A DNA stretch of 64,000 bases from a virus. The notes under the pieces are model-generated. The model saw only the letters and a list, made by a program, of their open reading frames with translations. It did no database searches and was not told the DNA's origin. Below are positions 1 to 64,000 of the stretch, piece by piece. Each line of letters begins with the position of its first letter. Within the stretch, counting starts at the first letter, position 1. Position numbers and translations under genes: made by a program. Where the stretch lies: positions 60,114-124,113 of the IMG/VR virus record IMGVR_UViG_3300017754_002544; one strand, given 5' to 3'.

Positions 1-23
1 CTACTGCACTTTTTTGGTAATCT

Positions 24-593
24 CTAAGCTCTATCTTTGACATTCTTTCCTTCCTCTATTTTTTTATTTATAAATGCTCTTACTTCAGGATATCTTTCTT
101 CTATAGCATTGCTCATTGTAAATGGTATAGGCTTATCTGAGTGTATAGGAACATCCAAGTTATCTGATTCCTCTCCGAAATTTATTTTACGTAATCTTTC
201 TTTTAAAGATGATAATTCTTTAAGAACTCCTGATTGAAAAGCTATCTCCATTTCCATTCTCTTTTCGACATTGGAATCTGCCTCATCGAATTCGGTCCAG
301 TCAAAAGCTCTAGTTACATGATTGTATCTTTTCTCTAAGATATAGTAGAACTCTAGCAATAATTTTATAGACTTATTAACTTCAGGATTACCTAATTCTT
401 CCTCAGCTAAAGAGTACAATTTAATAAGAGCTGATATGTTTCTATCATTGAGTATAGACTGTAGATTATACATGCTCTCCCTTTTTTCTAACTTAGAGAC
501 AATAGACCAGTCATGTTCTTTAATGAACTTCAATTCCTTCTTAGCCGGAGGCATAACTAAGTCAAGATGGTCTTGTATTTTTTTATCTAGCAT
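24..593 (-). CDS. hypothetical protein
   Basis: 189-aa ORF, preceded by a TAnnTTTG promoter motif at 598-605. Confidence 0.6.
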   Translation of the reverse strand: MLDKKIQDHLDLVMPPAKKELKFIKEHDWSIVSKLEKRESMYNLQSILNDRNISALIKLYSLAEEELGNPEVNKSIKLLLEFYYILEKRYNHVTRAFDWTEFDEADSNVEKRMEMEIAFQSGVLKELSSLKERLRKINFGEESDNLDVPIHSDKPIPFTMSNAIEERYPEVRAFINKKIEEGKNVKDRA

Positions 594-625
594 ATCACAA
601 ATATAGAAAAAAATTGTGACAAAAC

Positions 626-653
626 AAAAAATCCCCCCAATTTTATGGGGGGA
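626..653 (-). terminator. intrinsic terminator after nrdA
   Basis: TCCCCCC/GGGGGGA hairpin followed by a T-run on the minus strand. Confidence 0.7.
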
Positions 654-674
654 CTATTCAGAGATGAAATCTCT

Positions 675-2321
675 TTATGCTTCGCAAGAAGAACAACTTA
701 GAATATCTCTAGATACTTGTTGAGCTTTATTGACACTTCTTTGATAATACAAAGTCTTCAATCCAAGTTTCCAAGCTTCAATAAATAATGAGTTGATATC
801 TTTTAGTGGAACATCAGGATGTATCATCAAGTTCAATGATTGTGCCTGATCAATCCATCTTTGTCTTTGAGCAGCTTGTTTTACAATTTCCATTTGACTT
901 ATCTCTCCGAATGTTTTAAATACATCCTTTTCAACATCAGATAAAAAGTCTAGGTGTTGAACTGAGCCACCTTTAACCATAATACTCTTCCAAGTATCTG
1001 GGGTATCCTTTCCCTTTTCCTTGAGTAACTTTTCTAGGTATGGATTCTTATAAGAAAACTTACCCTTAGCTAAATCCTTTAAAAAGTAATTGGAATGTAG
1101 TGGTTCAATAGATGGAGATACCTGACCTAAGATAAAACTAGATGAGGTAGTTGGAGCTACTGCAACTCTTGTTGTAAATCTCTCACCATATCCCTCTAGC
1201 ATTTTAGGCTCTCCAAAAAGTAAAGCCAAACTCTTACTTGCTTGTAAACTTCTAAAGTCTATTGTTGTAAATATTTCGGCATTAAGATACATTGCATCCA
1301 TACCTTCAAATGAAATCATCTTAGACTGAAGTAAGCTATGCCATCCAAGAACACCAAGACCAATACTTCTATGTTCCTTTGCAAATCTTACCGCTTTATC
1401 CAAGAAAGGAATTCCACTAGCCTTTTCAATAAATTCTGTATAAACAGCATCAAGGAAATAGGTAAGTATTTCAATCGCATCTGATTCTTTTATCTCGTCC
1501 CAATGAATCAAATTTAGAGAAGATAAACAACAAACAAATGTCTTTTCTAAATCAGTATACTCAATTATTTCGGAGCACATCTGACTATGGTTAATCTTCA
1601 ACCCCTTATCTCTATATACTTTAGGACTTGCATTGTTTACATTATCAGAAAAGAATATGTATGGGAATCCAGTTTCAGATCTCTTCTTATGAATCTTAGC
1701 CATTATAGCTCTTTTGGATTTATCGCCATCAATCATTTCTTGCATCCAATAATCTGGAATTGTAACAGCTAAAGCTAAGTCTTGAATAGGGTGACCTTCT
1801 TCTCTACATTTTAAGAACTCTTCTATATCGGGATGGTCTATGTTTAAGTAGGCAGCAAAGTAACCTCTTCTTGCTTGACCTTGTGTGATAACATTGGTAG
1901 CAGCTTGAAACAATTCCATAAAAGATACTGGCCCATTTGATACTCCATTGTTTTTAATGGATGAACCTCTATGTCTTAGTTTACCAAAGAATCCTGCTGT
2001 TCCTCCACCATGTTTTGTTAGCATACCAATCTCAGCAGCAGCTCTTACAATATCAGATGTATCATCTTGAATATCAATACCATAGCAAGAAATTGGTAGC
2101 CCTCTATCTAATCCAAAGTTCATCCATACTGGAGTAGCTAGAGAGAAATAACCTTTAGCCATATACCCATAGAACTTGTCAGAGAAACCTTGAATACCTA
2201 AAATCTCTTCAGCTCTATTAGCTATTTGTCTAATCCTATCTTCAGGAGATACTCCAGGTAATAGGTAACCTTCATTTAAGAATCTTCTTGATTCTTCATT
2301 AAGCCAATAAAAATCTTCCAT
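675..2321 (-). CDS. nrdA: ribonucleotide reductase class Ia alpha subunit (no ATP cone)
   Basis: PISC, GGGTAG, QMCSEI, VCCLSSLN, APTTSSS, KTLYYQRS motifs and C-terminal CxxC. Confidence 0.95.
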   Translation of the reverse strand: MEDFYWLNEESRRFLNEGYLLPGVSPEDRIRQIANRAEEILGIQGFSDKFYGYMAKGYFSLATPVWMNFGLDRGLPISCYGIDIQDDTSDIVRAAAEIGMLTKHGGGTAGFFGKLRHRGSSIKNNGVSNGPVSFMELFQAATNVITQGQARRGYFAAYLNIDHPDIEEFLKCREEGHPIQDLALAVTIPDYWMQEMIDGDKSKRAIMAKIHKKRSETGFPYIFFSDNVNNASPKVYRDKGLKINHSQMCSEIIEYTDLEKTFVCCLSSLNLIHWDEIKESDAIEILTYFLDAVYTEFIEKASGIPFLDKAVRFAKEHRSIGLGVLGWHSLLQSKMISFEGMDAMYLNAEIFTTIDFRSLQASKSLALLFGEPKMLEGYGERFTTRVAVAPTTSSSFILGQVSPSIEPLHSNYFLKDLAKGKFSYKNPYLEKLLKEKGKDTPDTWKSIMVKGGSVQHLDFLSDVEKDVFKTFGEISQMEIVKQAAQRQRWIDQAQSLNLMIHPDVPLKDINSLFIEAWKLGLKTLYYQRSVNKAQQVSRDILSCSSCEA

Positions 2322-2323
2322 TT

Positions 2324-3301
2324 TTAAAATAATTCTTCTTCGTTAAATACTTTTGTTTTCTTTGCGTAATCAATTGGCTTTTTGTGGAAGAAGTCAGTCA
2401 AGGCTGATGCGTATACTTCTTCTTCCATCCAATTAGTTTTTTCTATAATTTCTTTAGCTACATCAAATGTTTCAGAGAATCCAATCTTAACAAGACACTC
2501 ATTCATTCTTCTTTTGATATAACCTTTAAGAATATCCTCTGATAAGAATTCATTTTCATATCCTTGGAGAATCCAATTAATTAAATTAGATTCAGCATTG
2601 AATGCTTCTTGAACCTCAGATAATATTTTTTCTGATAACTCTTCATCAAATATCTCAGGATACTCAGATCTTATTTGATTGATAATAGCAATACCACCTT
2701 CAGCGTGTAAATTCTCTTCTTTAGATGTATACTGTACAATATTTGACACATCCTTTAAGACACCTCTAAATCTATTGAATCCAAGAATTGTATAGAATTG
2801 AGAGAACAAAGCACAATACTCAGTAAACAATGTAAATAATATTAAAGAGTATACTATGTTTTTGTGGTCATCTTTGTATATTTTATTTACATATTTAGAT
2901 AAGTAGTCTACTCTACCTTTTACAACTGGCTCAGAGAATAGTGTTTCAAAGTCTTCTTCTAAACCAAGCTTAGATAGAATCTCAGCATAGGCTCTAGAAT
3001 GGATTACCTCAACTCCTCCAAACACAGCACCTAAGTCTGATATCTCTGGCTTAGGTAATACTCTACCTATATTGGACCAGTAAGATTTTACAGCAACTTC
3101 TACCTGAGATGTAAGTAGTATCGCTCTTTTTATTACTCCTCTTTCTTCTTCTGTTAATTTAGTCTTGAAGTCTTGGACATCGTTTTTAAAATTGAACTCG
3201 TTGTGAGTCCAATGACTAGCCCACATTGCATCTATTAGTGGGTCTGTTATATGCGAATATTCGAAAGGTTTATAGCTAATTCTTTTGTCAAAAATGCCCA
3301 T
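2324..3301 (-). CDS. nrdB: ribonucleotide reductase class Ia beta subunit
   Basis: EVIHSRAY and EENLH di-iron motifs, DFFHKKPIDY tail, adjacent to nrdA. Confidence 0.95.
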   Translation of the reverse strand: MGIFDKRISYKPFEYSHITDPLIDAMWASHWTHNEFNFKNDVQDFKTKLTEEERGVIKRAILLTSQVEVAVKSYWSNIGRVLPKPEISDLGAVFGGVEVIHSRAYAEILSKLGLEEDFETLFSEPVVKGRVDYLSKYVNKIYKDDHKNIVYSLILFTLFTEYCALFSQFYTILGFNRFRGVLKDVSNIVQYTSKEENLHAEGGIAIINQIRSEYPEIFDEELSEKILSEVQEAFNAESNLINWILQGYENEFLSEDILKGYIKRRMNECLVKIGFSETFDVAKEIIEKTNWMEEEVYASALTDFFHKKPIDYAKKTKVFNEEELF

Positions 3302-3319
3302 TTTTTTAAATTTTGAGGT

Positions 3320-3352
3320 TAAAAAATCCGGCCATAAAAAAATAAAGCCGGA
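3320..3352 (-). terminator. intrinsic terminator
   Basis: TCCGGC/GCCGGA stem plus T-run on the minus strand. Confidence 0.5.
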
Positions 3353-3406
3353 CTATAAAGATATATACAAGATATAAATCTTGCAATTAAATTAGAACAT
3401 TTAAAA

Positions 3407-3850
3407 TTATTTGGTTGCAGACTCTAATGATGGCATAAATACTTCAATAATTTTAGATTCTTTAACAACTGAAACCTCTGGTTCAAATAAGAAACCTCCA
3501 ACCTCACTCATTACAATGTCATATGCATGTTTAGCATCTTTAGCTGATGTAAGATAAGCATAAACTGTCTTCTTATCTTTTCCTGTATCATCATCAGAAA
3601 GTGTATGCTTTACTTTAACTTCAAAGTAATTTCCATAGTCTTCGTCTTCAAAGATGTCACTAAACATAACTCTAGTAATAGCTTCAACTACAAACTCACC
3701 TCTGATAACACTTCCTAGATGTGTGTAGATTTCTTCTTCCGCACTACCAAATGTATATGCGTGAACAAGAAAAGATTCAGATACTCTTTTTAAAGTCCCA
3801 TTGTCAAGACTTTTTGTGTAACGTACTTTACAAATAAATTGATTGTTCAT
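3407..3850 (-). CDS. DUF4494-like protein (Bacteroidota family)
   Basis: F.CKVRY.K...G..K.V.E.FLV.A.TF..AE pattern; ES.I.EVF end. Confidence 0.7.
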   Translation of the reverse strand: MNNQFICKVRYTKSLDNGTLKRVSESFLVHAYTFGSAEEEIYTHLGSVIRGEFVVEAITRVMFSDIFEDEDYGNYFEVKVKHTLSDDDTGKDKKTVYAYLTSAKDAKHAYDIVMSEVGGFLFEPEVSVVKESKIIEVFMPSLESATK

Positions 3851-3893
3851 GTTTTTGGTTTTTAAATTAAGATTACAAATATATACAAATAAA

Positions 3894-4214
3894 TTATTTT
3901 ACTACTAATTTTTTAGAAATATTTTTCTTTACAATTTCAGATATTGATTCTGCTAGATTTAATCCTGAAGATATCAATGGGGCAAATCTCTTTTCGTGGA
4001 AAGCTCCTTCATCTTCTATCAGAACTCCATCTATATTTATTATTGTTACAGGATTAACTATCTCTACTAATTTTATTGCTGGTTCTTCGTACTCTCTTAT
4101 GGTGTATACGACATTTTTTATTGGTAAATTTGGAAATATCTTTTCAAAATTAGGTCTTGTCTTATCGAAATTATCATCAATACATACGACCTTATCTCCT
4201 ACTTTAAACTTCAT
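3894..4214 (-). CDS. hypothetical phage protein
   Basis: MKFKVGDKVVCIDD N-terminus typical of small phage SH3-like proteins. Confidence 0.6.
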   Translation of the reverse strand: MKFKVGDKVVCIDDNFDKTRPNFEKIFPNLPIKNVVYTIREYEEPAIKLVEIVNPVTIINIDGVLIEDEGAFHEKRFAPLISSGLNLAESISEIVKKNISKKLVVK

Positions 4215-4632
4215 AAATCGCAGCTATATAAAGTTTGTACTTTGAGTTTGAAGTGTTGAATTCGTAAAACCTAGATCCTTTATCCCAACCTTGATTTGTT
4301 ATCTCAGTAATCGTAGTTGTTAACCATGTATACATGTGCCTATATTGAGGGTCTATAATACAACTAAATCCGACTTTAGGTTCATCATGTAACTTATTAA
4401 TATTGAGTCCCCCCAATTCTTCAGAAGACCATTCTACAAATTTAACTTTATAGCCACGAAGTATTTTACCATCACCTTCTCTAATTAGCATTATAGGTAA
4501 GTTTGTGATATCACATACATTACAAACATTAGATATCTCACGAGTTCCTTTTACTCTATGTGGCGTAACCTTTAGACAATTCCTACAGAATATATTACCA
4601 GCCTTCCTTTCTTTTTCTTGTGTCTCTTCCAT
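4204..4632 (-). CDS. hypothetical Zn-ribbon protein
   Basis: CxxC...H...CxxC. Confidence 0.55.
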   Translation of the reverse strand: MEETQEKERKAGNIFCRNCLKVTPHRVKGTREISNVCNVCDITNLPIMLIREGDGKILRGYKVKFVEWSSEELGGLNINKLHDEPKVGFSCIIDPQYRHMYTWLTTTITEITNQGWDKGSRFYEFNTSNSKYKLYIAAIYEV

Positions 4633-4799
4633 ACGTTATGTTATTTTTAGCTCTTATATCCTTGTGTGTAAACTGCCAAAACTCCCCTGTCTCATTTATG
4701 ATTATGGTATAAATCGTATCGGTCTCATGACCAAACTCTGTTACTAACCATATAAATCCTGGACCTTTTGGAGTGACTACCTCTATTCTATTTTGTGGT

Positions 4800-5480
4800 T
4801 CAAATACTCTCATTATTTACATCTATTATAATTTTTTCATCTCTAGTTACTAATTTTGTGTATAACTCTATATCTCTTGACCATTCTTGGCCGGTCCAAA
4901 ATTCAAATCCATGATAATTAGATTTATACAAACAACATAGTTCATAACCACCTAATAGATACACATACTCACATCCTAACAATCTAGCTGTCTCACATTC
5001 ATACATCTGTGCAACTGCACCTAATGATAACTTTGGATCAGCATAATCCCATATAAATTGATAAGCTACAAATTGATTACCGAATACTTTATATAAACTT
5101 ATACCAATTAAATCACCATCCCAATATTCAATAACACTACAATCCTTAAATGAGTCTATACTAATATTTCTTTTAAATCCATGATACTGACAATACTTTT
5201 CATATAAATCAATATACTTTTCTCTCTCAGCAACTACATCACCTGATTGTACAATTACCTTTTTAGAAAGTCTTCTAACTGTCTTGGATGGTTTATAGAT
5301 ACTTAAATCAATTCGAGTACTCCTTTCATTATACCATTTACCCTCCCATGGAATCCATCCTTGTTTAAGAGCATCATTACACGACTCTCCTTCCTCTAGG
5401 AGTCCATAAGCACAAGGTACAATGACTTCAATATCACTCACCTTTCCAAATCCTTTTACATGGTCAAATATAACTTTCAT
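4800..5480 (-). CDS. arginyl/leucyl-tRNA-protein transferase (ATE1/Bpt)-like protein
   Basis: L..GW, RIDL..YKPSK..RR, LYEKY, LSLG....YE..AR..G..YVYL.G...C..YK motifs of the ATE family. Confidence 0.7.
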   Translation of the reverse strand: MKVIFDHVKGFGKVSDIEVIVPCAYGLLEEGESCNDALKQGWIPWEGKWYNERSTRIDLSIYKPSKTVRRLSKKVIVQSGDVVAEREKYIDLYEKYCQYHGFKRNISIDSFKDCSVIEYWDGDLIGISLYKVFGNQFVAYQFIWDYADPKLSLGAVAQMYECETARLLGCEYVYLLGGYELCCLYKSNYHGFEFWTGQEWSRDIELYTKLVTRDEKIIIDVNNESI

Positions 5481-5491
5481 ATCTATAAATT

Positions 5492-5870
5492 AAAAAACCC
5501 TAGCAGTGTCTATTGATCAGGTAGTCTTACTAGGGGTTGTTACTAGTTATACAGCTCACCGCTTTCCTAGTAACGAAAAGACCAAGGCTGGTGCGCTGTG
5601 CTTACACTTGGGAAGCGTCCTTGGTACTTGACCTATAGAATAGAATCTATAGGGTTAATATCATGGCAACGGATCACCATGAGGTCCCAGTATTTGCATA
5701 CTGGTGGGGTAAGTTAACGCTGATTACGGGTTCAGCGTTAGAAACCTTTGTAGGCTCCAGACCATAAGGTAAAGAACAAAAGTTATAAATAGATAAAGTG
5801 CCTGATCCATGTACCACCGTGGGCACTTTTAGTTTATTCGGTTTCCGTTTCATGGTCATCTACTTATAAC
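5492..5870 (-). ncRNA. large multi-hairpin structured RNA of unknown family
   Basis: GC-richer intergenic stretch with ~10 consecutive helices, loop-loop complementarity and a terminal hairpin plus U-run. Confidence 0.65.
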
Positions 5871-5886
5871 TAGCAACTAGGGTAGA

Positions 5887-6300
5887 TTATTTATTTTTTA
5901 ATCTTTCCCTATATCTTTTAGTCATCATATTATTAATTGCTTTGCATTCATCACATCTACACCCCCTATCATAAGCTCCTTTACTTGGATGTTTTTTTAG
6001 TTTTTCAAAATCTATTCCTTCTAAAAGTTTAATTCTACCTTTATCAATGCCATCTTGCCAATTTTCTTTTGGACTCCCTAGAAATAAATGTTTCGGATTC
6101 ACGCACATTCTATTATCACAAGTATGACATACATATAAACCTTCAGGAATTTCACCATGGTGTATCATATATGATACTCTGTGAGAATCTATAACTTTAC
6201 CATTAAGTTTAAATGCTCCATAACCAGTTTTACCTCTAGAACATGCTGTCCATAACCAACAAGTTTCAGTTTTATTTACTTTGTCAAAAAACCTTTTCAT
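5887..6300 (-). CDS. HNH homing endonuclease with C-terminal GCRC-xx-C Zn motif
   Basis: CWLW...GYG...HRVSY...[16 protein letters not shown]. Confidence 0.9.
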
Positions 6301-6390
6301 ATATTTATTTTTGTAGCAACTAATATACGAACTTTTATTTAGAAATCAAGAACAAAAGAGAGAGTATTTCATCTCTCTTAAGCTTTACTC

Positions 6391-6473
6391 TAACCGAGGG
6401 CAGGACTCGAACCTACAACGTGCAACCATTCATCAGGGTAAGATACCGTTTCCTTATTACGCACTACCTAGTT
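6391..6473 (-). ncRNA. tRNA-like element without a canonical D/anticodon arrangement
   Basis: acceptor-like AACTAGG/CCTCGGTT and T-arm GTAGG-TTCGAGT-CCTGC. Confidence 0.5.
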
Positions 6474-6477
6474 AAGT

Positions 6478-6690
6478 TTCCCACTCTGAGATTACAAGTG
6501 AGTAGTCATATCGGTTTGTTTCCTTTCAAACAACCTGCTGGGCATCCCCGTTAAAAAAAGTCAACACTACTGGGAGGAGGTGTGTCGTGCTCCTTTATTC
6601 CCATGAGACTGGCGTTTAAGGATGTCCAGTCTAATACCCTATCAAGTTTAAATGAGACATTGACAAGTCTGCTGAGTATCTCTTACTCAT
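6478..6690 (-). ncRNA. structured RNA between tRNA-like elements
   Basis: helices TGAGTA/TACTCA, AGACTGG/CCAGTCT, TGGGA-GGAG/CTCC-TCCCA; loop CATCCT complementary to downstream GGGATG. Confidence 0.4.
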
Positions 6691-6692
6691 TG

Positions 6693-6808
6693 TTATGAGA
6701 ATAGGACTCGAACCTACACCTCACGGCAGGATTTAATGTATATTCTTAGGACATGACCCCCTACCTTTTACCACCCACCATGTGCTCTACCAATTAAGCT
6801 ACCTCATT
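6693..6808 (-). tRNA. tRNA-like gene with a 44-nt insertion in the anticodon loop (identity unclear)
   Basis: normal acceptor, D arm GCTT-AATTGGTA-GAGC, CATGG/CCGTG stem, T arm GTAGG-TTCGAGT-CCTAT; loop is 51 nt instead of 7. Confidence 0.6.
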
Positions 6809-6975
6809 AAATTTGGTAGAGATTTGAACACCAACGCATGATCACCCATACGTCTCGTTTCTTTTGTTTTAGGCACTCTACCTTTGCAAGTTCGTCTTAC
6901 CTTGCGCCACCATTCGTGGAATTGCCCGAAATCCCAATGGTTGTCGTTGTACTATCAGACATCAAACGACTGCTG

Positions 6976-7050
6976 TGAGCCTGGAGAGATTCGAACTCAT
7001 CAATCTACATTTTAGAAGAATGTTGCATTATCCAGTTATGCTACAGGCTC
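6976..7050 (-). tRNA. tRNA-Arg (TCT)
   Basis: GAGCCTG/CAGGCTC acceptor, GCAT/ATGC D stem, ACATT-CTTCTAA-AATGT anticodon arm, TTCGAAT loop. Confidence 0.88.
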
Positions 7051-7129
7051 GAAAAACTACCCCATCATTTTTAAAATACAAGCAAAAATAAATGATAGGA
7101 TAGTTTTATTTGTTGACCTTAAGTTAAAT

Positions 7130-7576
7130 TTATTTTAAACTAGCTGTCTTTATTCTAGTTTTTTTCTTAGGCTTATCTTCTACGATAATCTCCTTGATAT
7201 TTTCCTTAGCATCTTCTTCGTCCATTTCTTCAGTAGAAATAGTTAGACCTGAATCAACATTTTGCTTATGTTGTTCCATTAATCTAATTGTCATATCAGA
7301 TACATTAGATCCAAGACCTGTGACAGTTTGTTGAATCATATTCAATACGCCTTGAATTTGGTGTAAGTTTCTACCTTGAATGTGGCAAAAGTATATGAAT
7401 GAATTAAATAAACCACCAGGTATTGTTACCATAGAATCTTTACTATAGGTTTGTTTAAAGTATCCACCTTTATCCAATTCTTCAAAAAGTTCATCATACT
7501 TCTTTTCCATTTCTTGATTCTCTTGTAGCATAGCTTCCTTAAGCTGCTCTTCTGTCATTTGTTCTTTGTTTTCCAT
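7130..7576 (-). CDS. hypothetical protein
   Basis: 148-aa ORF with upstream TAnnTTTG (7591-7598). Confidence 0.6.
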   Translation of the reverse strand: MENKEQMTEEQLKEAMLQENQEMEKKYDELFEELDKGGYFKQTYSKDSMVTIPGGLFNSFIYFCHIQGRNLHQIQGVLNMIQQTVTGLGSNVSDMTIRLMEQHKQNVDSGLTISTEEMDEEDAKENIKEIIVEDKPKKKTRIKTASLK

Positions 7577-7609
7577 TTTTTAATTTTTACCAAATCTAAT
7601 AATAATAAA

Positions 7610-8353
7610 TTAATTCTCAAAATATTTTTTGTAAAATTTGTAATACTCGTTTATTTCTGAAACAGTTTTATCGCATTTATCAAAAAATTTGTTAGCCCTC
7701 TCAATTGAGTAAGGAGTTTCAATACTAACTATGTCACCTGTCAGTCTTAGTGGATGACTCTCTGATCCATTACCTTTCCTATCTAACATAACAACTCCGG
7801 ACCAAACAACTTCATTGCCTTCTTCTATTAAGGAGTGAGAATACATAGTTGTTTGTTGGTAGTCTTCACTAGCATAGAAGTCTTTCTTGTTTTTTATATT
7901 GCCAGTTTTAAAATCTATAACTTCAACTTGACCCTTAGCTAATCCATCTAGTTCTGCATCATCGTTAACACCTATTCTAGTTCTATCTATGAATCCTTGA
8001 ATGACATATCCTAATGGTCTATGAATAACTATCTCTCTTTCATACTCGCAATTTTCTGGTCTACCTACTTTCATAAGTGTTTCGATATCAAAAGTAGATA
8101 GTTCACTATATTCATCAACACCTTTTTCAAACCACTCTCCCACTACTGAACCAAAGTGAGTGAAGATATTTCCTGGATCTTTTATGCCTAAGAAATAGTT
8201 CTCTATATAGTCTCCTTTATAGGTAGGGTTATTCCAACTTTCTATTTGACTATAGCTTATTTTAGGAAAGCCTTCAAACTTTTTGAATTTATTTTCTCCA
8301 CTAGGATTATCGTATACCCTAGGCAATTCTATTTTAGATTTTTTAGATGTCAT
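7610..8353 (-). CDS. PD-(D/E)XK family exonuclease
   Basis: ISYSQ, GFIDR, VIDFKTG, QTTMY motifs. Confidence 0.8.
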   Translation of the reverse strand: MTSKKSKIELPRVYDNPSGENKFKKFEGFPKISYSQIESWNNPTYKGDYIENYFLGIKDPGNIFTHFGSVVGEWFEKGVDEYSELSTFDIETLMKVGRPENCEYEREIVIHRPLGYVIQGFIDRTRIGVNDDAELDGLAKGQVEVIDFKTGNIKNKKDFYASEDYQQTTMYSHSLIEEGNEVVWSGVVMLDRKGNGSESHPLRLTGDIVSIETPYSIERANKFFDKCDKTVSEINEYYKFYKKYFEN

Positions 8354-9342
8354 TTTTTAGATTTTAATTCTTTTATAAACTCTTCTACCTCTTTCTTCTT
8401 GTGCTCAACAACTTCTTTCGTATCACTACTAAACATTTTATTGTTGATGTACAAACACTTCAAGACATCTTCTAGCATCTCCCAATCTTTCTTAGGAACT
8501 TTTTTACCTTTAAAAGCTTTTATTATACCCTCCTTAACTTCTTGATTTAACTCTTTTGTTATGGATAATTTATGTAAAACATTTCCGCTTGATACCTCTG
8601 AATCTAGATTTAATTTATCAAGATAAACAACATCCTCAAATTGGAAGATATCCTCATACTTGAATCTTCTTATAACATTAAATGTTGCTATAGCATCTTT
8701 ATTGCAATAATCAGTAATACCCTGTATGTTACCATTAAAGTATTCTCTTCCCACTTCATCTCCAACCATATCAACTTTAGATATCGGGATGTTAAGACAT
8801 ACACATAAAGCTTGTAATGAAGAACCTGCACCTGTACCACCAAGTTTCCATAGTGTATTGGTACAAGTATTCAATGTCTCCCATGGCTTTTTATCGCTAT
8901 CGTCAAGCAATCTTGGAATAGGAATCTGATTAATTAGATATCTTTTACCAAGGAAGGGATAATCAAAGAACTTTGATGCATGGCCTACTAACCTATAGTG
9001 GGGGCTGCTACTTGATATTCTATCTAAGAACTCAGATAATTCAGTTAGGATTTTAGCTTCGTCTTCCCCCGAAAAACTTTTGCACATTAGATTCTTACCA
9101 GCTTTATCTAAGAAAGCAAGACTTACTACACAAACTTTAGAGAATTCAGCATACAATGAAGATGTTTTACTCCATAGTTCTGATAACTCTTCAATTGATG
9201 GTATCTCACCATCTTGCTTATGCTTGTACTCCCAAGCTTCTTGATACAATTCGGACAAGTCGCTGAAGTTCTCAGCAATTCTAACTGTCTCGATATCGAT
9301 AGCTACAAAATGTTGGCTATCTACTCTACTTAACACTTTCAT
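8350..9342 (-). CDS. DEDDy 3'-5' exonuclease (stand-alone PolB-exo-like)
   Basis: IDIET, GH...FDYPFL, YCNKD motifs. Confidence 0.8.
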   Translation of the reverse strand: MKVLSRVDSQHFVAIDIETVRIAENFSDLSELYQEAWEYKHKQDGEIPSIEELSELWSKTSSLYAEFSKVCVVSLAFLDKAGKNLMCKSFSGEDEAKILTELSEFLDRISSSSPHYRLVGHASKFFDYPFLGKRYLINQIPIPRLLDDSDKKPWETLNTCTNTLWKLGGTGAGSSLQALCVCLNIPISKVDMVGDEVGREYFNGNIQGITDYCNKDAIATFNVIRRFKYEDIFQFEDVVYLDKLNLDSEVSSGNVLHKLSITKELNQEVKEGIIKAFKGKKVPKKDWEMLEDVLKCLYINNKMFSSDTKEVVEHKKKEVEEFIKELKSKK

Positions 9343-9361
9343 ATTGTTGGTTTATTATATA

Positions 9362-9940
9362 CTATTTAACGTCCTTTAAATCATGGTATTGGACTTCTCT
9401 ACATTCACTAGCTAAGGCATCACTAAACATCTTAATTGAATCTCCAACTTTGTGGAATTCCTGGTAAAGGCCATAAGAAACTGATGCTAATGAAATGTAT
9501 TCTTGATATACTCCTGAAGCTCCAACTAACTCTCTTAAGGCTGAAGCAGAAGATGCTTTCATTTTAGATTGAAAGTCTTTATTATCCGCTAACTCTAACA
9601 TACCTGTAGCTCTAGCTTCAGTCTTCCTTTCTTCATGGAATATTTTTGATTTGTTAACCTCGAATGCAAGATCGTCTGAGAAGTCTCTAGATAAGAAGCT
9701 TAACTCCATTCTAAGTTCATGTAAGGAATTGTAAGGTCTAGGTAGAGGTATTTGTCTATATCTATCAGTAATAGATTTAAACTTACTTTTATACTCTTCT
9801 AACCTATCTTTTAATTCAACTAGATGAAAATAGTTTTGAGATAGATGTAATGTTTCTACAACCTCAACTAAAGCTTCAATAGCTTTCTCTTGAGTGTTAG
9901 CTTGTAGAATAATTGGTATTAGTTTTTCTGATTTATTCAT
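9362..9940 (-). CDS. hypothetical protein
   Basis: 192-aa ORF, TATATTTG promoter at 9945-9952. Confidence 0.6.
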   Translation of the reverse strand: MNKSEKLIPIILQANTQEKAIEALVEVVETLHLSQNYFHLVELKDRLEEYKSKFKSITDRYRQIPLPRPYNSLHELRMELSFLSRDFSDDLAFEVNKSKIFHEERKTEARATGMLELADNKDFQSKMKASSASALRELVGASGVYQEYISLASVSYGLYQEFHKVGDSIKMFSDALASECREVQYHDLKDVK

Positions 9941-9958
9941 ACTACAAATATAATAAAA

Positions 9959-10294
9959 TTATAGATTCTTTATGTTATTTTTTGTATTATTTTCATCATC
10001 TTTTCTTCTTTTGTAACTTTTCCCTCTTAGATGTGGATTATCTTCTTGTATCTTTTGCCTAACTCTTCTTATACTTTCTGAGTGTGTCAACTTTCCGGTG
10101 GCAAACATCTCTAAAAAATCTAATGCAGACATAGTGTTTATATCGTCATGTCCGACTTCATAAAAATAGTAGTTAGCTATAAGCTTAAAATCATTATCTC
10201 TTAAATGTGGATATGTGTCTAATAAGAATTTAACTTTGTCCTTTATGGACTTCATTTGATTAATCAGCATGACCTTTTGATTTTCTATATTCAA
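9959..10294 (-). CDS. conserved phage protein
   Basis: V..LL..YPHLRDND..L and ESIRR.RQKIQE..PHLRG pattern. Confidence 0.6.
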   Translation of the reverse strand: MNIENQKVMLINQMKSIKDKVKFLLDTYPHLRDNDFKLIANYYFYEVGHDDINTMSALDFLEMFATGKLTHSESIRRVRQKIQEDNPHLRGKSYKRRKDDENNTKNNIKNL

Positions 10295-10649
10295 TTTCTT
10301 TTTTGATCAAAGCTATATGCCAATCAGGTCCACCATAATCAAGCACAGCTTCAAGGTAATCATCGTCCATATCGCATATCGCAATCCACGATAATGGTTG
10401 TCTACCATCCTTACCTCTACCACCTCTTGTTGCATATTTTCTAACTATTTCAAAAGGTTCGTCATCATATACTGCAAATCCTTTGATTTTACTTAAGTCC
10501 TTTGCTCCATATCTTAAGTACGCTGTGCCACCATCTACCATTGCCTCATTTGGGCAGGAACAAGTCTTATAATCATGTCTATGATAACTAACTATTGTTT
10601 CATTACATTCTAAACACGTAACTGAATTGTATACTAATTGCCTATCCAT
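10260..10649 (-). CDS. Zn-binding phage protein
   Basis: CxxC...S.HRHDY..CxC...VDGG..YLR. Confidence 0.65.
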   Translation of the reverse strand: MDRQLVYNSVTCLECNETIVSYHRHDYKTCSCPNEAMVDGGTAYLRYGAKDLSKIKGFAVYDDEPFEIVRKYATRGGRGKDGRQPLSWIAICDMDDDYLEAVLDYGGPDWHIALIKKEIEYRKSKGHAD

Positions 10650-11541
10650 ATTAATTTATTTTTGATACATAAAGTATTTCTTTATCCGGAAACCTTTTCT
10701 CAAATTCTTTTATAGCTTGAGAGTATCCATCAGCATTAATATTAATTCCCGTACACAACTCTTTACCAATTATGTAGCATACATGATAATTATTTTTCAT
10801 CTTCTGTAAATTTTAATAATTAATAACTATTATTTATTCTTAAGTCTAATTCTCTTTCATAAAAATAAGGACAACACCATTTTCTTTCATCGCAGTCAAG
10901 CTTAACCATTGTTCCATTATAGCAACCCACTTGAATCACAGTCGCCCATCCACTAAGATTAGTCTTAACCCTATCTCCTACTTTTAATTCATCAAATGAT
11001 TTCATATTTAAAATCATTAGTTTGTCCTATAGTATCACCTACATCATTACTATGAAGAACTATTAATATATTTTCTTTGTCGTTTAATAATGATTTAAAC
11101 CATTCAAGTTCTTCTTCATCAGCATGACTATACCATAAGTCATCTTCAACTTCTATTGTTGCTTCAATTTTTATTTTCATTACTCTGATTTATAAGTTAT
11201 TATTTTTAATATTTAAATTAACTATTTAACACCAATCCCTTCTCCATCAATGTATAATAACTTTACTATTTCACCATTACCTATAATCGTTAAAGTGGGG
11301 TATTCATCATTTGGAATAGGATGAGTTGGCTTTATTTCATAATTATATTCATAGCAAATTTTATCAACTTTATCAATAAATTCTTTCATTTTATTTGTCA
11401 TTCTATTCTGATTTAAAAGTTTTACACATTGATTCAAAACTGTTGTTGTATACAAATCTTCTCATCTTTGGATTCATTGACATAAATGTTGCCCAACATC
11501 TTTTTCTTAACCAATCAGGTAGTTGTTTACTGTACTTCATT

Positions 11542-11751
11542 CTATTCTGATTTAAAGGTTTTTTCTTCACAACAAATATTAGGCATAATACCAAATACTT
11601 CCTCAATAGTTGCTTCATCATATCCATCAAGTTTTAATGCTAATTCAATAGCATTTCTTATCGCATAAGCATAAGTACAAGTGTGTGTATCAATAGTCAC
11701 TAATGGTCTTTGAGTGCTATCAAAATCTCTATTGTCAATAATTATTCTCAT
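11542..11751 (-). CDS. small cassette protein ending TFKSE
   Basis: bounded on both sides by the junction repeat. Confidence 0.7.
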   Translation of the reverse strand: MRIIIDNRDFDSTQRPLVTIDTHTCTYAYAIRNAIELALKLDGYDEATIEEVFGIMPNICCEEKTFKSE

Positions 11752-11848
11752 TCTATTCTGATTTAAAGGTTTATAAATTCTATAACTACCAATGGTTGTT
11801 CTTCATTCTCTGATTTTAGTCTCATATTTATTCTGATTTAAAGGTTTC
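11747..11848. repeat. 102-bp exact duplication (copy 1; copy 2 at 23124-23225)
   Basis: base-by-base identity; repeat, 20-codon ORF, repeat. Confidence 0.9.
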
Positions 11849-12025
11849 TTGGTAGTATTCTTCTGCATAAAATCTTGCTGATTCACAAGTAGGATAACAA
11901 TGGTCTGATGCAGCATCAATTATTTGTTGTTTTTCCATTTCTTTGGATTGTTTAAATGCTTCTTTTATAGGCATTGTTCCTTCACTTAATTGATATTCCA
12001 ACCACTCTACTGCTGTCTGTTTCAT
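11828..12025 (-). CDS. KQTAVEWL...TFKSE family paralog 1
   Basis: shared motifs AVEWL, KEMEKQQIIDA, YY.ETFKSE. Confidence 0.75.
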   Translation of the reverse strand: MKQTAVEWLEYQLSEGTMPIKEAFKQSKEMEKQQIIDAASDHCYPTCESARFYAEEYYQETFKSE

Positions 12026-12043
12026 CTTATTCTGATTTAAAGG

Positions 12044-12229
12044 TTATCCCCAAATATTATATATTATTATAACACAAGTTGCAAATCCACCAATTATTGA
12101 AATAGCATAAAAAACAATAGGCATTATACCTGTTTGTTGCTCATACCATTGTCCAAAAATTGGTATTAATAGTGATGTGATTGAAACACAAAATATTACT
12201 AAAATTGTTTTTAAAATTCTTTTATCCAT
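12044..12229 (-). CDS. small two-TM membrane protein
   Basis: starts at the repeat ATG (MDKRILK); two hydrophobic segments. Confidence 0.6.
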   Translation of the reverse strand: MDKRILKTILVIFCVSITSLLIPIFGQWYEQQTGIMPIVFYAISIIGGFATCVIIIYNIWG

Positions 12230-12233
12230 CTTA

Positions 12234-12458
12234 TTATAATTTAAAAGTTTTATTGTAATAATGATTAAAACCAAGACCATCTTCCCCTGAGTCTAAAATT
12301 CCAAAGCAATAGGAATCTTCCATCTGCTCCTTCTCCATTGCTTTGGCTTGTTCAAATCTTTTAATCCAATGTGTATCAAGACCTCCCCATTCTTTAAAGA
12401 TTTCTTGAAATTCATTTTCTAACCATTCTACTGCTGTTTGTTTTTCCATTCTTTCCAT
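12234..12458 (-). CDS. KQTAVEWL family paralog 2
   Basis: MEKQTAVEWL...QAKAMEKEQM...YYNKTFKL. Confidence 0.75.
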   Translation of the reverse strand: MERMEKQTAVEWLENEFQEIFKEWGGLDTHWIKRFEQAKAMEKEQMEDSYCFGILDSGEDGLGFNHYYNKTFKL

Positions 12459-12583
12459 GTGTCAAAGTCTTTTAGTTTTTCCATTTGTTCCTGCATCCAT
12501 TTAGCACCTGCTATCCAGTTATCTGTTTTACATAAATTAGGATCAGCTAAGTTAGCTGCAGCTTCTTCTATTTCTTTATCCAT
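12428..12583 (-). CDS. MDKE.E.AA...AGAKW family small protein
   Basis: 51-aa ORF read manually; paralog of 24596..24823. Confidence 0.55.
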   Translation of the reverse strand: MDKEIEEAAANLADPNLCKTDNWIAGAKWMQEQMEKLKDFDTWKEWKNKQQ

Positions 12584-12760
12584 ATCAAATCTTTTTAAGT
12601 ATTAACAAATTTCAAAGAAAATATACCTAATGTAGCAATAGATGCTACACCTAATATAAATACAGCAACTTCTAAACCATGTATTTTCCATACATAAGAC
12701 ACTGCTAACACAAGTATTAAAAATTGAATAATTATAAAAAATATTATCAGTGCTACCATA

Positions 12761-13240
12761 TCAAATCTTTTTAGTTAATATAAGACATCCTTCTGAGTCA
12801 AGTTTTGGTACTAAACAATCAGACATTTTTTCTATATCAGAGTGCTTCCACATAAGATAATCTTCACGCATCTCAATCTCAACTTCTATCTCACTTGGTT
12901 GTAATAAAGCAACTAATTCGGTAAATGTTCTGTTAGGATGATTTTCTAAGGAGTTAAATGCTTTTCTAATATTAGATAAAGTAAACACCTTATCTTTATT
13001 CAACTCCATTGCTTTGTTGAAGCCTGCAATAAAATCTTCTGGATCATAAGAATGTGCAAATTTACTTCCATATTCCTCAGCCAACTTCTCAATATCAAAT
13101 ATTCCAAATAGTGAGTCACAGTTTTCAAATGATAACAGATACATTTCTTTTGAGGGCACTCTTGTTCCTGTGCTTCCAATTTGTTTATCTTCTACAAACA
13201 ATCGGTAGTGGTCTTTGTCTTTCCTAAGTTTTGCTTTCAT
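12761..13240 (-). CDS. hypothetical phage protein
   Basis: 159-aa ORF. Confidence 0.6.
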   Translation of the reverse strand: MKAKLRKDKDHYRLFVEDKQIGSTGTRVPSKEMYLLSFENCDSLFGIFDIEKLAEEYGSKFAHSYDPEDFIAGFNKAMELNKDKVFTLSNIRKAFNSLENHPNRTFTELVALLQPSEIEVEIEMREDYLMWKHSDIEKMSDCLVPKLDSEGCLILTKKI

Positions 13241-13727
13241 CTTCTAATTTTTTAAGTTGTTCTTTAAATGTTTCCAAAGTAATTGTTACATTTAAAATAT
13301 TTACACCTTCGGTTAATAATTCAGTCAGTAAATCAATCTGTGCCTTAATCTTTATGATGTTTACCCATCTATAGAATTCTTCTTCATTAATATTTTTCAT
13401 ATTATTTTCTTTTACTTTTACCTACTATATAACCAAAAATAAACCATAGAACAAACCCTATGTGTGCTATAACTAATACCAATGTCATACTATAAATTAT
13501 TTTTAATGTACTCTAATACTTCAGGAGAAGCACTAGCTTTAAACTTACTCTGATTAATGTGATCAAACATTCTATAGAATACCATAGCATTGTCTTGTAT
13601 ATTATCAAAGCTGTTTATTCTATCTAGTTTCTCCGTGACATAACCATACTGGTTATCATAAGTATTCCATATATCTGTGGCAATACTTTTCATCTCATTA
13701 AATATTTCTTGACTTGGTGTTTCCATA

Positions 13728-14090
13728 TTATTTTAGTTTTAAAATTTCTGTTACAATATACTGCACTAGATATGCATATACTTCTTCTGTTTCATATCCT
13801 GGTTGTATACCTATTCTACTTAATATAGAATAAGCTGCATGATAAGCTTCATGTGCTACTAAACCAATCATTTTTGCATCTCTGCCTATTTTGTCTCTAA
13901 ATCTAACTATAACAAATCCATCACTATGAGTAGCAGTTCTAGCATCTGATCTTTTCCAATCATCAAATGCAAAATCAAACTGCTCTCTAGTAAACTTACT
14001 ACATACAGCATCATATAGCTTATCATCTGATTGATTTATAGATACTAATACATCTGTATTAAATACATCTATTGGTATTACTTTGAACAT
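13728..14090 (-). CDS. HExxH-motif protein
   Basis: VAHEAYHAA...EEVYAYL; start placed at MFKVIP, downstream of the terminator. Confidence 0.55.
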   Translation of the reverse strand: MFKVIPIDVFNTDVLVSINQSDDKLYDAVCSKFTREQFDFAFDDWKRSDARTATHSDGFVIVRFRDKIGRDAKMIGLVAHEAYHAAYSILSRIGIQPGYETEEVYAYLVQYIVTEILKLK

Positions 14091-14111
14091 TTTATTCTCA
14101 TTTAAAATATT

Positions 14112-14157
14112 AAAAAAAGGAGAGGTGTCTCCGACGACCAAGTGTTAACACCTCTCC
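14112..14157 (-). terminator. intrinsic terminator
   Basis: GGAGAGGTGT/ACACCTCTCC 10-bp stem followed by T7. Confidence 0.7.
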
Positions 14158-14758
14158 ATAAGCTACAAAAACAGTATGAATACTGAGTTTGGATGAGCAG
14201 TTTAATATTATGCTCAGAATAATTATTACTTATTTGTAAGTATTTATTTCTTTATTAGTCAACCTTGAAAGTAGCACCAGAGCATTATAATCATGTGTTC
14301 TTTTTTTATCTATTACTTCTAATAAATTATCAATGTCATAGAGAACTTCCCATAAGTACTCTTCCCTCCTGTTTTCTTCAATAAATGCTTGTTCAACTTC
14401 CTGTATTAAATCAATTACTATTTGACTATAATTTTCCATATTATAAAAAGAATCATGACTTAGTTCTTTTAATGTTTCCATATTACTTAGTTTTAAATAT
14501 TAAATTATTTGAAGGACTCTTTGTATTTCCCATACTTTTTGTTGAGCAGCATATTTCATCAATTTTTCAAACACATTCTCTAATGTATCAGTATCATATA
14601 CCTTGATAGAATCACCATTTAACTTAAAAGAATTTCTGTCTTCTTCAAATCCTAAATTTTTTAAAGCATTTTTTATTTCATTAATTCTATTCTCTTGCTT
14701 AGATGCTTTTTGATTTTCTCTCATTTTTTGTAGAATTTCTTCTGGTATGTGTGTCATA

Positions 14759-15073
14759 TTACTTAGTTTTAGTTAATACTTTATGTTTATATCTTCTGTG
14801 GTCTCTCATAGTAGCAGCCCATTCTTCACCACCTTTGTAGTAGATCATAGTACCACCTCTAGCAGCTCTGTTTGCTAAATCTCTTTCTTTCTTCTTAGGA
14901 TCCTGTATAAAAGTGATTAGTCTCCTGGATACTTTAAACATCTTGGCTAGCTTCCTCTGACTTAGCCCTTGTTTAGTCCAGTATAAAACCATCTCTTTTT
15001 GACAAGGAAGAAGCTTAACTCTCCTGTCTAAGAATGGAGAATCAAGCTTCATTTTATCTGTCTTGTAAGGCAT
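14759..15073 (-). CDS. HTH DNA-binding protein
   Basis: GLSQRKLAKMFKVSRRLI helix-turn-helix. Confidence 0.65.
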   Translation of the reverse strand: MPYKTDKMKLDSPFLDRRVKLLPCQKEMVLYWTKQGLSQRKLAKMFKVSRRLITFIQDPKKKERDLANRAARGGTMIYYKGGEEWAATMRDHRRYKHKVLTKTK

Positions 15074-15076
15074 TAT

Positions 15077-15490
15077 TTAAAGACTATCTAAACATTTTTG
15101 CACCCATTTAGTACTAAACCAACAGAAACCTTCACCTAAAAACACTTTTGCATTTTTAGATATAGATATAATATCAATTGTTTGATCTGAAAATGTTAGT
15201 GTTTTAGATTCTTTGGTCTCTATAACTGATTTAACTAAATTAAAAAAATCAATAACATCTTGTTTAGAAGAAAACTTTATTGTTTTATACTCTACTATTT
15301 GTTGATACTGGCAATCTCTAAATATTAAAATATATTCATGTATAGAAGTAGAATCTATCGCTTTATATATAGCATGAAACCCCATTTTATGTTGATAAAT
15401 CCGATCATACTTAGGAGTATCTTCTACTTTAATTTGTGCGTTAGTATTTAAACTAAAAAATATTGCTAGTGTTAAAATTAAATTTTTCAT
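15077..15490 (-). CDS. secreted hypothetical protein
   Basis: Bacteroidota-type signal peptide MKNLILTLAIFFSLNTNAQ. Confidence 0.6.
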   Translation of the reverse strand: MKNLILTLAIFFSLNTNAQIKVEDTPKYDRIYQHKMGFHAIYKAIDSTSIHEYILIFRDCQYQQIVEYKTIKFSSKQDVIDFFNLVKSVIETKESKTLTFSDQTIDIISISKNAKVFLGEGFCWFSTKWVQKCLDSL

Positions 15491-16105
15491 ACTTTTTATT
15501 TTATTATTTGTTTTTCAATTGTATTTAATAAACTTTGAACGTCCTCAAACTTTGAGAATCTAATTGCAGGAAAGGTATCAAAAAATTCTACATACCATTC
15601 ATCTTCATTATCTATTTCAGTATTTGCATTAGATATTAACTCAAGACCATTTACTATCTTGTAGACATAGTATCTAAATGGCTTATCTCCACTTTCTTGA
15701 GATGATACATATATCTTTTCAAATTTTAGTAATTCTATTTCTTTTTCTGTCATTTTGAAAATATTAAAATTAAAACTATTCCTAATACGATTGCTAATAT
15801 AGTCAATTGTATCATATCTTTGCAATCTTCTTTCATAATTTTTTTGACAAATCTATTAACATTTGCTCCTGATCACTTGTGAGTAAGTATCTAGACTTGT
15901 TTATCTTATCTATAACCTCGTGCCATTCATAGTCAATAGCTGATGGAGATGTTACTTCGTTTATATTTCTTCTAGAAATTATAACAAAACCATCTTCTTC
16001 TAGCATTTCAGCTAACTCCTTTTTTTCTCTATCACATAAGTCATAATAAATATCGTCTATGTCTAAATCTACGGTTACTTCTGTTCTCATAATTTACATT
16101 TTAAA

Positions 16106-16618
16106 TTAAACACTTAATTCTTCCTTATTTACAATTGATTTTAGTTTTTCAACATATGTAGGATCACCTGCATAGTTATTCTTTAGGTATTGATAATAAT
16201 CCTTCTTACTTTTAATCTTAAATACAAATGTTGATTGGTATAGTGCGTAATCATACACCGATTGCTCCCAGGATGAATACTTAGCGTGTTTTAAGTATTC
16301 TCCGGAATTTGTAGTAGGTCTAATACTAGCGACCTTCATACCGAATAAGTTGTTTCCAACGCTAAAAGACTTAGATTTAAAATGTCCTGATTCCAATACA
16401 GCTTGAGCATAAACTATCTCAGGATACTTTAAATTTAACTTATCTATCAACTCTTTTAGTTTTTCTTGAGAGAACTCCTCTCCATTTTTATAAACAAATA
16501 CAATCTTTTCAGTTGGTTTTTTATAGTCTTCAACAACCTTAGACAACTTTTCTGATTCTTTACAAGAACCTACTAGCAATACTATTGCTAGAGCTTTTAA
16601 TACATTTCCTATTTTCAT
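16106..16618 (-). CDS. GH73 glucosaminidase-like peptidoglycan hydrolase, probable lipoprotein
   Basis: AQAVLESG, NNLFGMK, YAGDPTY motifs; LVGSC lipobox. Confidence 0.8.
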   Translation of the reverse strand: MKIGNVLKALAIVLLVGSCKESEKLSKVVEDYKKPTEKIVFVYKNGEEFSQEKLKELIDKLNLKYPEIVYAQAVLESGHFKSKSFSVGNNLFGMKVASIRPTTNSGEYLKHAKYSSWEQSVYDYALYQSTFVFKIKSKKDYYQYLKNNYAGDPTYVEKLKSIVNKEELSV

Positions 16619-17466
16619 AACTTCTTTCCTTATTTCGTATCACTATCATCGTTTTATTATCTACGCCATTTATTGTTTATGAAACCATCGGCCATACAAA
16701 TAAGCCAAGAGCCTCCAATAACAATAATTAATATCCATTGTATTGCATTAGGTTGAGCAGCTAAAATCATATCTCTATTGTTTTTGATAAGTTAATAATT
16801 AATTCGTCATAATTCTTAATCATTTCATCAGCTACAAGTTTTAGTCTATCATCTGTTGTAGTTTTGAAATTACTATCTAAATGGTATTGTAAAGTCCTCT
16901 GAGGAATCTCAATACCAATACTCTTTAGTACATGGTGAAGGTCTAGAGTACTTATTCTTCTTTCTTTCATTCTGTAATAAACTTTTCTATCTAATGCTTC
17001 TGTTGAACTATTCATCTATTTCATTTTTTATTTTTTTTAATACATCATCGGCTGCGTCAGCCATTCTATTTAAGTCATCTTCTATTTCAGTACTTCCAAA
17101 GTTCTCTACTTCATTCCTCACTTTCATATACTTAGCTAACATTCTCAATCGTCTAGGTGGAATTATTAACAAAGTGTTTGCAAGTTCAATGGAATATTTT
17201 TTCAAAACTTCATACTCTTTATCAGTTAACATATCATTACTTTTTTATGTATATAGGTTGATCAATTACTTGATACTCACAAGAGTCCTTATCCTCTATA
17301 GCTTTTATTCCTTCAACAGAGTATATTGATACACTAACTATAGAAAAGGTAAAAGCAATTATAATAGGAATTAAATACTTAGGATTAAGCTTTTCAGACA
17401 ATAACATAATTGCATAGAGGCAAGCTCCATAAATAAAAGATAAACATATTATTAAGTGTAGTAGCA

Positions 17467-17829
17467 TCATAGCTTATTTAATTTTTCATTAATCCTTTCT
17501 TTAACAATTTCTATATCATCATTTGTTGGTACATAGTCATTGTATAATTCTTTTGGTACACTGTCCCAAGCATCTGAGTAGTTGGTGACGTTAAAGCCTC
17601 TACTTAAACACTCATCGTATATAGATAAATATCTAATCTTAAGATACTTAAGCTTATCATAGAAGAACTTAACATGACCTTTACCTAATGTGAACTTGTC
17701 TGGTTTACCATCCAATGAATATCTTCCTGACTTTATTACATTTGGTATCCTTTTTATTTCTCTATGTTCAGCTATCAAATGTTTGCTATGCAAATTCTTT
17801 GGAGGTATTCCACAATTAATTCTAGTCAT
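17467..17829 (-). CDS. denV: pyrimidine-dimer DNA glycosylase (T4 endonuclease V-like)
   Basis: MTRIN...HLIAEHREIKRI...FTLGKGHVKFFYDKLKYL. Confidence 0.9.
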   Translation of the reverse strand: MTRINCGIPPKNLHSKHLIAEHREIKRIPNVIKSGRYSLDGKPDKFTLGKGHVKFFYDKLKYLKIRYLSIYDECLSRGFNVTNYSDAWDSVPKELYNDYVPTNDDIEIVKERINEKLNKL

Positions 17830-18000
17830 TCTGTATCTCTAAATAATGTTTAGCTTTATCTATTGCTCTATAATAGTAGTCCCAGGTTAATCCCATTCTA
17901 CTTAGTTCATCCTGGAATTCAGTACACGTATTTTTATTATCTAACATCACTGTGTAAAATAATAATGTTCTAATTAAATCTTTCTCCATTCTATTATGAT

Positions 18001-18222
18001 TTAAAGATTTTCTATTTCTTGTTTAACTTCTTGCCAGTATTTAATTATTGAATAATATTCAGAATTTAATATACCAGTATAATTATTATAATTTATGACT
18101 TCATTAACTGCAATTAAAGCAATTAATATAGCATCTTCTGTATATATTGTTACGTGTCTTTGCTCGAATAAATCATCTTTAAATTTATTTACCAACTCTT
18201 TTGCTTTCTCTTTTGGTGTCAT
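18001..18222 (-). CDS. small cassette protein MTPKEKAKELV
   Basis: bounded by junction repeats. Confidence 0.65.
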   Translation of the reverse strand: MTPKEKAKELVNKFKDDLFEQRHVTIYTEDAILIALIAVNEVINYNNYTGILNSEYYSIIKYWQEVKQEIENL

Positions 18223-18223
18223 T

Positions 18224-18538
18224 TTATTCTGATTTACTTTCTACAATCTCAATACAGTATTTAAGACAAGCAAGTTCTGCTTCTTCATAGGTGTACTCAC
18301 CAGTATCTAACAATTCATCCATAATCCAAATGTGTTTCAATCTGTGCTTTTCTCTAAACCATCTAAATGCTTGTTGAAATAGTGGTGCTTTAAAATCAAT
18401 TGTTCTTGCTTCATCATCAATAAGGTCTGCAAGAATATAGTCATTTTCACCTTTCCACCAATACATAAAACAAGGCTCATCAAATCCAAGTTGCTTCATT
18501 CTTAAAGCTAACTCATAAGATACAAATTCTTTTTTCAT
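18224..18538 (-). CDS. small cassette protein MKKEFVSYELAL
   Basis: starts at the repeat ATG, ends SKSE. Confidence 0.65.
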   Translation of the reverse strand: MKKEFVSYELALRMKQLGFDEPCFMYWWKGENDYILADLIDDEARTIDFKAPLFQQAFRWFREKHRLKHIWIMDELLDTGEYTYEEAELACLKYCIEIVESKSE

Positions 18539-18539
18539 G

Positions 18540-18767
18540 CTATTCTGATTTAAATGTTTCGTTGTAGTATTGTTCTGCTTTTTTATCATCATATCCATAA
18601 TAAACATTTTCTGTAATTAATCCTTTGTCAAAAGCATCAATAATCTGCTGTTTCTCCATTTCTTTTGCTTGTTGAACTAAGTCCCTAAATAATTGAGAAT
18701 GTTTAACATGAGGGAAATCTTTTAGGTTTTTAGCTAACCACTCTACTGCACTTTTTTGGTTTTCCAT
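18540..18767 (-). CDS. KQTAVEWL family paralog 3
   Basis: SAVEWL...QAKEMEKQQIIDA...AEQYYNETFKSE. Confidence 0.75.
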   Translation of the reverse strand: MENQKSAVEWLAKNLKDFPHVKHSQLFRDLVQQAKEMEKQQIIDAFDKGLITENVYYGYDDKKAEQYYNETFKSE

Positions 18768-19219
18768 ACTAATCATTTATTGAAAGTCCTGCATCATTTA
18801 AGAATTCTCTTATAGTTTCTCTTATTGATTCATAAACTTCGTATTCATTTTCTTTTAGTTCTTCATACTTCATTTTGGATCTACAATGCTGGTCCAAGTC
18901 CCATAAGATATACTTATACTTGTGACCATTTATCGCATCTCTGATGTCCTCTGCTTCTTCTATAGAATCAAATTCTAATATAACTTTTCCCATACTTCAT
19001 CTATATTATAAGTTTCATTTGGATATTCTTCTTTTACGAATGAATCAACCTCTGTAGAATCGTCAAGATAATAATCATCTGGCTCAGATAAGAATTGTTT
19101 TAAAGCTAAACATATCGCTGATTGTAAGTCTTCAGCCTCAACTTCTATTCTTTTATAAGATTCCCATCTAATAGGAATACTATATGTTTTATTCACTTTT
19201 CCCATAACTTATTATTTAT

Positions 19220-20077
19220 TTATACTTTTAGGTTTTTAAATATGTGAGCAATAACATCAACAGTCCATCCATCACCTAGCAAACAAGCAGCATCATTTCT
19301 AGATAGAAGTTTAGTGTAACCATTAGGTACATTCTGTGCCCTCTCCATTTCATTTTGATTCATGTATCTTACATCACCTTCTTCAGCTAACTCATAGTTA
19401 TCTTTAAGTCTATTGTAAGTCTCTTCATCTTTAAATATAACTTGCCAAAATCCGTATTTGAAATATCTTCTAGCAATTTTTATTGGATTCTTTAGAGGTC
19501 TCGAATAAGATTCTAATAAGCACATACCCTTATCTCTATCAACATAACCCTCATCAAGAATATCTCTTAGATTAATTCCTTTATCTTGAGGTAAGTCTTC
19601 TATTGGAATATTAGTCCAATAAAATCTATCTCTCAATACACCACTAACCAAAGAACTATTTATTCTAATAGGCTGAACACCAAGCTCTTCGCTAATTAAA
19701 TCTTGCCATTCTTTTTTCATTCTAACATTTTCCAATAAGAAATACTTAGGCTTAAGTTCTTTAAGTAATCTTACATATTCCCAAAACAATCCTGACTTCT
19801 CACCATCAGCACCCTTCTGAACTCTATTAGCCCGGCTAAAGTCTTGACAAGGAGAACCTCCAATAAGTAAATCAATCTTAGGCAAATTATTTGCAGATAA
19901 TTTCGTAACGTCACCCACCTGGTGTGTATTAGGAAAGTTAGATTGAGTAACTGCCATAGCGTGTGGTTTTATTTCACTAGCAAAGTAGTTCTCATAGTTT
20001 ATACCCAATTTGTTGAGGGCGATTTGTCCGCAACTCATACCATCGAACAAACTTAATACATTTTTAATTTGATTCAT
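19220..20077 (-). CDS. DNA cytosine-C5 methyltransferase
   Basis: LSLFDG, GGSPCQ, LLENV, R.RFYW, LGDGW. Confidence 0.92.
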   Translation of the reverse strand: MNQIKNVLSLFDGMSCGQIALNKLGINYENYFASEIKPHAMAVTQSNFPNTHQVGDVTKLSANNLPKIDLLIGGSPCQDFSRANRVQKGADGEKSGLFWEYVRLLKELKPKYFLLENVRMKKEWQDLISEELGVQPIRINSSLVSGVLRDRFYWTNIPIEDLPQDKGINLRDILDEGYVDRDKGMCLLESYSRPLKNPIKIARRYFKYGFWQVIFKDEETYNRLKDNYELAEEGDVRYMNQNEMERAQNVPNGYTKLLSRNDAACLLGDGWTVDVIAHIFKNLKV

Positions 20078-20083
20078 AACTTT

Positions 20084-20974
20084 TTATTTTAAATTTTTAA
20101 ATATGTGTACTAGAACATCAACTGTCCAACCATTACCTAGCATTCTTTTTCTTTGAGACTCTGAGACACCCTTTGTATAATTGTAAGGAACTGTTTGAAG
20201 TCTTTCGTACTCTATTATATTAAGCTCTCTTAAGTCACCATCTACAACTACACCATAGTTACAAGCAGTGTTTAGAGTATTTGATTTACCTACTGATACT
20301 CTGCCTCTTCTTGTATTACTGTTAGGAACTTCTAAGTTAACACAATCTCCATCATTAGCTATTAAGTATCCAAGCTTTGTAGCATTCTTAATCTTGAAAG
20401 ACTTGCCAAGCTTTTCAATAACAACTGGATGGTCATTGAGTATATGTTCAGTTCCTTGAGGACACAAGATATCTAATATAGTAACTCCTTTATCATTTAT
20501 GTTTTTATCGAAAGGTATATTAGTCCAATACAATCTTTGTCTTTTTTGTGCTGAAAAATATTTGCTATCAATCATTATAGGTTCAACACCTAAAGCTTTT
20601 GTGATAATGTCTTCCCACTCTTTCTTCATAACAACATTCTCAAGTAAGAAGTACTTGGGCTTAACTTCATTAAGAACTCTTACGTATTCCCAAAACAATT
20701 TACTCTTGCCATCGAATCCTGAACCATCTCCTGATCGACTAAAGGATTGACAAGGACTGCCACCAATTAGTAAATCAATTTTATCCTCACCAAAATTACC
20801 ACCTTTAACATCTAGTACTGAACCAATATGTATTGTATTTGGATAATTCTTTTGAGCAATTTGAATTGCCCATTTATCTATCTCTGATGCATAGTAGTCA
20901 TCTACTTTAACACCTGCCTTGTTGAGGGCGATTTGTCCACATGACATTCCGTCAAATAAGCTTAGTACATTCAT
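20084..20974 (-). CDS. DNA cytosine-C5 methyltransferase
   Basis: LSLFDG, GGSPCQ, LLENV, QKRQR, LGNGW. Confidence 0.92.
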   Translation of the reverse strand: MNVLSLFDGMSCGQIALNKAGVKVDDYYASEIDKWAIQIAQKNYPNTIHIGSVLDVKGGNFGEDKIDLLIGGSPCQSFSRSGDGSGFDGKSKLFWEYVRVLNEVKPKYFLLENVVMKKEWEDIITKALGVEPIMIDSKYFSAQKRQRLYWTNIPFDKNINDKGVTILDILCPQGTEHILNDHPVVIEKLGKSFKIKNATKLGYLIANDGDCVNLEVPNSNTRRGRVSVGKSNTLNTACNYGVVVDGDLRELNIIEYERLQTVPYNYTKGVSESQRKRMLGNGWTVDVLVHIFKNLK

Positions 20975-22270
20975 ATTTTAATTTTATTTATAAAGATAAG
21001 TAATCTATTTCAATCATTTGTATATATTCCCATGAAAATCTTTCTTTCAATGCTGCAAGTAGTTCGTCATTGTCATATTCATCTAAACCATCACGTTCTC
21101 TTTGCAATATTTCGCTGATAGCTTCTCGTATTTGATTATCATCTAGAGTAGTTATTAAAAAGAAATCTTCTTCCTCGTATGCTGTTGTGTTAATTCTTAC
21201 TGTTCTCATGCTTATTATTTTTGTTATACCATTCAATGAATTGACATACAACGTAGTGCATATCTTCCAATTTAATAGAAATTGGTCTATCTATCACGGT
21301 TTCAATATCACGTGTATCTAATTCAACTCCATCCATACTATATATCTTATCAACAATAGACATCAACCAATCCCATGAGGTGTGGTATTTTAATTCGTGT
21401 GCACAAAAGAATTCAACCTGAATGTCATTTAATTTTTCAGGATTTTGAAATTCAATTGCATACACAAATTCTCCGTTCTCAGTTTGTTCTTCTTCATGCC
21501 CCATGAACTCTGCAATCATTCGATTTTTTTCTTCTATTGTTGTCATGATTATTTTAATTAAAATTCATATTCATTTCCATCTGCATCGTAGTAGCAGTCA
21601 TAGTTATCTTTATTGATTTCTTCATCCCATTCAGTGTAGTAAAACTCATCCAATTCGTATGCTTCTTTCAATATGAATTCATCAGACAAATGATCCATAC
21701 CACCTCTGTTTCTAAGATATTCAACTAAATGTTTTTTTTCGCTGAAATATATCTCTCCATCATTTACTACGTATCCTGCGTTAATACCTCTGCCAGTAGC
21801 ATCACAGACTCTTGCAAACTTTTCCATAGCTATTTAATCTTTTAAAGTTAAACCATCATCTTGTGCAACCATATCAATTGCAAACCATATTTGCTCCATT
21901 GTTGCACCATTAGTCAGAGCTTCATTGATGATACTCTGTGCTTGATCATCGTCATCGCAATTGTATCTATCTTTAACATCATCTATGTGCCATAGATTAT
22001 CTACGAAGTAACCTGCCTTTCTTAATACTTCCTTTGCTTTCTGTATCTCGTTCATGTTATTGGTATAAAGATTTATAATCAGTTACAAAGTTTATAAGCT
22101 CTTGACTATCACCCTCACTGTGACTGTCAATCATCTCACTATCCGTTACTATTTTAGAATAGATTATATACTTATCGTTTTCTTCTACTTCTACTGAAAC
22201 AAACCAAGATCCAAATCCTTGTTTCTTTACATTAATGTGATATACATTCATATTATTTATTTTTATTAAT

Positions 22271-22939
22271 TTACACTTCCTCTTTTAATTTTTCCATCAC
22301 TTCTTCACAAGGTACTTTTTCATTAGTCCAATAGTCATAGAACTCTGTGATATATCCATCTAAAATATCTTGTTCTATCTCGTAACTATCTTTATGTTCA
22401 TACAAATATTCATGGATACCTCCACAATATTCATTCGACTTAAATAGTTTTGCATCGGTATATCCACCACGAGCATCAGCACCATTGTGTATTTGTACTA
22501 TGAAATAGCTATCTCCATCAATTTCAATAGAACTATATTGTAGTATCTGAGATAAGTCTGAGTCGTAGTTGTAAGTATTTGTAACATACTTAACTTCAAC
22601 TGAATAGTTTTCTATTAGATAATTCCAAGCTTCTGAACTAACACCATATACCTTATCATCATCAGCATCCCAATTGTCAGGATTAGTATTAAGTTTATTG
22701 AACTCTTCACATATACTATCTAAGTCTAATCCACATAGGTAATGATATACACTAACTGTTCTATAAATATATCCGGTTTTTCTATCAAAGGAATAAGATT
22801 CTTCATCCTCGTTTTCAAAATCATCGATAGATTTTGTAGCATTTCTTTGCCACATTCTACCATCAGTACCACCTGAATCTAAGAAGTGAACTCCTGTATT
22901 TTCAGTAAGCATACTATAAACTATATCTTTTACTCTCAT
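22271..22939 (-). CDS. acidic early hypothetical protein
   Basis: 222-aa ORF. Confidence 0.65.
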   Translation of the reverse strand: MRVKDIVYSMLTENTGVHFLDSGGTDGRMWQRNATKSIDDFENEDEESYSFDRKTGYIYRTVSVYHYLCGLDLDSICEEFNKLNTNPDNWDADDDKVYGVSSEAWNYLIENYSVEVKYVTNTYNYDSDLSQILQYSSIEIDGDSYFIVQIHNGADARGGYTDAKLFKSNEYCGGIHEYLYEHKDSYEIEQDILDGYITEFYDYWTNEKVPCEEVMEKLKEEV

Positions 22940-23123
22940 TCTATTTTTATTTTAGTCATTTTCTATATTAAACTTATTGCATAAAATTTCTCTAATCACA
23001 TCTTGTGCATCGAACTCTGTTGGGTCATCTGTATCTGTACAATCTTTTATTATACCTTCTTCAACCATTTTCCCAACGATAATAATTGACAAATCTTTAA
23101 TGTCATCTAATGTTTTAATTGTG

Positions 23124-23225
23124 CTCATTCTATTCTGATTTAAAGGTTTATAAATTCTATAACTACCAATGGTTGTTCTTCATTCTCTGATTTTAGTCTC
23201 ATATTTATTCTGATTTAAAGGTTTC
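23124..23225. repeat. 102-bp exact duplication (copy 2), containing two junction repeats
   Basis: identical to 11747-11848. Confidence 0.9.
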
Positions 23226-23426
23226 GTTGTAGTATTGTTCAGGATTTTTTAACCTGCCTTTATATGGGTGGATACATTCTAATTCATAGTTATCTGCAAA
23301 ATCTATCATCTGCTCTTTCTCCATTTCTTTGGCTTGTTTAATCCATATATTAGGTATATGCACTGAATCTTTAGTCAATATTTCAATCAACCATTCTACT
23401 GCTGTCTGTTTTTCCATTCTTTCCAT
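23205..23426 (-). CDS. KQTAVEWL family paralog 4
   Basis: MERMEKQTAVEWL...EQYYNETFKSE. Confidence 0.75.
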   Translation of the reverse strand: MERMEKQTAVEWLIEILTKDSVHIPNIWIKQAKEMEKEQMIDFADNYELECIHPYKGRLKNPEQYYNETFKSE

Positions 23427-23427
23427 A

Positions 23428-23706
23428 TTATTTAATTTTATATAGTGAGTAACTGTTTATGATTGATTCTTTATTAACACCTGCGGTTACTTTACTACTA
23501 GTCCATTCACCATTAGTACGTACAAAAGCTTCACCTTTTTCACTTGCTGCTTTCAATGCAGCTTCTACATGGATCTTAGCAAATTCAATTGCTTTATCAT
23601 AAGAACAAACAGGGGTAAATTCACCTTCTTTATTCTTTACAGAATAAGCTGTATATAAACCATTATCTAACTCAAAAAACTCTTCTGCTGTTGGTATTTT
23701 TTCCAT
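23428..23706 (-). CDS. small cassette protein MEKIPTAEEF
   Basis: starts at the junction-repeat ATG (23704). Confidence 0.6.
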   Translation of the reverse strand: MEKIPTAEEFFELDNGLYTAYSVKNKEGEFTPVCSYDKAIEFAKIHVEAALKAASEKGEAFVRTNGEWTSSKVTAGVNKESIINSYSLYKIK

Positions 23707-23707
23707 T

Positions 23708-24091
23708 CTATTCTGATTTAAAAAGTTTTCTACCAATTGTAACTAATGAATCGTATTCTATTTTATCAACATTATTATTGTCAGTATCCATCCAATTAGG
23801 AGATACTTTTGGATTATATGTTAGCCTATTTTTATCTAAGTTATGACTACCACCACCAATGCATATGTCTACTTTTTGAGACATTATCCAAGCACATACA
23901 GTTTTTGTACCCCCATCATATATCTTTTTAGCTGAACCTTTTTGATTATATAGTTTACAATTAGTTAATTTTAATTCATAATCTTCAGGATCAAAAAACT
24001 TAACATCTTTTGTTTCAGTATTTTCAACCCTCCATTTCATAAAGTTTTCTCCTCTTCCTAAATGAAATCTAGTTTTGAATATCCTTTTCAT
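23708..24091 (-). CDS. hypothetical protein ending LFKSE
   Basis: sequence unrelated to the paralog family but ends in the junction repeat. Confidence 0.65.
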   Translation of the reverse strand: MKRIFKTRFHLGRGENFMKWRVENTETKDVKFFDPEDYELKLTNCKLYNQKGSAKKIYDGGTKTVCAWIMSQKVDICIGGGSHNLDKNRLTYNPKVSPNWMDTDNNNVDKIEYDSLVTIGRKLFKSE

Positions 24092-24369
24092 ATAACATGA
24101 TACCTTTCACCATTAACAGAAAACTTAGTTACCTCTAATAGATTAATCATTCTATGCTCATTTTTATCCATATCAAATACAGTCAGTAATCCTTTACCTA
24201 AAGGTCTATAAGACATACCATTTCCATTAACTCCTTTCTTTACGTTTCTACGAGCAGTCATCCTTCTGAATGTACCATCTTTCTTTTTAAACTCTACAAA
24301 GAAAATTTTACCATTACCTACTGAATCAATTAATTTAAATCCAGCTAAATCTTTACTGATTGTTTTCAT
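24088..24369 (-). CDS. SH3/WYL-like beta-barrel phage protein
   Basis: V.F.KKDGT.R.M...VFDMDK.E.R pattern. Confidence 0.55.
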   Translation of the reverse strand: MKTISKDLAGFKLIDSVGNGKIFFVEFKKKDGTFRRMTARRNVKKGVNGNGMSYRPLGKGLLTVFDMDKNEHRMINLLEVTKFSVNGERYHVI

Positions 24370-24595
24370 AATTAAACGATTTTGATGATAGTGCTAAACG
24401 CAACATATCTGTTAAACAATTCCATATACAATTAATATTGAATGATGACCGTGTGAACAAACACCATCAGGCTCTACCTCACATCCTTCACTACAACAAG
24501 CAGGAACAATAGAATCAAAGCAATAAGATTCAATCATATCAACTACTGAATCGTATCCATACTCTTCAGCAACTTCTTCTAAACTAATTTTCATT

Positions 24596-24823
24596 CTACT
24601 TCTTTTTAAATTGTTCAAACCATTTATTCCAATCTTTATCAAAATCTCCAATATTAGTTGCTGAAAATGGTGTGTAGTTTACTTTAAACGCTTTTTTTAA
24701 ATCTTCCTCACTATACATTCTTTCAGCTTGCCATTTAGCACCTGCCATAAAACTTTCTCTTCTAGTTCCAATAACAGGTTGTGTTACCCAATTATTAGCA
24801 GCTTTTTCTAATTCTTTATCCAT
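24596..24823 (-). CDS. MDKE.E.AA...AGAKW family small protein
   Basis: paralog of 12428..12583. Confidence 0.6.
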   Translation of the reverse strand: MDKELEKAANNWVTQPVIGTRRESFMAGAKWQAERMYSEEDLKKAFKVNYTPFSATNIGDFDKDWNKWFEQFKKK

Positions 24824-24824
24824 A

Positions 24825-25520
24825 TCAATGTTCTAAAATATATATACTCTTATTACCCTTACCATCAGCACCACTACACAAACCACATTTGTCGCATGAA
24901 GCCTTTCTACCGCCTTCCTCAGATGCAGGACAATTAACATAGTTACTAACATGGTCACCAATCGTAATGAACGACCTCCAACCTTTATCTCTAGCTATTT
25001 GTTCTATCTTTGGAGAATGTACTGAAGCCATAAACATACCTTTGAACTGAGGATGTTTCAACCATTGATGCGTATATCCGGTCCATGACTTTGCTACATT
25101 TGTTACATCAGTAGTTAGGTTGATACCATGGAGAACTGGCTCCCCATATGTACCAAACCTAACATACTTATTAACACACATATTCACAACCTTGTTATGA
25201 ATTTCTTCTGAGTAATTAGGAATTACATCATATTCTTTTGCAATAGACCTCAGCATAGATAAGAAACCTCTAGCTTGAGTAAACTTATGCGTATAACATT
25301 TACCATATGAACGCATAGGACAATCAATACAATTACTATTGGCAAGATCAAAGAATTCTTTAAGACTTCCACCACCATTACTTACATACTCGTATTGTTG
25401 CATAGAGAACGCATACGTTTGTACTATGTTTTCTTTTGGGTCACTACATATCTTTTTATTGGTTGTTGTACCCAATCTAAATATGTGAATGTTATCTTCT
25501 ATTTTAAATACTAATCTCAT
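24825..25520 (-). CDS. Cys-rich (probably Fe-S/metal-binding) phage protein
   Basis: CIDCP...CY, VRFG.YGEP, WTGYTHQW, CPAS...CDKCGLC. Confidence 0.55.
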   Translation of the reverse strand: MRLVFKIEDNIHIFRLGTTTNKKICSDPKENIVQTYAFSMQQYEYVSNGGGSLKEFFDLANSNCIDCPMRSYGKCYTHKFTQARGFLSMLRSIAKEYDVIPNYSEEIHNKVVNMCVNKYVRFGTYGEPVLHGINLTTDVTNVAKSWTGYTHQWLKHPQFKGMFMASVHSPKIEQIARDKGWRSFITIGDHVSNYVNCPASEEGGRKASCDKCGLCSGADGKGNKSIYILEH

Positions 25521-26060
25521 AACCTTTTATTGATTACACCAAAAATCTTCTTTAACAAAAAATGTATCTTGATAATGTGCTTGTATTAAGTCCATAGGTA
25601 TTTCCTCTTCTGAATTAATTTCTTTACCCATAACTTCATCTAACGAACCATCATCTAATAATTGATGATAATACCTACTTCTAAGTTCTTCTAATTCGTT
25701 TTGGTTCAATTCGCCTACGCTCTTATACATAACTATTTATTTTAATTCACAATTACTTTTTAATGGGAGAAATTTGATGACCTTTCGCCCAATGACCATT
25801 GTCAAGGTCTACAACAATTCTATCTTTTTTTGACCAATCAACTTGTGTAACTGACATACCATACTTTTCACCAGGCTTACATAACTCAATGCCCTCAACA
25901 ACAACTTCTTTTGGTGACTCGCTACCAAAACTACCTCGCCACATTACTTTATCTCCAACATTTAATACTTTTTCCAATTCTTTTACCATAATACTTTCAA
26001 TTAGACAATACAAAAATAATAATTAAATTCAATATTACAAAATTTTTGCAAAATAAATTA

Positions 26061-26420
26061 TTAATATTCGGCTTCAAAGCTACAATAACCCTGGTCCTCA
26101 ATACAATCACGTATCTTTCTACCTAATAATAGGTCAGCATACTCAGATAAATCATCTTCAGTTACATTAGCTTTAGCTAACATTTCAGATGTATATCCAC
26201 CATTATTTTGTATTAATGATTCAATAACTCCTAACTTATCTCCTAAAGATTCTTCAATGTTTTTTATTTCTTCACATACAGAATCTAAGTTATCTTCTTC
26301 AAAGTAATAATTTAGTATTGGTGGTTGTTCTCCTGTAACTCCGAATCTATCTGCAGCATCGCTTGATTGAAGACCAAACCAAAATTTACCCTCTATATCT
26401 CCATTATAATAACGTCCCAT
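26061..26420 (-). CDS. acidic early hypothetical protein
   Basis: MGRYYNGDIEGKFWFG.QSS. Confidence 0.6.
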   Translation of the reverse strand: MGRYYNGDIEGKFWFGLQSSDAADRFGVTGEQPPILNYYFEEDNLDSVCEEIKNIEESLGDKLGVIESLIQNNGGYTSEMLAKANVTEDDLSEYADLLLGRKIRDCIEDQGYCSFEAEY

Positions 26421-27424
26421 AATTTCTATTTTTTAAACAGCTATAACCCAATCAGTAACTCCCCAATTAACACTTGAAGAAACTGAATAACCTTTTTCTC
26501 TCAACCTTTGTGCAACAGTAGGCATATACATATACTCCTCTACCGACCATCCGAATGATGGTGCTTGAGAACAAGTCTCAAAGCGTGTTGTAAGATTGTT
26601 AGTCAATCTACTTTCAATTCTTTCAGTTAATGACTGAATGAACTCTTCTTTTTTCTCTTGTGGTGTCATATTACTCTTCTGTTAAATTGTTTTCATCTTC
26701 TTCTTCTTCTTCTTCTTCTAATTCTTCGCAAACATATTTGGATAATTCACTCGATACATGGTCAAATATATCGTCAACATTTATACGAACTTCTTCTATT
26801 TCAATTGTGTTACCATATCTAATTGAGAATTCACACCTATCTTTATCAACTAAATTGTCGGAGTTATAGTCTAAATACTCTTCAACTTTTTTAAGCAATT
26901 GATCAGCCATGTACTATGTAATTCCAAATTTTACTTCTGACTCTAATTGGTGAACCATTTCAATCATCGTATCAATTGAAACTACTGAAGTTAATTGTTT
27001 AGCTTCTTCTAACTTTTGAATTAAATCTTTCTTTTTCATAACTTTTATTTTACTTCTTTCAACTTATTTAAACATTCAATACAACCTACTTCTTCAATAC
27101 CCTCATAACGAGCATGATTTGAACTTAATGCTGGTGTACCACATAGGTTACCAACACCCAACTTGTATGCATGGGCAGTATTAGTCCATACATTACCCTT
27201 GTTTCCGAATATCATATATTCGTTACCCAATTCTTTAATGTTTACTCTATCCATATCATTTTAATTATAATATTCAACTTCAAAACTTAATTTTTTACAC
27301 CTTGATTCAATAGATTTTTTACTACAATTCTTAATACCTAACCATTCGGCAAGTTGTTTTTGATTGTCAAACCATCTACTATTACTATAACTTGTTTTTA
27401 ATCTTATCATAGTTATACTTTTAA

Positions 27425-27610
27425 TTACTCTTCTTCTTCTTCGTCATCCCAATCTTCAACCTCAATATACCCTTTACCCTCACATTCTTCGCATGATACT
27501 ACTGAATAGCATCCACCACAACACATTGATGCAGGCATACTACATTCTGGTCCATATTCATATGAACCCTCACCATCGCATTCTTCACAAACTACCTCTA
27601 TATACTTCAT
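27425..27610 (-). CDS. DnaJ-type Zn-finger small protein
   Basis: CxxCxGxG twice. Confidence 0.6.
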   Translation of the reverse strand: MKYIEVVCEECDGEGSYEYGPECSMPASMCCGGCYSVVSCEECEGKGYIEVEDWDDEEEEE

Positions 27611-27819
27611 AACTTTCTTAAATTATATGGTTCAGCATCTAAATAATAATCAAATGTATACCCTATTTTTTCTAAATCATCTACTAATCGAGCCAATTCA
27701 GAATAGGTATCTTCACAATCTTCGTCAAAAGAATCAAGGATTTTTTTAACTTCTTGTGGAATTAATTCCGGATAGAGAAATAAATCTTTCATGGGACAAT
27801 GATGACAGTGCTAACGACA

Positions 27820-28386
27820 CTATAATTGTGCGGTAACTGAACTCCTATCTTCACAACAAAGATAATTTAAGATGCCATTGTCCTTAATATCGTAGCCATA
27901 AAAACCCGAACAACTATCTTCTACATTGCCATCGCAATCCTCAATAGTAAAGGAGTAAACTTCACCACTAATATATTTGTCATAGGTATCAACCTCACCC
28001 AACAATACTTCATGTGCCTTATCTTTATATTCTTTAGTAACACGTTTAATTTTATACTCGTCTCTTATTGTTTGTTTAGTAACAATAACAAACCCAACTT
28101 GTCCACTATCCCATCTACAACCAAATGGTTTTGTACTAATAGTAACACCACTATGGTCATAAAGGTATAAAGGTTCTATAATTGCAACATCTTCATTTTT
28201 AATTATAGCATCTCGCATCTCGTCCCAACCATCATAATCCTGGTGGGAATACGTGTGCTTATCTCCTAAATTGTATCGTTTATGAAAGCATATAAACTTT
28301 GTCATATTATCCCAACTTCTTGGATCATCAGCCCAACCATCTTGTTCAATTCTTAATACTCTATTTCCTTCTAACTTAAATTCCAT
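27820..28386 (-). CDS. conserved early phage protein
   Basis: PLYLYDHSG...WDSGQVG motif. Confidence 0.6.
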   Translation of the reverse strand: MEFKLEGNRVLRIEQDGWADDPRSWDNMTKFICFHKRYNLGDKHTYSHQDYDGWDEMRDAIIKNEDVAIIEPLYLYDHSGVTISTKPFGCRWDSGQVGFVIVTKQTIRDEYKIKRVTKEYKDKAHEVLLGEVDTYDKYISGEVYSFTIEDCDGNVEDSCSGFYGYDIKDNGILNYLCCEDRSSVTAQL

Positions 28387-30047
28387 AATAATTATATTTT
28401 AAACGATTCGATAAGCGAAAAATACGTATCATAGAGGTCATTGAATATATCTTGTGCCTCATCTGTGTAGTGGGTAATACCTGCAGTATCATCCTCAAAA
28501 ATCTTAATAGACTCAGACCAATTTTGTACTAAGTCTTTGTGGGCTAATTCAGAAGCCAATTCTAAAATATTAATCGTTACATTTTCCATATACTAAATAT
28601 AAATAAATTCTTTCAAAAAGTATTTATAAAGTTGACTAATTTTTTTAAACCTATTGGTATACTGTGAACATTGCGTACTATATCCATCATCGAATTTAGA
28701 TACGTTGCCATCATTAATCCATTCAATAAATTGTTCTTTATACATAGCTTAGTTTTTGCCGCATAGAAACATTGATTCTAATGGTCTCCATCAAATAGAA
28801 AGTCATCATATCTAAACTCTCCACTCTCTATCCAATTATATACTTCTTCTAAGTGTACATATTCATATACACAACCATCATCTTTTAATGTATAGTATCC
28901 ATCATCTGACTTACTAACAATCCCAACAAGGGAATATACATAGAATAGTAGTATCTTCATGACTTAATTCTTTTTTCAATTGTATCAACCAACAAGGCTA
29001 AATTAATAACCAATACATAAGAAGCAAACATACCATCAACATAGAATGGCATAGTAAGTATAGCATATAAAGATATACCAATACACCCAATAGAAAGGGT
29101 TAAGATACCCAAAAGTCTTGTTTTCATTTTTTTGTAATTAAATTGTATTAATACTCTACCCTATTTTGAGGGGTCATTTTTAGCCTATTAAATCCAGGGG
29201 TTGGGGGTCTACCACCCCCTATTATTGGTGTGACTTTCCCCAAAAAAGTTTTAAACTTGTAATAAAATTGCTGCATTCTTGGAATCCTAACGACAATTTA
29301 TAGGCATATTGAACAGTATTAAATGCCCTTTCCATGGGAGACCCAATATATCTATAAATTATACCCTCGCATTCTTGGAATCCTAATTCCACAATTCAGC
29401 CCTCTTTAATTCGCAATAATTAAATTGCATTCTTAAATTCATTACGTTTTGATACAAAGCCCTCAACGCATTTTCGAATTCTTCAAGGTCTTCATCGTCC
29501 CCCATTGTTTGGAAATGTTGTATACCTAATTGCAATTGCTCCTCAGCTTCGGGCAATAATACTTTTGTATCTTGATAATATTCTTCAAGCTTTACGATTT
29601 GAGATACTATGTCCATGATTTTTTTATTTAATAAGTCCACAAGAATTTAATATAGATACTACTATTGCCATTGATACAATAAACAATACCCAATACGTTC
29701 GTTCTTTATAAGTTTTCATATGCTTCACTGTATGTACTAAAAAATTCTTCGTCCTCGTCTTCGTGGTTGTAAACAATATAGTCTACACTTTGCCCGAAAC
29801 AACTTGCAATTGATATCCCATTCTCTAAGGCAATGTATACGTACCCACTATTCGTATTGAATCCGCATTCCATTATCTCTTCACCCCATGCATTGTCTCT
29901 ATAAGCTTGTTGTACTAATATCCAACTTTCAAAATCGGATGAACCCAATTTGTCTAAGAAATTTACTTCCATTTTGTGTGTGTTTTTAGATACGTACCCC
30001 CAGGATTAGGGGCACGTTCTCTATGGTTATTTGGATCAATTGTTTTT

Positions 30048-30449
30048 TTATTTAGCTAATTGGATTCCATATGCGTCCAATATTTCTTCAAGAGTCCCCT
30101 CTAAAACATTGCGACCTGTTAATATATCCTCGATTAATTCGCCAATGAAACCGTGAAATTTCTCGAAAGATTTTTCATTGTTTTGAATAGTAATACCAAA
30201 TTGTACTAATCCATTTGCGATACACTCCGTGCCTGACGTACCTTGTCCGTCAATTTCTATTCGCACGTCAAATTTACGAGCAAACGAAAACCCCCCTAAA
30301 TTCATATTGTACTTTTTCTTGCGATACATTAGGGAAAGTATACGCCCACTTAGTGTGCCTGAAATCTCTGTAAAATTTCGGGTTGATAATTCAGTATTGA
30401 ATACTAAATTTGCGTCACCTTGAATAAGGCTAATTGATACATTTTTCAT
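30048..30449 (-). CDS. early hypothetical protein
   Basis: 133-aa ORF near the head of the leftward unit. Confidence 0.6.
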   Translation of the reverse strand: MKNVSISLIQGDANLVFNTELSTRNFTEISGTLSGRILSLMYRKKKYNMNLGGFSFARKFDVRIEIDGQGTSGTECIANGLVQFGITIQNNEKSFEKFHGFIGELIEDILTGRNVLEGTLEEILDAYGIQLAK

Positions 30450-30898
30450 GACTATAAAATTTGTGTGTTAATGTTTGAGCGTAGCTTGTACCTAAACCTA
30501 TTCGACCCGAATAGACCTACTATGTTTGTTCACAACAAGACACAGTATGCACATTAACTTCTTTTGTCTACAATCCTTTTTTATCGTCCAGGCTCTGACG
30601 CACCTCTCCCACTAACCTAACCGGAGGCTTCAATACTTGTTGCAATATGTTTGCAAGTTTACTTTCTTAAGGCACGTTTTTCAGCACGTGAATTTCTTTG
30701 CTCAATTCGTTTCTTATCTTTGTTTGCAAGGTACAAAAATTGTCCTTCGATATTTTCCCTAATTTGTTGCACCTTTACAATTCTTTTACCTTTGTGCAAT
30801 TTACCGACCTTGTTAACCTTAGCCCTCCCGATTAGGCATTCCTTGTTAGGGAGGAAAATTGTCATTTTTTCCATTACTATTATTTTTATTTCTATATT

Positions 30899-31112
30899 CA
30901 AAGGTAAGAAAAGTTTTTCAATTTTGCAAGTTTTTTGTAAACTTTTTTTAATTATTTTCTTTTCCTTTATCCCCTTGTTTCTATAAAGTAAAGGTAAGAA
31001 AAGTTTTTCAATTTTGCAAGTTTTTTGTAAACTTTTTTTTAATTATTTCAACTTTCTTTTGTTGTCCTTTGACTACATTACAAATATAAACATATTAATT
31101 AATATAGCAAAA
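30899..31112 (-). promoter_or_regulatory. three tandem Bacteroidota sigma70-type promoters ~90 bp apart
   Basis: TACCTTTG (30899-30906), TACCTTTA, TATATTTG (31081-31088), each with upstream TTG; 50-bp exact repeat 30900-30949 = 30990-31039. Confidence 0.75.
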
Positions 31113-31673
31113 CTTTTGCAAGAAAATTTAATTGAAGTTATTAACAATTAATTGTTGAAAAAAAGATCCATAAAAATTTGTTTAATTCAATTTTTTTATA
31201 TATAAAAATCCGGAAAGCCTGGCCAATTTATATATAAAAATATTTCTAATTTCCAAACAATTAACAAAGAAAATTTATTAACAATTATATATTGAAAAAA
31301 AGTTTAAAAAAAGATCCCCAAAAATTTGGATAAGTCAAAAACTTTTATAGGTTAAACTGTCAAGACTCAAGCCCCCCACAAAACAAGAAACGAGAAAAGC
31401 AAGAAAAAATAAAAATAGTTTTGAACAAAATTTTTTTGAAAACTTTTGCCTTAAAAACTTGCATAAGTCCTGGATTTTTTTATGGGGGGTGCACCAAAAT
31501 TTTCCCCATAGGAGGGGAGGAGGTGGGGTAGGTGGTTATTCACGTAATGCCGATCCCCCATTCTAGATTTTTAATTACGGTTTTTAAACTATTTGGTTTT
31601 TGAATTTCAAATTTTGAATTTAGATTTCGGTGGTCAGACCCCCCTTTTATGTTTTTGATATCATAATTTCTAT

Positions 31674-31681
31674 TATATTTG
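31674..31681 (+). promoter_or_regulatory. TAnnTTTG -7 promoter element of the rightward unit
   Basis: TATATTTG upstream of the 31713 ORF. Confidence 0.55.
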
Positions 31682-31881
31682 TAATTGATTTTTAATTGTT
31701 TATTTTTGTAGTATGAAAACCAAAGATGATATAGTTGAAATGCTTAGGGGCTTACGTAAGTCTAGGGCAGATATACAAAAATCCCTCAGATGGGTATTGG
31801 ATAAGGAGACAATGGGTTATAAGATGTTAGAGGTATCCAAGTTAGATATTAAGATTGATTTATTATTAGAGATTCTGGATT

Positions 31882-32952
31882 ATGAAGAAATTGATATTAG
31901 CTATTAGTTATGTATTTGGTCTAGATGCAAGTGCACAGACTGTTGTTATGTATGATTATATGGAAACATGGAATTGGACTGGGCTATGGAACATTGGAAT
32001 TAATGCAAATTGGTATACAAACGCATCGGTAAGTCCTACTGAGAGTGCTGTTTTATTTGGAGTTGGTAATGGTTCTTCTGCTATTGAAGCAGATTGGTAT
32101 GTATTACCTAATGTTACTGGGTTAAATTCTTCTAGTCAGTATCAATTAAAGTTTAGATTGGCATCATATACCTTCTCTGCTCCAACTGCTGCGACAAGAG
32201 GACTTGATGCTGCTGATTATGTATCTGTTCAGGTATCGACTAATGGTGGGCCCTATGTAAATGAGTTGAGAATTGTTGGTAGTAGTAATGCGACTTGGCC
32301 ATATACTGCTAGTGGATCAGTTACCCACATAGCTAATGGGTCATTTACCAATTCAGCTGCACCTGTTGGTGATGTATATACGAGTACTACTGCTAATGGA
32401 ATATCTACAGTTACTTTAAACTTGTTACCCAACACGACTCAGGTTGCGATTGATATCTATTGTAGAGCTAACTCAGCTGGTGAAGAGTGGTGGATAGATA
32501 ACATAGAATTAATTGAGATTCCTGATATAGACTTGCCTGTAGAATTTGTAAGCTTCGAGGGGTTGCATAAGGGGGGTGTCAATTTCTTGGAATGGAGGAC
32601 GGGGAGTGAACATAATAGTGCATACTTTTCTTTGGAGAGATCGGTGGATGGAATTGATTGGGAGGAGATTGCAGTAGTTGGGTCTGTTGGGAATAGTGAT
32701 GGGGTGAATGACTATTGGTTTGAGGATGATGATTTTGAGGATGTGATAAACTATTATAGGTTGGTTCAGGTTGATATTGATGGAACTGAGAATTCGTTTG
32801 GTGGTATTATTTCTATAGATAATGAACAGGATGTATATGTTGTTAGGAGAGTTAATCTTTTGGGTCAGGAAGTATCTGATTTTTCTAGCGGACTTTTTAT
32901 CGAGATTTTAAGTGATGGCTCTATTAAAAAAATAATGTATGAAATTAAATAA
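31882..32952 (+). CDS. secreted beta-sandwich protein with T9SS-cargo-like C-terminal region
   Basis: signal peptide; LPVEFVSFEG..W.T.SE.N...F..ERS.DG..W...YYRL.QVD.DG; NLLGQEV...DGS.KKI tail. Confidence 0.7.
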   Translation: MKKLILAISYVFGLDASAQTVVMYDYMETWNWTGLWNIGINANWYTNASVSPTESAVLFGVGNGSSAIEADWYVLPNVTGLNSSSQYQLKFRLASYTFSAPTAATRGLDAADYVSVQVSTNGGPYVNELRIVGSSNATWPYTASGSVTHIANGSFTNSAAPVGDVYTSTTANGISTVTLNLLPNTTQVAIDIYCRANSAGEEWWIDNIELIEIPDIDLPVEFVSFEGLHKGGVNFLEWRTGSEHNSAYFSLERSVDGIDWEEIAVVGSVGNSDGVNDYWFEDDDFEDVINYYRLVQVDIDGTENSFGGIISIDNEQDVYVVRRVNLLGQEVSDFSSGLFIEILSDGSIKKIMYEIK

Positions 32953-33083
32953 AATTCGAATAATTGATTTATCTTTGCATAGATGCAGAGTATCTTGTGG
33001 ATCTAGATGTACCAGGTATGCTACACTTAGAGAATCAATAAGATACAGGTACAAATATAATTTGCCTATTACCAAAGGAATCA

Positions 33084-33227
33084 ATGAAGAAGTGGATTGA
33101 GTTTTATACAGTATCTTGTCAGGTGTATGCGATACCTACAATGAAAGTTACACATAGTAGAGATTTATTCGGAAGATATTCCCTAGATTTTATTTGGCTG
33201 AAGTGGGGAATCAGCCTAATGTTTTAA
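33084..33227 (+). CDS. small hypothetical protein (47 aa)
   Basis: manual translation MKKWIEFY...WLKWGISLMF. Confidence 0.45.
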   Translation: MKKWIEFYTVSCQVYAIPTMKVTHSRDLFGRYSLDFIWLKWGISLMF

Positions 33228-33242
33228 ACCAATATAAGTAAA

Positions 33243-33617
33243 ATGAAAAACCTAATCATTGCGTTGGCATTAGTGCTGACCACATTCTTGTCTTACTCTC
33301 AGAAGACAATGACAACAGAGGCAGTCCAATTAGCAGATTGGAATGCATTTCAACAAGAGTTTATTTGGGGAGAACCCTATTCTCAAAGCATTAGTTTCTT
33401 ACTTCAGGGTAATGTCATACTCGTTAGAGACCAACAGAATAGTACCTATACAACAATAGGTGATGCTTATGTTGATGATACTGAAACAGCCTATTGGGAT
33501 GCACTAGATGAAGGTGGTAGAAGTTGTCTTGTTGTAATGTACCATATAGAGAGCATCCTCATTATGGAAGTTATTTATGATGATGTTGCATTTAGATATT
33601 TTTTTGAAGAAGAGTAA
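33243..33617 (+). CDS. secreted hypothetical protein
   Basis: signal peptide ending SYSQ. Confidence 0.6.
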   Translation: MKNLIIALALVLTTFLSYSQKTMTTEAVQLADWNAFQQEFIWGEPYSQSISFLLQGNVILVRDQQNSTYTTIGDAYVDDTETAYWDALDEGGRSCLVVMYHIESILIMEVIYDDVAFRYFFEEE

Positions 33618-33618
33618 A

Positions 33619-34860
33619 ATGAATTCGTTAGATAAGCAGTATATAAATTTACTACAGGATATATTGGATAATGGAGTAGTAAAAAAGGATAGAACTGGGA
33701 CCGGGACAATCTCAGTATTTGGAAGATCAATACGTCATAAAATGTCAGAGGGATTCCCTTTGATAACAACCAAGAAGATGCCATTCAAAACGATTGCAAC
33801 AGAATTGATTTGGTTCTTGCGTGGTGATACAAATATCAAGTTTCTTGTTGATAATAATGTTCACATTTGGGATGGTGATGCTTATCGAAACTATGAAATC
33901 TTAATGATGGGTAATCCACCAGAAAAGATTTTAGATAAAGATGAGTTTATTCAGAAGATAAAGGAAGATGCTAAGATTGAACACTCACCATTTACATTTG
34001 CTCAAAAGTGGGGTGATTTAGGGCCTGTGTATGGAAAGCAATGGAGAAGTTGGGGAGGATTTGATAAAGTTCCTTATGGATGGGAACATGGTGCTATAAC
34101 AAATTATAAAGATGTTCCAAAATTTGATCAAATAGAAAATTCAATTCACTTACTTAAAACAGATCCTGATTCTAGACGTAATAAAGTTTCATCTTGGAAT
34201 GTTGAAGAGTTAGATAAAATGGTTCTTCCACCTTGTCATACTGATTTTCAATTATATACAAGAGAGCTTACAGAATATGAAAGATTTCATCTAGGATTGG
34301 ATAACGTAAACAATACTAACATTCCAACTAGAGCAATCTCTTTACTATGGAACCAGCGTTCAGTAGATACATTCTTAGGTTTACCATTTAATATAGCGTC
34401 CTATGGATTGCTATTAGAAATTATTGCAAAGGCAGTCAATATGGTTCCTGATGAACTGATTGGAAACTTAGGTGATACACATTTGTATTTGAATCATATT
34501 GAACAAGCTAAAGAACAAATTGGTAGACAGCTTTCTTTAGATGAAAGAAGAAGTATGGTTACTCAGGAAATGTTTAATGAAATATACGCAGGTGGTGGAC
34601 CTGAATTATTAAATCATACTGAATGTGATCAATGGGATATTCCAAGACATACAAGAGTTCCTTATAAGTTACCTAAATTAAATATTAATACAGAGTTCTG
34701 GACAACAGAATCCGGTGAATGTGGTGTAGGTCCTATTGATGCTATAGCAGTATTCAATGGTTTTACTAACGATAGCTTTTGTAAATGCTTATTAGAAGAT
34801 GATTTACAACTAGTTGATTATCAAGCACATCCACATATTAAAGCCCCTTTATCAAACTAA
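33619..34860 (+). CDS. thyA: thymidylate synthase with insertions
   Basis: DRTGTGT, ELIWFLRG, LGPVYGKQWR, LPPCH, QRSVD.FLGLPFN, GDTHLY. Confidence 0.95.
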   Translation: MNSLDKQYINLLQDILDNGVVKKDRTGTGTISVFGRSIRHKMSEGFPLITTKKMPFKTIATELIWFLRGDTNIKFLVDNNVHIWDGDAYRNYEILMMGNPPEKILDKDEFIQKIKEDAKIEHSPFTFAQKWGDLGPVYGKQWRSWGGFDKVPYGWEHGAITNYKDVPKFDQIENSIHLLKTDPDSRRNKVSSWNVEELDKMVLPPCHTDFQLYTRELTEYERFHLGLDNVNNTNIPTRAISLLWNQRSVDTFLGLPFNIASYGLLLEIIAKAVNMVPDELIGNLGDTHLYLNHIEQAKEQIGRQLSLDERRSMVTQEMFNEIYAGGGPELLNHTECDQWDIPRHTRVPYKLPKLNINTEFWTTESGECGVGPIDAIAVFNGFTNDSFCKCLLEDDLQLVDYQAHPHIKAPLSN

Positions 34861-34862
34861 CT

Positions 34863-35270
34863 ATGGAATTTTTAAACTCACACCCAATTAAAAAATCTGA
34901 TTTAGGATTTCACGGAAATCTATTCGGAGGAAAATTATTAGCATGGATTGATGCCTCAGCTGCAGGTTACGCTATGCAACTTTGTGATACACCAAGAATG
35001 GTAACAGTATCAATTGATAAATGTAATTTTGAGAAGCCTGCTAGAGAGGGACAACTAGTTAAGGTATATGGTCATCCAGAGTCAATAGGTAATACGTCTA
35101 TAAATTTATATATGGAGGCTAGAGCTCACAATGTATATACAGGAAACCAAGTTGTAGTTTTAAAAACACATATAAAGTTTGTACACATTGATGAAGAAGG
35201 CCACCCAATTCCATTAGGAGAAAAAGCTAGGAAAAGAGTTTCAGAGATACTTAATATGTCTAAAAAATAA
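34863..35270 (+). CDS. acyl-CoA thioesterase (hotdog fold, YciA-like)
   Basis: GNLFGGKLLAWID, VTVSID, FVHIDEEG.P. Confidence 0.85.
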   Translation: MEFLNSHPIKKSDLGFHGNLFGGKLLAWIDASAAGYAMQLCDTPRMVTVSIDKCNFEKPAREGQLVKVYGHPESIGNTSINLYMEARAHNVYTGNQVVVLKTHIKFVHIDEEGHPIPLGEKARKRVSEILNMSKK

Positions 35271-35794
35271 AAATAAATTTCTATTTACCAAAAATTATAA
35301 CTAATATTGTGTTATGGAAAACAAATTTATAGTATCTGTAAAACCACTTGATATTGATAATTGGGTAGAAGAAAACGAATTAACCCTCCACTTATCATCT
35401 TTAAATTCTACAAGAGAATTGCTAGATACCGGATCTGGTGATGGAGTTGTCTTACTTATGGAGTTTGAATGGATGGGAGAGACATATGCAAAGATATATA
35501 GTCATGTTGATAACATGCCAGATGCTTTAAGAGTAGCTGAAGAATACTTTGCTTCTGAGGATATGTTTGAAGAAGCTATAGAAGCTAGAGACTTGATACC
35601 TAAAATATCAGAGTATGCTCTGACTTATGATAAAGGTTTACCAGGAGTTTCTATTACTAAACTCTGAGAGTACTTATACTCTGATTTATAATCTATTCTT
35701 ACAACCCCTTTATTTTTTATCCAATCTTCTGGATAAAACTCATTTGCTAACTTCTTTAGTTCTTCTACAGAATCAGCTTGTATATTTGCTAATA

Positions 35795-36343
35795 CTAACA
35801 AGATGTTATATCATTAGTCATTAGTAAAAATGTACATAATTTTATAACATCCCTAGTATTAAACTTTGGACTTGTAACTTTTACATCAAAGTCTGAAAAG
35901 TTTTCAAAGTCTTTTCTATCAGCTTCTAATCTTCTTTCTGCAGAATCAGCATCTGATCTTTTTTCTATTCTTTCCCTTCTAATATTTTCTGCTATATCTA
36001 GATATATAATTATACTATTTTCTCTATCGTATTCTGATAGTTGTGATATGCCACTAGGTGTCATAATAAATATATCTGATGTATCCCAACTTAATCTAGC
36101 AGTTCCATAAAGCCATCCATTGAATTCTACATACTCTTTGAACATTCCCATATCTATACCTTGTCTAAACTCTACTTCAGATATAAAATCATATGAATAT
36201 CCATTTACTTCTCCCTCTCTTGGGGGTCTAGTGGTTTTAGATACATCTTTTATAAATCCTATCTTAACAAAGTTATCTACTAGATAATCTTTTCCTGAAG
36301 CTGCACATCCGACAACAATTATTCTTTTGGTTTCTCTATTCAT
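35795..36343 (-). CDS. gmk: guanylate kinase-like protein
   Basis: G.AASGKD, TTRPPREGEVNG..YDFIS, WLYGT. Confidence 0.85.
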   Translation of the reverse strand: MNRETKRIIVVGCAASGKDYLVDNFVKIGFIKDVSKTTRPPREGEVNGYSYDFISEVEFRQGIDMGMFKEYVEFNGWLYGTARLSWDTSDIFIMTPSGISQLSEYDRENSIIIYLDIAENIRRERIEKRSDADSAERRLEADRKDFENFSDFDVKVTSPKFNTRDVIKLCTFLLMTNDITSC

Positions 36344-36423
36344 GGCTTTAATTTATTATTGAATCTATCTATACAAAACGATACTAATATAATTAAAAAA
36401 AATGGAATTACAACAATCATGAT

Positions 36424-36672
36424 TTATAAAACACAATAAACCTCTCCTTCATTTAAAAGAATGTATTCTTTATCTTCTACTGTAATTAATTTTCCAGCAT
36501 ATTCACTAAAGATTACGATACTTCCAATCTTTATTTCTGATGTAACTTCATCACCAATTGATACTACTACGCCTCTATCTGGTTTTTTATTTGGATCAAT
36601 TATGATACCTGATATAGATTTCTCTTGAGTATTTTCTACCTCTACAATTATTTTATTATTTATTGCTTTCAT
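36424..36672 (-). CDS. groES: co-chaperonin GroES
   Basis: SGIII...G.VV..G...F.EYAG. Confidence 0.9.
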   Translation of the reverse strand: MKAINNKIIVEVENTQEKSISGIIIDPNKKPDRGVVVSIGDEVTSEIKIGSIVIFSEYAGKLITVEDKEYILLNEGEVYCVL

Positions 36673-38258
36673 TATTCATTTGGTTTTTTAGATATTACTG
36701 CTTCTGTTGTTAAAATCATTGATGCTATTGATACAGCATTCATTAATGCAGACTTTGTTACTTTTGCTGGATCGATAATACCAGCATCAATCATATTTGT
36801 AAACTTATCTGATCTTAAATCGTATCCTGTACCATTGTCTAATTCACAAATTTTTTCAAATATTGAGTTGACTGTCAATCCTGCATTATCTAAGATTTGA
36901 AATAATGGTTCTCTTAAAGATTTCAAAACTATATCAACACCTAATTCTTCATCAGCATTGTATATTGATATAGAGTTCTTATCGAATCTTTCTCCGGCCA
37001 ATACTAATTCTACACCACCACCTGGTACTATACCATCTTCTAATGCTGCCTTTGTAGCTGATAATGCATCATCCACTCTATACTTTTTCTCTTCGATTTC
37101 AGTTTCAGTAGTACCACCAACATATAATACTGCAGCACCCTTAACTAATCTTCCTAATCTTTCTTGAAGCTTTTCTCTTGCATATGCATCTTCCTCTTCA
37201 GGTATTAGGCTTTCTATTTGCTTGATACGTGCTTCGATATCGTCTGCATCTCCATTACCATCTATGATTATTGTCTTATCTTTTCCAACAGTAACTTTAG
37301 TAGCATAGCCTAACATTTCTAGAGTAGTGTCTTCAAGCTTCATACTTTTACTAGATGCTATAAACTCTGCGCCAGTAATTGCAGCTATATCTTCAAGCAT
37401 ACTTCCTCTAGTATCACCAAATCCTGGAGCCTTAACACAGCATACGTTTATGATACCTTGTGAATGATTTAATATAATTGTAGGAATTACATTGCTATCT
37501 ATTTCATCAGAGATGATTAATAAAGGTTTATTCTTACCAACTTTTTCTAAGATAGGAAGTAATTCCCTCATACTGAAAATCTTATGATCTGTTACTAGTA
37601 TGTAAGCATTCTCAAGTTCAGCAGTTTTCTTTTCAATATTTGTCATGAAGTAGGGATGAACATATCCTCTATCAAATTCAGTACCCTCTACTACAACTAC
37701 TGTAGTGTCAATATTTGTAGATTGTTCAACTGTAACAATTCCTGACTTACCTACCCTATGGATAGCTTCAGCTATAAGACCACCGATATACTCGTCATTA
37801 TTAGCAGATATAGTTGCTACGTGTTTTAATTCTGCACTATCTAAAGTTATCTTTTTAGAATCAGCATCAATCATTTTGAGTAGCATATCTAAGGCCTTAT
37901 GCATACCTCTCTTCAAATCCATAGGATTAGCATCAGTTGCTAGATACTTCATTCCCAATTTAAGCATTGATTGAGTTAGTATGGTAGCTGTTGTTGTACC
38001 ATCTCCAGCCATCTCTTCAGTTTTTGATGCAGCTTCTTTTAAAAAGTAAGCTCCCATATTTTCAATTGGATCATCTAATTCTACTGATCGAGCTACTGTA
38101 ACGCCATCATTCGTAACAAAAGCAGCGTGCATACCTTCTCCAATCATTACGTTTCTACCCTTTGCACCAAGGGTTACTCTAACAGCATTAGCTAGTTTGT
38201 CAGCTCCTGCCATTATTTTTTCTCTTGCTTCTTTGTTAAAAATTATTTGTTTTGACAT
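36672..38258 (-). CDS. groEL: chaperonin GroEL
   Basis: TLGAKGRNV, GDGTTTAT, FDRGY, KAPGFGD, GIVPGGG, GIIDPAKV. Confidence 0.97.
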   Translation of the reverse strand: MSKQIIFNKEAREKIMAGADKLANAVRVTLGAKGRNVMIGEGMHAAFVTNDGVTVARSVELDDPIENMGAYFLKEAASKTEEMAGDGTTTATILTQSMLKLGMKYLATDANPMDLKRGMHKALDMLLKMIDADSKKITLDSAELKHVATISANNDEYIGGLIAEAIHRVGKSGIVTVEQSTNIDTTVVVVEGTEFDRGYVHPYFMTNIEKKTAELENAYILVTDHKIFSMRELLPILEKVGKNKPLLIISDEIDSNVIPTIILNHSQGIINVCCVKAPGFGDTRGSMLEDIAAITGAEFIASSKSMKLEDTTLEMLGYATKVTVGKDKTIIIDGNGDADDIEARIKQIESLIPEEEDAYAREKLQERLGRLVKGAAVLYVGGTTETEIEEKKYRVDDALSATKAALEDGIVPGGGVELVLAGERFDKNSISIYNADEELGVDIVLKSLREPLFQILDNAGLTVNSIFEKICELDNGTGYDLRSDKFTNMIDAGIIDPAKVTKSALMNAVSIASMILTTEAVISKKPNE

Positions 38259-38264
38259 TTTGGT

Positions 38265-39836
38265 TTATATTAAGTTAGTGAATTTTCCTTCAAAGTATAA
38301 TAGATGTTGGAATCTTCCGTTTGATAAAATTATTCCATTGCTTTGTGCCCAACTGGACAATCCTTTATTGTATTTGTGATCAAGTACTGATGATAATCCA
38401 ACTCCATGTGCATTATCGATTGTATAAGGGTAGTGCTTGTCTCCGGAAACAATTGGAGTATTAAGCTTTGCAAAAGTGTTTGGAGTACCTTTTGCACCAT
38501 TTGATCCTAAGTCACCATGATTGTTTATTTCAATACCTGATACTTCAAATGAATCATCTCTACTTAAACAATTTATTTTATCTCCGAACTCTTCCTCAAG
38601 GACATACGCATACAATCCTTTAGGTGCTTGTTCATTAAATAAAACATTTTGAAATTTATTAAATAGAAACGCATTAGTTGTATCATTATATCCCTTGTTG
38701 AATCTAACCCATTTGTCTAACCAATCAGGGTGATTACTAGGGATTATAACCATATTCGTATCAATCCAATTTCTAATAAAATCTAAATTAGCTTCAAGTT
38801 CTAAATCTAATCTATTTAGACCCTTTTTAGCTTTTATGACTTGTTCAACATAGTCATTGCCTTGATGTGGATTTATAGAGTATCCATCCATTAAGTCATG
38901 CCATATTGTCATTTTACAATTTGATATATTGACTAGTCTTTTAGCTTCTTCTAGTAGTTGATTATCTTCTTTTGATATATGGGTGTCTCCAAATATCATA
39001 GCATCCCAATCTTTACTTGCTTTTACTTTACCATTTTGAACTCTATATATTAAATCTTGGAAAGACCCATCATCTTCAGCATGTACATGTCTAGATACAA
39101 AGTTTGATTCTGATATATTTTCAACAAATAAGAATCCCATTTTATGATGATGAATAGCCTCTTTTCCAATTCTAGATTTTCTGTAATTAGGTATTGTAAC
39201 AGATCCTGTAGAAAAAGTAAACTTTCTTCTTGAGTTCTTCATTGTTGGAACTATATCCATATGTTGTCTTGGATGTCCGATAATAGTACTTTCTATTCCA
39301 GTAATACCATATAATCCTAATAGTGGTCTTTTAGCTGTAGGAAGAATATCCGCATCAGGAATAAGAACTAAATGGTTATGTATGTGAGCTTCTGTTGCAA
39401 ATAGATAATCCTCAAGTTCAGAATCCCAAACTTCAACTCTTTTTGAAAAAGCTGAATTGTTATTAAGGTATGTTCCGGGTATTACTATAATTGTAGCATC
39501 ATGATAATCAGCGTAGCATTTTATATTTTCCCAGAGATTACTATCTATTGGAGTATGGGCTTGTGCCCAAGTAATAATATAATTCTTTTTAGAATCGTCA
39601 AAAGACCTATTAATAGCTGACTTATATTGTTTAGATTTTGACGGATTTTCAAATGAAGTGGCTCCGATATCTTTTAAGATTCTTTGAATATTTCTAGCTT
39701 TATATGTACTAAATTCAATATCCTTTATCTTACAATACTCTTTGGCTATCGTTGTGATGTTTAACCCATCTTTTACATTACTCTTTTCAAAGAGGGTCAT
39801 TATCAATTCTTTATCGTATTTTATTGTATTTGACAT
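38265..39836 (-). CDS. T5 A1-like metallophosphoesterase/nuclease
   Basis: IITWAQ, GHP, TGSVT..NY, GDTH, HDL.D, SNH, HGD.G.NG..G, SSW motifs in A1 order. Confidence 0.65.
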   Translation of the reverse strand: MSNTIKYDKELIMTLFEKSNVKDGLNITTIAKEYCKIKDIEFSTYKARNIQRILKDIGATSFENPSKSKQYKSAINRSFDDSKKNYIITWAQAHTPIDSNLWENIKCYADYHDATIIVIPGTYLNNNSAFSKRVEVWDSELEDYLFATEAHIHNHLVLIPDADILPTAKRPLLGLYGITGIESTIIGHPRQHMDIVPTMKNSRRKFTFSTGSVTIPNYRKSRIGKEAIHHHKMGFLFVENISESNFVSRHVHAEDDGSFQDLIYRVQNGKVKASKDWDAMIFGDTHISKEDNQLLEEAKRLVNISNCKMTIWHDLMDGYSINPHQGNDYVEQVIKAKKGLNRLDLELEANLDFIRNWIDTNMVIIPSNHPDWLDKWVRFNKGYNDTTNAFLFNKFQNVLFNEQAPKGLYAYVLEEEFGDKINCLSRDDSFEVSGIEINNHGDLGSNGAKGTPNTFAKLNTPIVSGDKHYPYTIDNAHGVGLSSVLDHKYNKGLSSWAQSNGIILSNGRFQHLLYFEGKFTNLI

Positions 39837-40280
39837 AATTAAAAGTCGTCTATAAAATCTTGCATATCATCAAAATCAAAATCTAAGTCTCTGATATCCT
39901 CGATATTTTTATTATAATGTCTCTTAAACTCTTTCTGATCTTTTACCCACTCTCCTGTTAGGGAAGGGAAGAAAATAAACAAATCTCCACTATCTAGCAG
40001 AGATTCGTACATTTTTTTAATTTCAGAGCTTGACATGGTTTAACATTTTTCAGAGATAGCTCTAGCTAGTTCTCTTAAATCTGCATTCTTAAAGATTAAA
40101 TCATTAGGAGTTGTAAATAGGTATTCATTACCATTTACTATTGCTTTAACTCTAAATTCACCATCAAATGTTTTAACAGATGATAAATACGTACAGCTTT
40201 TTGGCAATGTCTTTTTCAAAACCTTTAACTGATTTGCAAATAAAGCTTGAAGAGCTGGTTTATTATTTTTTAAGTTCATT

Positions 40281-40679
40281 TTAAGAATTTACTTTATATT
40301 CAATATTATTTCCATGTACTGAATAGTACTCCATATCGTCTAGATTATAAATAAAAACTAGAGTCATATACTTATCAAAGTAGATTATATAGGATTTTCC
40401 ATCAGCACTACTTAAGTCATATCTATCATACATTTCAGTACTATAGAATGCGTCTATGTAAAAAAATGAATTGTTACCTAATTTACTAGGTAGATATTTT
40501 GAAGTACAATTCAAAAATCCTAGATTACTATTTATAGAAAATTTTATAGTATCCTCTACGTATTCTTTATATTCAAGCTTCGCTTTACGTATAAAATAAT
40601 CTTTATATTTCTCTATAAATACTTGGGAATTAGCACTAAAACTAATTAAAAACAAAAATACACACAACAACTTCTTCAT
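40281..40679 (-). CDS. secreted hypothetical protein
   Basis: signal peptide ending ANSQ. Confidence 0.6.
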   Translation of the reverse strand: MKKLLCVFLFLISFSANSQVFIEKYKDYFIRKAKLEYKEYVEDTIKFSINSNLGFLNCTSKYLPSKLGNNSFFYIDAFYSTEMYDRYDLSSADGKSYIIYFDKYMTLVFIYNLDDMEYYSVHGNNIEYKVNS

Positions 40680-40732
40680 ATCTCTAAATTTTAAGTAGCC
40701 CTAGCCAATATAACTAGGGCATTGATTTTTTT

Positions 40733-41542
40733 TTAAAATGGTAACTCTGATTTTACGTTCTTATTAGAAACTTCTTGTACCGGAGCTGGTTTAACTTCTT
40801 CAACCTTTTCAGTTGGTTTATTAAACTCTTGAGTATACACTACTGTATTCTCTTTAGGAGCAGTGGCCTTTGACTCGCCTTGAGTATATGGTTTTGGTGG
40901 TTCTCCTCCTGTAACTTTAGCTACTTGTGGCATTTTTGTAGATCCAGTTGCATGCTTTTCTAATACTTGATATAGGTATTTATTCCTTTCAAAAGTATTT
41001 TTAACTTTAGTTCCATCAAAATTTTCTTCCCATTTTATAGCTGGGATATCTCCTTCTTTTACTTCACCTTCCTTATTTACAATTGTATATGTAAGCCTTT
41101 GCAATGGGTAGTCCTCTCTTACAGATTTAGTCTCCATATCGGCATGTTTAACAGATATTCCATAGCTTTTATATTCGCTATTTTTCTTATCCATACTGTA
41201 TGGAAAAACTCTATAAACATAATTCTCTTCTAAAGAAGGTAATACTCCAATAAAAGATTCTGCATAAGCTGCAATGTTTTTCTTTTGATCAAAGAGTGGC
41301 ATATTAATATAATTATTAATTCCATCATTGTCAACTAAATGAATTGACACCTCTTTTCCAAAATCAGTCTCTCTTATAGATGAACCTCTGTAGATACCAA
41401 AGATACCTTCTTTGTAATACTTCCTAAAAGAGATTGTACCTTTAGTACTTTTGTGTTGTTCAAAACCTTCCTTTTCTGCTTTTGAAAATTCAAATAAATT
41501 TCCTGTGCTAAACTCAATCTGTAAATACTTGTTATTACTCAT
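40733..41542 (-). CDS. putative ssDNA-binding protein
   Basis: low-complexity tail ending ELPF; located near recA. Confidence 0.45.
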   Translation of the reverse strand: MSNNKYLQIEFSTGNLFEFSKAEKEGFEQHKSTKGTISFRKYYKEGIFGIYRGSSIRETDFGKEVSIHLVDNDGINNYINMPLFDQKKNIAAYAESFIGVLPSLEENYVYRVFPYSMDKKNSEYKSYGISVKHADMETKSVREDYPLQRLTYTIVNKEGEVKEGDIPAIKWEENFDGTKVKNTFERNKYLYQVLEKHATGSTKMPQVAKVTGGEPPKPYTQGESKATAPKENTVVYTQEFNKPTEKVEEVKPAPVQEVSNKNVKSELPF

Positions 41543-41780
41543 AACTCTTTCCTTTTTAAAAATTAAACAATAAATATATAAGACAAATATAGTAAATAAA
41601 ATCTATTATTCAAACTTTTTATCTAAAAAATTTAAAATCATTTCCTTACCTTGTTGTGAATGCATTCCCATTGCCATTAACCACATTCCTAATAGGTTTG
41701 AAAAAGTATTGCAATCTATATTCATTCCTGATTCTTTAACAAAGTATCTGCATAAGAAATCCCTTTCTCCTCTTATTGAC

Positions 41781-42227
41781 TTATAGGTTATCTTGTCCAT
41801 TTATTAAATCTTTAGGGTAAAACTTACCTAATATATTTCCATTGTAGGAGTTGTTACCTGGTTCAATAGATCCATATATCATTAGATACTTAGTCTCGTA
41901 GTACATTAATTGTTTTTTGTTAAAACAAAACTTTAGTATCTCCTTTCTATACTTTAATCCATTTTTTATATTTTCATTCAGCTCTTTGTTTGAACCTGTA
42001 TAAGTTAACCAATCAGATTCTTTTACAACATATTCATATGTCTTTTTTCTTTTATCAGTTATTTCAGCAACTTTTCTTTTACCAAAGTTTTTCTTTCTTT
42101 TGGTATATAAAGATTTTTGTCCAATATATTCTCTACCAGTTTCGTCAACTATTCGATATACAAATCCAATAGCATTTTCCGGAATGTCATCTATATTGTT
42201 TATATTGTAAAAGCTATAAATCCACAT
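41781..42227 (-). CDS. GIY-YIG family endonuclease
   Basis: GFVY...YIGQK, W.TYTGS, YNGNILGKF. Confidence 0.7.
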   Translation of the reverse strand: MWIYSFYNINNIDDIPENAIGFVYRIVDETGREYIGQKSLYTKRKKNFGKRKVAEITDKRKKTYEYVVKESDWLTYTGSNKELNENIKNGLKYRKEILKFCFNKKQLMYYETKYLMIYGSIEPGNNSYNGNILGKFYPKDLINGQDNL

Positions 42228-43213
42228 TACAGTTTAAGGCTTTCATTAGACATTTCTGTAACTATTGATTTTATTTCATCAAGTAAATCTGGATTATCAT
42301 TTAAGATTGCTAAACAATTTTCTTTACCTTGACCTAACTTTGTACCTTGATAAGAATACCAAGAACCTGATTTATCAATAACTTTAAAGTCCACAGCTAA
42401 ATCAATAAGTTCTCCTTCTTTATCGATACCTTTTCCATACTTGATTGTATATTCAGTTTCCCTAAATGGTGGAGCTACTTTATTTTTAATAACCTTAGCC
42501 TTTGTAACATTACCTTCTGGACCAAATCCATCTTTTCCATTTACTTGAGTTGACTTTCTAACTACAATTCTTTGTGAAGCATAGAATTTCAAAGCGTTAC
42601 CAACTCCGATAACTTCAGGAGATCCATACATAACACCAATCTTCTCTCTCAATTGAGATATGAATATCAGCAAACAATTATTCTTTTTTGCTTTACCAGT
42701 AACTTTTCTTAGAGCTTTTGATAAAAGTCTAGCTTGTAATCCAACTGCAGAATCACCCATCTCTCCTTCTAATTCAGCTCTAGGTACAAGAGAAGATGTT
42801 GAGTCGATTACAATAAGTTGAACCTCACCTGTATCAATCATAGCTTCAACCAAGTCAAGTGCTTGTTCTCCTGTATCAGGTTGAGATATTAGCAAGTCAT
42901 CAGTATTTACTCCTAGATTTTCAGCATACACTTTATCAAAAGCGTGTTCTGCATCAATCATAGCACAGTTCTTACCTCTACCTTGTGCTTCAGCAATAGC
43001 GTGAATTGCTAGAGTTGTTTTACCAGATGATTCTGGGCCAGCGATTTCAATTATTCTACCCATTGGGTATCCACCACCAAGTGCATGGTCTAATAATAAT
43101 GATCCTGATGGAAGTAGTTCGATGTCTAAATTCATAGACTCGCCTAATGTCATAACAGCTTCTTTACCAAAAGCTTTTTGAAGTTTACTTAAAGATTCTT
43201 TAGATATTCCCAT
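42227..43213 (-). CDS. recA: recombinase RecA
   Basis: GPESSGKTT, DAEHA, GLQARL, ALKFYAS, KNKVAPPF. Confidence 0.97.
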   Translation of the reverse strand: MGISKESLSKLQKAFGKEAVMTLGESMNLDIELLPSGSLLLDHALGGGYPMGRIIEIAGPESSGKTTLAIHAIAEAQGRGKNCAMIDAEHAFDKVYAENLGVNTDDLLISQPDTGEQALDLVEAMIDTGEVQLIVIDSTSSLVPRAELEGEMGDSAVGLQARLLSKALRKVTGKAKKNNCLLIFISQLREKIGVMYGSPEVIGVGNALKFYASQRIVVRKSTQVNGKDGFGPEGNVTKAKVIKNKVAPPFRETEYTIKYGKGIDKEGELIDLAVDFKVIDKSGSWYSYQGTKLGQGKENCLAILNDNPDLLDEIKSIVTEMSNESLKL

Positions 43214-43282
43214 AGTTGATTTTTTACAAATATAGCAATTTATGATTAACAATCAAAAAATTACCATAATTTTTATCTATTG

Positions 43283-43590
43283 GACATAGTTTGCCTTATT
43301 ACCAGCAAAGTCTCCTCCGCCAGGATTTCACATAGTTGATATGCTACTTAACCAATTAGAGACACTTCGCTACCAGTACCATTTCTTATTTATTCAACGA
43401 TTTTACTCGTTTTGGTTTTTTGCCTCTCTCTATCAGTCTCCCCGGGAGGTTTGCTGGACTCGGTTGCAGGCTTGTGCAGAGCCGAGATAGTTTTTGATAG
43501 AGAGTTCTCTATTAGTTGTAGTTTTGAGTTGTACGTGTCAAAACTGAATCTAAAACACACTATGTCATTTTACTACGAAAAATGCAGTAA
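43283..43590 (-). ncRNA. candidate ~300-nt pseudoknotted RNA
   Basis: own TATATTTG promoter (43595-43602), closing helix GACATAGT/ACTATGTC, several internal helices. Confidence 0.5.
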
Positions 43591-43946
43591 TTCGCAAATA
43601 TATGAAAATAAAAATATATTTGATAAAATTTTTAAAATATTTTTTATCTGATACCGTGTTTGAAAATGTTTGAGAACACCTCTTCTATTACCCTTCTTCC
43701 TAAATCAGGCGGCAGAGCCCCATCTGTGATAGAGTTTATATCAAATAGAGAACTTGATATGCTACTCAATAGTAGAGCATTCTTATCAAAGTATTCATCT
43801 GTAATAACGCTTTCAGATATTGTATTAAATATTTTATAAAAATATTCTTCTTCTGTTTCTATTATTTCGTTCATAATACAAAATTAAATGTAATTATCTT
43901 GCATAAAGCATAAAAATATGTTAAATATTGTTAAAAATTTGGATAA

Positions 43947-44444
43947 TTGAAAAATATTATATTTCTTTATCGAAAATTTTTAAAAACTAAAAATTTGGAA
44001 ACAGCAGAATTAAACCAGCAGGCCCAAGTAAGAAAATCAACTGGGCCTAATATTTATTTAGCCCCAGACATAGTTAAAGAGGACGAATTAGACGGGTTAA
44101 AGAAAATCATATATCTTTTTTCTTGTCATAGAAAAGTTTGTGGAGTAACCTCAAATATTTTAAGGGAGAAGCTAATACTCCTATTGGCATTGTATATTAA
44201 ATATGGATATAATCTAAAAACTAAAGAGAAGGCAGCTAAAATACTAAATGTGAAAAAGCCTGCTATCAATAGTATGAATCTTGAACTTAGGCATAATAAT
44301 TATCTAGTAAAAGATCAAATGAATACAAGGATAAATCATTTGCACAAAGACTTAGTAAAGCTTCAAGAGTATGTCCATTCAAATGGGGATAGTCCAATGA
44401 TGTTTTTATTTCAGGTCGTAAACCATAGCAATGCAGAAGCCTAA
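43947..44444 (+). CDS. hypothetical, possibly HTH protein
   Basis: KEKAAKILNVKKPAINSMN.ELR..NYL. Confidence 0.5.
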   Translation: MKNIIFLYRKFLKTKNLETAELNQQAQVRKSTGPNIYLAPDIVKEDELDGLKKIIYLFSCHRKVCGVTSNILREKLILLLALYIKYGYNLKTKEKAAKILNVKKPAINSMNLELRHNNYLVKDQMNTRINHLHKDLVKLQEYVHSNGDSPMMFLFQVVNHSNAEA

Positions 44445-44847
44445 AGATATTGCTTTTACAAAAGACATTGCTGAGCTAGTTGCTAAGGACCTAGGTATAT
44501 CAAAAGATGTAGCCATGAGTCATATTAAGTTCATGGTTCAATATATAAAAAATCTTACAAAAAATCCTGAAATACTCAATATATATTTACCACATATTGG
44601 TTCATTATACCTGAATTGGAAAAAAGTTGAATATGATTACAATCATTTTAATACTTTACCAAAAGACACTATGAACAAATCTTGGAGTAGGCAGCTAGAC
44701 TTAAATGAAAAAAGGTTAGAGTCCTTTAACAATGAATTTCCGAAGGTAGATAAATACATAAGACATAAGAAAAGATTTAAATTAACAAGTCCTCATTTCA
44801 CTAAAGGTAAAACTATTCAGGAATTAGAGGAGTGGCAAAATCAATAA
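44431..44847 (+). CDS. HU/IHF-like DNA-binding protein
   Basis: KDIAELVAKDLGISKD.A...I.LPHIGSL matches the HU N-terminal pattern. Confidence 0.6.
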   Translation: MQKPKDIAFTKDIAELVAKDLGISKDVAMSHIKFMVQYIKNLTKNPEILNIYLPHIGSLYLNWKKVEYDYNHFNTLPKDTMNKSWSRQLDLNEKRLESFNNEFPKVDKYIRHKKRFKLTSPHFTKGKTIQELEEWQNQ

Positions 44848-44848
44848 T

Positions 44849-45514
44849 ATGAATATAAAAAAGGCAAAAACAATAGTAAAAGCATTTTTATCTGAATTAC
44901 CAACTGGTGAAAAGTGGTATGAAGATAGATTGGAAATATGTAATTTATGTGAATACAATACGAAAAATATAGAAAGAGATAAACTTTCAATGACTGATCG
45001 TATAAAAATATCAACAGGATTATGTGACAATAAGAACCATTGTACGGCTTGTGGATGTTGTATAGAAAGAAAGTCTTCAGTAAAAGGAGAGACTTGTGGA
45101 TTAACTTATTTAAATATGGAACCTAAGTGGATAGCTATAGAAGTTGAGTCTACTCTTAACGATGGAATATCAATCATAAATATGAATCCTGAATTAGGAA
45201 CATTGACTTATGGAGATAGTGGATTTGTCTATGACTTTGGATCGTCTTCTGATAATGTACTAACTACAAAATTTCAAATAAAAAATGATAAAGGAAAGCT
45301 AGATGTAAAGTCTTATAACGCAGGTTGTTCATGTACTCTTGGAGAAATGCTAGTTATAGATGAAAATACAGTTGAATTTAAAGTAGATATATCAACAGTA
45401 AATTTTAGGAAAGAGGATTTAAACATAAGGTCGATGAATGTAGTATACAATGTAGAGAATAAGAATTTTACAAAAACAATAAACATAACATTTAAAGTAT
45501 TTAAAAATGGCTAA
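44849..45514 (+). CDS. Cys-rich N-domain plus DUF1573-like Ig domain
   Basis: R.EIC..C...C..CGC...C...KW; GCSCT. Confidence 0.55.
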   Translation: MNIKKAKTIVKAFLSELPTGEKWYEDRLEICNLCEYNTKNIERDKLSMTDRIKISTGLCDNKNHCTACGCCIERKSSVKGETCGLTYLNMEPKWIAIEVESTLNDGISIINMNPELGTLTYGDSGFVYDFGSSSDNVLTTKFQIKNDKGKLDVKSYNAGCSCTLGEMLVIDENTVEFKVDISTVNFRKEDLNIRSMNVVYNVENKNFTKTINITFKVFKNG

Positions 45515-45749
45515 TAATATAAACTATAAACCTCTATTTCTAGACAAGTTAATAGAATATACAGAAAAACTTCCAGAGTATTCTCTTGGAGAGATATTTC
45601 ATAGTATCTTTACTCAATTATCTAAGTCAAATATAGATATAAGTAAGAAAGGTGATTTATTAAACATTACTGATAATCAATTGTATTCAGCGATTGATAA
45701 GTCAATAAAAGATGAAACTGAGTAATAAACAAATATAAATATAAATATA

Positions 45750-46241
45750 ATGGATAACAATTTAAAAACCTACCTGAACACAAGAGTAAACGAATTACTT
45801 ACTAAAGCTGATTTATTTCAGAAACAACTAATTTCATATAGAGAAAATTTTGTTGATTTAAGAATAAAACTTCAAGCTACTAAAAAAGTAAATCCAAACA
45901 CTCCAATTTCAGATGTTAAGGATGACTTGATTAGACTACAAGAAAGTCATTACAATGCTTTTTTATTAGAGCAAAACCTACAACATACCTTAAATGTATT
46001 GATAGAATTAGGAAATATGAGTAATATTCTTAATATAGATTTGGACTTAGATGAAGATAAGTCTAGAAAATTAAAAGACATAGCACAAAATTCTTCTGAC
46101 TTATTTATGATTAATGGAAATAATGAAGTAGTATTTGCTGATAACGAAATAAGAGAGCTTGTTGAAAAAACATTTAAGGAAAGAAACTCAAATGAAGAGT
46201 TATTAACTACATTATTTGAAGAGTTACCAATAAACAATTAA
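45750..46241 (+). CDS. coiled-coil hypothetical protein
   Basis: directly upstream of the terminase. Confidence 0.55.
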   Translation: MDNNLKTYLNTRVNELLTKADLFQKQLISYRENFVDLRIKLQATKKVNPNTPISDVKDDLIRLQESHYNAFLLEQNLQHTLNVLIELGNMSNILNIDLDLDEDKSRKLKDIAQNSSDLFMINGNNEVVFADNEIRELVEKTFKERNSNEELLTTLFEELPINN

Positions 46242-46242
46242 T

Positions 46243-48303
46243 ATGTCGAGCATTCTTAGTAGTAAGGAGATGTTCATTAATATGAAGAATCCTCCTATAT
46301 ATAATCCAAGAAAGCATTATTTTGAACAAACTTCTGACGTAATACAATTTTATGAAGAAGAAAAATCTAAAATAATCAACGGAGTATATATAGGAGGATA
46401 TTTCGTTCATCCATGGATGTATTATCATCTTAATTTTTTTAAGACTCCAATACCTCAGCAAAACAAAGAGGAAAAGATGATGTCACCACCATTGGATGAC
46501 AATTTTATGTATGTCGCTGAAAGCTACCAAGAAGCTGAAGAAAAAGGTAAAGGTTTATGTTTATTTGGTACAAGGGGATTTTCTAAATCAACTGACTTAG
46601 CATCTCTAACTTCTTGGCTAAATACTATTCGAGTTAATGGTGTAACATCAATAGTTGGGGGTTCAGACGGTGACTTACAAGCGATATCATCTTTATTAGA
46701 AAGACACTTTAACAATGTTCATCCAGCATTCCAGATACCTAGACTTTTAACTGATTGGGACTCTTTTGTTGAGTTTGGCCTAAAAGAAAAGACTGGGCAT
46801 AGATATGTACACTCTCAGATAGCTATACGAAATGTAAATAGAGGAGGTAAAAAAGAGTCTGAAAAAAGTGCCGGATTATCTCCAGTTGGTTATATTATGG
46901 ATGAGATTGGTAAGTTTGATTGCAAAGCCACACTTAATGCAGCACTTCCTTCATTTAGAACTCAGTATGGACAAAAGCTAGTTCACTTACTATCTGGAAC
47001 AGGTGGTAATAAAGAATTGTCACAAGATGCTAAAGATATCCTGTCAGATCCAGAGGCATATGATTTATTACTAGTTAATTGGGATAGACTTGATAGGAGT
47101 GTTCCGGAAGAAGCAATAACTTGGGAAAGGAGTAAAAGAAGTAAATTTTCAATGTTTGTTCCTGGACAAATGAGCTATCGTCTTCCAATACCAAAACAAA
47201 CAAAGAAATTTTCAGAATTTTTAGGTATAAAAGATGAATTACTAGATAAAATAGAAATTAAAGTTACAAATTGGGTTGAGGCTAGTGAGTATATAAAACA
47301 TAGAAATACTGCATTAAAAAACGAAGAGGACAGGCAAAAAAATCAAATGTACTACCCACTTGAAACTGCAGATTGCTTTTTAACTAGTAGTAATAATCCA
47401 TTCCCAGTTACAATAATTGATAGGCATATAAGAAAACTAGAAGATGAAGGTAAAGTAGGAAAAGACATAGGAATTTACCGAGATGGGAAAGGAGCTTTTA
47501 AATATGAATTAGTAAATAAAAAGAGAGCTCAAGTATCACATGGTGGTGGAGCTATAGATGCTCCAATAGTCTTATTTTCAGCATTCCCAGAAAGTACTCC
47601 ACCAAGAGGAGTTTTTGTTTCAGGATTAGACTCCTATAAATTAGATGTATCGGACACAGACTCATTAGGATCATTTTATGTAATTAAAAGGAGAAACTTA
47701 GAACCAAATGAGCCATGCGAAATAATAGCATGTTCATATACATCAAGACCCGATAGACAAAGGGACTTTAATGCAACTTGTGAAAAGATATCAGATGTTT
47801 GGAATGCTGAATGTCTTATGGAAAGTATAGATATGAGCTTCAAGCAGTTTCTAGAACAAAAAGGCAGAGAGTATGATATCCTAGCTCCAGCTATATCTTT
47901 TTCAGGATTAACTAGCAAGAAAGCACCTAAGCTTAATTCAAAGTTTGGTTTATTTCCAAACGCAGGAAATAACCAATATAGATTTAATGTTTTAGTTGAT
48001 TATTGTAAAGAAGAGCACACAATCGGAATAGATGAAGATGGTAATCCAATTGTAAAATATGGTGTTGAATTTATTGAAGATATAGATCTATTGAAGGAAA
48101 TGCAAAACTGGTATAAAGGTGGTAACTTTGACCGCATTACAGCATTTTCACACGCATTAGTTTACGCTAGAGAGTTAGATAAAATGAATGTACTTCCTGA
48201 TAAAGTTAAAACTAAAAAGGATTTAACTCAATCTGATTTAAGAAAGCGTGAGCTATTACTAGGAAATAATAGGTATGGAATGACTAGAGGAAAGAAATAT
48301 TAA
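46243..48303 (+). CDS. terL: terminase large subunit
   Basis: TRGFSKS Walker A variant, IMDEIG Walker B, GTGG, GLDSY..D...DSLGS, GNFDR. Confidence 0.88.
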   Translation: MSSILSSKEMFINMKNPPIYNPRKHYFEQTSDVIQFYEEEKSKIINGVYIGGYFVHPWMYYHLNFFKTPIPQQNKEEKMMSPPLDDNFMYVAESYQEAEEKGKGLCLFGTRGFSKSTDLASLTSWLNTIRVNGVTSIVGGSDGDLQAISSLLERHFNNVHPAFQIPRLLTDWDSFVEFGLKEKTGHRYVHSQIAIRNVNRGGKKESEKSAGLSPVGYIMDEIGKFDCKATLNAALPSFRTQYGQKLVHLLSGTGGNKELSQDAKDILSDPEAYDLLLVNWDRLDRSVPEEAITWERSKRSKFSMFVPGQMSYRLPIPKQTKKFSEFLGIKDELLDKIEIKVTNWVEASEYIKHRNTALKNEEDRQKNQMYYPLETADCFLTSSNNPFPVTIIDRHIRKLEDEGKVGKDIGIYRDGKGAFKYELVNKKRAQVSHGGGAIDAPIVLFSAFPESTPPRGVFVSGLDSYKLDVSDTDSLGSFYVIKRRNLEPNEPCEIIACSYTSRPDRQRDFNATCEKISDVWNAECLMESIDMSFKQFLEQKGREYDILAPAISFSGLTSKKAPKLNSKFGLFPNAGNNQYRFNVLVDYCKEEHTIGIDEDGNPIVKYGVEFIEDIDLLKEMQNWYKGGNFDRITAFSHALVYARELDKMNVLPDKVKTKKDLTQSDLRKRELLLGNNRYGMTRGKKY

Positions 48304-48359
48304 ATTATACAAATTCTAATTTTTTTGATTTTTAACTAGAATTTAAAGATATTTGTAAT

Positions 48360-51125
48360 ATGGGATATATTGGAGCGAGCCCCACAACAATTTTTTCAAG
48401 AATATATAAGTCGGATAACCTTCCGCCAATGACCGTACCTAAAAAGGTAAAAGAGTCTAAAGATTGGCAGGAAGCAGTATTGGATTCTTTTGAGTTTTTA
48501 GCTATTGAGCAATTTAAAGATAATCTACAATTCATCGACTTATACAGAATGGTTGATGGGAAAATATCATATCAAGAGCTATCAGAAGTAGCTCCACATA
48601 TGAAGGATATTCAGAGTTTATTAGATGGAGTAGGTGTTCCATCTTTCTTAAAGCACTATGATATTATAGGTATAGTAATCAACGCTTTAGTTGGATACTA
48701 TGGAACTATGCAACCAAAGTTCCACGTAACAGATACTGGAGAAGTAGCTGAAAGCGAATTTTTAAGACATAAGAATGAAGAGCTCCAAACCCTAATTCAA
48801 AATGTAATTAAAAATACAGTAGACTTGCACTTAGCTAAAAATGGTATAACTGCTGAAGGTCAAACATTTGAAAGCGAAGAGGAACAACAACAGTATATTC
48901 AACAGCTCCAAGAAACTGCAAAGCAATTTGTTCCAAAGGATACTGAAAGAGATTCTAAAAAAACCTTTAAGACCATTGGTATGCAATGGGGCGAAGCTAC
49001 TTTAGAAAGAGATAGAGAAAGGTTTAACTTCTCAAAATTAGAAAGAGACGAATTAAAAGATCAGTTAACTTCTGGTAGATGCTTTAGACATTTTAGAATT
49101 GGTTTCGATGATTATGAACCAGAATCTTGGAGTGCAAAAAATACATTCTTTTCTAGAGAAGTAGATGCTGAGATGGTTCATAAAGGCGAGTACGTTGGTA
49201 GACTTAATTTTTGGACACCTGCAGAAGTTATTAGAAGATATGGTCATGAAATAAACGCTAAGGACCAAAAAGCCCTACTTGGTGGTAACGAAGCATGGAA
49301 GACTTTTGTTGGAGATGGTTACTATACAGGTACAGTTGAAGAATCAATTAAAAGTAATTTTAACAAACAAGTAAGAGTACCATTTGCTAATTACTACGAT
49401 TATAACTTTTATTTAGGATTACAAGAGGAAACTGGAATCCCAATGGGAATTCAAACCATTTATAATTCTGATGGAACTAGCTCAGATAGAGAAAGATTCT
49501 TACCTAGACTAATGGGGGATTATCATGGAAGATATAGCTACTATGCTAAAATCATGCGTGATGACTTTAAGCATAGACTAGATTTATGTCAAGTTACAGA
49601 AACATATTTTAGAGCTTATGAACTTTGGGGTTATTTAACATATGAAGATTCGACAGGTAGAATTGTAACAGAAGAAGTTACTGAAGACATTCTTCCAGAA
49701 TTTTTAAAGGAAAATAATATCTCTCAAAATTATAAAACAGAACTGGTAAAGATTGTAAAAGATTTTAAGCCTAATACACTACAATGGACGTATAGACCAG
49801 TAGTATATGAAGGAGTTAAAATTCAATCAGAAAATTTAGTTAAACCTATCTACTTATATTGTAGACCTTGTGAGCATCAAATTAAAGGAGATAGTGAATT
49901 TGATAGATGGCTTCCTGTTGCAGGATACATAGGTCAATCACAAGCAAAGAAAATTGAACCATATCAAGCTAAGTATAATCTATGTATGAATCAAATATAC
50001 TCTATGCTTGAAAAAGAGATAGGTGTATTTTTCTTATTAGATACTGCAATGATACCATCAGAGTTCGATGGATGGGGAGATGCTCAAGAGGCTCTTATAG
50101 CTATGAGAAATATAGCAAAAGATGTAGGAATCCTTCCAGTTGCAACTAGTCAGGATAATCAAAGAAATCCAACTAACTTTAATCAGTTTTCTACATATAA
50201 TTTAAGTTATTCAGCTCAAATGGCCGATAGAATTCGTTTAGCAGAATTCTCTCAAAGAAAAGCTTATGAGATGATTGGAATAAATCCAAATATACTTCAA
50301 GCTCCGGCAAAGTATGAAACTGCTGAAGGAGTTAGGCAAAGCCAGGAAGCGACATATGCTCAGATATCCGAGATATTTGAAAACTATGAAAATTATATTA
50401 AATCTGCATATGAGTTGCATTTATCAGTAGCTCAGTATTGTCAGTCTAATAAAAAGGATATAACACTATACTACACAAAATCTGATGCTAGTATTGAGTA
50501 TCTTAAATTTACAGATCCTGAATTTCCATTTAGAAGACTAGGATTAATTGCTTCCTCAGATTCTAAAAAGAGAAAAGAGCTTGAAACATTTAAGACTTAT
50601 CTATTACAAACAAACACACTAGGAACTGATACTCTAGAAATAGCTAAACTAATTTCTTCAGATGAATTCTCAGAAGTTGTAGAAATAGCTAAGAGTGCTC
50701 AAGAAAGAAGAATGGCTATGGAGCAACAACAGTTCCAACAGCAACAAGCACTTGAACAACAAAGAGCTGAAAACCAAAGAGTAGCTGCAGAAGAAGCTTG
50801 GACTAGACAAGAGGAAAGTAAACAAAGAGATAGAGAAAATATCCTTAATAAAGAAAGAATTAATGCTTTAGGTAGAGCTTCTGACAAACAGTCTAATGAA
50901 TTAGGTTTTGCTCAAATTAATAAGCAAGCTGATTTAGCTATGAAAACTAACGAGCTAAACTTTAAGAATGAGGAAGCTGTTAGAGCTTATAATCAAGAAG
51001 ATAAGAAAATGAGCCAAGATATGGCACTTAAAATGGAGAAGCTAAAGATAGAAGCTAAGAAGGTAGAGGAAAGAATGCTAGATAGAAGAAGTAAAGAATA
51101 TGTAGCAGAGATTAACAAGAATTAA
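48360..51125 (+). CDS. portal protein
   Basis: 921 aa, follows TerL, coiled-coil C-terminus, crAss-like synteny. Confidence 0.8.
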   Translation: MGYIGASPTTIFSRIYKSDNLPPMTVPKKVKESKDWQEAVLDSFEFLAIEQFKDNLQFIDLYRMVDGKISYQELSEVAPHMKDIQSLLDGVGVPSFLKHYDIIGIVINALVGYYGTMQPKFHVTDTGEVAESEFLRHKNEELQTLIQNVIKNTVDLHLAKNGITAEGQTFESEEEQQQYIQQLQETAKQFVPKDTERDSKKTFKTIGMQWGEATLERDRERFNFSKLERDELKDQLTSGRCFRHFRIGFDDYEPESWSAKNTFFSREVDAEMVHKGEYVGRLNFWTPAEVIRRYGHEINAKDQKALLGGNEAWKTFVGDGYYTGTVEESIKSNFNKQVRVPFANYYDYNFYLGLQEETGIPMGIQTIYNSDGTSSDRERFLPRLMGDYHGRYSYYAKIMRDDFKHRLDLCQVTETYFRAYELWGYLTYEDSTGRIVTEEVTEDILPEFLKENNISQNYKTELVKIVKDFKPNTLQWTYRPVVYEGVKIQSENLVKPIYLYCRPCEHQIKGDSEFDRWLPVAGYIGQSQAKKIEPYQAKYNLCMNQIYSMLEKEIGVFFLLDTAMIPSEFDGWGDAQEALIAMRNIAKDVGILPVATSQDNQRNPTNFNQFSTYNLSYSAQMADRIRLAEFSQRKAYEMIGINPNILQAPAKYETAEGVRQSQEATYAQISEIFENYENYIKSAYELHLSVAQYCQSNKKDITLYYTKSDASIEYLKFTDPEFPFRRLGLIASSDSKKRKELETFKTYLLQTNTLGTDTLEIAKLISSDEFSEVVEIAKSAQERRMAMEQQQFQQQQALEQQRAENQRVAAEEAWTRQEESKQRDRENILNKERINALGRASDKQSNELGFAQINKQADLAMKTNELNFKNEEAVRAYNQEDKKMSQDMALKMEKLKIEAKKVEERMLDRRSKEYVAEINKN

Positions 51126-51212
51126 ATTATATAATATTTTTCAATTTTATTTTTTGAAATATTATATAATAGTGATGAATTTGTAAAATTAAAAACCATA
51201 AAATAAATTTGC

Positions 51213-52430
51213 ATGAGTAACGAAAGCGCAAAAATTGTCAGCCTAGCTGATTTAATGTCTGATAACATAGGAGATAATCAGGCACAAGTTGAAAAGGAAG
51301 TGTCTAGTAAAGATTTAACCGCAGCGTTAAATAACGAAGGACCAGACTTTAATTTTTTTAACCTATCTGATGCTAAACGAGCACAGAGTTCTTCAGAAGA
51401 AAGTGAAGAAATTGACAATGATGATAGTGATGAGCCTGCTGGAAGACCTCAAATTCAAACACTAGTAGACTCTCCAGAAATTAAAAGCAATACTGAAGAG
51501 ACTTTAAAGTTTACTTCAAATAATTCTGAAGTTTACAAAAAGACTCTTAAGTCAATGTTTGGAGATTCAATAAGCTCTTTGATTCAAGAAGATGAAGAAG
51601 GGAATGAAATTGAAGTAGCATTAGATGACCTTGATTTAGATGACGAATTGTTTAATCAAATCTTGCAAAGTAAACTAGATGAGATTAAAGAAGAGGCAAC
51701 TAAAGATAAAATTTCAGTAGCAGGAGTTTCTGACTTTACTAGAGATTTAATTGAAATCGATAGAAATGGTGGAGATATAGCTGAGTTGATAAAAGTTAAG
51801 GAGTCATACTCAGACCCATTAGACAGATTAGATCTAACAACTGAGCAAGGTCAAATTCAAGCAATCTATTTAAGAATGCTTGCAGGAGGTCAAGATGAAG
51901 ATACGATTAGAAGATTAATTAACTCTTATAAATCTGAAGGAGTTCTTGAAGAAATAGCTTCAAAAGCTGAAAAAGAACTAAGAGGAGCAATGCAGCAACA
52001 AGTAGAGCATGCTAAACAAGTAGCTGCAGAAAATGCTGAAAAGAGAAAAAATCTTTTAAAGAGTTATAAGAAAGATATAAAAGAAAACTTATCTGATTTT
52101 GAACTTAATGAAAATGTTAAAAATAAAATAGTTTCATTAGCTACAAAAGAAGATGACCACGGAAGGTTTGAAATTGATAGGATATATTATTCTCATAGAG
52201 AAGATCCAAGAAAAGCAGCTAGACTAGCACTTTTCCTACTAGATGAGCAAGAGTATATTAATCAAGTAACCAGAGAAGCTGTAAGAAGTACAAAATTAAA
52301 TACAGCTAAGAAATTAAAAATAGTAACAGGATCCTCGAAATCAAATTCAGGACCGGTTATAAAAGATAATGTAAATAAGTTTGGAGGAGATGGTTTAATT
52401 CCTCTTGAAACTATTGCAGGAGCAAAATAA
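51213..52430 (+). CDS. acidic scaffold-like protein
   Basis: acidic/coiled-coil protein between portal and capsid gene. Confidence 0.55.
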   Translation: MSNESAKIVSLADLMSDNIGDNQAQVEKEVSSKDLTAALNNEGPDFNFFNLSDAKRAQSSSEESEEIDNDDSDEPAGRPQIQTLVDSPEIKSNTEETLKFTSNNSEVYKKTLKSMFGDSISSLIQEDEEGNEIEVALDDLDLDDELFNQILQSKLDEIKEEATKDKISVAGVSDFTRDLIEIDRNGGDIAELIKVKESYSDPLDRLDLTTEQGQIQAIYLRMLAGGQDEDTIRRLINSYKSEGVLEEIASKAEKELRGAMQQQVEHAKQVAAENAEKRKNLLKSYKKDIKENLSDFELNENVKNKIVSLATKEDDHGRFEIDRIYYSHREDPRKAARLALFLLDEQEYINQVTREAVRSTKLNTAKKLKIVTGSSKSNSGPVIKDNVNKFGGDGLIPLETIAGAK

Positions 52431-52453
52431 TAACTTAATATAAAAAATAGAAC

Positions 52454-54139
52454 ATGCAAAACAGATTTGACATTAGAGAGACCATCAACGGTGATGCGGT
52501 GATTGGTTTCACAAGTGCAAAGGAGCTTAAGACCCAAGGATGGGTTGACGCTGCTAAGGTTTCTGCGTATTTGATGGATGACGAAGGTATGGCTCATAGA
52601 AAGCACCTTGGTATGATTAATCTATTCAAAACTACGCACCAAGTAGATATCCCATTTATGAGGGATTTATTCGCTGATTCAGCGGTATTAGAAGTAGCAG
52701 AAGGAGAATCAATCACTTATGATTTGCCAGTTACTCGTACAGAAGTTAGATGCTACACAGCTCAAGATACTTCTAATAAGTACGATTTTCCAGGTATCGA
52801 TGGTGGTGTATTCGAAGTTGTACTTAGTCAAGAATTTACTAAAGGTGACATTCTTACTTACGATGCTCAATATGGTGAGCAAGTTATGGTATCAAGTGAT
52901 CATGAAGTAGAAAGAGTAGGTGAGAATTTCTTGCACTATGTTACTTACATGACTAATGACCAAAGAAAGTGGTTCCCTAAAGACAAATTGATTGCAGGTA
53001 TTCAATATATGAAAATTGGACATGCATTAGCTGAATATGATACAGCATTCTCTTCAATCAACATGATTAAGAATCCAGCTGGATCTATCACTAATGAGTT
53101 TATCCTTGGATCACCTCGTGGTGTTGAGACTTTCATGACAGCAAAAGCTGCTAAAATGAAATCTCCAGGTTTGAACCAATTTACATCAGACATGATGGAT
53201 AGCGTTCAACAAAAATTAGATTATTTAGGAGGTAAGAGCCGTGAGATGTTCTTCATCGCTAACAAGAGAGGAGGTAACTTAGATACTAACTCTATGATGA
53301 TTGGAACAACTCTTGAGTACTTAGCACTTATGGAGCTTGCATTAATGGAAACTTATTCATTATTGTTTGCTAAAGCTGCTACTATTCAAACTTCTAATGG
53401 AATTAAGAGAGTTAACGAAGGTGTTTGGCATCAAATCAGAAGAGGTAAACTTATCAAGTATGCGAAGCCAGGTGGAATCACTGTAGATCACATCCATGAA
53501 GCAGCTTCTTATATCTATAAGAATAGTACAATTCCAGTTAGAGAGCGGACTATTAAATTCAAAGCTGGTTGGTATGCTTACCAAAATGCAATGCAAATTT
53601 TCCGTGAAGAGGCTGTTCAACAGTTGAATGGAATTCCTGCAGGTATGATTGGTACTGATGCTCAAATTAAGCCAGTATTCAAAGGAAACTTGGATGAGCT
53701 TGAAATGCAAGCAGTTGTAATCAACTCAGTATTGATCCCAGGTATTGGTAGAGTTATCGTAGAGCACGATCCATCATTGGATTACCAACCACTTGCTGAC
53801 AGATTTAGTTCAGGAATGTACGGAGAAGGTAAAGCTCATACATCTCACTCAATGGTTATTTGGGACGCTTCTAGCCCAGAGTATAGCAATGTAACTTCTA
53901 AAGTTAAAAATGCTGACTTGGTTGAAGGTGGTTCAATGAAATCAAACATCTACTACATTAAGCCAGAAGGTGCACACGTAGTATATGGATACGAGCAAGG
54001 ACGTATGGCTGATGGTTCTCAGACAACTAATGTACTTACAAGTCTTAAGTATATGGGTAAAACTTTCTGGGCAACTTCTCAATCAGGAGCTCTTGTATTA
54101 GACACAACAAGATACGTTGTTATTGAGTTACAACTCTAA
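52454..54139 (+). CDS. major capsid protein
   Basis: position, size, high-expression codon bias, downstream terminator. Confidence 0.75.
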   Translation: MQNRFDIRETINGDAVIGFTSAKELKTQGWVDAAKVSAYLMDDEGMAHRKHLGMINLFKTTHQVDIPFMRDLFADSAVLEVAEGESITYDLPVTRTEVRCYTAQDTSNKYDFPGIDGGVFEVVLSQEFTKGDILTYDAQYGEQVMVSSDHEVERVGENFLHYVTYMTNDQRKWFPKDKLIAGIQYMKIGHALAEYDTAFSSINMIKNPAGSITNEFILGSPRGVETFMTAKAAKMKSPGLNQFTSDMMDSVQQKLDYLGGKSREMFFIANKRGGNLDTNSMMIGTTLEYLALMELALMETYSLLFAKAATIQTSNGIKRVNEGVWHQIRRGKLIKYAKPGGITVDHIHEAASYIYKNSTIPVRERTIKFKAGWYAYQNAMQIFREEAVQQLNGIPAGMIGTDAQIKPVFKGNLDELEMQAVVINSVLIPGIGRVIVEHDPSLDYQPLADRFSSGMYGEGKAHTSHSMVIWDASSPEYSNVTSKVKNADLVEGGSMKSNIYYIKPEGAHVVYGYEQGRMADGSQTTNVLTSLKYMGKTFWATSQSGALVLDTTRYVVIELQL

Positions 54140-54156
54140 CAGGTATTAAGATATAT

Positions 54157-54186
54157 AGTGGGGGTTAACTAATGCCCCCACTTTAT
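54157..54186 (+). terminator. terminator after capsid gene
   Basis: AGTGGGG/CCCCACT hairpin. Confidence 0.6.
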
Positions 54187-54263
54187 CATATAAATCTTAA
54201 TCTTTTTGCCAAACCAAATATTAGTTAGTAATTTTATACAGACTAATTAAAAACCAAAAAACC

Positions 54264-55232
54264 ATGAGTCAAAAAGGAAATTTAATCTTTGAAGTTGATG
54301 GATTCAAAGTATTTAAAGATTCAATTTATGTCGTAAGAGATAAAGAAGATCTTTCAGCACCATCCGGATTTATTTCCGTAGGTGTAACAAAATTACCATC
54401 AGATGGCGTTGGAGAATCTTTCCAATGTAAGTATGTTCAAAAAACAGCAAAAACTGGAGTTTGGGATACTGGTTTTCACTCTTACTCACCTTGTTATCAA
54501 GGAGTTCCAAAAGAGATTGTTGAAGATAAGGTTAAAAGGTTACAATCAAATGTTGTTGAGCCTTATAGACAAGCAATAGGAAGTGAGAACGCACTCAATC
54601 ATAGCGATGATGAGTTTTGGTCAAGTTTAAATTTTCATATTTACACTGGACAAGTATTTAATACAGATAGCCCGGAGGATGTTCTAACATTGTATTTTGC
54701 TTTATTAACAAAGCAATTGACTCCAAAAGGTTTAGAAGGAGATTCTAGATATAACAACTCTTCATATGTTTGCTTAGATATAACTGAAGATGTTAAGAAA
54801 AAAGATGAAAAAGCATCTAAGAAATTTAGAGCTGTTGGAGTTTTCGAAAATCTTTTAAATACTGATAAGCCAAGATTAGTTGAAATGCTTAATTATCTTA
54901 ATTTAGTTGTTTCACCTGAAATTGAACCAGATGCATTTAGAGGAGTATTTGACCAGTATTTGTCTTCAGGAGAAGGATTTAAAAATGTAGATACATTCTT
55001 AAGACTAATTGAAGAGACAAATGATGAGGTGGGAAGAGCTAAGATATCATTGTATATCAAGTTAAAAGAAGCCTACTCTAGAAATAACAAAGTTACTAAA
55101 AACACAAATGGTATCTATTTTTACGAAAACACAGAAATAGGACCAGATTTAAAAGCAGCCGCTAGTAATATAGCAAAAACTGCAGATTTAAAAGATATAA
55201 AAAGAGAGCTCTTATTAGAAGATGAAGATTGA
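54264..55232 (+). CDS. conserved virion-module protein
   Basis: synteny after the MCP. Confidence 0.55.
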   Translation: MSQKGNLIFEVDGFKVFKDSIYVVRDKEDLSAPSGFISVGVTKLPSDGVGESFQCKYVQKTAKTGVWDTGFHSYSPCYQGVPKEIVEDKVKRLQSNVVEPYRQAIGSENALNHSDDEFWSSLNFHIYTGQVFNTDSPEDVLTLYFALLTKQLTPKGLEGDSRYNNSSYVCLDITEDVKKKDEKASKKFRAVGVFENLLNTDKPRLVEMLNYLNLVVSPEIEPDAFRGVFDQYLSSGEGFKNVDTFLRLIEETNDEVGRAKISLYIKLKEAYSRNNKVTKNTNGIYFYENTEIGPDLKAAASNIAKTADLKDIKRELLLEDED

Positions 55233-55890
55233 AGAAGCATATCTACGTTTTTTAAACCAGGTTAATCGAAACCTAACAAATAACAACATTAATGTAGATA
55301 GACCAAGATTTGTTCTTCTATTTAATGATATAGCTAATAGATACCTTGAGTGGATTCTCGAAAAAAGAAATGAAGATGCAATTAGATATGTATCACCACT
55401 CTTGGTACTAGATAGCGAAATACCAAAAGTCTCAAGTAGCCCAAGACATGATGACTTTGAATTACCAAAAGACTATTTTGATTTAGCTAATTTAACAGTC
55501 TTTGGAAGTAATAAAAATTGTAAACTAGTACAATTAAAAACTTGGGAAATAAAAATAGAAGATGTTGAAGAACTATACTACGATGAATTCAACTCTCCAT
55601 CTATAGATTGGCAAGAAACATTCTATACAACAGCCAACAATAAAGTCGCAGTCTATAAAAAAGACTTTGATATAAGCAAAGCAAAACTATCTTACTATAG
55701 ATATCCAAAAAAAGTAGACATCGAAGGGTACACAAATTTTGATGGGACACCTTCACAAAATATTGATCCAGAATTTGATGATAAAGTAGTTAATAGAATC
55801 CTAATAGCTATGTCAAAAGAGTTCTCAGCAATAAACGATGATGCTACAAGATATCAAGTTGATAATGCTAGACTATTTACGCAAATATAA
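55222..55890 (+). CDS. putative ring/head-tail connector protein
   Basis: LPKDY and YYRYPKKV motifs typical of crAss-like ring proteins. Confidence 0.55.
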   Translation: MKIEEAYLRFLNQVNRNLTNNNINVDRPRFVLLFNDIANRYLEWILEKRNEDAIRYVSPLLVLDSEIPKVSSSPRHDDFELPKDYFDLANLTVFGSNKNCKLVQLKTWEIKIEDVEELYYDEFNSPSIDWQETFYTTANNKVAVYKKDFDISKAKLSYYRYPKKVDIEGYTNFDGTPSQNIDPEFDDKVVNRILIAMSKEFSAINDDATRYQVDNARLFTQI

Positions 55891-55926
55891 AACAGAATAA
55901 ATAACAATTAATTTAAAACAAAAACA

Positions 55927-58203
55927 ATGGGATTAAACAGAGCATTTGACAGGCCATTCTTCGTAATAGGTGGTAATGTTAAGACAAGTGGTGGTTCCCT
56001 TGATTTGGCAAAAGGACAATTAGCCCTTATTGACCAATCAGTAACAACTGCCAATGGTGCTAAAGTTGTAGCAACTACAGCTGGAAAACCAAAAGACGCA
56101 AAAGATTTCGTACTTCGCTTAGGAGTTGCGGACAGAGAGCCTAATCGTTCTTACTCTAATAAAGATGAATCAACTATGCCATTCTCTTTAAACAATGTAG
56201 TAGGATTGACAGTTAGTGCTCCTGAAAGAACTGAGCAATCTGTGGATGAAGTTATTATCGGTTATGATGGTATGAATCCAAATACTGCATTTAACTTCAA
56301 GACTGGTGATTCTTACTTTAGATTATCACTTGAATTGAAAGGTGGTGCTGTATCTTTCCGTGGAGGTAAAGGAGATACTGAAGTTGTTAATATCAATATT
56401 GAAGTACCTGAGTGTGATCCATTTGACAATTGTGTTGAGTGTACTGAGTGTGATGGAGTTGATTGTAAGACAATTACTCTTGAAGCAATTGAAAGACTTA
56501 AGAGAAAGCAGTTATCAGGTGGCTTAACTGTAGATCAGCTTATTGATATCACTCCAGTATTTAGTTGTGATACAGATGCAGTTCTTGATGAAGTTGCTTA
56601 TAACTACTACTGTTTGGAAGTATGTGATACTGGAACTGACGCAGCTTTAGCTTTAGTTCAAGCACAAGTTGGTTATAAGACAGTTAGAATTGATAGAGTT
56701 GGATCAACTTCAAAATATCAAATCCTAATTCCTGCTACAGAAGGAGCTCCATCTGATTATTTTCAGCAAGTTGCATCTTTGATTAAAGGATGCGAAGATT
56801 GTCCAGAGCCTTATGTTGAAATATCTGGTGGATATTTCTACGCTGTTACAATTGAAGATGATGGTATAGATTTAACTGCAACATTTGCCGCAGCATTTCC
56901 AACAGCTATCGATATAATTAAAGAGGATAATAACAATTATGGCGTAGGTTTCTATACACTAGTAATGCCAACTTTAATATCACAATCTACAATTGACTCT
57001 TTTGTAGCTGGAGCAGCTCCAAGAAATACTTCTACATTTAGCAAAGGAATTAAAATTGCATCACTTTGTGAATTTGACGGAAGACTTAACCAGATACAGT
57101 GGACTCTATGTGGAACTTGTAATGTAATCGAAGAGACTTACTCAATCGTTTTACCAGACAACATTTGTGGAGACACTAGATTAGACGAGTTAAATGCAGC
57201 ATACGATTCAGGAGTTGTTGTAGCAGAGACTGCTGGAACAGGAGTAGTAGTAACTTTATCAGGTTCAACCGGAGATGCTGGTGAATTTGCAATTGAAGGT
57301 AACACATACGCTATAGCTTTTGCTACTAGTTTAGCAGTAACCGCTCAAAACTTTGTTGATGATCATGCTCAAGCTATCTATGACACTTTTGGAATAACTG
57401 TTACAAATAGTGGAGCTACCTTAATTTTTGCTTCTTTATCAGAAGATTGGGTTCTACCTACTTACACTGAAGATGGATTAACTGCTTCTTTTGGAGCAGA
57501 AGGTGAACAGTTAGTACCAGATAGAAATGCTTGTCAAACTCGATATACAACTACAGTTATCTCTAACATTGTTTGTGAAGAGTGTGATCCTATCTTTAAA
57601 GATTACTATGTAACTTCAGCTCCTGAAAGCTATGATACAGTTAAGTGGGAAAAAGTTAGTAATCCTACTGTACTTCCTTCTGGAAACTGCTTATGTGGTA
57701 TCAGATTCAAGTCTAGAGAATTTATTCTTGAAGGTGATGAAGCATTGAGAGATCTTGTAGGATTTACTGAAACTTCAACTCAAATTCGAGTAGCTGCAGG
57801 ATATCCTGAAGAAATCAGAGAAGGTATTGGTAGACTTCCAAAAGGAAGGTATGAGCCTAAGTACTTATCAAGATGGATTCCAAGAACTCACTTGGCTGGT
57901 AACTTGAGAGCGTTTGAAAACGAAGGAAGAGCTTACTTTAGAGGATTAGACTACAGAAAAGATTACTTAGGAAGATTACTTAGAGGTGAAACTTCTAACA
58001 TGGAAGATCAATCTAAGCAATATGTTCAGTATACTTTAAAAGTTAGCCACTTTAATCATACTCAAGGCTTTGCTGGAAGAATCAATGAAGATATCAACTA
58101 CGATATTTTTGTTGAAGTAGGTCTACATCAAAATGTAGAGAACTTGTTGAATAACATTGCATCAGCTGCAGGTATTCCAACAGTTCAAGCATTCGGAGTA
58201 TAA
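55927..58203 (+). CDS. Cys-rich abundant structural protein
   Basis: 758 aa, many CxxC, capsid-like codon bias, followed by a terminator. Confidence 0.6.
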   Translation: MGLNRAFDRPFFVIGGNVKTSGGSLDLAKGQLALIDQSVTTANGAKVVATTAGKPKDAKDFVLRLGVADREPNRSYSNKDESTMPFSLNNVVGLTVSAPERTEQSVDEVIIGYDGMNPNTAFNFKTGDSYFRLSLELKGGAVSFRGGKGDTEVVNINIEVPECDPFDNCVECTECDGVDCKTITLEAIERLKRKQLSGGLTVDQLIDITPVFSCDTDAVLDEVAYNYYCLEVCDTGTDAALALVQAQVGYKTVRIDRVGSTSKYQILIPATEGAPSDYFQQVASLIKGCEDCPEPYVEISGGYFYAVTIEDDGIDLTATFAAAFPTAIDIIKEDNNNYGVGFYTLVMPTLISQSTIDSFVAGAAPRNTSTFSKGIKIASLCEFDGRLNQIQWTLCGTCNVIEETYSIVLPDNICGDTRLDELNAAYDSGVVVAETAGTGVVVTLSGSTGDAGEFAIEGNTYAIAFATSLAVTAQNFVDDHAQAIYDTFGITVTNSGATLIFASLSEDWVLPTYTEDGLTASFGAEGEQLVPDRNACQTRYTTTVISNIVCEECDPIFKDYYVTSAPESYDTVKWEKVSNPTVLPSGNCLCGIRFKSREFILEGDEALRDLVGFTETSTQIRVAAGYPEEIREGIGRLPKGRYEPKYLSRWIPRTHLAGNLRAFENEGRAYFRGLDYRKDYLGRLLRGETSNMEDQSKQYVQYTLKVSHFNHTQGFAGRINEDINYDIFVEVGLHQNVENLLNNIASAAGIPTVQAFGV

Positions 58204-58220
58204 TACTACCTAACATATAT

Positions 58221-58260
58221 AGGGGAGGGAGGAGTTTTACAATTCCCTCTCCCTTTTTAT
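58221..58260 (+). terminator. intrinsic terminator
   Basis: GGGGAGGGA/TCCCTCTCCC stem plus T-run. Confidence 0.7.
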
Positions 58261-58293
58261 TTTATAAATATTAATAGCTTAATACTTTAAAAA

Positions 58294-58650
58294 ATGTCGA
58301 ATGAAGCTATAAGAGTAAGATTACAAGAGCTAAAAGCAAAACTTTGTTGTATATCAGATCAAATTACCGAGGTATCGTCTAATACATCAATAATGGTGTC
58401 GCTTTTAGATTTACTAAGACCAGTAGAGAGGGTAGCAAATGTACTATCTACAACAGGTTCAGGCTCAACATCAGCAGGTGTTTATAGTGTATCTATTGCA
58501 AATGTAGGCGCAGCAGCTGGAATAGTCAATGGACAATCTATACCAGCAGGGACTACACTTAATTTTGATGCAGGAGTATTAAATAATACACTTGGAGCAA
58601 TCACATATAATGCAACTGGTACAACATTCATAATTACATACCTTACTTAA
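58294..58650 (+). CDS. putative structural protein
   Basis: G/S/T-rich beta C-terminus. Confidence 0.5.
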   Translation: MSNEAIRVRLQELKAKLCCISDQITEVSSNTSIMVSLLDLLRPVERVANVLSTTGSGSTSAGVYSVSIANVGAAAGIVNGQSIPAGTTLNFDAGVLNNTLGAITYNATGTTFIITYLT

Positions 58651-59891
58651 TGGGTACTATTATATCATCTAATGGGTTAAATAATTTTAACTTACTTAAT
58701 AATCTACCTATGCTTGCTGATGCATTTGGTAGATTAAGAGTATCTAGTCCTTTAACATTATTTGATTCATCCCATAGATATAAAGATAATGGTCTATGGA
58801 ATACAAAAACAGCTAATGGAGGTACCGCAGTATTTAGTGCTAATGAAGGTCTAGTAAACTTAAATGTAACTACTGCTAGTGGATCTGAAGTACTTAGAGA
58901 AACTACTAAAGTATTTTCTTATCAACCAGGTAAGTCATTACTTGTACTAAACACATTTGTAATGGCACCTGCTCAACGAGGATTAAGACAAAGAGTAGGT
59001 TATTTTGGTGTAGACAATGGTATATATTTACAACTTAATGATACTACTCTAAGTTTTGTAGAAAGAAGTTTGGTTACAGGTCCTGTCACAGAAACAGTTG
59101 TTGATCAATCTTCTTGGAATATAGATACACTAGATGGTAATGGACCATCAGGAATAACTCTAGATATTACCAAAGCTCAAATCATGTTTATGGATATTGA
59201 GTGGCTAGGTGAAGGAACTGTAAGAATAGGTTTTATCATAGATGGCAACTTTATACTTTGTCATAAGTTTAATCATGCTAACTTAATTACATCAACTTAC
59301 ATCACAACTGCATCTCTACCATTAAGATACGAGATAACTAACACAGGAGTAACAGCAAATCCAAGTACATTAAAACAAGTTTGTTCTAGTGTTATATCTG
59401 AAGGGGGGTATGAACTTAGAGGAGCTCAACAAGCAGTAGGTATCCCTATTACTGCTCCTAGAAGTTTAGCTGTAGCAGGTACGTATTATCCTATTGTAAG
59501 TATAAAACTTAGATCGGGTTACTTAGATGGTGTAGTTATTCTAACTGCTCTATCTATTATGGGTGTATCTACAGGTATATACAATTGGAAAATAGTGGCT
59601 AGTGGTACAACAACTGGAGGTGCATGGAATCCTGCATCAACAGATTCAGCTGTAGAATATAATATAACAGGAACTAGTTTTGCAGGAGGTAGAACATTAG
59701 CATCTGGATTTATTACGTCAACTACACAAGCTTCAGTTAATCTAGATATACTTAAAGAAGCTTTATTTAGCTTCCAATTAGAAAGAAATAGTTTTACTAG
59801 TACTCCTTCTGAAATTACATTAATAGTAAGTGCTAGTACTAATACAGAACTTATTTATGCATCAATGGACTGGGAAGAAGTAAGCAGATAA
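58650..59891 (+). CDS. putative virion fibre/decoration protein
   Basis: DAFGRLRVS.P.TLFD, YQPGKS, beta-rich. Confidence 0.55.
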   Translation: MGTIISSNGLNNFNLLNNLPMLADAFGRLRVSSPLTLFDSSHRYKDNGLWNTKTANGGTAVFSANEGLVNLNVTTASGSEVLRETTKVFSYQPGKSLLVLNTFVMAPAQRGLRQRVGYFGVDNGIYLQLNDTTLSFVERSLVTGPVTETVVDQSSWNIDTLDGNGPSGITLDITKAQIMFMDIEWLGEGTVRIGFIIDGNFILCHKFNHANLITSTYITTASLPLRYEITNTGVTANPSTLKQVCSSVISEGGYELRGAQQAVGIPITAPRSLAVAGTYYPIVSIKLRSGYLDGVVILTALSIMGVSTGIYNWKIVASGTTTGGAWNPASTDSAVEYNITGTSFAGGRTLASGFITSTTQASVNLDILKEALFSFQLERNSFTSTPSEITLIVSASTNTELIYASMDWEEVSR

Positions 59892-59901
59892 TATAAATTA
59901 T

Positions 59902-60756
59902 ATGGCAACTAATATTAACTTTAATAGCACGTTAGGTATTGTTAAAAACAGTATTGTTATAACTAGTCAAGGAGGTATAGATCCAGATGCTCAGGCTTTT
60001 ATAACAGCTGCTGGAATAACAGATGCTACTCAAATTACTGCTGTCAATCAACTAGTATTAGATCTTAAATCATATAATATTTGGGATAACTTACGTGTTG
60101 TTTATCCATTTGTTGGAGGTACTGCAACTTCTCATAAATTTAACCTTAAAGATCCTCAAGACACAGACGCAGCTTATAGAATTTCATTTAATGGCGGATG
60201 GACACATAGTAATACAGGAATACAACCAAATGGAACAAACGCATGGGGAAATACAAGATATTATCCAGGATTTGTACCAGGTTACTCTATTACAAGTGAT
60301 TCTGTTCATATATCTTTTTACTCTAGAACAGATTCTCAAAGCGGTAATGATCTTGGAGGTGCTAGTAATAATACATATATTAGAGGTTTATATTTTATGA
60401 CAAAATATACAGATGGTACAAGATATATGAATGCGTTTGGTTCTGGTAGTGTATTGACTACTGGGTATCCTTCTACAACAGGATTTTTTGTATTAAGAAG
60501 AGATAATTCTGCTACAACTATAAAAACTAGTAGAAATGGAGTTAATACTTCTATTGCTCAAAACCTACCACTTTTTGGAAATTATATTGCAGCAATTTCT
60601 GCTATCAACTTAGGACCAGGAACTAATACAAGAACATTTTTTTCAAATAGAGAGTTAGCATTTGTTTCTATGGGACCAGGCTTAACAGATACACAAGCAA
60701 GTAATTTCAATACAGCAGTACAAACATTTCAAACAACTTTAGGACGTAACGTATGA
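59902..60756 (+). CDS. putative virion fibre (LamG-like) protein
   Basis: DPDAQAFITAAGIT...YPFVGG...FQTTLGRNV. Confidence 0.55.
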   Translation: MATNINFNSTLGIVKNSIVITSQGGIDPDAQAFITAAGITDATQITAVNQLVLDLKSYNIWDNLRVVYPFVGGTATSHKFNLKDPQDTDAAYRISFNGGWTHSNTGIQPNGTNAWGNTRYYPGFVPGYSITSDSVHISFYSRTDSQSGNDLGGASNNTYIRGLYFMTKYTDGTRYMNAFGSGSVLTTGYPSTTGFFVLRRDNSATTIKTSRNGVNTSIAQNLPLFGNYIAAISAINLGPGTNTRTFFSNRELAFVSMGPGLTDTQASNFNTAVQTFQTTLGRNV

Positions 60757-60977
60757 TACAAGTAGGACTTTTAACTGAAGAACAAAAGGATTTGTTAGAT
60801 GGACAACTATTTGACATTGATAGTTATTTTGGACCCATACAAGACAATAATAATAACTGGGTTATTTCAATAGAAGAAATAAATCAGACAACTAATGAAG
60901 AATTTTTTTGGGTAAAATCATTAACATTAATTGAGTATATCCCACAACCTGACCCAGAATTACCAACAGATTTATAA
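60753..60977 (+). CDS. small acidic protein accompanying the fibre gene
   Basis: overlaps the stop of the preceding ORF. Confidence 0.55.
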   Translation: MIQVGLLTEEQKDLLDGQLFDIDSYFGPIQDNNNNWVISIEEINQTTNEEFFWVKSLTLIEYIPQPDPELPTDL

Positions 60978-61002
60978 CATTTATATTATTTAACTTTTTA
61001 TA

Positions 61003-61488
61003 ATGAAAGAAGAAGCGACTTCAGGTTTTATAGGATTTAGTAGCCCATTAGATTTTTTTCATTCTTTAGTAGGAGCGAAAAATTGGGTTTTTAATGGATT
61101 TACAGCTTTTATAGCTGGTTTAGCTTCTTTTGTAACTAATTACATTTGGGATGACTCAACTGCAGTATTTACACTATGGTCTTTGATGTTAGCAGATTGG
61201 TTTACAGGAATACTTAAAGCAATTGTAAACAAAAGATTTGTAAGCTTTAAAATTTGGAGAATGCCTTTATATTTTGTAGCTACTTCTTACATACTACATA
61301 TATCTTGGTATATGGCTAAAGGCAATGCAATATTCTCCTTCTTACCAGGAATTGTTATAGGAGGTTTTTATTCAGTATATTTTATATCATTATTAGAAAA
61401 TTTAGGAGATATAAATTTACTTCCTAAAAAATTAGTAAGTGTACTAAAATCAAAATTTGGATTAAAAAAATTATTAGACAAAGAGTAG
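61003..61488 (+). CDS. holin
   Basis: several TM helices, D.FTGILKA...SLLENL, basic C-terminus. Confidence 0.7.
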   Translation: MKEEATSGFIGFSSPLDFFHSLVGAKNWVFNGFTAFIAGLASFVTNYIWDDSTAVFTLWSLMLADWFTGILKAIVNKRFVSFKIWRMPLYFVATSYILHISWYMAKGNAIFSFLPGIVIGGFYSVYFISLLENLGDINLLPKKLVSVLKSKFGLKKLLDKE

Positions 61489-61489
61489 T

Positions 61490-61981
61490 ATGAATCCAAC
61501 AAGACTAAAAACAGGAGATATACTCCATTGTACAGGAAAAAGATTAATAAGTAGAATCATTAAATGGTTTACTAAATCTAAATTTTCACATTCAGCACTA
61601 TTTGTAGAAATTTGGGGAAGTCCTTATATAATAGATGCTCAAAAAGATGGAGTAAACTTAAGACCATGGGATGAATGGTTAAAAGAATATGACTATAAAT
61701 TTATAGTACATAGATCATCAGGTATAATTAATGAAAGAGACATAGCTGAAAGAGCCTTAACTAGAGTTGGAAGTACTGGATATGATTTTGAAAGCCTTAT
61801 TTTTAAACAGCCTATAGAACTAATCACAGGTAAGTGGAATAAGAAAAAAGATGAAACTCAAAGAATGTATTGTTCTGAATTTGTTTCATGGGTTTATTCA
61901 ATAGATAGATCATATAGAATGTCACCAGAAGACTTATATAATTGGTGTATCAATAATCAATTTTACGAAATAGTATTGTAG
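61490..61981 (+). CDS. permuted papain-like amidase (YiiX/YaeF)
   Basis: GDIL, FSHSAL, YD, YCSEFV, SPEDL. Confidence 0.8.
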   Translation: MNPTRLKTGDILHCTGKRLISRIIKWFTKSKFSHSALFVEIWGSPYIIDAQKDGVNLRPWDEWLKEYDYKFIVHRSSGIINERDIAERALTRVGSTGYDFESLIFKQPIELITGKWNKKKDETQRMYCSEFVSWVYSIDRSYRMSPEDLYNWCINNQFYEIVL

Positions 61982-61982
61982 T

Positions 61983-62321
61983 ATGCCAAAGGATTCGTGT
62001 TATTATAGTGTAAAGTCACGTTACGCAATATTCCCTTCAGCTAGGGCTTCTCAAGCTATTGCCAAATGTAGGAAGAAATCAGGTAAAGTGATTAAAACTA
62101 AAAAAGGCACAGAGCTTAAAAGATGGCAAGCAGAAAAATGGCAAGATACTAGAACAGGTAAACCTTGTGGTGCCGGAGGAAAAAATGAATATTGTAGACC
62201 TACAAAAAGAATATCTAAAGACACACCTAAGACAAAATCTGAACTATCTCCTTCTAAACTAAAATCTAAAAAAGCTGAAAAGTCTAAAGTAGGTATGGGA
62301 AGAAGAGTTAAAAAAGTTTAA
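61983..62321 (+). CDS. small highly basic protein
   Basis: PSA.AS...KCR, LKRW..EKW, CRP..RIS..TPKT. Confidence 0.6.
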   Translation: MPKDSCYYSVKSRYAIFPSARASQAIAKCRKKSGKVIKTKKGTELKRWQAEKWQDTRTGKPCGAGGKNEYCRPTKRISKDTPKTKSELSPSKLKSKKAEKSKVGMGRRVKKV

Positions 62322-62332
62322 TTATAAAAGTT

Positions 62333-62623
62333 ATGCCAATACCTGAAAGATATAAAAAACTAGGATTTACCAAAGTAGGTACTAAAAAGAAATCGACACG
62401 ACCTGGTAAAAAATGGATGGTACTTGCTAAAAAAGATGACAAGTACAAAGTAGTCCATGGAGGATATGTTGGTATGCAAGATTTCACTCAACATAAAAAT
62501 AAAAAAAGACAGAAAAACTTTTGGAATAGAATGGGTGGAAAAGACTCAGCAAAAGCTAAAGATCCTTTCTCTCCATTATATTGGAGTCGAAAAGGTTTCA
62601 AAAATGCTAAACCTACATGGTAA
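62333..62623 (+). CDS. small highly basic protein
   Basis: KKW.V...VH.G..GM.D...R.KNF..R...SPLYWS. Confidence 0.6.
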   Translation: MPIPERYKKLGFTKVGTKKKSTRPGKKWMVLAKKDDKYKVVHGGYVGMQDFTQHKNKKRQKNFWNRMGGKDSAKAKDPFSPLYWSRKGFKNAKPTW

Positions 62624-62632
62624 TATAGATAT

Positions 62633-63451
62633 ATGTCTAAAAAATATCACATAGTGTATAAGACAACAAATTTATTAAATAATAAATGTTATGTTGGAGT
62701 TCATTCTACAAATAAAATAGAAGATGGATACATGGGTTGTGGATTTTACAAAGGCTATTCTTTAGAAACAATAAAGGATAAAAGAGGTATAAGAAAAGCC
62801 TTTAAAAAATATGGTTTAGATAATTTTAATAGAGAAGTTATATTTGTGTTTGACACTAAAGATGAAGCATATAAAAAAGAAGCTGAGATTGTAAACTATG
62901 ATTGGGTATTATCAAATTCTAATTATAATTTATGCTTAGGTGGAGTCAACTCAGGAGTGACAATTCTTCCTGAAGACCATAAAAATAAATTAATAGATTT
63001 GCATAGTAAGTCATATGTAGTTGTAAATATAAAAACATCTGAAGTATTTTTTGTTAATAACTTGAATAGTTGGAGTAGAGATAGAGGTTTATGTTCTGCT
63101 AGCACAACTAATAGTCCTTTACATATAGTTGTAAAAGGGAAATCAGCATTGTATAAAAAAGAGTGGTGGTGTTGCTACGAAGAAGACTGGACAGGAGAGC
63201 CTATTATAAAAAGTAGAAAAGTATCAATAAGATCTTCTGGATATGAAAGAAGAAAAATTGTTAAGAAGCATAATGATATAGTTTTAATTAATCCAAATGG
63301 ACAACCTATTCATATAGAAAACTTATATAAATTTTGTATAGAAAATAACATGTGCTATAGCAATATGCTAAAAGTTGCAAAAGGTATTAGTAAATCTTAT
63401 AAAAAGTATAGATTAAATCTATATAATGAAGTTCAAGACGTAGTGATATGA
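62633..63451 (+). CDS. GIY-YIG (Seg-like) homing endonuclease
   Basis: IVYKTTN..N.K.YVGVHST...DGYMG.G...KYG..NF.RE...YNL..GG. Confidence 0.85.
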   Translation: MSKKYHIVYKTTNLLNNKCYVGVHSTNKIEDGYMGCGFYKGYSLETIKDKRGIRKAFKKYGLDNFNREVIFVFDTKDEAYKKEAEIVNYDWVLSNSNYNLCLGGVNSGVTILPEDHKNKLIDLHSKSYVVVNIKTSEVFFVNNLNSWSRDRGLCSASTTNSPLHIVVKGKSALYKKEWWCCYEEDWTGEPIIKSRKVSIRSSGYERRKIVKKHNDIVLINPNGQPIHIENLYKFCIENNMCYSNMLKVAKGISKSYKKYRLNLYNEVQDVVI

Positions 63452-63882
63452 AAAAGTATAACATGGGAAAATACGATTTACTAGTAGGTAACAATGCAGT
63501 AGAGATATTTGATTACTACAAAGTAGATAGTATGCATGGCTTAAATAAAAAAGATGCCAAGGCTGAAGAGATAGATAAAAAAGTGGGCAATGGAATCTAT
63601 ATTATTGGATGGACCAATTATCATCCAAAAGACAAGAAGCTTACTATGAAAGCTCCGTACAAACCATTCTTATTTTTAAACAAAAGGCATTTTACAAATA
63701 CGTTTAGAGATATAACAGCAGTTGGCCATGAAGCTATGCACATGGCAATTCTGCTTTTTAATTGGAACATAATAGATAGAGAAGAAGAAGTTGTAACTCT
63801 ATCTGAAGAAATAACAAACAAAGTTGTTATAAAACTAGGATTAGATAAATTAATTAAGTCAAAACCCAAAAATAAAAAATAA
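63448..63882 (+). CDS. HExxH-motif hypothetical protein
   Basis: GHEAMHMA...EEE. Confidence 0.5.
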   Translation: MKKYNMGKYDLLVGNNAVEIFDYYKVDSMHGLNKKDAKAEEIDKKVGNGIYIIGWTNYHPKDKKLTMKAPYKPFLFLNKRHFTNTFRDITAVGHEAMHMAILLFNWNIIDREEEVVTLSEEITNKVVIKLGLDKLIKSKPKNKK

Positions 63883-63887
63883 ATAAA

Positions 63888-64000
63888 ATGCCAAAATACT
63901 TTACAAAAGACGGAAAAGAATGGAAAGGAGCTACTCACAAGCATTCTTCTGGAAAAGTTATGACTGGAAAGACTCATACTAAAACTAGTAAAGAATTATT
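63888..64000 (+). CDS. small basic protein (partial)
   Basis: MPKYFTKDGKEWKGATHKH...GKTHTKTSKEL runs off the window end. Confidence 0.45.
   Translation, partial: MPKYFTKDGKEWKGATHKHSSGKVMTGKTHTKTSKEL

Follow-up and report, generated by a model that had tools for sequence, protein, structure and literature searches.

The window analysed here is a stretch of 64,000 nt from a complete 124-kb viral genome with terminal repeats, that of a lake phage. Close to its tRNA genes it contains about 400 nt without a credible gene. A sequence-only reading of the same DNA had taken this stretch for a single ornate non-coding RNA of about 380 nt, in the general style of the large phage RNAs GOLLD and ROOL. 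The questions raised by the locus are whether it specifies an RNA at all, whether this RNA is one molecule, and what it might do for the phage. The surroundings of the stretch are as follows (window coordinates):

4800..5480, minus strand: ATE_C-like ORF, whose start codon borders the RNA stretch on one side
5486-5883, minus strand: the RNA unit
5873..5883, minus strand: 3'-end remnant of a tRNA-like gene (last two T-stem bases, 7-nt acceptor 3' strand and discriminator)
5887..6300, minus strand: HNH endonuclease ORF, whose stop codon borders the RNA stretch on the other side
6693-6808: interrupted tRNA (Rfam tRNA match)
6975-7050: tRNA-Arg(UCU) (Rfam tRNA match at 6976-7050)

The neighborhood of a tRNA cluster had thus been recognized correctly, with both the tRNA-Arg(UCU) and the interrupted tRNA nearby. 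Within the tRNA-like remnant, positions 5875-5881 are the exact complement of 6467-6473, the 5' acceptor strand of the tRNA-like gene, and the HNH insertion splits the remnant from this 5' partner. The possibility that the HNH gene resides in a group I intron was considered and rejected: Rfam gave no intron match, and the RNA block exists without the HNH gene in contigs from two lake runs (X5 and X8). Over 5486-5883 these contigs show 3 and 7 differences to the window, from which they diverge on both sides of this block. Upstream, a tRNA T-arm abuts base 5883; on the downstream side they enter the beginning of a gene equivalent to the window ORF 4204..4632, not into the ATE-like gene. Since both contigs carry exactly the block 5486-5883 between different genes, it is a discrete cassette, whose neighbors in the window, the HNH and ATE-like genes, are variable. 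None of the runs listed for the stretch is registered as RNA; one (X20), labelled RNA-Seq but probably DNA, yielded a 267-nt contig over 5709-5883 and is uninformative on expression.

The stretch folds considerably better than its shuffled versions: for 402 nt we obtained -122.6 kcal/mol, compared to -92.9 +/- 4.8 kcal/mol in 100 shuffles (z = -6.2), none of which was as good. Every helix listed in the sequence-only reading was confirmed on the minus strand. The elements of the RNA are listed here from 5' to 3', grouped into four modules:

5782-5870, minus strand: module A, a pseudoknotted RNA
5858-5870 with 5782-5794, minus strand: outer helix of module A, 13 bp (12 Watson-Crick pairs and one G-U)
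5851-5857 with 5804-5811, minus strand: pseudoknot of module A, whose pairing crosses the inner helix
5822-5829 with 5795-5802, minus strand: inner helix of module A, AAAGUGCC/GGCACUUU
5716-5780, minus strand: module B, about 65 nt
5732-5739 with 5716-5723, minus strand: terminal hairpin of module B, AACGCUGA/UCAGCGUU, with the 8-nt loop ACCCGUAA
5662-5711, minus strand: module C, consisting of the two hairpins H1 and H2
5698-5704 with 5687-5693, minus strand: H1, CCAGUAU/AUACUGG, with a tetraloop
5677-5681 with 5662-5666, minus strand: H2, CAUGG/CCAUG, with a conserved 10-nt loop
5492-5653, minus strand: module D, hairpins H3 to H6, about 170 nt
5632..5653, minus strand: H3, first hairpin of module D, helix CCUAUAGA/UCUAUAGG (5646-5653 with 5632-5639)
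5575..5629, minus strand: H4, outer stem ACCAAGG/CCUUGGU (5619-5625 with 5581-5587), inner stem (5614-5617 with 5594-5597), a 3' bulge and a short U-run
5539..5574, minus strand: H5, helix GUUACUAG/CUAGUAAC (5567-5574 with 5539-5546) and a conserved internal loop
5492..5536, minus strand: H6, terminator hairpin, stem CCCUAG/CUAGGG (5530-5535 with 5498-5503), a conserved internal loop and the U-run 5492-5497
5514-5519, minus strand: 6-nt palindrome UGAUCA in the apical loop of H6

The two long-range contacts that had been proposed between loops fared less well. The sequence ACAGCGCACC, claimed as a loop, does not form one: its AGCG takes part in a local helix with CGCU that covaries in relatives. 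Its proposed partner loop GGUGAGCUGU is swapped for unrelated sequence of variable length in relatives, and the long-range pairing is not conserved. For GAUCAGG and CCUGAUC the complementarity is present, but this loop-loop pairing is not conserved either. Members of the module D family without the 5' module keep CUGAUCA, and for CAUGGAUC the nearer, invariant partner is GACCAUG. We found no conserved instance of pairing between modules.

Instead, the cassette strings together four small-RNA modules, each of which evolves independently and is combined differently in other phages. We compared the RNA with 80 loci that code for a relative (51-79% identity) of the ATE-like protein; in 13 of them the 3' part of the RNA, and only this part, is shared. 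Module A has four homologues, three of which end where a tRNA-like gene begins. Among the homologues, changes on both sides affect the outer helix and one pair of the inner helix; the strands of the pseudoknot are identical in all 5 of 5 sequences. A pattern scan with the inner helix returned mostly generic terminators, with true homologues at 3 of 114 loci. Module C is located upstream of module D in three other loci and shows compensatory changes in its stems.

Module B is common to Bacillus phages of the SPbeta/phi3T type (20 records; 21 viral loci). In SPbeta-type phages it is located directly 5' of an Rfam match to DUF3800-VIII, in the yonN-yonK intergenic region, a position that led us to discard phage introns as an explanation for these matches. 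A link of module B to DUF3800 was likewise rejected, as the complete genome of our phage has no DUF3800 gene. In two loci module B occurs by itself, flanked by a promoter-like box and a terminator, and in two others (L132 and L108) it precedes module D; its stem covaries in the latter two and in L107. Among cellular genomes, 11 of 401 from Bacteroidota and 7 of 401 from Bacillota contain a 14-mer of module B; the reversed control gave 2 in each group. None of the 18 sites has the hairpin context, and most lie in coding DNA; they look like chance matches.

The sequence-only reading could not assign the RNA to a family, and the Rfam scan agrees with this. At gathering scores the whole window gave tRNA matches only. 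At E <= 10 nothing was found on the sense strand of the RNA stretch, neither in the region 4500-8000 nor when 5480-5890 (411 nt) was searched alone. GOLLD (RF02032), ROOL and the other large RNAs in Rfam had no match in the window, nor had the DUF3800-VIII RNA (RF03075). As a positive control, the same search detected GOLLD at 317.5 bits in the relative L092. The Rfam abiF motif (RF03085) gave no match at E <= 10, either in the window or at a host Abi_2 leader.

Module D belongs to a phage RNA family (family D) that is widespread and uncatalogued; we collected at least 113 distinct full-length copies of it among viral contigs. The family was searched for by two degenerate motif scans of IMG/VR, whose counts are lower bounds, and nhmmer confirmed most of the matches; a third scan, anchored on H5, gave a complete listing. 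The source phage carries one copy. Window positions 5491-5629 on the minus strand match the family model R1 over its full length (model positions 1-138 of 138) with 119.4 bits and E = 4e-23, the window being among the 65 training sequences; it had also been reached first by nhmmer from relatives. A tRNA or tmRNA lies at most 60 nt upstream in 18 of the 113 copies and within 300 nt in 40. In 46 of the 113, the box TAnnTTTG, which we take to be the Bacteroidota -7 promoter element, is found 15-110 nt upstream. Other copies of family D begin just past a tRNA or a Bacteroidota-type -7 box, and they usually end with their own intrinsic terminator. The position of H3 is occupied by a tRNA 3' end in two relatives, and the tip of H5 carries variable inserts of up to about 45 nt.

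The covariation in this family is pronounced. For 65 distinct copies RNAalifold predicted 33 pairs, 22 of which show compensatory changes; two pairs were added by hand, resulting in 35 pairs in alignment A1. In this alignment 96.0% of the paired cells can pair, whereas shuffles reach 79.8% and slid partners 32-44%, and both partners vary in 22 of the 35 pairs. For the covariation score we obtained 0.485, a value reached by none of 500 shuffles (0.183), and at most 0.078 with slid partners. By hairpin, both partners vary in 5 of 6 pairs of H3 (helix 1) and in 5 of 8 of H5 (helices 5 and 6); H6 comprises helices 7 and 8. Model R1 holds 16 base pairs only, its automatic alignment being one base off in H4, and the covariation values were taken from A1. 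G-U pairs are frequent on the minus strand (one pair, for example, is 34 times G-U, 22 times G-C and 6 times A-U), which indicates that selection acts on the minus-strand RNA. The reading of the stretch as non-coding, structured and presumably transcribed in the same direction as the tRNAs is supported. The cassette is real and non-coding, absent from Rfam, and not one ornate RNA; that it is a structured modular RNA we consider highly probable.

The apex of H6 deserves separate mention. In 41 of 42 family tails from the scan anchored on H5, a core of 6 nt or longer at this position is self-complementary: UGAUCA in 38 cases, UAGCUA in two and UGGCCA in one. A scan anchored on H4 added a fourth core, AGACGUCU, and more cases of UGGCCA. 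These changes of the loop keep its self-complementarity and cannot aid the hairpin itself, which points either to loop-loop pairing between two copies of the RNA or to a palindromic DNA site. The palindrome of H6 is palindromic in DNA as well. Kissing of the H4 and H6 loops via GAUC was rejected, because GAAC variants of H4 keep the H6 loop unchanged.

Could the stretch nevertheless be a gene, a leader or one large RNA? An ATG-started open frame for a 61-aa protein is present at 5674..5859, and coding conservation of this frame had been named as one observation that would speak against an RNA. The frame has no match in Pfam, it crosses three RNA modules that occur apart from each other in other phages, and its homologous regions show 1-nt indels as well as paired compensatory changes. 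Separable modules and 1-nt indels in relatives make coding very unlikely, to the point that we give it practically no weight. A cis-acting leader of the ATE-like gene at 4800-5480, such as an attenuator or riboswitch, would fit the terminator hairpin, located 12 nt in front of the start codon. Among the 80 relatives, however, most have an ATE gene that overlaps the preceding ORF and lacks a leader, an arrangement which practically excludes a leader function. In addition, another gene may separate module D from the ATE gene, as in two relatives, and X5 and X8 have a different gene downstream of the same RNA block.

An improbable reading, though a better one than a leader, is that of one large ornate RNA which adopts a whole fold and assembles into a higher-order, RNA-only particle as GOLLD and ROOL do. 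The adjacent tRNAs and the self-complementary loop of H6 would suit it, and in the relative L092 a genuine GOLLD RNA, together with a tmRNA, is found alongside the same ATE-like gene. GOLLD, ROOL and OLE are described as forming homo-oligomers via RNA-RNA contacts (PMC12286853), and cages and filaments are reported as possible for RNAs shorter than 200 nt (bioRxiv 10.64898/2026.07.01.735769). But neither GOLLD nor ROOL nor any other Rfam model matches the RNA of the window, the modules are found apart and in other orders, and neither of the two proposed long-range pairings is conserved. The view of a single RNA of about 380 nt had to be given up, as all four modules occur separately and reshuffled in other phages, and with it the comparison to the style of GOLLD and ROOL. 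One of its hairpins, H4, resembles the leader or antitoxin hairpin of Bacteroidota AbiF (Abi_2) genes, a likeness that the sequence-only reading could not reveal.

The base, inner G-C stem, 3' bulge and U-run of H4 correspond to the architecture of Bacteroidota Abi_2 leaders, with all of these elements placed by model alignment; 56 aligned host leaders show this layout too. Searching one genome of each prokaryote species for the H4 tip motif, we detected at least 120 loci, mostly in Bacteroidota and Chlorobi. In cells the hairpin is located directly past a TTTG box and ends in a U-run, which is followed by an ORF of about 300 aa. All seven of these ORFs that were tested belong to PF07751 (E 1e-51 to 1e-58), all four tested with PADLOC gave an AbiD match, and one downstream ORF matches PDB 8VZ6, an "Abi family protein", with E = 6e-40. 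Among the matches listed, the start of an Abi_2 (AbiD/AbiF) gene lies at most 260 nt downstream at no fewer than 64 of 121 cellular sites, with 9 more sites too close to the end of their locus; the figure is a lower bound, as several apparent misses open with the same N-terminal residues. In viral loci, again among the matches listed, an Abi_2 gene follows in 1 of 94 and 0 of 69 cases, i.e. 1 of 163. In an unbiased sample, drawn by gene instead of by motif, 8 of 121 Bacteroidota genomes have Abi_2, and the hairpin is present at 7 of the 8 genes, with variable tips. The host of our phage is presumably a member of the Bacteroidota.

We built a host-only covariance model (R2) from 56 host leaders that had been collected via the fixed tip motif. 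R2 finds H4 in phage relatives at 19.9-43.8 bits (L076 43.8, L081 30.7, L087 30.4, L065 24.2). The tip of H4 in the window contains a 4-nt insertion that occurs in none of the other 64 copies of alignment A1, and its sequence is changed as well. With R2, which is biased against variant tips, the window H4 gave no match at E <= 1 in a search of 128 kb; on the 411-nt region with filters off it was the best match, at the correct place, with 14.8 bits, the same bias applying. An Abi_2 gene is found neither downstream of H4 nor anywhere in the complete 124-kb phage genome. The reading as a decoy depends on precisely this absence, and H4 is therefore labelled AbiFr-like and not part of a toxin-antitoxin pair. 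It probably derives from an AbiF-leader hairpin.

AbiF is reportedly an RNA-controlled toxin and likely the ancestor of Cas13, according to reviews of work on AbiF and Cas13 by Zilberzwige-Tal and colleagues from 2025. In the published descriptions available to us, AbiF is an RNase toxin of the HEPN type, and the ncRNA encoded upstream of it binds the protein and blocks its active site (PMC12737573, PMC13064643). The protein is described as a symmetric dimer with one RNA per monomer (PMC12737573) and the ncRNA as a type III antitoxin that neutralizes in cis and in trans (bioRxiv 10.1101/2025.04.15.648962). [quoted passage not shown] Phage PhiTE is known to employ pseudo-ToxI, an RNA mimic of host ToxI, for escape from abortive infection, as outlined in PMC3475682. 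The literature searched yielded no description of phage-borne AbiFr copies, which is no proof of their absence.

We propose that the RNA of module D works as a phage decoy antitoxin against AbiF, a reading that we consider the most likely one, with a probability of roughly 0.5. The cassette RNA would be transcribed along with the tRNA array. Enzymes of tRNA processing would free its 5' end, and the terminator H6 would set its 3' end. H4 would then bind the HEPN RNase AbiF of the host and replace or supplement the host's own antitoxin RNA, so that the toxin is kept off after the phage has shut down host transcription. This would be RNA antitoxin mimicry comparable to that of PhiTE pseudo-ToxI against ToxIN. 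Two copies of the RNA would probably pair via the self-complementary loops of H6 and in this way offer two H4 hairpins to a dimeric toxin; such a dimeric decoy would fit the symmetric AbiF dimer. Possible roles of modules A, B and C are those of additional decoys or of stabilizing and processing elements.

A broader version of this proposal is conceivable, though rather doubtful: the family D RNAs would be purpose-built bivalent inhibitors of AbiF that dimerize via H6, modules A, B and C would be decoys or sponges for other RNA-controlled defences, and tRNA islands would be shuffled anti-defence arsenals. Modules A, B and C show no link to any defence gene, and module B occurs in Bacillus phages, whose hosts lack the hairpin of the Bacteroidota, which counts against the reading as a decoy. 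The missing link to defence genes also supports a different explanation, which we regard as possible but clearly the weaker one compared to the decoy. In this case the modules would be stable accessory RNAs of the tRNA array with some other function, and the likeness of H4 would reflect shared ancestry or the reuse of a terminator hairpin. By annotation, phage T4 has the same layout of a tRNA cluster, a homing endonuclease gene, a tRNA-Arg and two small stable RNAs. The diverged tip of H4 in the window agrees with this explanation as well, and hairpins of the H4 type often stand alone in front of a U-run at gene ends in phage contigs, where they could be plain terminators. On the other hand, tip and bulge of the hairpin are conserved between hosts and phages far beyond the needs of termination, and in cells the hairpin is tied to a single gene family, Abi_2. 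Homology to the T4 RNAs rnaC and rnaD was rejected, since R1 gave no match in their locus (L224) at E <= 1.

If the decoy reading is correct, toxin-less antitoxin hairpins widely carried by phages of Bacteroidota would represent natural, RNA-only anti-defence at a large scale, so far documented by pseudo-ToxI, a single laboratory case, and by one phage hairpin, that of the sk1 cos site. Part of the small RNAs in phage tRNA clusters, which have long been unexplained, would then gain a first function. The loop of H6, varying yet self-complementary, offers a natural case for studies of RNA dimerization.

How does the cassette compare to known systems? With GOLLD and ROOL it shares that they are structured RNAs borne by phages and adjacent to tRNAs; these are, however, much larger single folds, whereas the locus in the window is a chain of separable modules. 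The RNAs rnaC and rnaD of T4 (species 1 and 2) are similarly located on the strand of the tRNAs at the end of the cluster, with a homing endonuclease and a tRNA-Arg as neighbors, but R1 detects no sequence or structure similarity between them and family D. We know of no function of these T4 RNAs. The DUF3800-VIII RNA (RF03075) of SPbeta/phi3T is related to the cassette in that module B adjoins its 5' side; it differs in that the window has no match to it and the phage no DUF3800 gene. The DUF3800-associated motifs are described as terminator-ended RNAs without an assigned function (PMC5737381).

Further parallels are found among the type III antitoxins. Pseudo-ToxI, like H4, is a phage RNA that resembles the antitoxin RNA of a host type III system. 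The corresponding toxins differ, ToxN in one case and the HEPN Abi_2 protein AbiF in the other, and ToxI is a tandem repeat array, whereas the phage H4 is a single hairpin in a composite RNA. The case of PhiTE is experimental, while a decoy role of H4 is proposed from sequence. AbiFr and RCd22 are the cis-encoded ncRNA antitoxins of AbiF in type III toxin-antitoxin systems, as represented by the PbAbiF-ncRNA complex (PDB 8VZ6). In contrast to AbiFr, the phage copy has no toxin gene and is embedded in a larger RNA of several hairpins, and in the window its tip bears a 4-nt insertion and scores weakly. The H4 family nevertheless shares with AbiFr the base, the inner stem, the 3' bulge, the tip motif and the U-run, and the proteins encoded downstream of the host hairpins are homologues of chain A of 8VZ6.

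The RNA cassette lies in a tRNA region that carries a homing-endonuclease gene, and this gene appears to be an insertion that splits a tRNA-like gene (window 5884-6473, minus strand).

Window 5887..6300, minus strand: HNH homing-endonuclease gene (PF13392)

The orphaned 3' strand at 5875-5881 matches the 5' acceptor strand of the tRNA-like gene at 6467-6473 (minus strand). Just before the HNH gene, at 6391-6416 on the same strand, we found a second T-arm and a 3' strand with a poorer match. The insertion with its HNH gene is missing from contigs of two other runs.

Further elements were noticed in the same island, all on the minus strand. Window 6693-6808 matches a tRNA with 40.4 bits and its anticodon loop holds a 51-nt insert; ARAGORN called no tRNA at this position. 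This could be a tRNA gene with an intron, or else a sequence that mimics a tRNA. The stretches 6310-6690 and 6810-6975, located between tRNAs, are free of genes and contain tRNA-like T-arms and hairpins; they are probably additional small-RNA modules of the island to which the RNA cassette belongs.

The window also encodes a protein related to arginine-tRNA-protein transferases (ATE).

Window 4800-5480, minus strand: gene for a protein of 226 aa that contains the C-terminal domain of arginine-tRNA-protein transferases (PF04377, E 1e-7)

This protein is conserved in at least 80 viral contigs, and its gene is missing from the near-identical relatives in X5 and X8, two other lake runs with cassette-carrying contigs. 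In one relative of the window phage (L092) an ATE_C-like gene is flanked by a tmRNA (74 bits) on one side and a full GOLLD RNA (317.5 bits) on the other.

L092 2283-2701, plus strand: tmRNA match
L092 3721-4131, minus strand: GOLLD match

Sequences resembling parts of module D, the 3' unit of the cassette, were observed at other sites. In some relatives a second copy, diverged or truncated, stands in tandem, and the loop of its terminator hairpin H6 is non-palindromic. A second type of phage RNA of about 125 nt, absent from Rfam, is located between tRNA genes and starts with a tip motif like that of H4, the AbiF-leader-like hairpin of module D. At three cellular loci (L370, L390 and a second site in L426) an AbiF-type hairpin lies upstream of a type I restriction R-subunit gene, not of Abi_2.

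L067 2786-2894, L068 2882-2986, L050 2852-2988: tandem second module D copies
L227, L243, L294, L303, L238, L278, L284, L285, L292, L313: second phage RNA type

Module B, the ~65-nt element of the cassette, was also seen in SPbeta and phi3T, where it lies in the unannotated yonN-yonK region (0.7-1.7 kb), with a DUF3800-VIII RNA match and more hairpins after it.

L001 1177-2859, L002 2177-2894: yonN-yonK region of SPbeta and phi3T

What the first reader, a model, noticed from the sequence alone, without database searches (positions are those of the whole stretch)
11178..23730. Modular gene-cassette system: a ~24-bp junction repeat links at least 13 small, mostly unrelated genes
Seen: on the minus strand, AAACYTTTAAATCAGAATARNATG or a close variant supplies the start codon of the next gene at 11178, 11399, 11538, 11749, 11823, 12023, 12227, 17987, 18220, 18536, 23126, 23200 and 23704. 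Unrelated proteins therefore share a TFKSE/LFKSE/SKSE C-terminus. The element also persists in another frame (genes ending NL* at 18001 and in the 20-aa ORF) and after a stop codon (12044, 11180), so it is conserved as nucleic acid rather than as a peptide. Inference: it is a combined stop/restart and recombination linker that makes promoterless genes exchangeable units. This resembles integron cassettes or lambdoid boundary sequences, but it has no attC-like palindrome and there is no integrase in the window. RecA, an SSB-like protein and exonucleases are encoded nearby.
Basis: partly seen in the sequence, partly recalled or inferred. Interest (0 to 1): 0.82.

Follow-up and report, generated by a model that had tools for sequence, protein, structure and literature searches.

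The report
Shared stop-restart junction linking phage genes
A 24-letter sequence that ends one small gene and starts the next is repeated 14 times in this lake phage and recurs letter for letter in many barely related phages, where the genes on its two sides are reshuffled independently, so it looks like a natural plug for swapping phage genes.

Summary
AAACCTTTAAATCAGAATAGAATG (J) occurs 12 times at up to 3 mismatches (0.01 expected). All copies are on the minus strand at 11.1-23.8 kb, and J gives the most repeated 11-mers of the complete 124-kb phage genome.

J is not private to this phage. Its exact 19-mer core stands in at least 119 IMG/VR contigs. It is absent from cultured phages and at about chance level in 596 Gb of bacterial genomes. 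Three complete J-bearing phages share only 10-19 of this phage's 220 ORFs.

J is conserved as nucleic acid:
- It keeps the rare Thr codon ACC in 98 of 119 cases, against 5.7% genome-wide.
- It persists as an untranslated spacer after a stop.
- Its ATG sits in a fixed register (231 of 261).
- It has A at -3, -6, -12 and -13, the known Bacteroidia initiation determinants.

About two thirds of copies are the 3' end of one small-gene family (KTAVEWL...YYNETFKSE). Across J the two flanks assort independently (3 of 124 linked). Neighbouring J-less junctions stay linked (54 of 173). There is no integrase and no attC.

My best reading is a stop/restart translation junction that doubles as portable homology for cassette exchange, like PeSLs or mycobacteriophage SAS. 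No mechanism is shown. First-stage notes of this scan recorded the same junction in several other genomes.

The parts
11178..11197 (-). Weak J variant (TATAAATCAGAGTA + ATG) in front of gene 10992-11180. It lies 41 nt after the upstream stop.
   Evidence: core with 2 mismatches.
11399..11422 (-). J copy. It ends a 45-aa ORF (...CKTFKSE*) and starts gene 11222-11401.
   Evidence: 0 mismatches.
11538..11561 (-). J copy. It ends a 69-aa ORF (...EEKTFKSE*) and starts the 45-aa ORF.
   Evidence: 0 mismatches.
11749..11772 (-). J copy read in the other frame. It ends the 20-aa ORF (...INL*) and starts gene 11542-11751.
   Evidence: 0 mismatches.
11824..11847 (-). J copy with the spacer variant TAAATATG. 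It ends KTAVEWL paralog 11828-12025 and precedes the 20-aa ORF.
   Evidence: 3 mismatches, core exact.
12023..12046 (-). J copy of the TAACC form. The upstream membrane-like ORF stops just before CCTTTAAATCAG, so here J is an untranslated spacer. It starts a KTAVEWL paralog.
   Evidence: 1 mismatch.
12227..12250 (-). Degenerate J (..TTTAAATTATAATAAGATG) at the end of KTAVEWL paralog 12234-12458.
   Evidence: 2 mismatches.
14088..14111 (-). It directly follows a 10-bp-stem hairpin plus a T-run and starts gene 13728-14090 (phrog_1365).
17987..18010 (-). J copy in the NL* frame. It ends gene 18001-18222 (phrog_21441) and starts gene 17822-17989.
   Evidence: 2 mismatches.
18220..18243 (-). Weak J variant (AGTAAATCAGAATAAAATG) that ends the 104-aa ORF (...VESKSE*).
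18536..18559 (-). J copy that ends KTAVEWL paralog 18540-18776.
   Evidence: 1 mismatch.
23126..23149 (-). J copy. It is the downstream edge of the duplicated mini-cassette.
   Evidence: 0 mismatches.
23201..23224 (-). J copy that ends KTAVEWL paralog 23205-23426. It is the upstream edge of the duplicated mini-cassette.
23704..23727 (-). J copy that ends the L5-gp82-like gene 23708-24091 (...KLFKSE*). In homologues elsewhere the C-terminal tail varies.
11747..11848 (-). 102-nt block (J, 20-aa relic ORF, J) that is identical to 23124-23225. Identity begins at the outer edge of one J and ends 2 nt past the ATG of the other.
23205..23426 (-). KTAVEWL...YYNETFKSE small-protein gene, one of four paralogs (the others are 11828-12025, 12234-12458 and 18540-18776). 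The family's 3' end is J.
   Evidence: 1527 relatives at E<=1e-3.
14479..14770 (-). Gene 14500-14757, flanked here by two copies of a different 16-mer junction (AAAACTAAGTAATATG). The same gene, 88.7% identical in DNA, is flanked on both sides by canonical J in locus L011.
24592..24613 (-). Second junction type (CAATTTAAAAAGAAGTAGAATG, end of ...WFEQFKKK*). It has the same skeleton and register as J.

Best explanation
J is a 22-24-nt stop/restart translation junction of phages of Bacteroidota, hosts that do not use Shine-Dalgarno sequences.

It places TTTAAA and further adenines at the positions that favour initiation in Bacteroidia, in a fixed register with the next gene's ATG. It carries stop codons in the two other frames (TAA, and TAG or TAA). 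An upstream gene therefore ends inside J or just before it, and the ribosome starts the next small gene a few bases on.

[quoted passage not shown] Because the same letters stand at many junctions in one genome and in many unrelated phages, J also serves as a short stretch of homology. Co-infecting or co-resident DNA can recombine there, so that whole small genes are inserted, lost, duplicated or swapped with their expression signal intact.

Shown: the sequence features, the nucleotide-level conservation, and the independent assortment of the two flanks.

Inferred: the translational coupling; homologous recombination as the mechanism; and that sequence identity is maintained by selection on expression together with repeated exchange.
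For: (1) Register and strand. ATG stands at exactly +16 from the core in 231 of 261 instances. In loci chosen through a neighbouring protein rather than through J, 64 copies lie on the gene strand and 1 on the other.

(2) Stops. Of 261 instances, 152 upstream ORFs stop at the TAR of J, 43 at the TAA inside TTTAAA, and 29 at 0-10 nt before the core.

(3) Initiation context. J has A at -3, -6, -11, -12 and -13. Baez et al. 2019 (PMC6847099, abstract and passages) name A at -3, -6, -12 and -13 as positive determinants in Flavobacterium johnsoniae. This phage's own 141 J-less gene starts show A at -13 (0.54), -12 (0.65), -11 (0.74), -6 (0.52) and -3 (0.60). J junctions are slightly less structured than controls (0.586 against 0.558 unpaired, p 0.003).

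(4) Nucleic-acid conservation. The ACC codon is kept in 98 of 119 YYNETF ends, against 107 of 1893 Thr codons genome-wide. The flank AACC, which was not used for selecting instances, is 84-96% conserved, and conservation starts inside a codon. 51 of 170 distinct junctions have the TAACC form, in which most of J is untranslated. In 1.44 Mb of loci not chosen by J, 49 ATGs carry the perfect 16-mer in register, against 0 in a shifted control.

(5) Spread. At least 119 IMG/VR contigs hold the exact 19-mer. Three complete J-bearing phages share only 10-19 of this phage's 220 ORFs.

(6) Shuffling. Among pairs of J junctions from different dereplicated loci, upstream and downstream flank similarity are independent (3 / 170 / 121 / 9423; OR 1.4; p 0.49). 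J-less junctions within 2 kb are strongly linked (54 / 75 / 119 / 36821; OR 223; p 9e-94) (the all-loci version is). Non-KTAVEWL genes that end in J never share the downstream neighbour (0 of 82 pairs), against 344 of 1275 for local controls.

(7) Footprints. A 102-nt J-relic-J block is duplicated exactly, edge to edge. The same gene is flanked by J in L011 and by another repeated 16-mer here.

(8) A second widespread junction (53 contigs) has the same TTTAAA...TAG-N-ATG skeleton and register.
Against: - No RNA, ribosome or recombination data exist for this phage, so every functional step is inferred.
- A good initiation context does not need the invariant T, C and G positions (CC, TCAG). The strict identity is therefore not explained by translation alone.
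- About two thirds of upstream ORFs are one family (131 of 198). Part of the pattern is simply paralog 3' ends, and 'same family upstream' cannot be resolved into orthologs.
- Loci L001-L119 were found with the exact 19-mer, so the core and the TAGAATG tail are fixed by ascertainment in those primary hits. In the J-unbiased loci the flank test has too few pairs (0 of 1 against 2 of 57).
- Gene calls and families come from my own crude ORF caller and single-linkage BLAST clusters.
- In the closest relatives seen as contigs, the indels that could be read lie at ordinary junctions or between paralogs, not at J: 20010-20918 between the two methyltransferase paralogs, the insertion at 22264, and the variable block of about 13730-15075. 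Contigs break at J, so events there could not be read.
- A RecA homologue is present in only 1 of 16 other records searched, so no specific recombinase is tied to J.
Confidence: 0.55

Rival explanations
1. J is an operator for a sequence-specific trans-acting factor. The factor could be a phage-encoded RNA-binding translational repressor or endoribonuclease that switches a whole class of early genes (as T4 RegA and RegB do; recalled). It could instead be a DNA-binding protein acting like mycobacteriophage stoperators. Strict identity would then reflect binding, and shuffling would be a side effect.
For: About 20 positions are near-invariant, including ones with no role in a generic A-rich initiation region. 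J overlaps the start codon in a fixed register. It has one orientation only. It is confined to one accessory-gene block. The authors of the closest analogue, SAS, leave the same possibility open (PMC3203893, passages).
Against: No candidate factor was found. J-bearing complete phages share only 10-19 of 220 ORFs with this one. Beyond the KTAVEWL family, the only ORF shared by 3 of 3 J-bearing and 0 of 2 J-less genomes is an unannotated 99-aa protein, which is far too small a sample. The KTAVEWL protein is a three-helix protein with no fold match. No antisense copy of J exists in the genome. This reading does not by itself predict independent assortment of the flanks.
Confidence: 0.2
2. J has no function of its own. 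It is the leftover 3' end of KTAVEWL paralogs, spread by duplication and by insertion of that selfish small gene in front of many genes. It looks conserved because the copies are young.
For: 131 of 198 upstream ORFs are the family, and 53 of 217 downstream genes are too. YYNETF is conserved as protein. Degenerate and truncated copies exist. The mismatch spectrum declines smoothly (49, 38, 22, 11 copies at 0-3 mismatches).
Against: J is kept where it is not translated: 51 of 170 junctions have the TAACC form, and 50 of 261 are read in the other frame. It is identical in phages that share under 10% of their ORFs, at 20-45% identity. The rest of the family gene is far less conserved than J. Family members with other tails use ACC less often (18 of 28 against 80 of 91). 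39 unrelated upstream families end in J.
Confidence: 0.12
3. J is a promoter read by a phage-modified or phage-encoded RNA polymerase. It would give leaderless or near-leaderless mRNAs, which would explain the fixed distance to the ATG.
For: The register to the ATG is fixed. TTTAAAT resembles AT-rich phage late promoters (recalled). One variant (14088) sits directly behind a strong hairpin terminator, with no room for another promoter.
Against: J holds no Bacteroidetes -33 / -7 (TAnnTTTG) element, and such elements are not enriched on the gene strand (9 against 15 on the other strand). Sigma-70-type sites are not enriched (93 found, 99 expected). There is no sigma-70 region 2 in the genome. 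The T7-type RNA polymerase search was blank, but its control also rang nowhere. Most F. johnsoniae mRNAs are leadered (PMC6847099 passage). In 224 of 261 cases an upstream ORF ends within or just before J, as expected for coupling within operons.
Confidence: 0.08
4. J is the site of a dedicated site-specific recombination system, an integron-like cassette platform.
For: There are arrays of small unrelated genes, each bounded by the same oriented repeat. A repeat-bounded unit is duplicated.
Against: There is no tyrosine recombinase and no serine recombinase in the complete genome, and the controls rang in 14 and 12 of 14 genomes. J has no attC-like imperfect inverted repeat. J is fused to the coding and start signals. 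Gene content shared among J-bearing phages is minimal.
Confidence: 0.03

Closest known systems
PeSLs (promoter-early stem-loops) of T4-type phages (Arbiol et al. 2010, PMC2839356; Comeau et al. 2014, PMC4122927; abstracts and outlines read)
   Same: Both are short, conserved, oriented expression signals repeated between small accessory genes of a hyperplastic region. Both act as points of exchange between otherwise unrelated sequences.
   Different: PeSLs are a sigma-70-like promoter plus a terminator stem-loop in intergenic DNA. J has neither. J works, if at all, at the level of translation, overlaps the upstream coding end and the next ATG, and is shared by phages with almost no common genes. 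PeSL mini-circles were shown experimentally; nothing comparable is shown here.
Start-associated sequences (SAS) of Cluster K mycobacteriophages (Pope et al. 2011, PMC3203893; passages read)
   Same: Both are asymmetric repeats in one orientation, confined to the non-structural part of the genome. Both sit directly before ATG starts of genes of different families, sometimes contain the upstream stop, and are virtually absent from host genomes. The function of both is unproven, with translation initiation suspected.
   Different: SAS is 13 bp (GGGATAGGAGCCC), contains a Shine-Dalgarno core, lies 3-7 bp from the start and is limited to one phage cluster. J is 22-24 nt, has no SD, is contiguous with the ATG, is mostly the 3' end of one gene family, and is spread over very distant phages. 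In the passages I read, the SAS paper does not address flank shuffling.
Linker or boundary sequences of lambdoid phages (the modular-evolution idea of Susskind and Botstein; boundary sequences in HK620-type comparisons; recalled, not read here)
   Same: Both are short conserved sequences at gene boundaries, proposed as crossover points for module exchange.
   Different: The lambdoid examples are few, weakly conserved and disputed. J is a single well-defined sequence with hundreds of copies and a measurable loss of linkage across it.
Integron attC / gene cassettes
   Same: Both involve arrays of small, mostly promoterless, unrelated genes separated by a recurring site.
   Different: J has no integrase and no attC hairpin, and it is part of the coding and start signal.

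Membership tests
Integron gene cassette / attC | IntI-type tyrosine recombinase encoded with the array | tested here: not met
   PF00589 gives no match in the complete 124-kb genome; the control rang in 14 of 14 genomes. PF00239 (serine recombinase) also gives none.
Integron gene cassette / attC | Imperfect inverted repeat (attC) that folds as a hairpin at each cassette end | tested here: not met
   Of 54 inverted pairs found in 10.5-24.5 kb, the 25 longest were listed, and none pairs arms within or beside J. The only palindrome in J is TTTAAA.
PeSL (T4-type promoter-terminator cassette) | Strong host-type promoter inside the repeat | tested here: not met
   Sigma-70-type sites: 93 found against 99 expected. 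Bacteroidetes TAnnTTTG: 9 on the gene strand, 15 on the other, none in J. These are consensus scans only.
PeSL (T4-type promoter-terminator cassette) | Stem-loop terminator inside the repeat | tested here: not met
   8 terminator-like sites in 17 kb. Only one (14119-14132) adjoins a J variant, and none adjoins the other 13.
PeSL (T4-type promoter-terminator cassette) | Insertions, deletions and replacements between phages are bounded by the repeat | tested here: met
   Flank linkage is 3 of 124 across J against 54 of 173 at nearby J-less junctions. Similarity ends 12-23 nt upstream of the ATG in 70 of 94 J pairs with a breakpoint. This is a comparison among distant phages, not among close pairs.
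PeSL (T4-type promoter-terminator cassette) | Circular single-cassette DNAs formed by recombination between repeats | not testable with these tools
   Only assembled contigs of DNA runs were available. Joints there have 22-31 nt on one side and come from the repeat itself.
Start-associated sequence (SAS) of Cluster K mycobacteriophages | Asymmetric repeat in one orientation, immediately upstream of ATG starts, in the non-structural region, absent from hosts | tested here: met
   9 exact hits in 596 Gb of bacterial genomes, against at least 119 viral contigs.
Start-associated sequence (SAS) of Cluster K mycobacteriophages | Consensus GGGATAGGAGCCC with a Shine-Dalgarno core | tested here: not met
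   J has a different sequence without GGAG. The feature is taken from PMC3203893.
Bacteroidia-type SD-less translation initiation region | Adenines at -3, -6, -12 and -13 (0 = A of AUG), an A-rich -14 to -11, and no extra AUG nearby | tested here: met
   Reading J against PMC6847099: A at -3, -5, -6, -8, -11, -12 and -13, and no second ATG. The phage's other 141 starts show the same A positions.
Bacteroidia-type SD-less translation initiation region | Drives initiation or re-initiation in vivo | not testable with these tools
   No RNA or ribosome data, and no cultured phage carries J.
-1 programmed frameshift site (X XXY YYZ) | Slippery heptamer T TTA AAT read in the zero frame of a long upstream ORF | tested here: not met
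   That register is the longest open frame in only 7 of 261 instances. In the two frames actually used, a -1 shift meets a stop or has no slippery codons (reading of the sequence).

The most novel reading that the evidence does not exclude
J is a standardised exchange-and-expression plug that is itself the unit under selection. It would be a pan-lineage adaptor, one of at least two compatibility types, the second being the ...FEQFKKK* junction. Any small gene that carries it could move between unrelated freshwater Bacteroidota phages by short-homology recombination and be translated at once by termination-reinitiation without a Shine-Dalgarno sequence. This would be a natural, recombinase-free counterpart of integron cassettes, and direct support for the linker model of phage mosaicism.
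Probability: 0.3. Interest if true: 0.8.

Novelty: new variant of a known kind. Interest (0 to 1): 0.64.

Why it matters
How phage mosaic boundaries arise is an old open question. One view is homologous exchange at short conserved linkers. The other is random illegitimate joins sieved by selection.

J offers one defined sequence with hundreds of natural copies, a measurable loss of linkage across it, and local J-less junctions as internal controls. That makes the question testable in lake viromes and in a Flavobacterium reporter system.

J also bears on how genes are coupled translationally in Bacteroidota, which ignore Shine-Dalgarno sequences. It gives a practical marker for the accessory-gene (probably host-takeover or anti-defence) regions of a large group of uncultured freshwater phages. 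It could also serve as a ready-made junction for building polycistronic constructs in Bacteroidota.

Tried and rejected
**RNA evidence.** The look-up of sequencing runs listed no RNA holder, so expression, transcript ends and cleavage could not be examined.

**Read laying on contigs of four lake DNA runs.**
- Many loose ends and joints fall at J edges (for example 11421, 11536, 12025, 18222, 23206). Their matching sides are 22-31 nt, and any phage that carries J produces them, so I do not count them as recombinants.
- Depth spikes on the J and KTAVEWL bins reflect other phages.
- Contigs of the about 98-99% identical relatives end at J. Cassette differences there are unreadable.

**Close relatives.**
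- The search for related loci in viral and metagenome contigs returned nothing above 63% protein identity.

**Cultured phages.** There is no homologue of the KTAVEWL protein and no copy of J in 50,697 records. The 21 weak DNA hits are chance matches.

**Antisense regulator.** No anti-J stretch better than 12 of 14 exists in the genome.

**Known RNA families.** None at E<=1 in 9-26 kb.

**KTAVEWL protein function.**
- No Pfam match reached its curated cut-off (best E 8.6e-4 at a 0.1 limit) and there was no PHROG match.
- The AlphaFold2 model is three helices with pLDDT 86.
- No PDB fold match at E<=0.001.
- Atlas neighbours are viral hypothetical clusters.

**The 16-mer AAAACTAAGTAATATG as a second general junction.** It gave 85 single hits in unrelated virus types. 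I judge that to be near chance for an AT-rich 16-mer, so I treat it as local.

**Association of J's 3' spacer variants with either flank.** Confounded by the way L001-L119 were chosen, so not used.

**Frameshift or fusion reading of TTTAAAT.** Rejected; see the membership test.

**RecA as partner of J.** Rejected (1 of 16 records).

**Literature.**
- The literal strings of J and of the peptide ends find no relevant paper among 8.1 million PMC papers and 0.36 million preprints.
- A topical search found none either (listing only).
- Supplements were not opened.

**Rows dropped.**
- L120-L128 (bacterial-genome hits) were left out of the gene and junction analyses.
- Genes over 200 aa were left out of the neighbour tests.
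- Pairs within one dereplication group were left out of the neighbour tests.
- The KTAVEWL cluster was excluded as anchor.

Full report
**What is there.** The window is the second half of a complete, terminally redundant 124,113-bp virus record (123-bp end repeat, 32% G+C).
- Its genes run rightward over 1-58 kb of the genome.
- They run leftward over about 58-91 kb, which is window 1-31 kb.
- The finding lies in that leftward block, among small genes.

**The motif is real.**
- Two further claimed sites are weaker variants at gene starts.
- The 14-nt core at up to 1 mismatch occurs 11 times on the minus strand, never on the plus strand, and nowhere else in the genome.
- Its 11-mers are the most repeated of the whole genome.
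- The reading-frame claims hold. In frame b, J reads T-F-K-S-E-stop. In frame a it reads N-L-stop. At 12044 the upstream gene stops just before CCTTTAAATCAG.

**It is not private to this phage.**
- It is in no cultured phage of 50,697 records.
- It is in only 9 places in 596 Gb of bacterial genomes. By my own arithmetic on the collection size, that is about what chance gives; two of the nine are Bacteroidota bins.
- In 59 loci fetched through a neighbouring 159-aa protein, not through J, 30 carry the core: 64 copies on the gene strand and 1 on the other. There too its 12-mers are the top within-locus repeats.
- In 16 other large records, J occurs in 15, as 1-6 copies. Exact copies are mostly clustered within 0.1-8 kb on one strand. 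This phage has the most copies seen.
- Three complete J-bearing phages (65, 117 and 118 kb) share only 10, 19 and 17 of this phage's 220 ORFs of 50 aa or more, mostly at 20-45% identity. That is no more than two J-less phages share (10 and 17).
- First-stage notes of this scan had recorded the same junction in several other genomes, without follow-up.

**Anatomy over 261 instances (119 loci plus this genome, core at up to 1 mismatch).**
- ATG stands at exactly +16 in 231.
- The downstream ORF has a median of 67 aa.
- Upstream ORFs of 35 codons or more stop as follows:

| Where the upstream ORF stops | Instances |
|---|---|
| At J's TAR | 152 |
| At the TAA inside TTTAAA | 43 |
| 0-10 nt before the core (typically TAACC in place of AAACC) | 29 |
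| Elsewhere inside J | 3 |
| Further away | 21 |
| No such ORF | 13 |

- The third frame, which would fuse the two genes, is the longest open frame in only 7.
- Variants exist in which the stop and start overlap instead (..GAAGAATGA..). Proximity of stop and start is therefore what persists.

**Whose sequence is it.**
- Two thirds of upstream ORFs (131 of 198) and a quarter of downstream genes (53 of 217) fall in one BLAST cluster. This is the 65-80-aa family KQTAVEWL...QAKEMEKEQ...EQYYNETFKSE.
- The family has 1527 relatives at E<=1e-3 in the 5.8-billion-protein set, and the names sources give the 120 listed are nearly all 'hypothetical protein'.
- It has no PHROG match and no Pfam match above a curated cut-off.
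- The confident model is three helices (pLDDT 86) with no PDB fold match.
- So J is first of all the 3' end of this family.
- It is not only that. 39 other upstream families and 81 downstream families flank J.
- In the L5-gp82-like family of gene 23708-24091, the tail ...KLFKSE occurs in a few members while the others end differently.

**Conserved as nucleic acid.**
- The Thr of YYNETF is ACC in 98 of 119 family genes found with a profile. ACC is 107 of 1893 Thr codons in this genome.
- With the KSE tail, ACC is 80 of 91. With other tails it is 18 of 28.
- The flank AACC, which played no part in choosing the instances, is 84-96% conserved. The G that opens the preceding GAA codon is only 53% conserved, so conservation starts inside a codon.
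- Of 170 distinct junctions, 51 have TAACC, so there most of J is an untranslated spacer.
- In 1.44 Mb of loci not chosen by J, 49 ATGs carry the perfect 16-mer CCTTTAAATCAGAATA in register. The counts are 38, 22 and 11 for one, two and three mismatches. The same consensus scored 7 nt further upstream gives 0, 1, 0 and 2.

**What the letters suggest.**
- Counting the A of ATG as 0, J has A at -3, -5, -6, -8, -11, -12 and -13, and no other ATG.
- Baez et al. 2019 found A at -3, -6, -12 and -13, an A-rich -14 to -11, and avoidance of extra AUGs to be the features that tune initiation in Flavobacterium johnsoniae, a member of a phylum that lacks Shine-Dalgarno sequences (PMC6847099; abstract and passages).
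- This phage's 141 other gene starts show the same profile: A 0.54, 0.65 and 0.74 at -13 to -11, 0.52 at -6, and 0.60 at -3, with no G-rich tract. This also fits a Bacteroidota host.
- J junctions are slightly less base-paired than other small-gene junctions (0.586 against 0.558, p 0.003).
- A second junction, CAATTTAAAAAGAAATAGTATG, is the end of ...WFEQFKKK. It is exact in 53 viral contigs and present with 2 mismatches at window 24592-24613. It has the same skeleton, TTTAAA at -16 to -11, then TAG, one base, ATG.
- I read J as an idealised SD-less start region built into the end of the preceding gene, that is, a stop/restart junction. This is inference; no expression data exist.

**Gene neighbourhoods break at J.**
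- I called genes with a simple ORF caller in 179 loci (142 groups after dereplication at 95% identity). This gave 4505 genes and 3852 same-strand junctions, of which 188 have J.
- Restricting to genes of 200 aa or less, and to control junctions within 2 kb of a J junction:

| Anchor gene | Junction type | Pairs sharing the other neighbour family |
|---|---|---|
| Non-KTAVEWL gene ending in J | J | 0 of 82 |
| Non-KTAVEWL upstream gene | J-less control | 344 of 1275 |
| Gene preceded by J | J | 45 of 174, which I take to be mostly KTAVEWL paralogs (not checked) |
| Downstream gene | J-less control | 267 of 1113 |

- At the DNA level, in L001-L119, pairs of J junctions show no association between similarity of the 36 nt before J and of the first 60 nt after the ATG. 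The counts are both 3, upstream only 170, downstream only 121, neither 9423 (OR 1.4, p 0.49).
- J-less junctions within 2 kb give 54, 75, 119 and 36821 (OR 223, p 9e-94).
- Given a similar downstream gene, the upstream flank is also similar in 3 of 124 pairs against 54 of 173.
- Over all loci the figures are 3 of 149 against 528 of 2069.
- In the J-unbiased loci there are too few pairs to say anything (0 of 1 against 2 of 57).
- Where a breakpoint exists, similarity ends 12-23 nt before the ATG in 70 of 94 J pairs, that is, at J's 5' edge. Without J it ends 0-3 nt before the ATG in 1344 of 1878.

**Worked examples.**
- One 223-aa gene follows J in four loci with four unrelated upstream sequences.
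- Gene 14500-14757 is 88.7% identical in DNA to a gene in L011 that has canonical J on both sides. Here it has a different repeated 16-mer on both sides.
- A 102-nt J, relic ORF, J block is duplicated exactly 11.4 kb apart. Identity starts at one J's outer edge and stops 2 nt past the other's ATG.

**Mechanism.**
- The parsimonious reading is homologous exchange at J. Convergence on 24 identical letters is implausible. Moving J with only one flank would need precise illegitimate joins again and again.
- No dedicated enzyme is evident: no tyrosine or serine recombinase and no attC-like repeat.
- The phage has a bacterial-type RecA, but only 1 of 16 other records searched has a homologue.
- From recall, about 25 bp is near the minimum for efficient RecA-dependent exchange in E. 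coli. I did not check this.

**What remains unexplained.**
- It is unclear why the non-adenine letters (CC, TCAG) stay invariant in phages whose shared proteins are 20-45% identical.
- Repeated exchange that demands identity, selection on expression, or a sequence-specific factor could each contribute.
- I found no antisense partner, no Rfam family, no sigma factor and no host-type promoter in J.

**Limits.**
- L001-L119 were chosen with the exact 19-mer.
- Gene calls and families are my own and crude.
- KTAVEWL paralogs cannot be sorted into orthologs.
- Close relatives could only be seen as short contigs that break at J. The readable differences among them lie at ordinary junctions or between the two methyltransferase paralogs.
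- No RNA run is listed.

**Comparison and verdict.**
- J behaves like the PeSLs of T4-type phages, as an expression signal that doubles as an exchange point. It lacks their promoter and stem-loop.
- It looks like the start-associated sequences of Cluster K mycobacteriophages in position, asymmetry, orientation and absence from hosts. It has another sequence, no SD core and a far wider spread.
- It is not an integron.
- I file it as a new variant of a known kind: a translation-level, SD-less junction repeat that marks and probably mediates cassette exchange among very distant freshwater Bacteroidota phages.
- Searches for its letters, its peptide end and the topic found no description in print.

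Noticed in passing
window 24592-24613 (-), and 53 IMG/VR contigs (L353-L402 and others): A second nucleotide-conserved junction, CAATTTAAAAAGAAATAGTATG. It is the end of a ...WFEQFKKK* small-gene family plus the next ATG, with the same TTTAAA...TAG-N-ATG skeleton and register as J. Some contigs (L089, L100, L185) carry both types.
   Followed up: partly
window 19220-20077 and 20084-20974 (-): Two tandem paralogous C5 cytosine-methyltransferase-like genes. Contigs of two other lake runs join 20009 directly to 20919, so relatives have one hybrid copy. This is a deletion by recombination between the paralogs, not at J.
   Followed up: partly
window 14112-14229 (-): A 140-nt non-coding gap with a perfect 10-bp-stem hairpin (GGAGAGGTGT...ACACCTCTCC) and a T7 run, directly followed by a J variant and gene 13728-14090. 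The whole block of about 13730-15075 is thinly covered or replaced in the near-identical relatives laid.
   Followed up: partly
window 22264: A contig of one run (X3) carries 784 extra bases exactly at the junction between genes 22271-22939 and 22057-22251, beside a weak copy of the AAAA.TAA.TAATATG 16-mer.
   Followed up: no
genome 1864-2163 (+), outside the window (L433): A 99-aa ORF is the only one, beyond the KTAVEWL family, with homologues in 3 of 3 complete J-bearing phages compared and in 0 of 2 J-less ones. It has no PHROG match and only a sub-threshold Phage_SSB hint (E 0.017). The sample is far too small to call it a partner.
   Followed up: partly
loci L129-L187: Another repeated oriented motif, CTTTCGTATATTAA, occurs several times per locus in 5 loci (15 extra copies). 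It is unrelated to J.
   Followed up: no
window 16106-16618, 17467-17829, 36672-38258, 675-3301: Accessory genes in the leftward blocks of the window, some within the J-bearing stretch: an endolysin-like protein, a T4 endonuclease V (DenV)-like protein, a GroEL-type chaperonin, and both ribonucleotide reductase subunits.
   Followed up: partly
window 11763-11825 and 23140-23202 (-): The 20-aa 'ORF' inside the duplicated block contains a decayed J (CTAAAATCAGAGAATG). It looks like the scar of a deleted cassette rather than a gene.
   Followed up: partly
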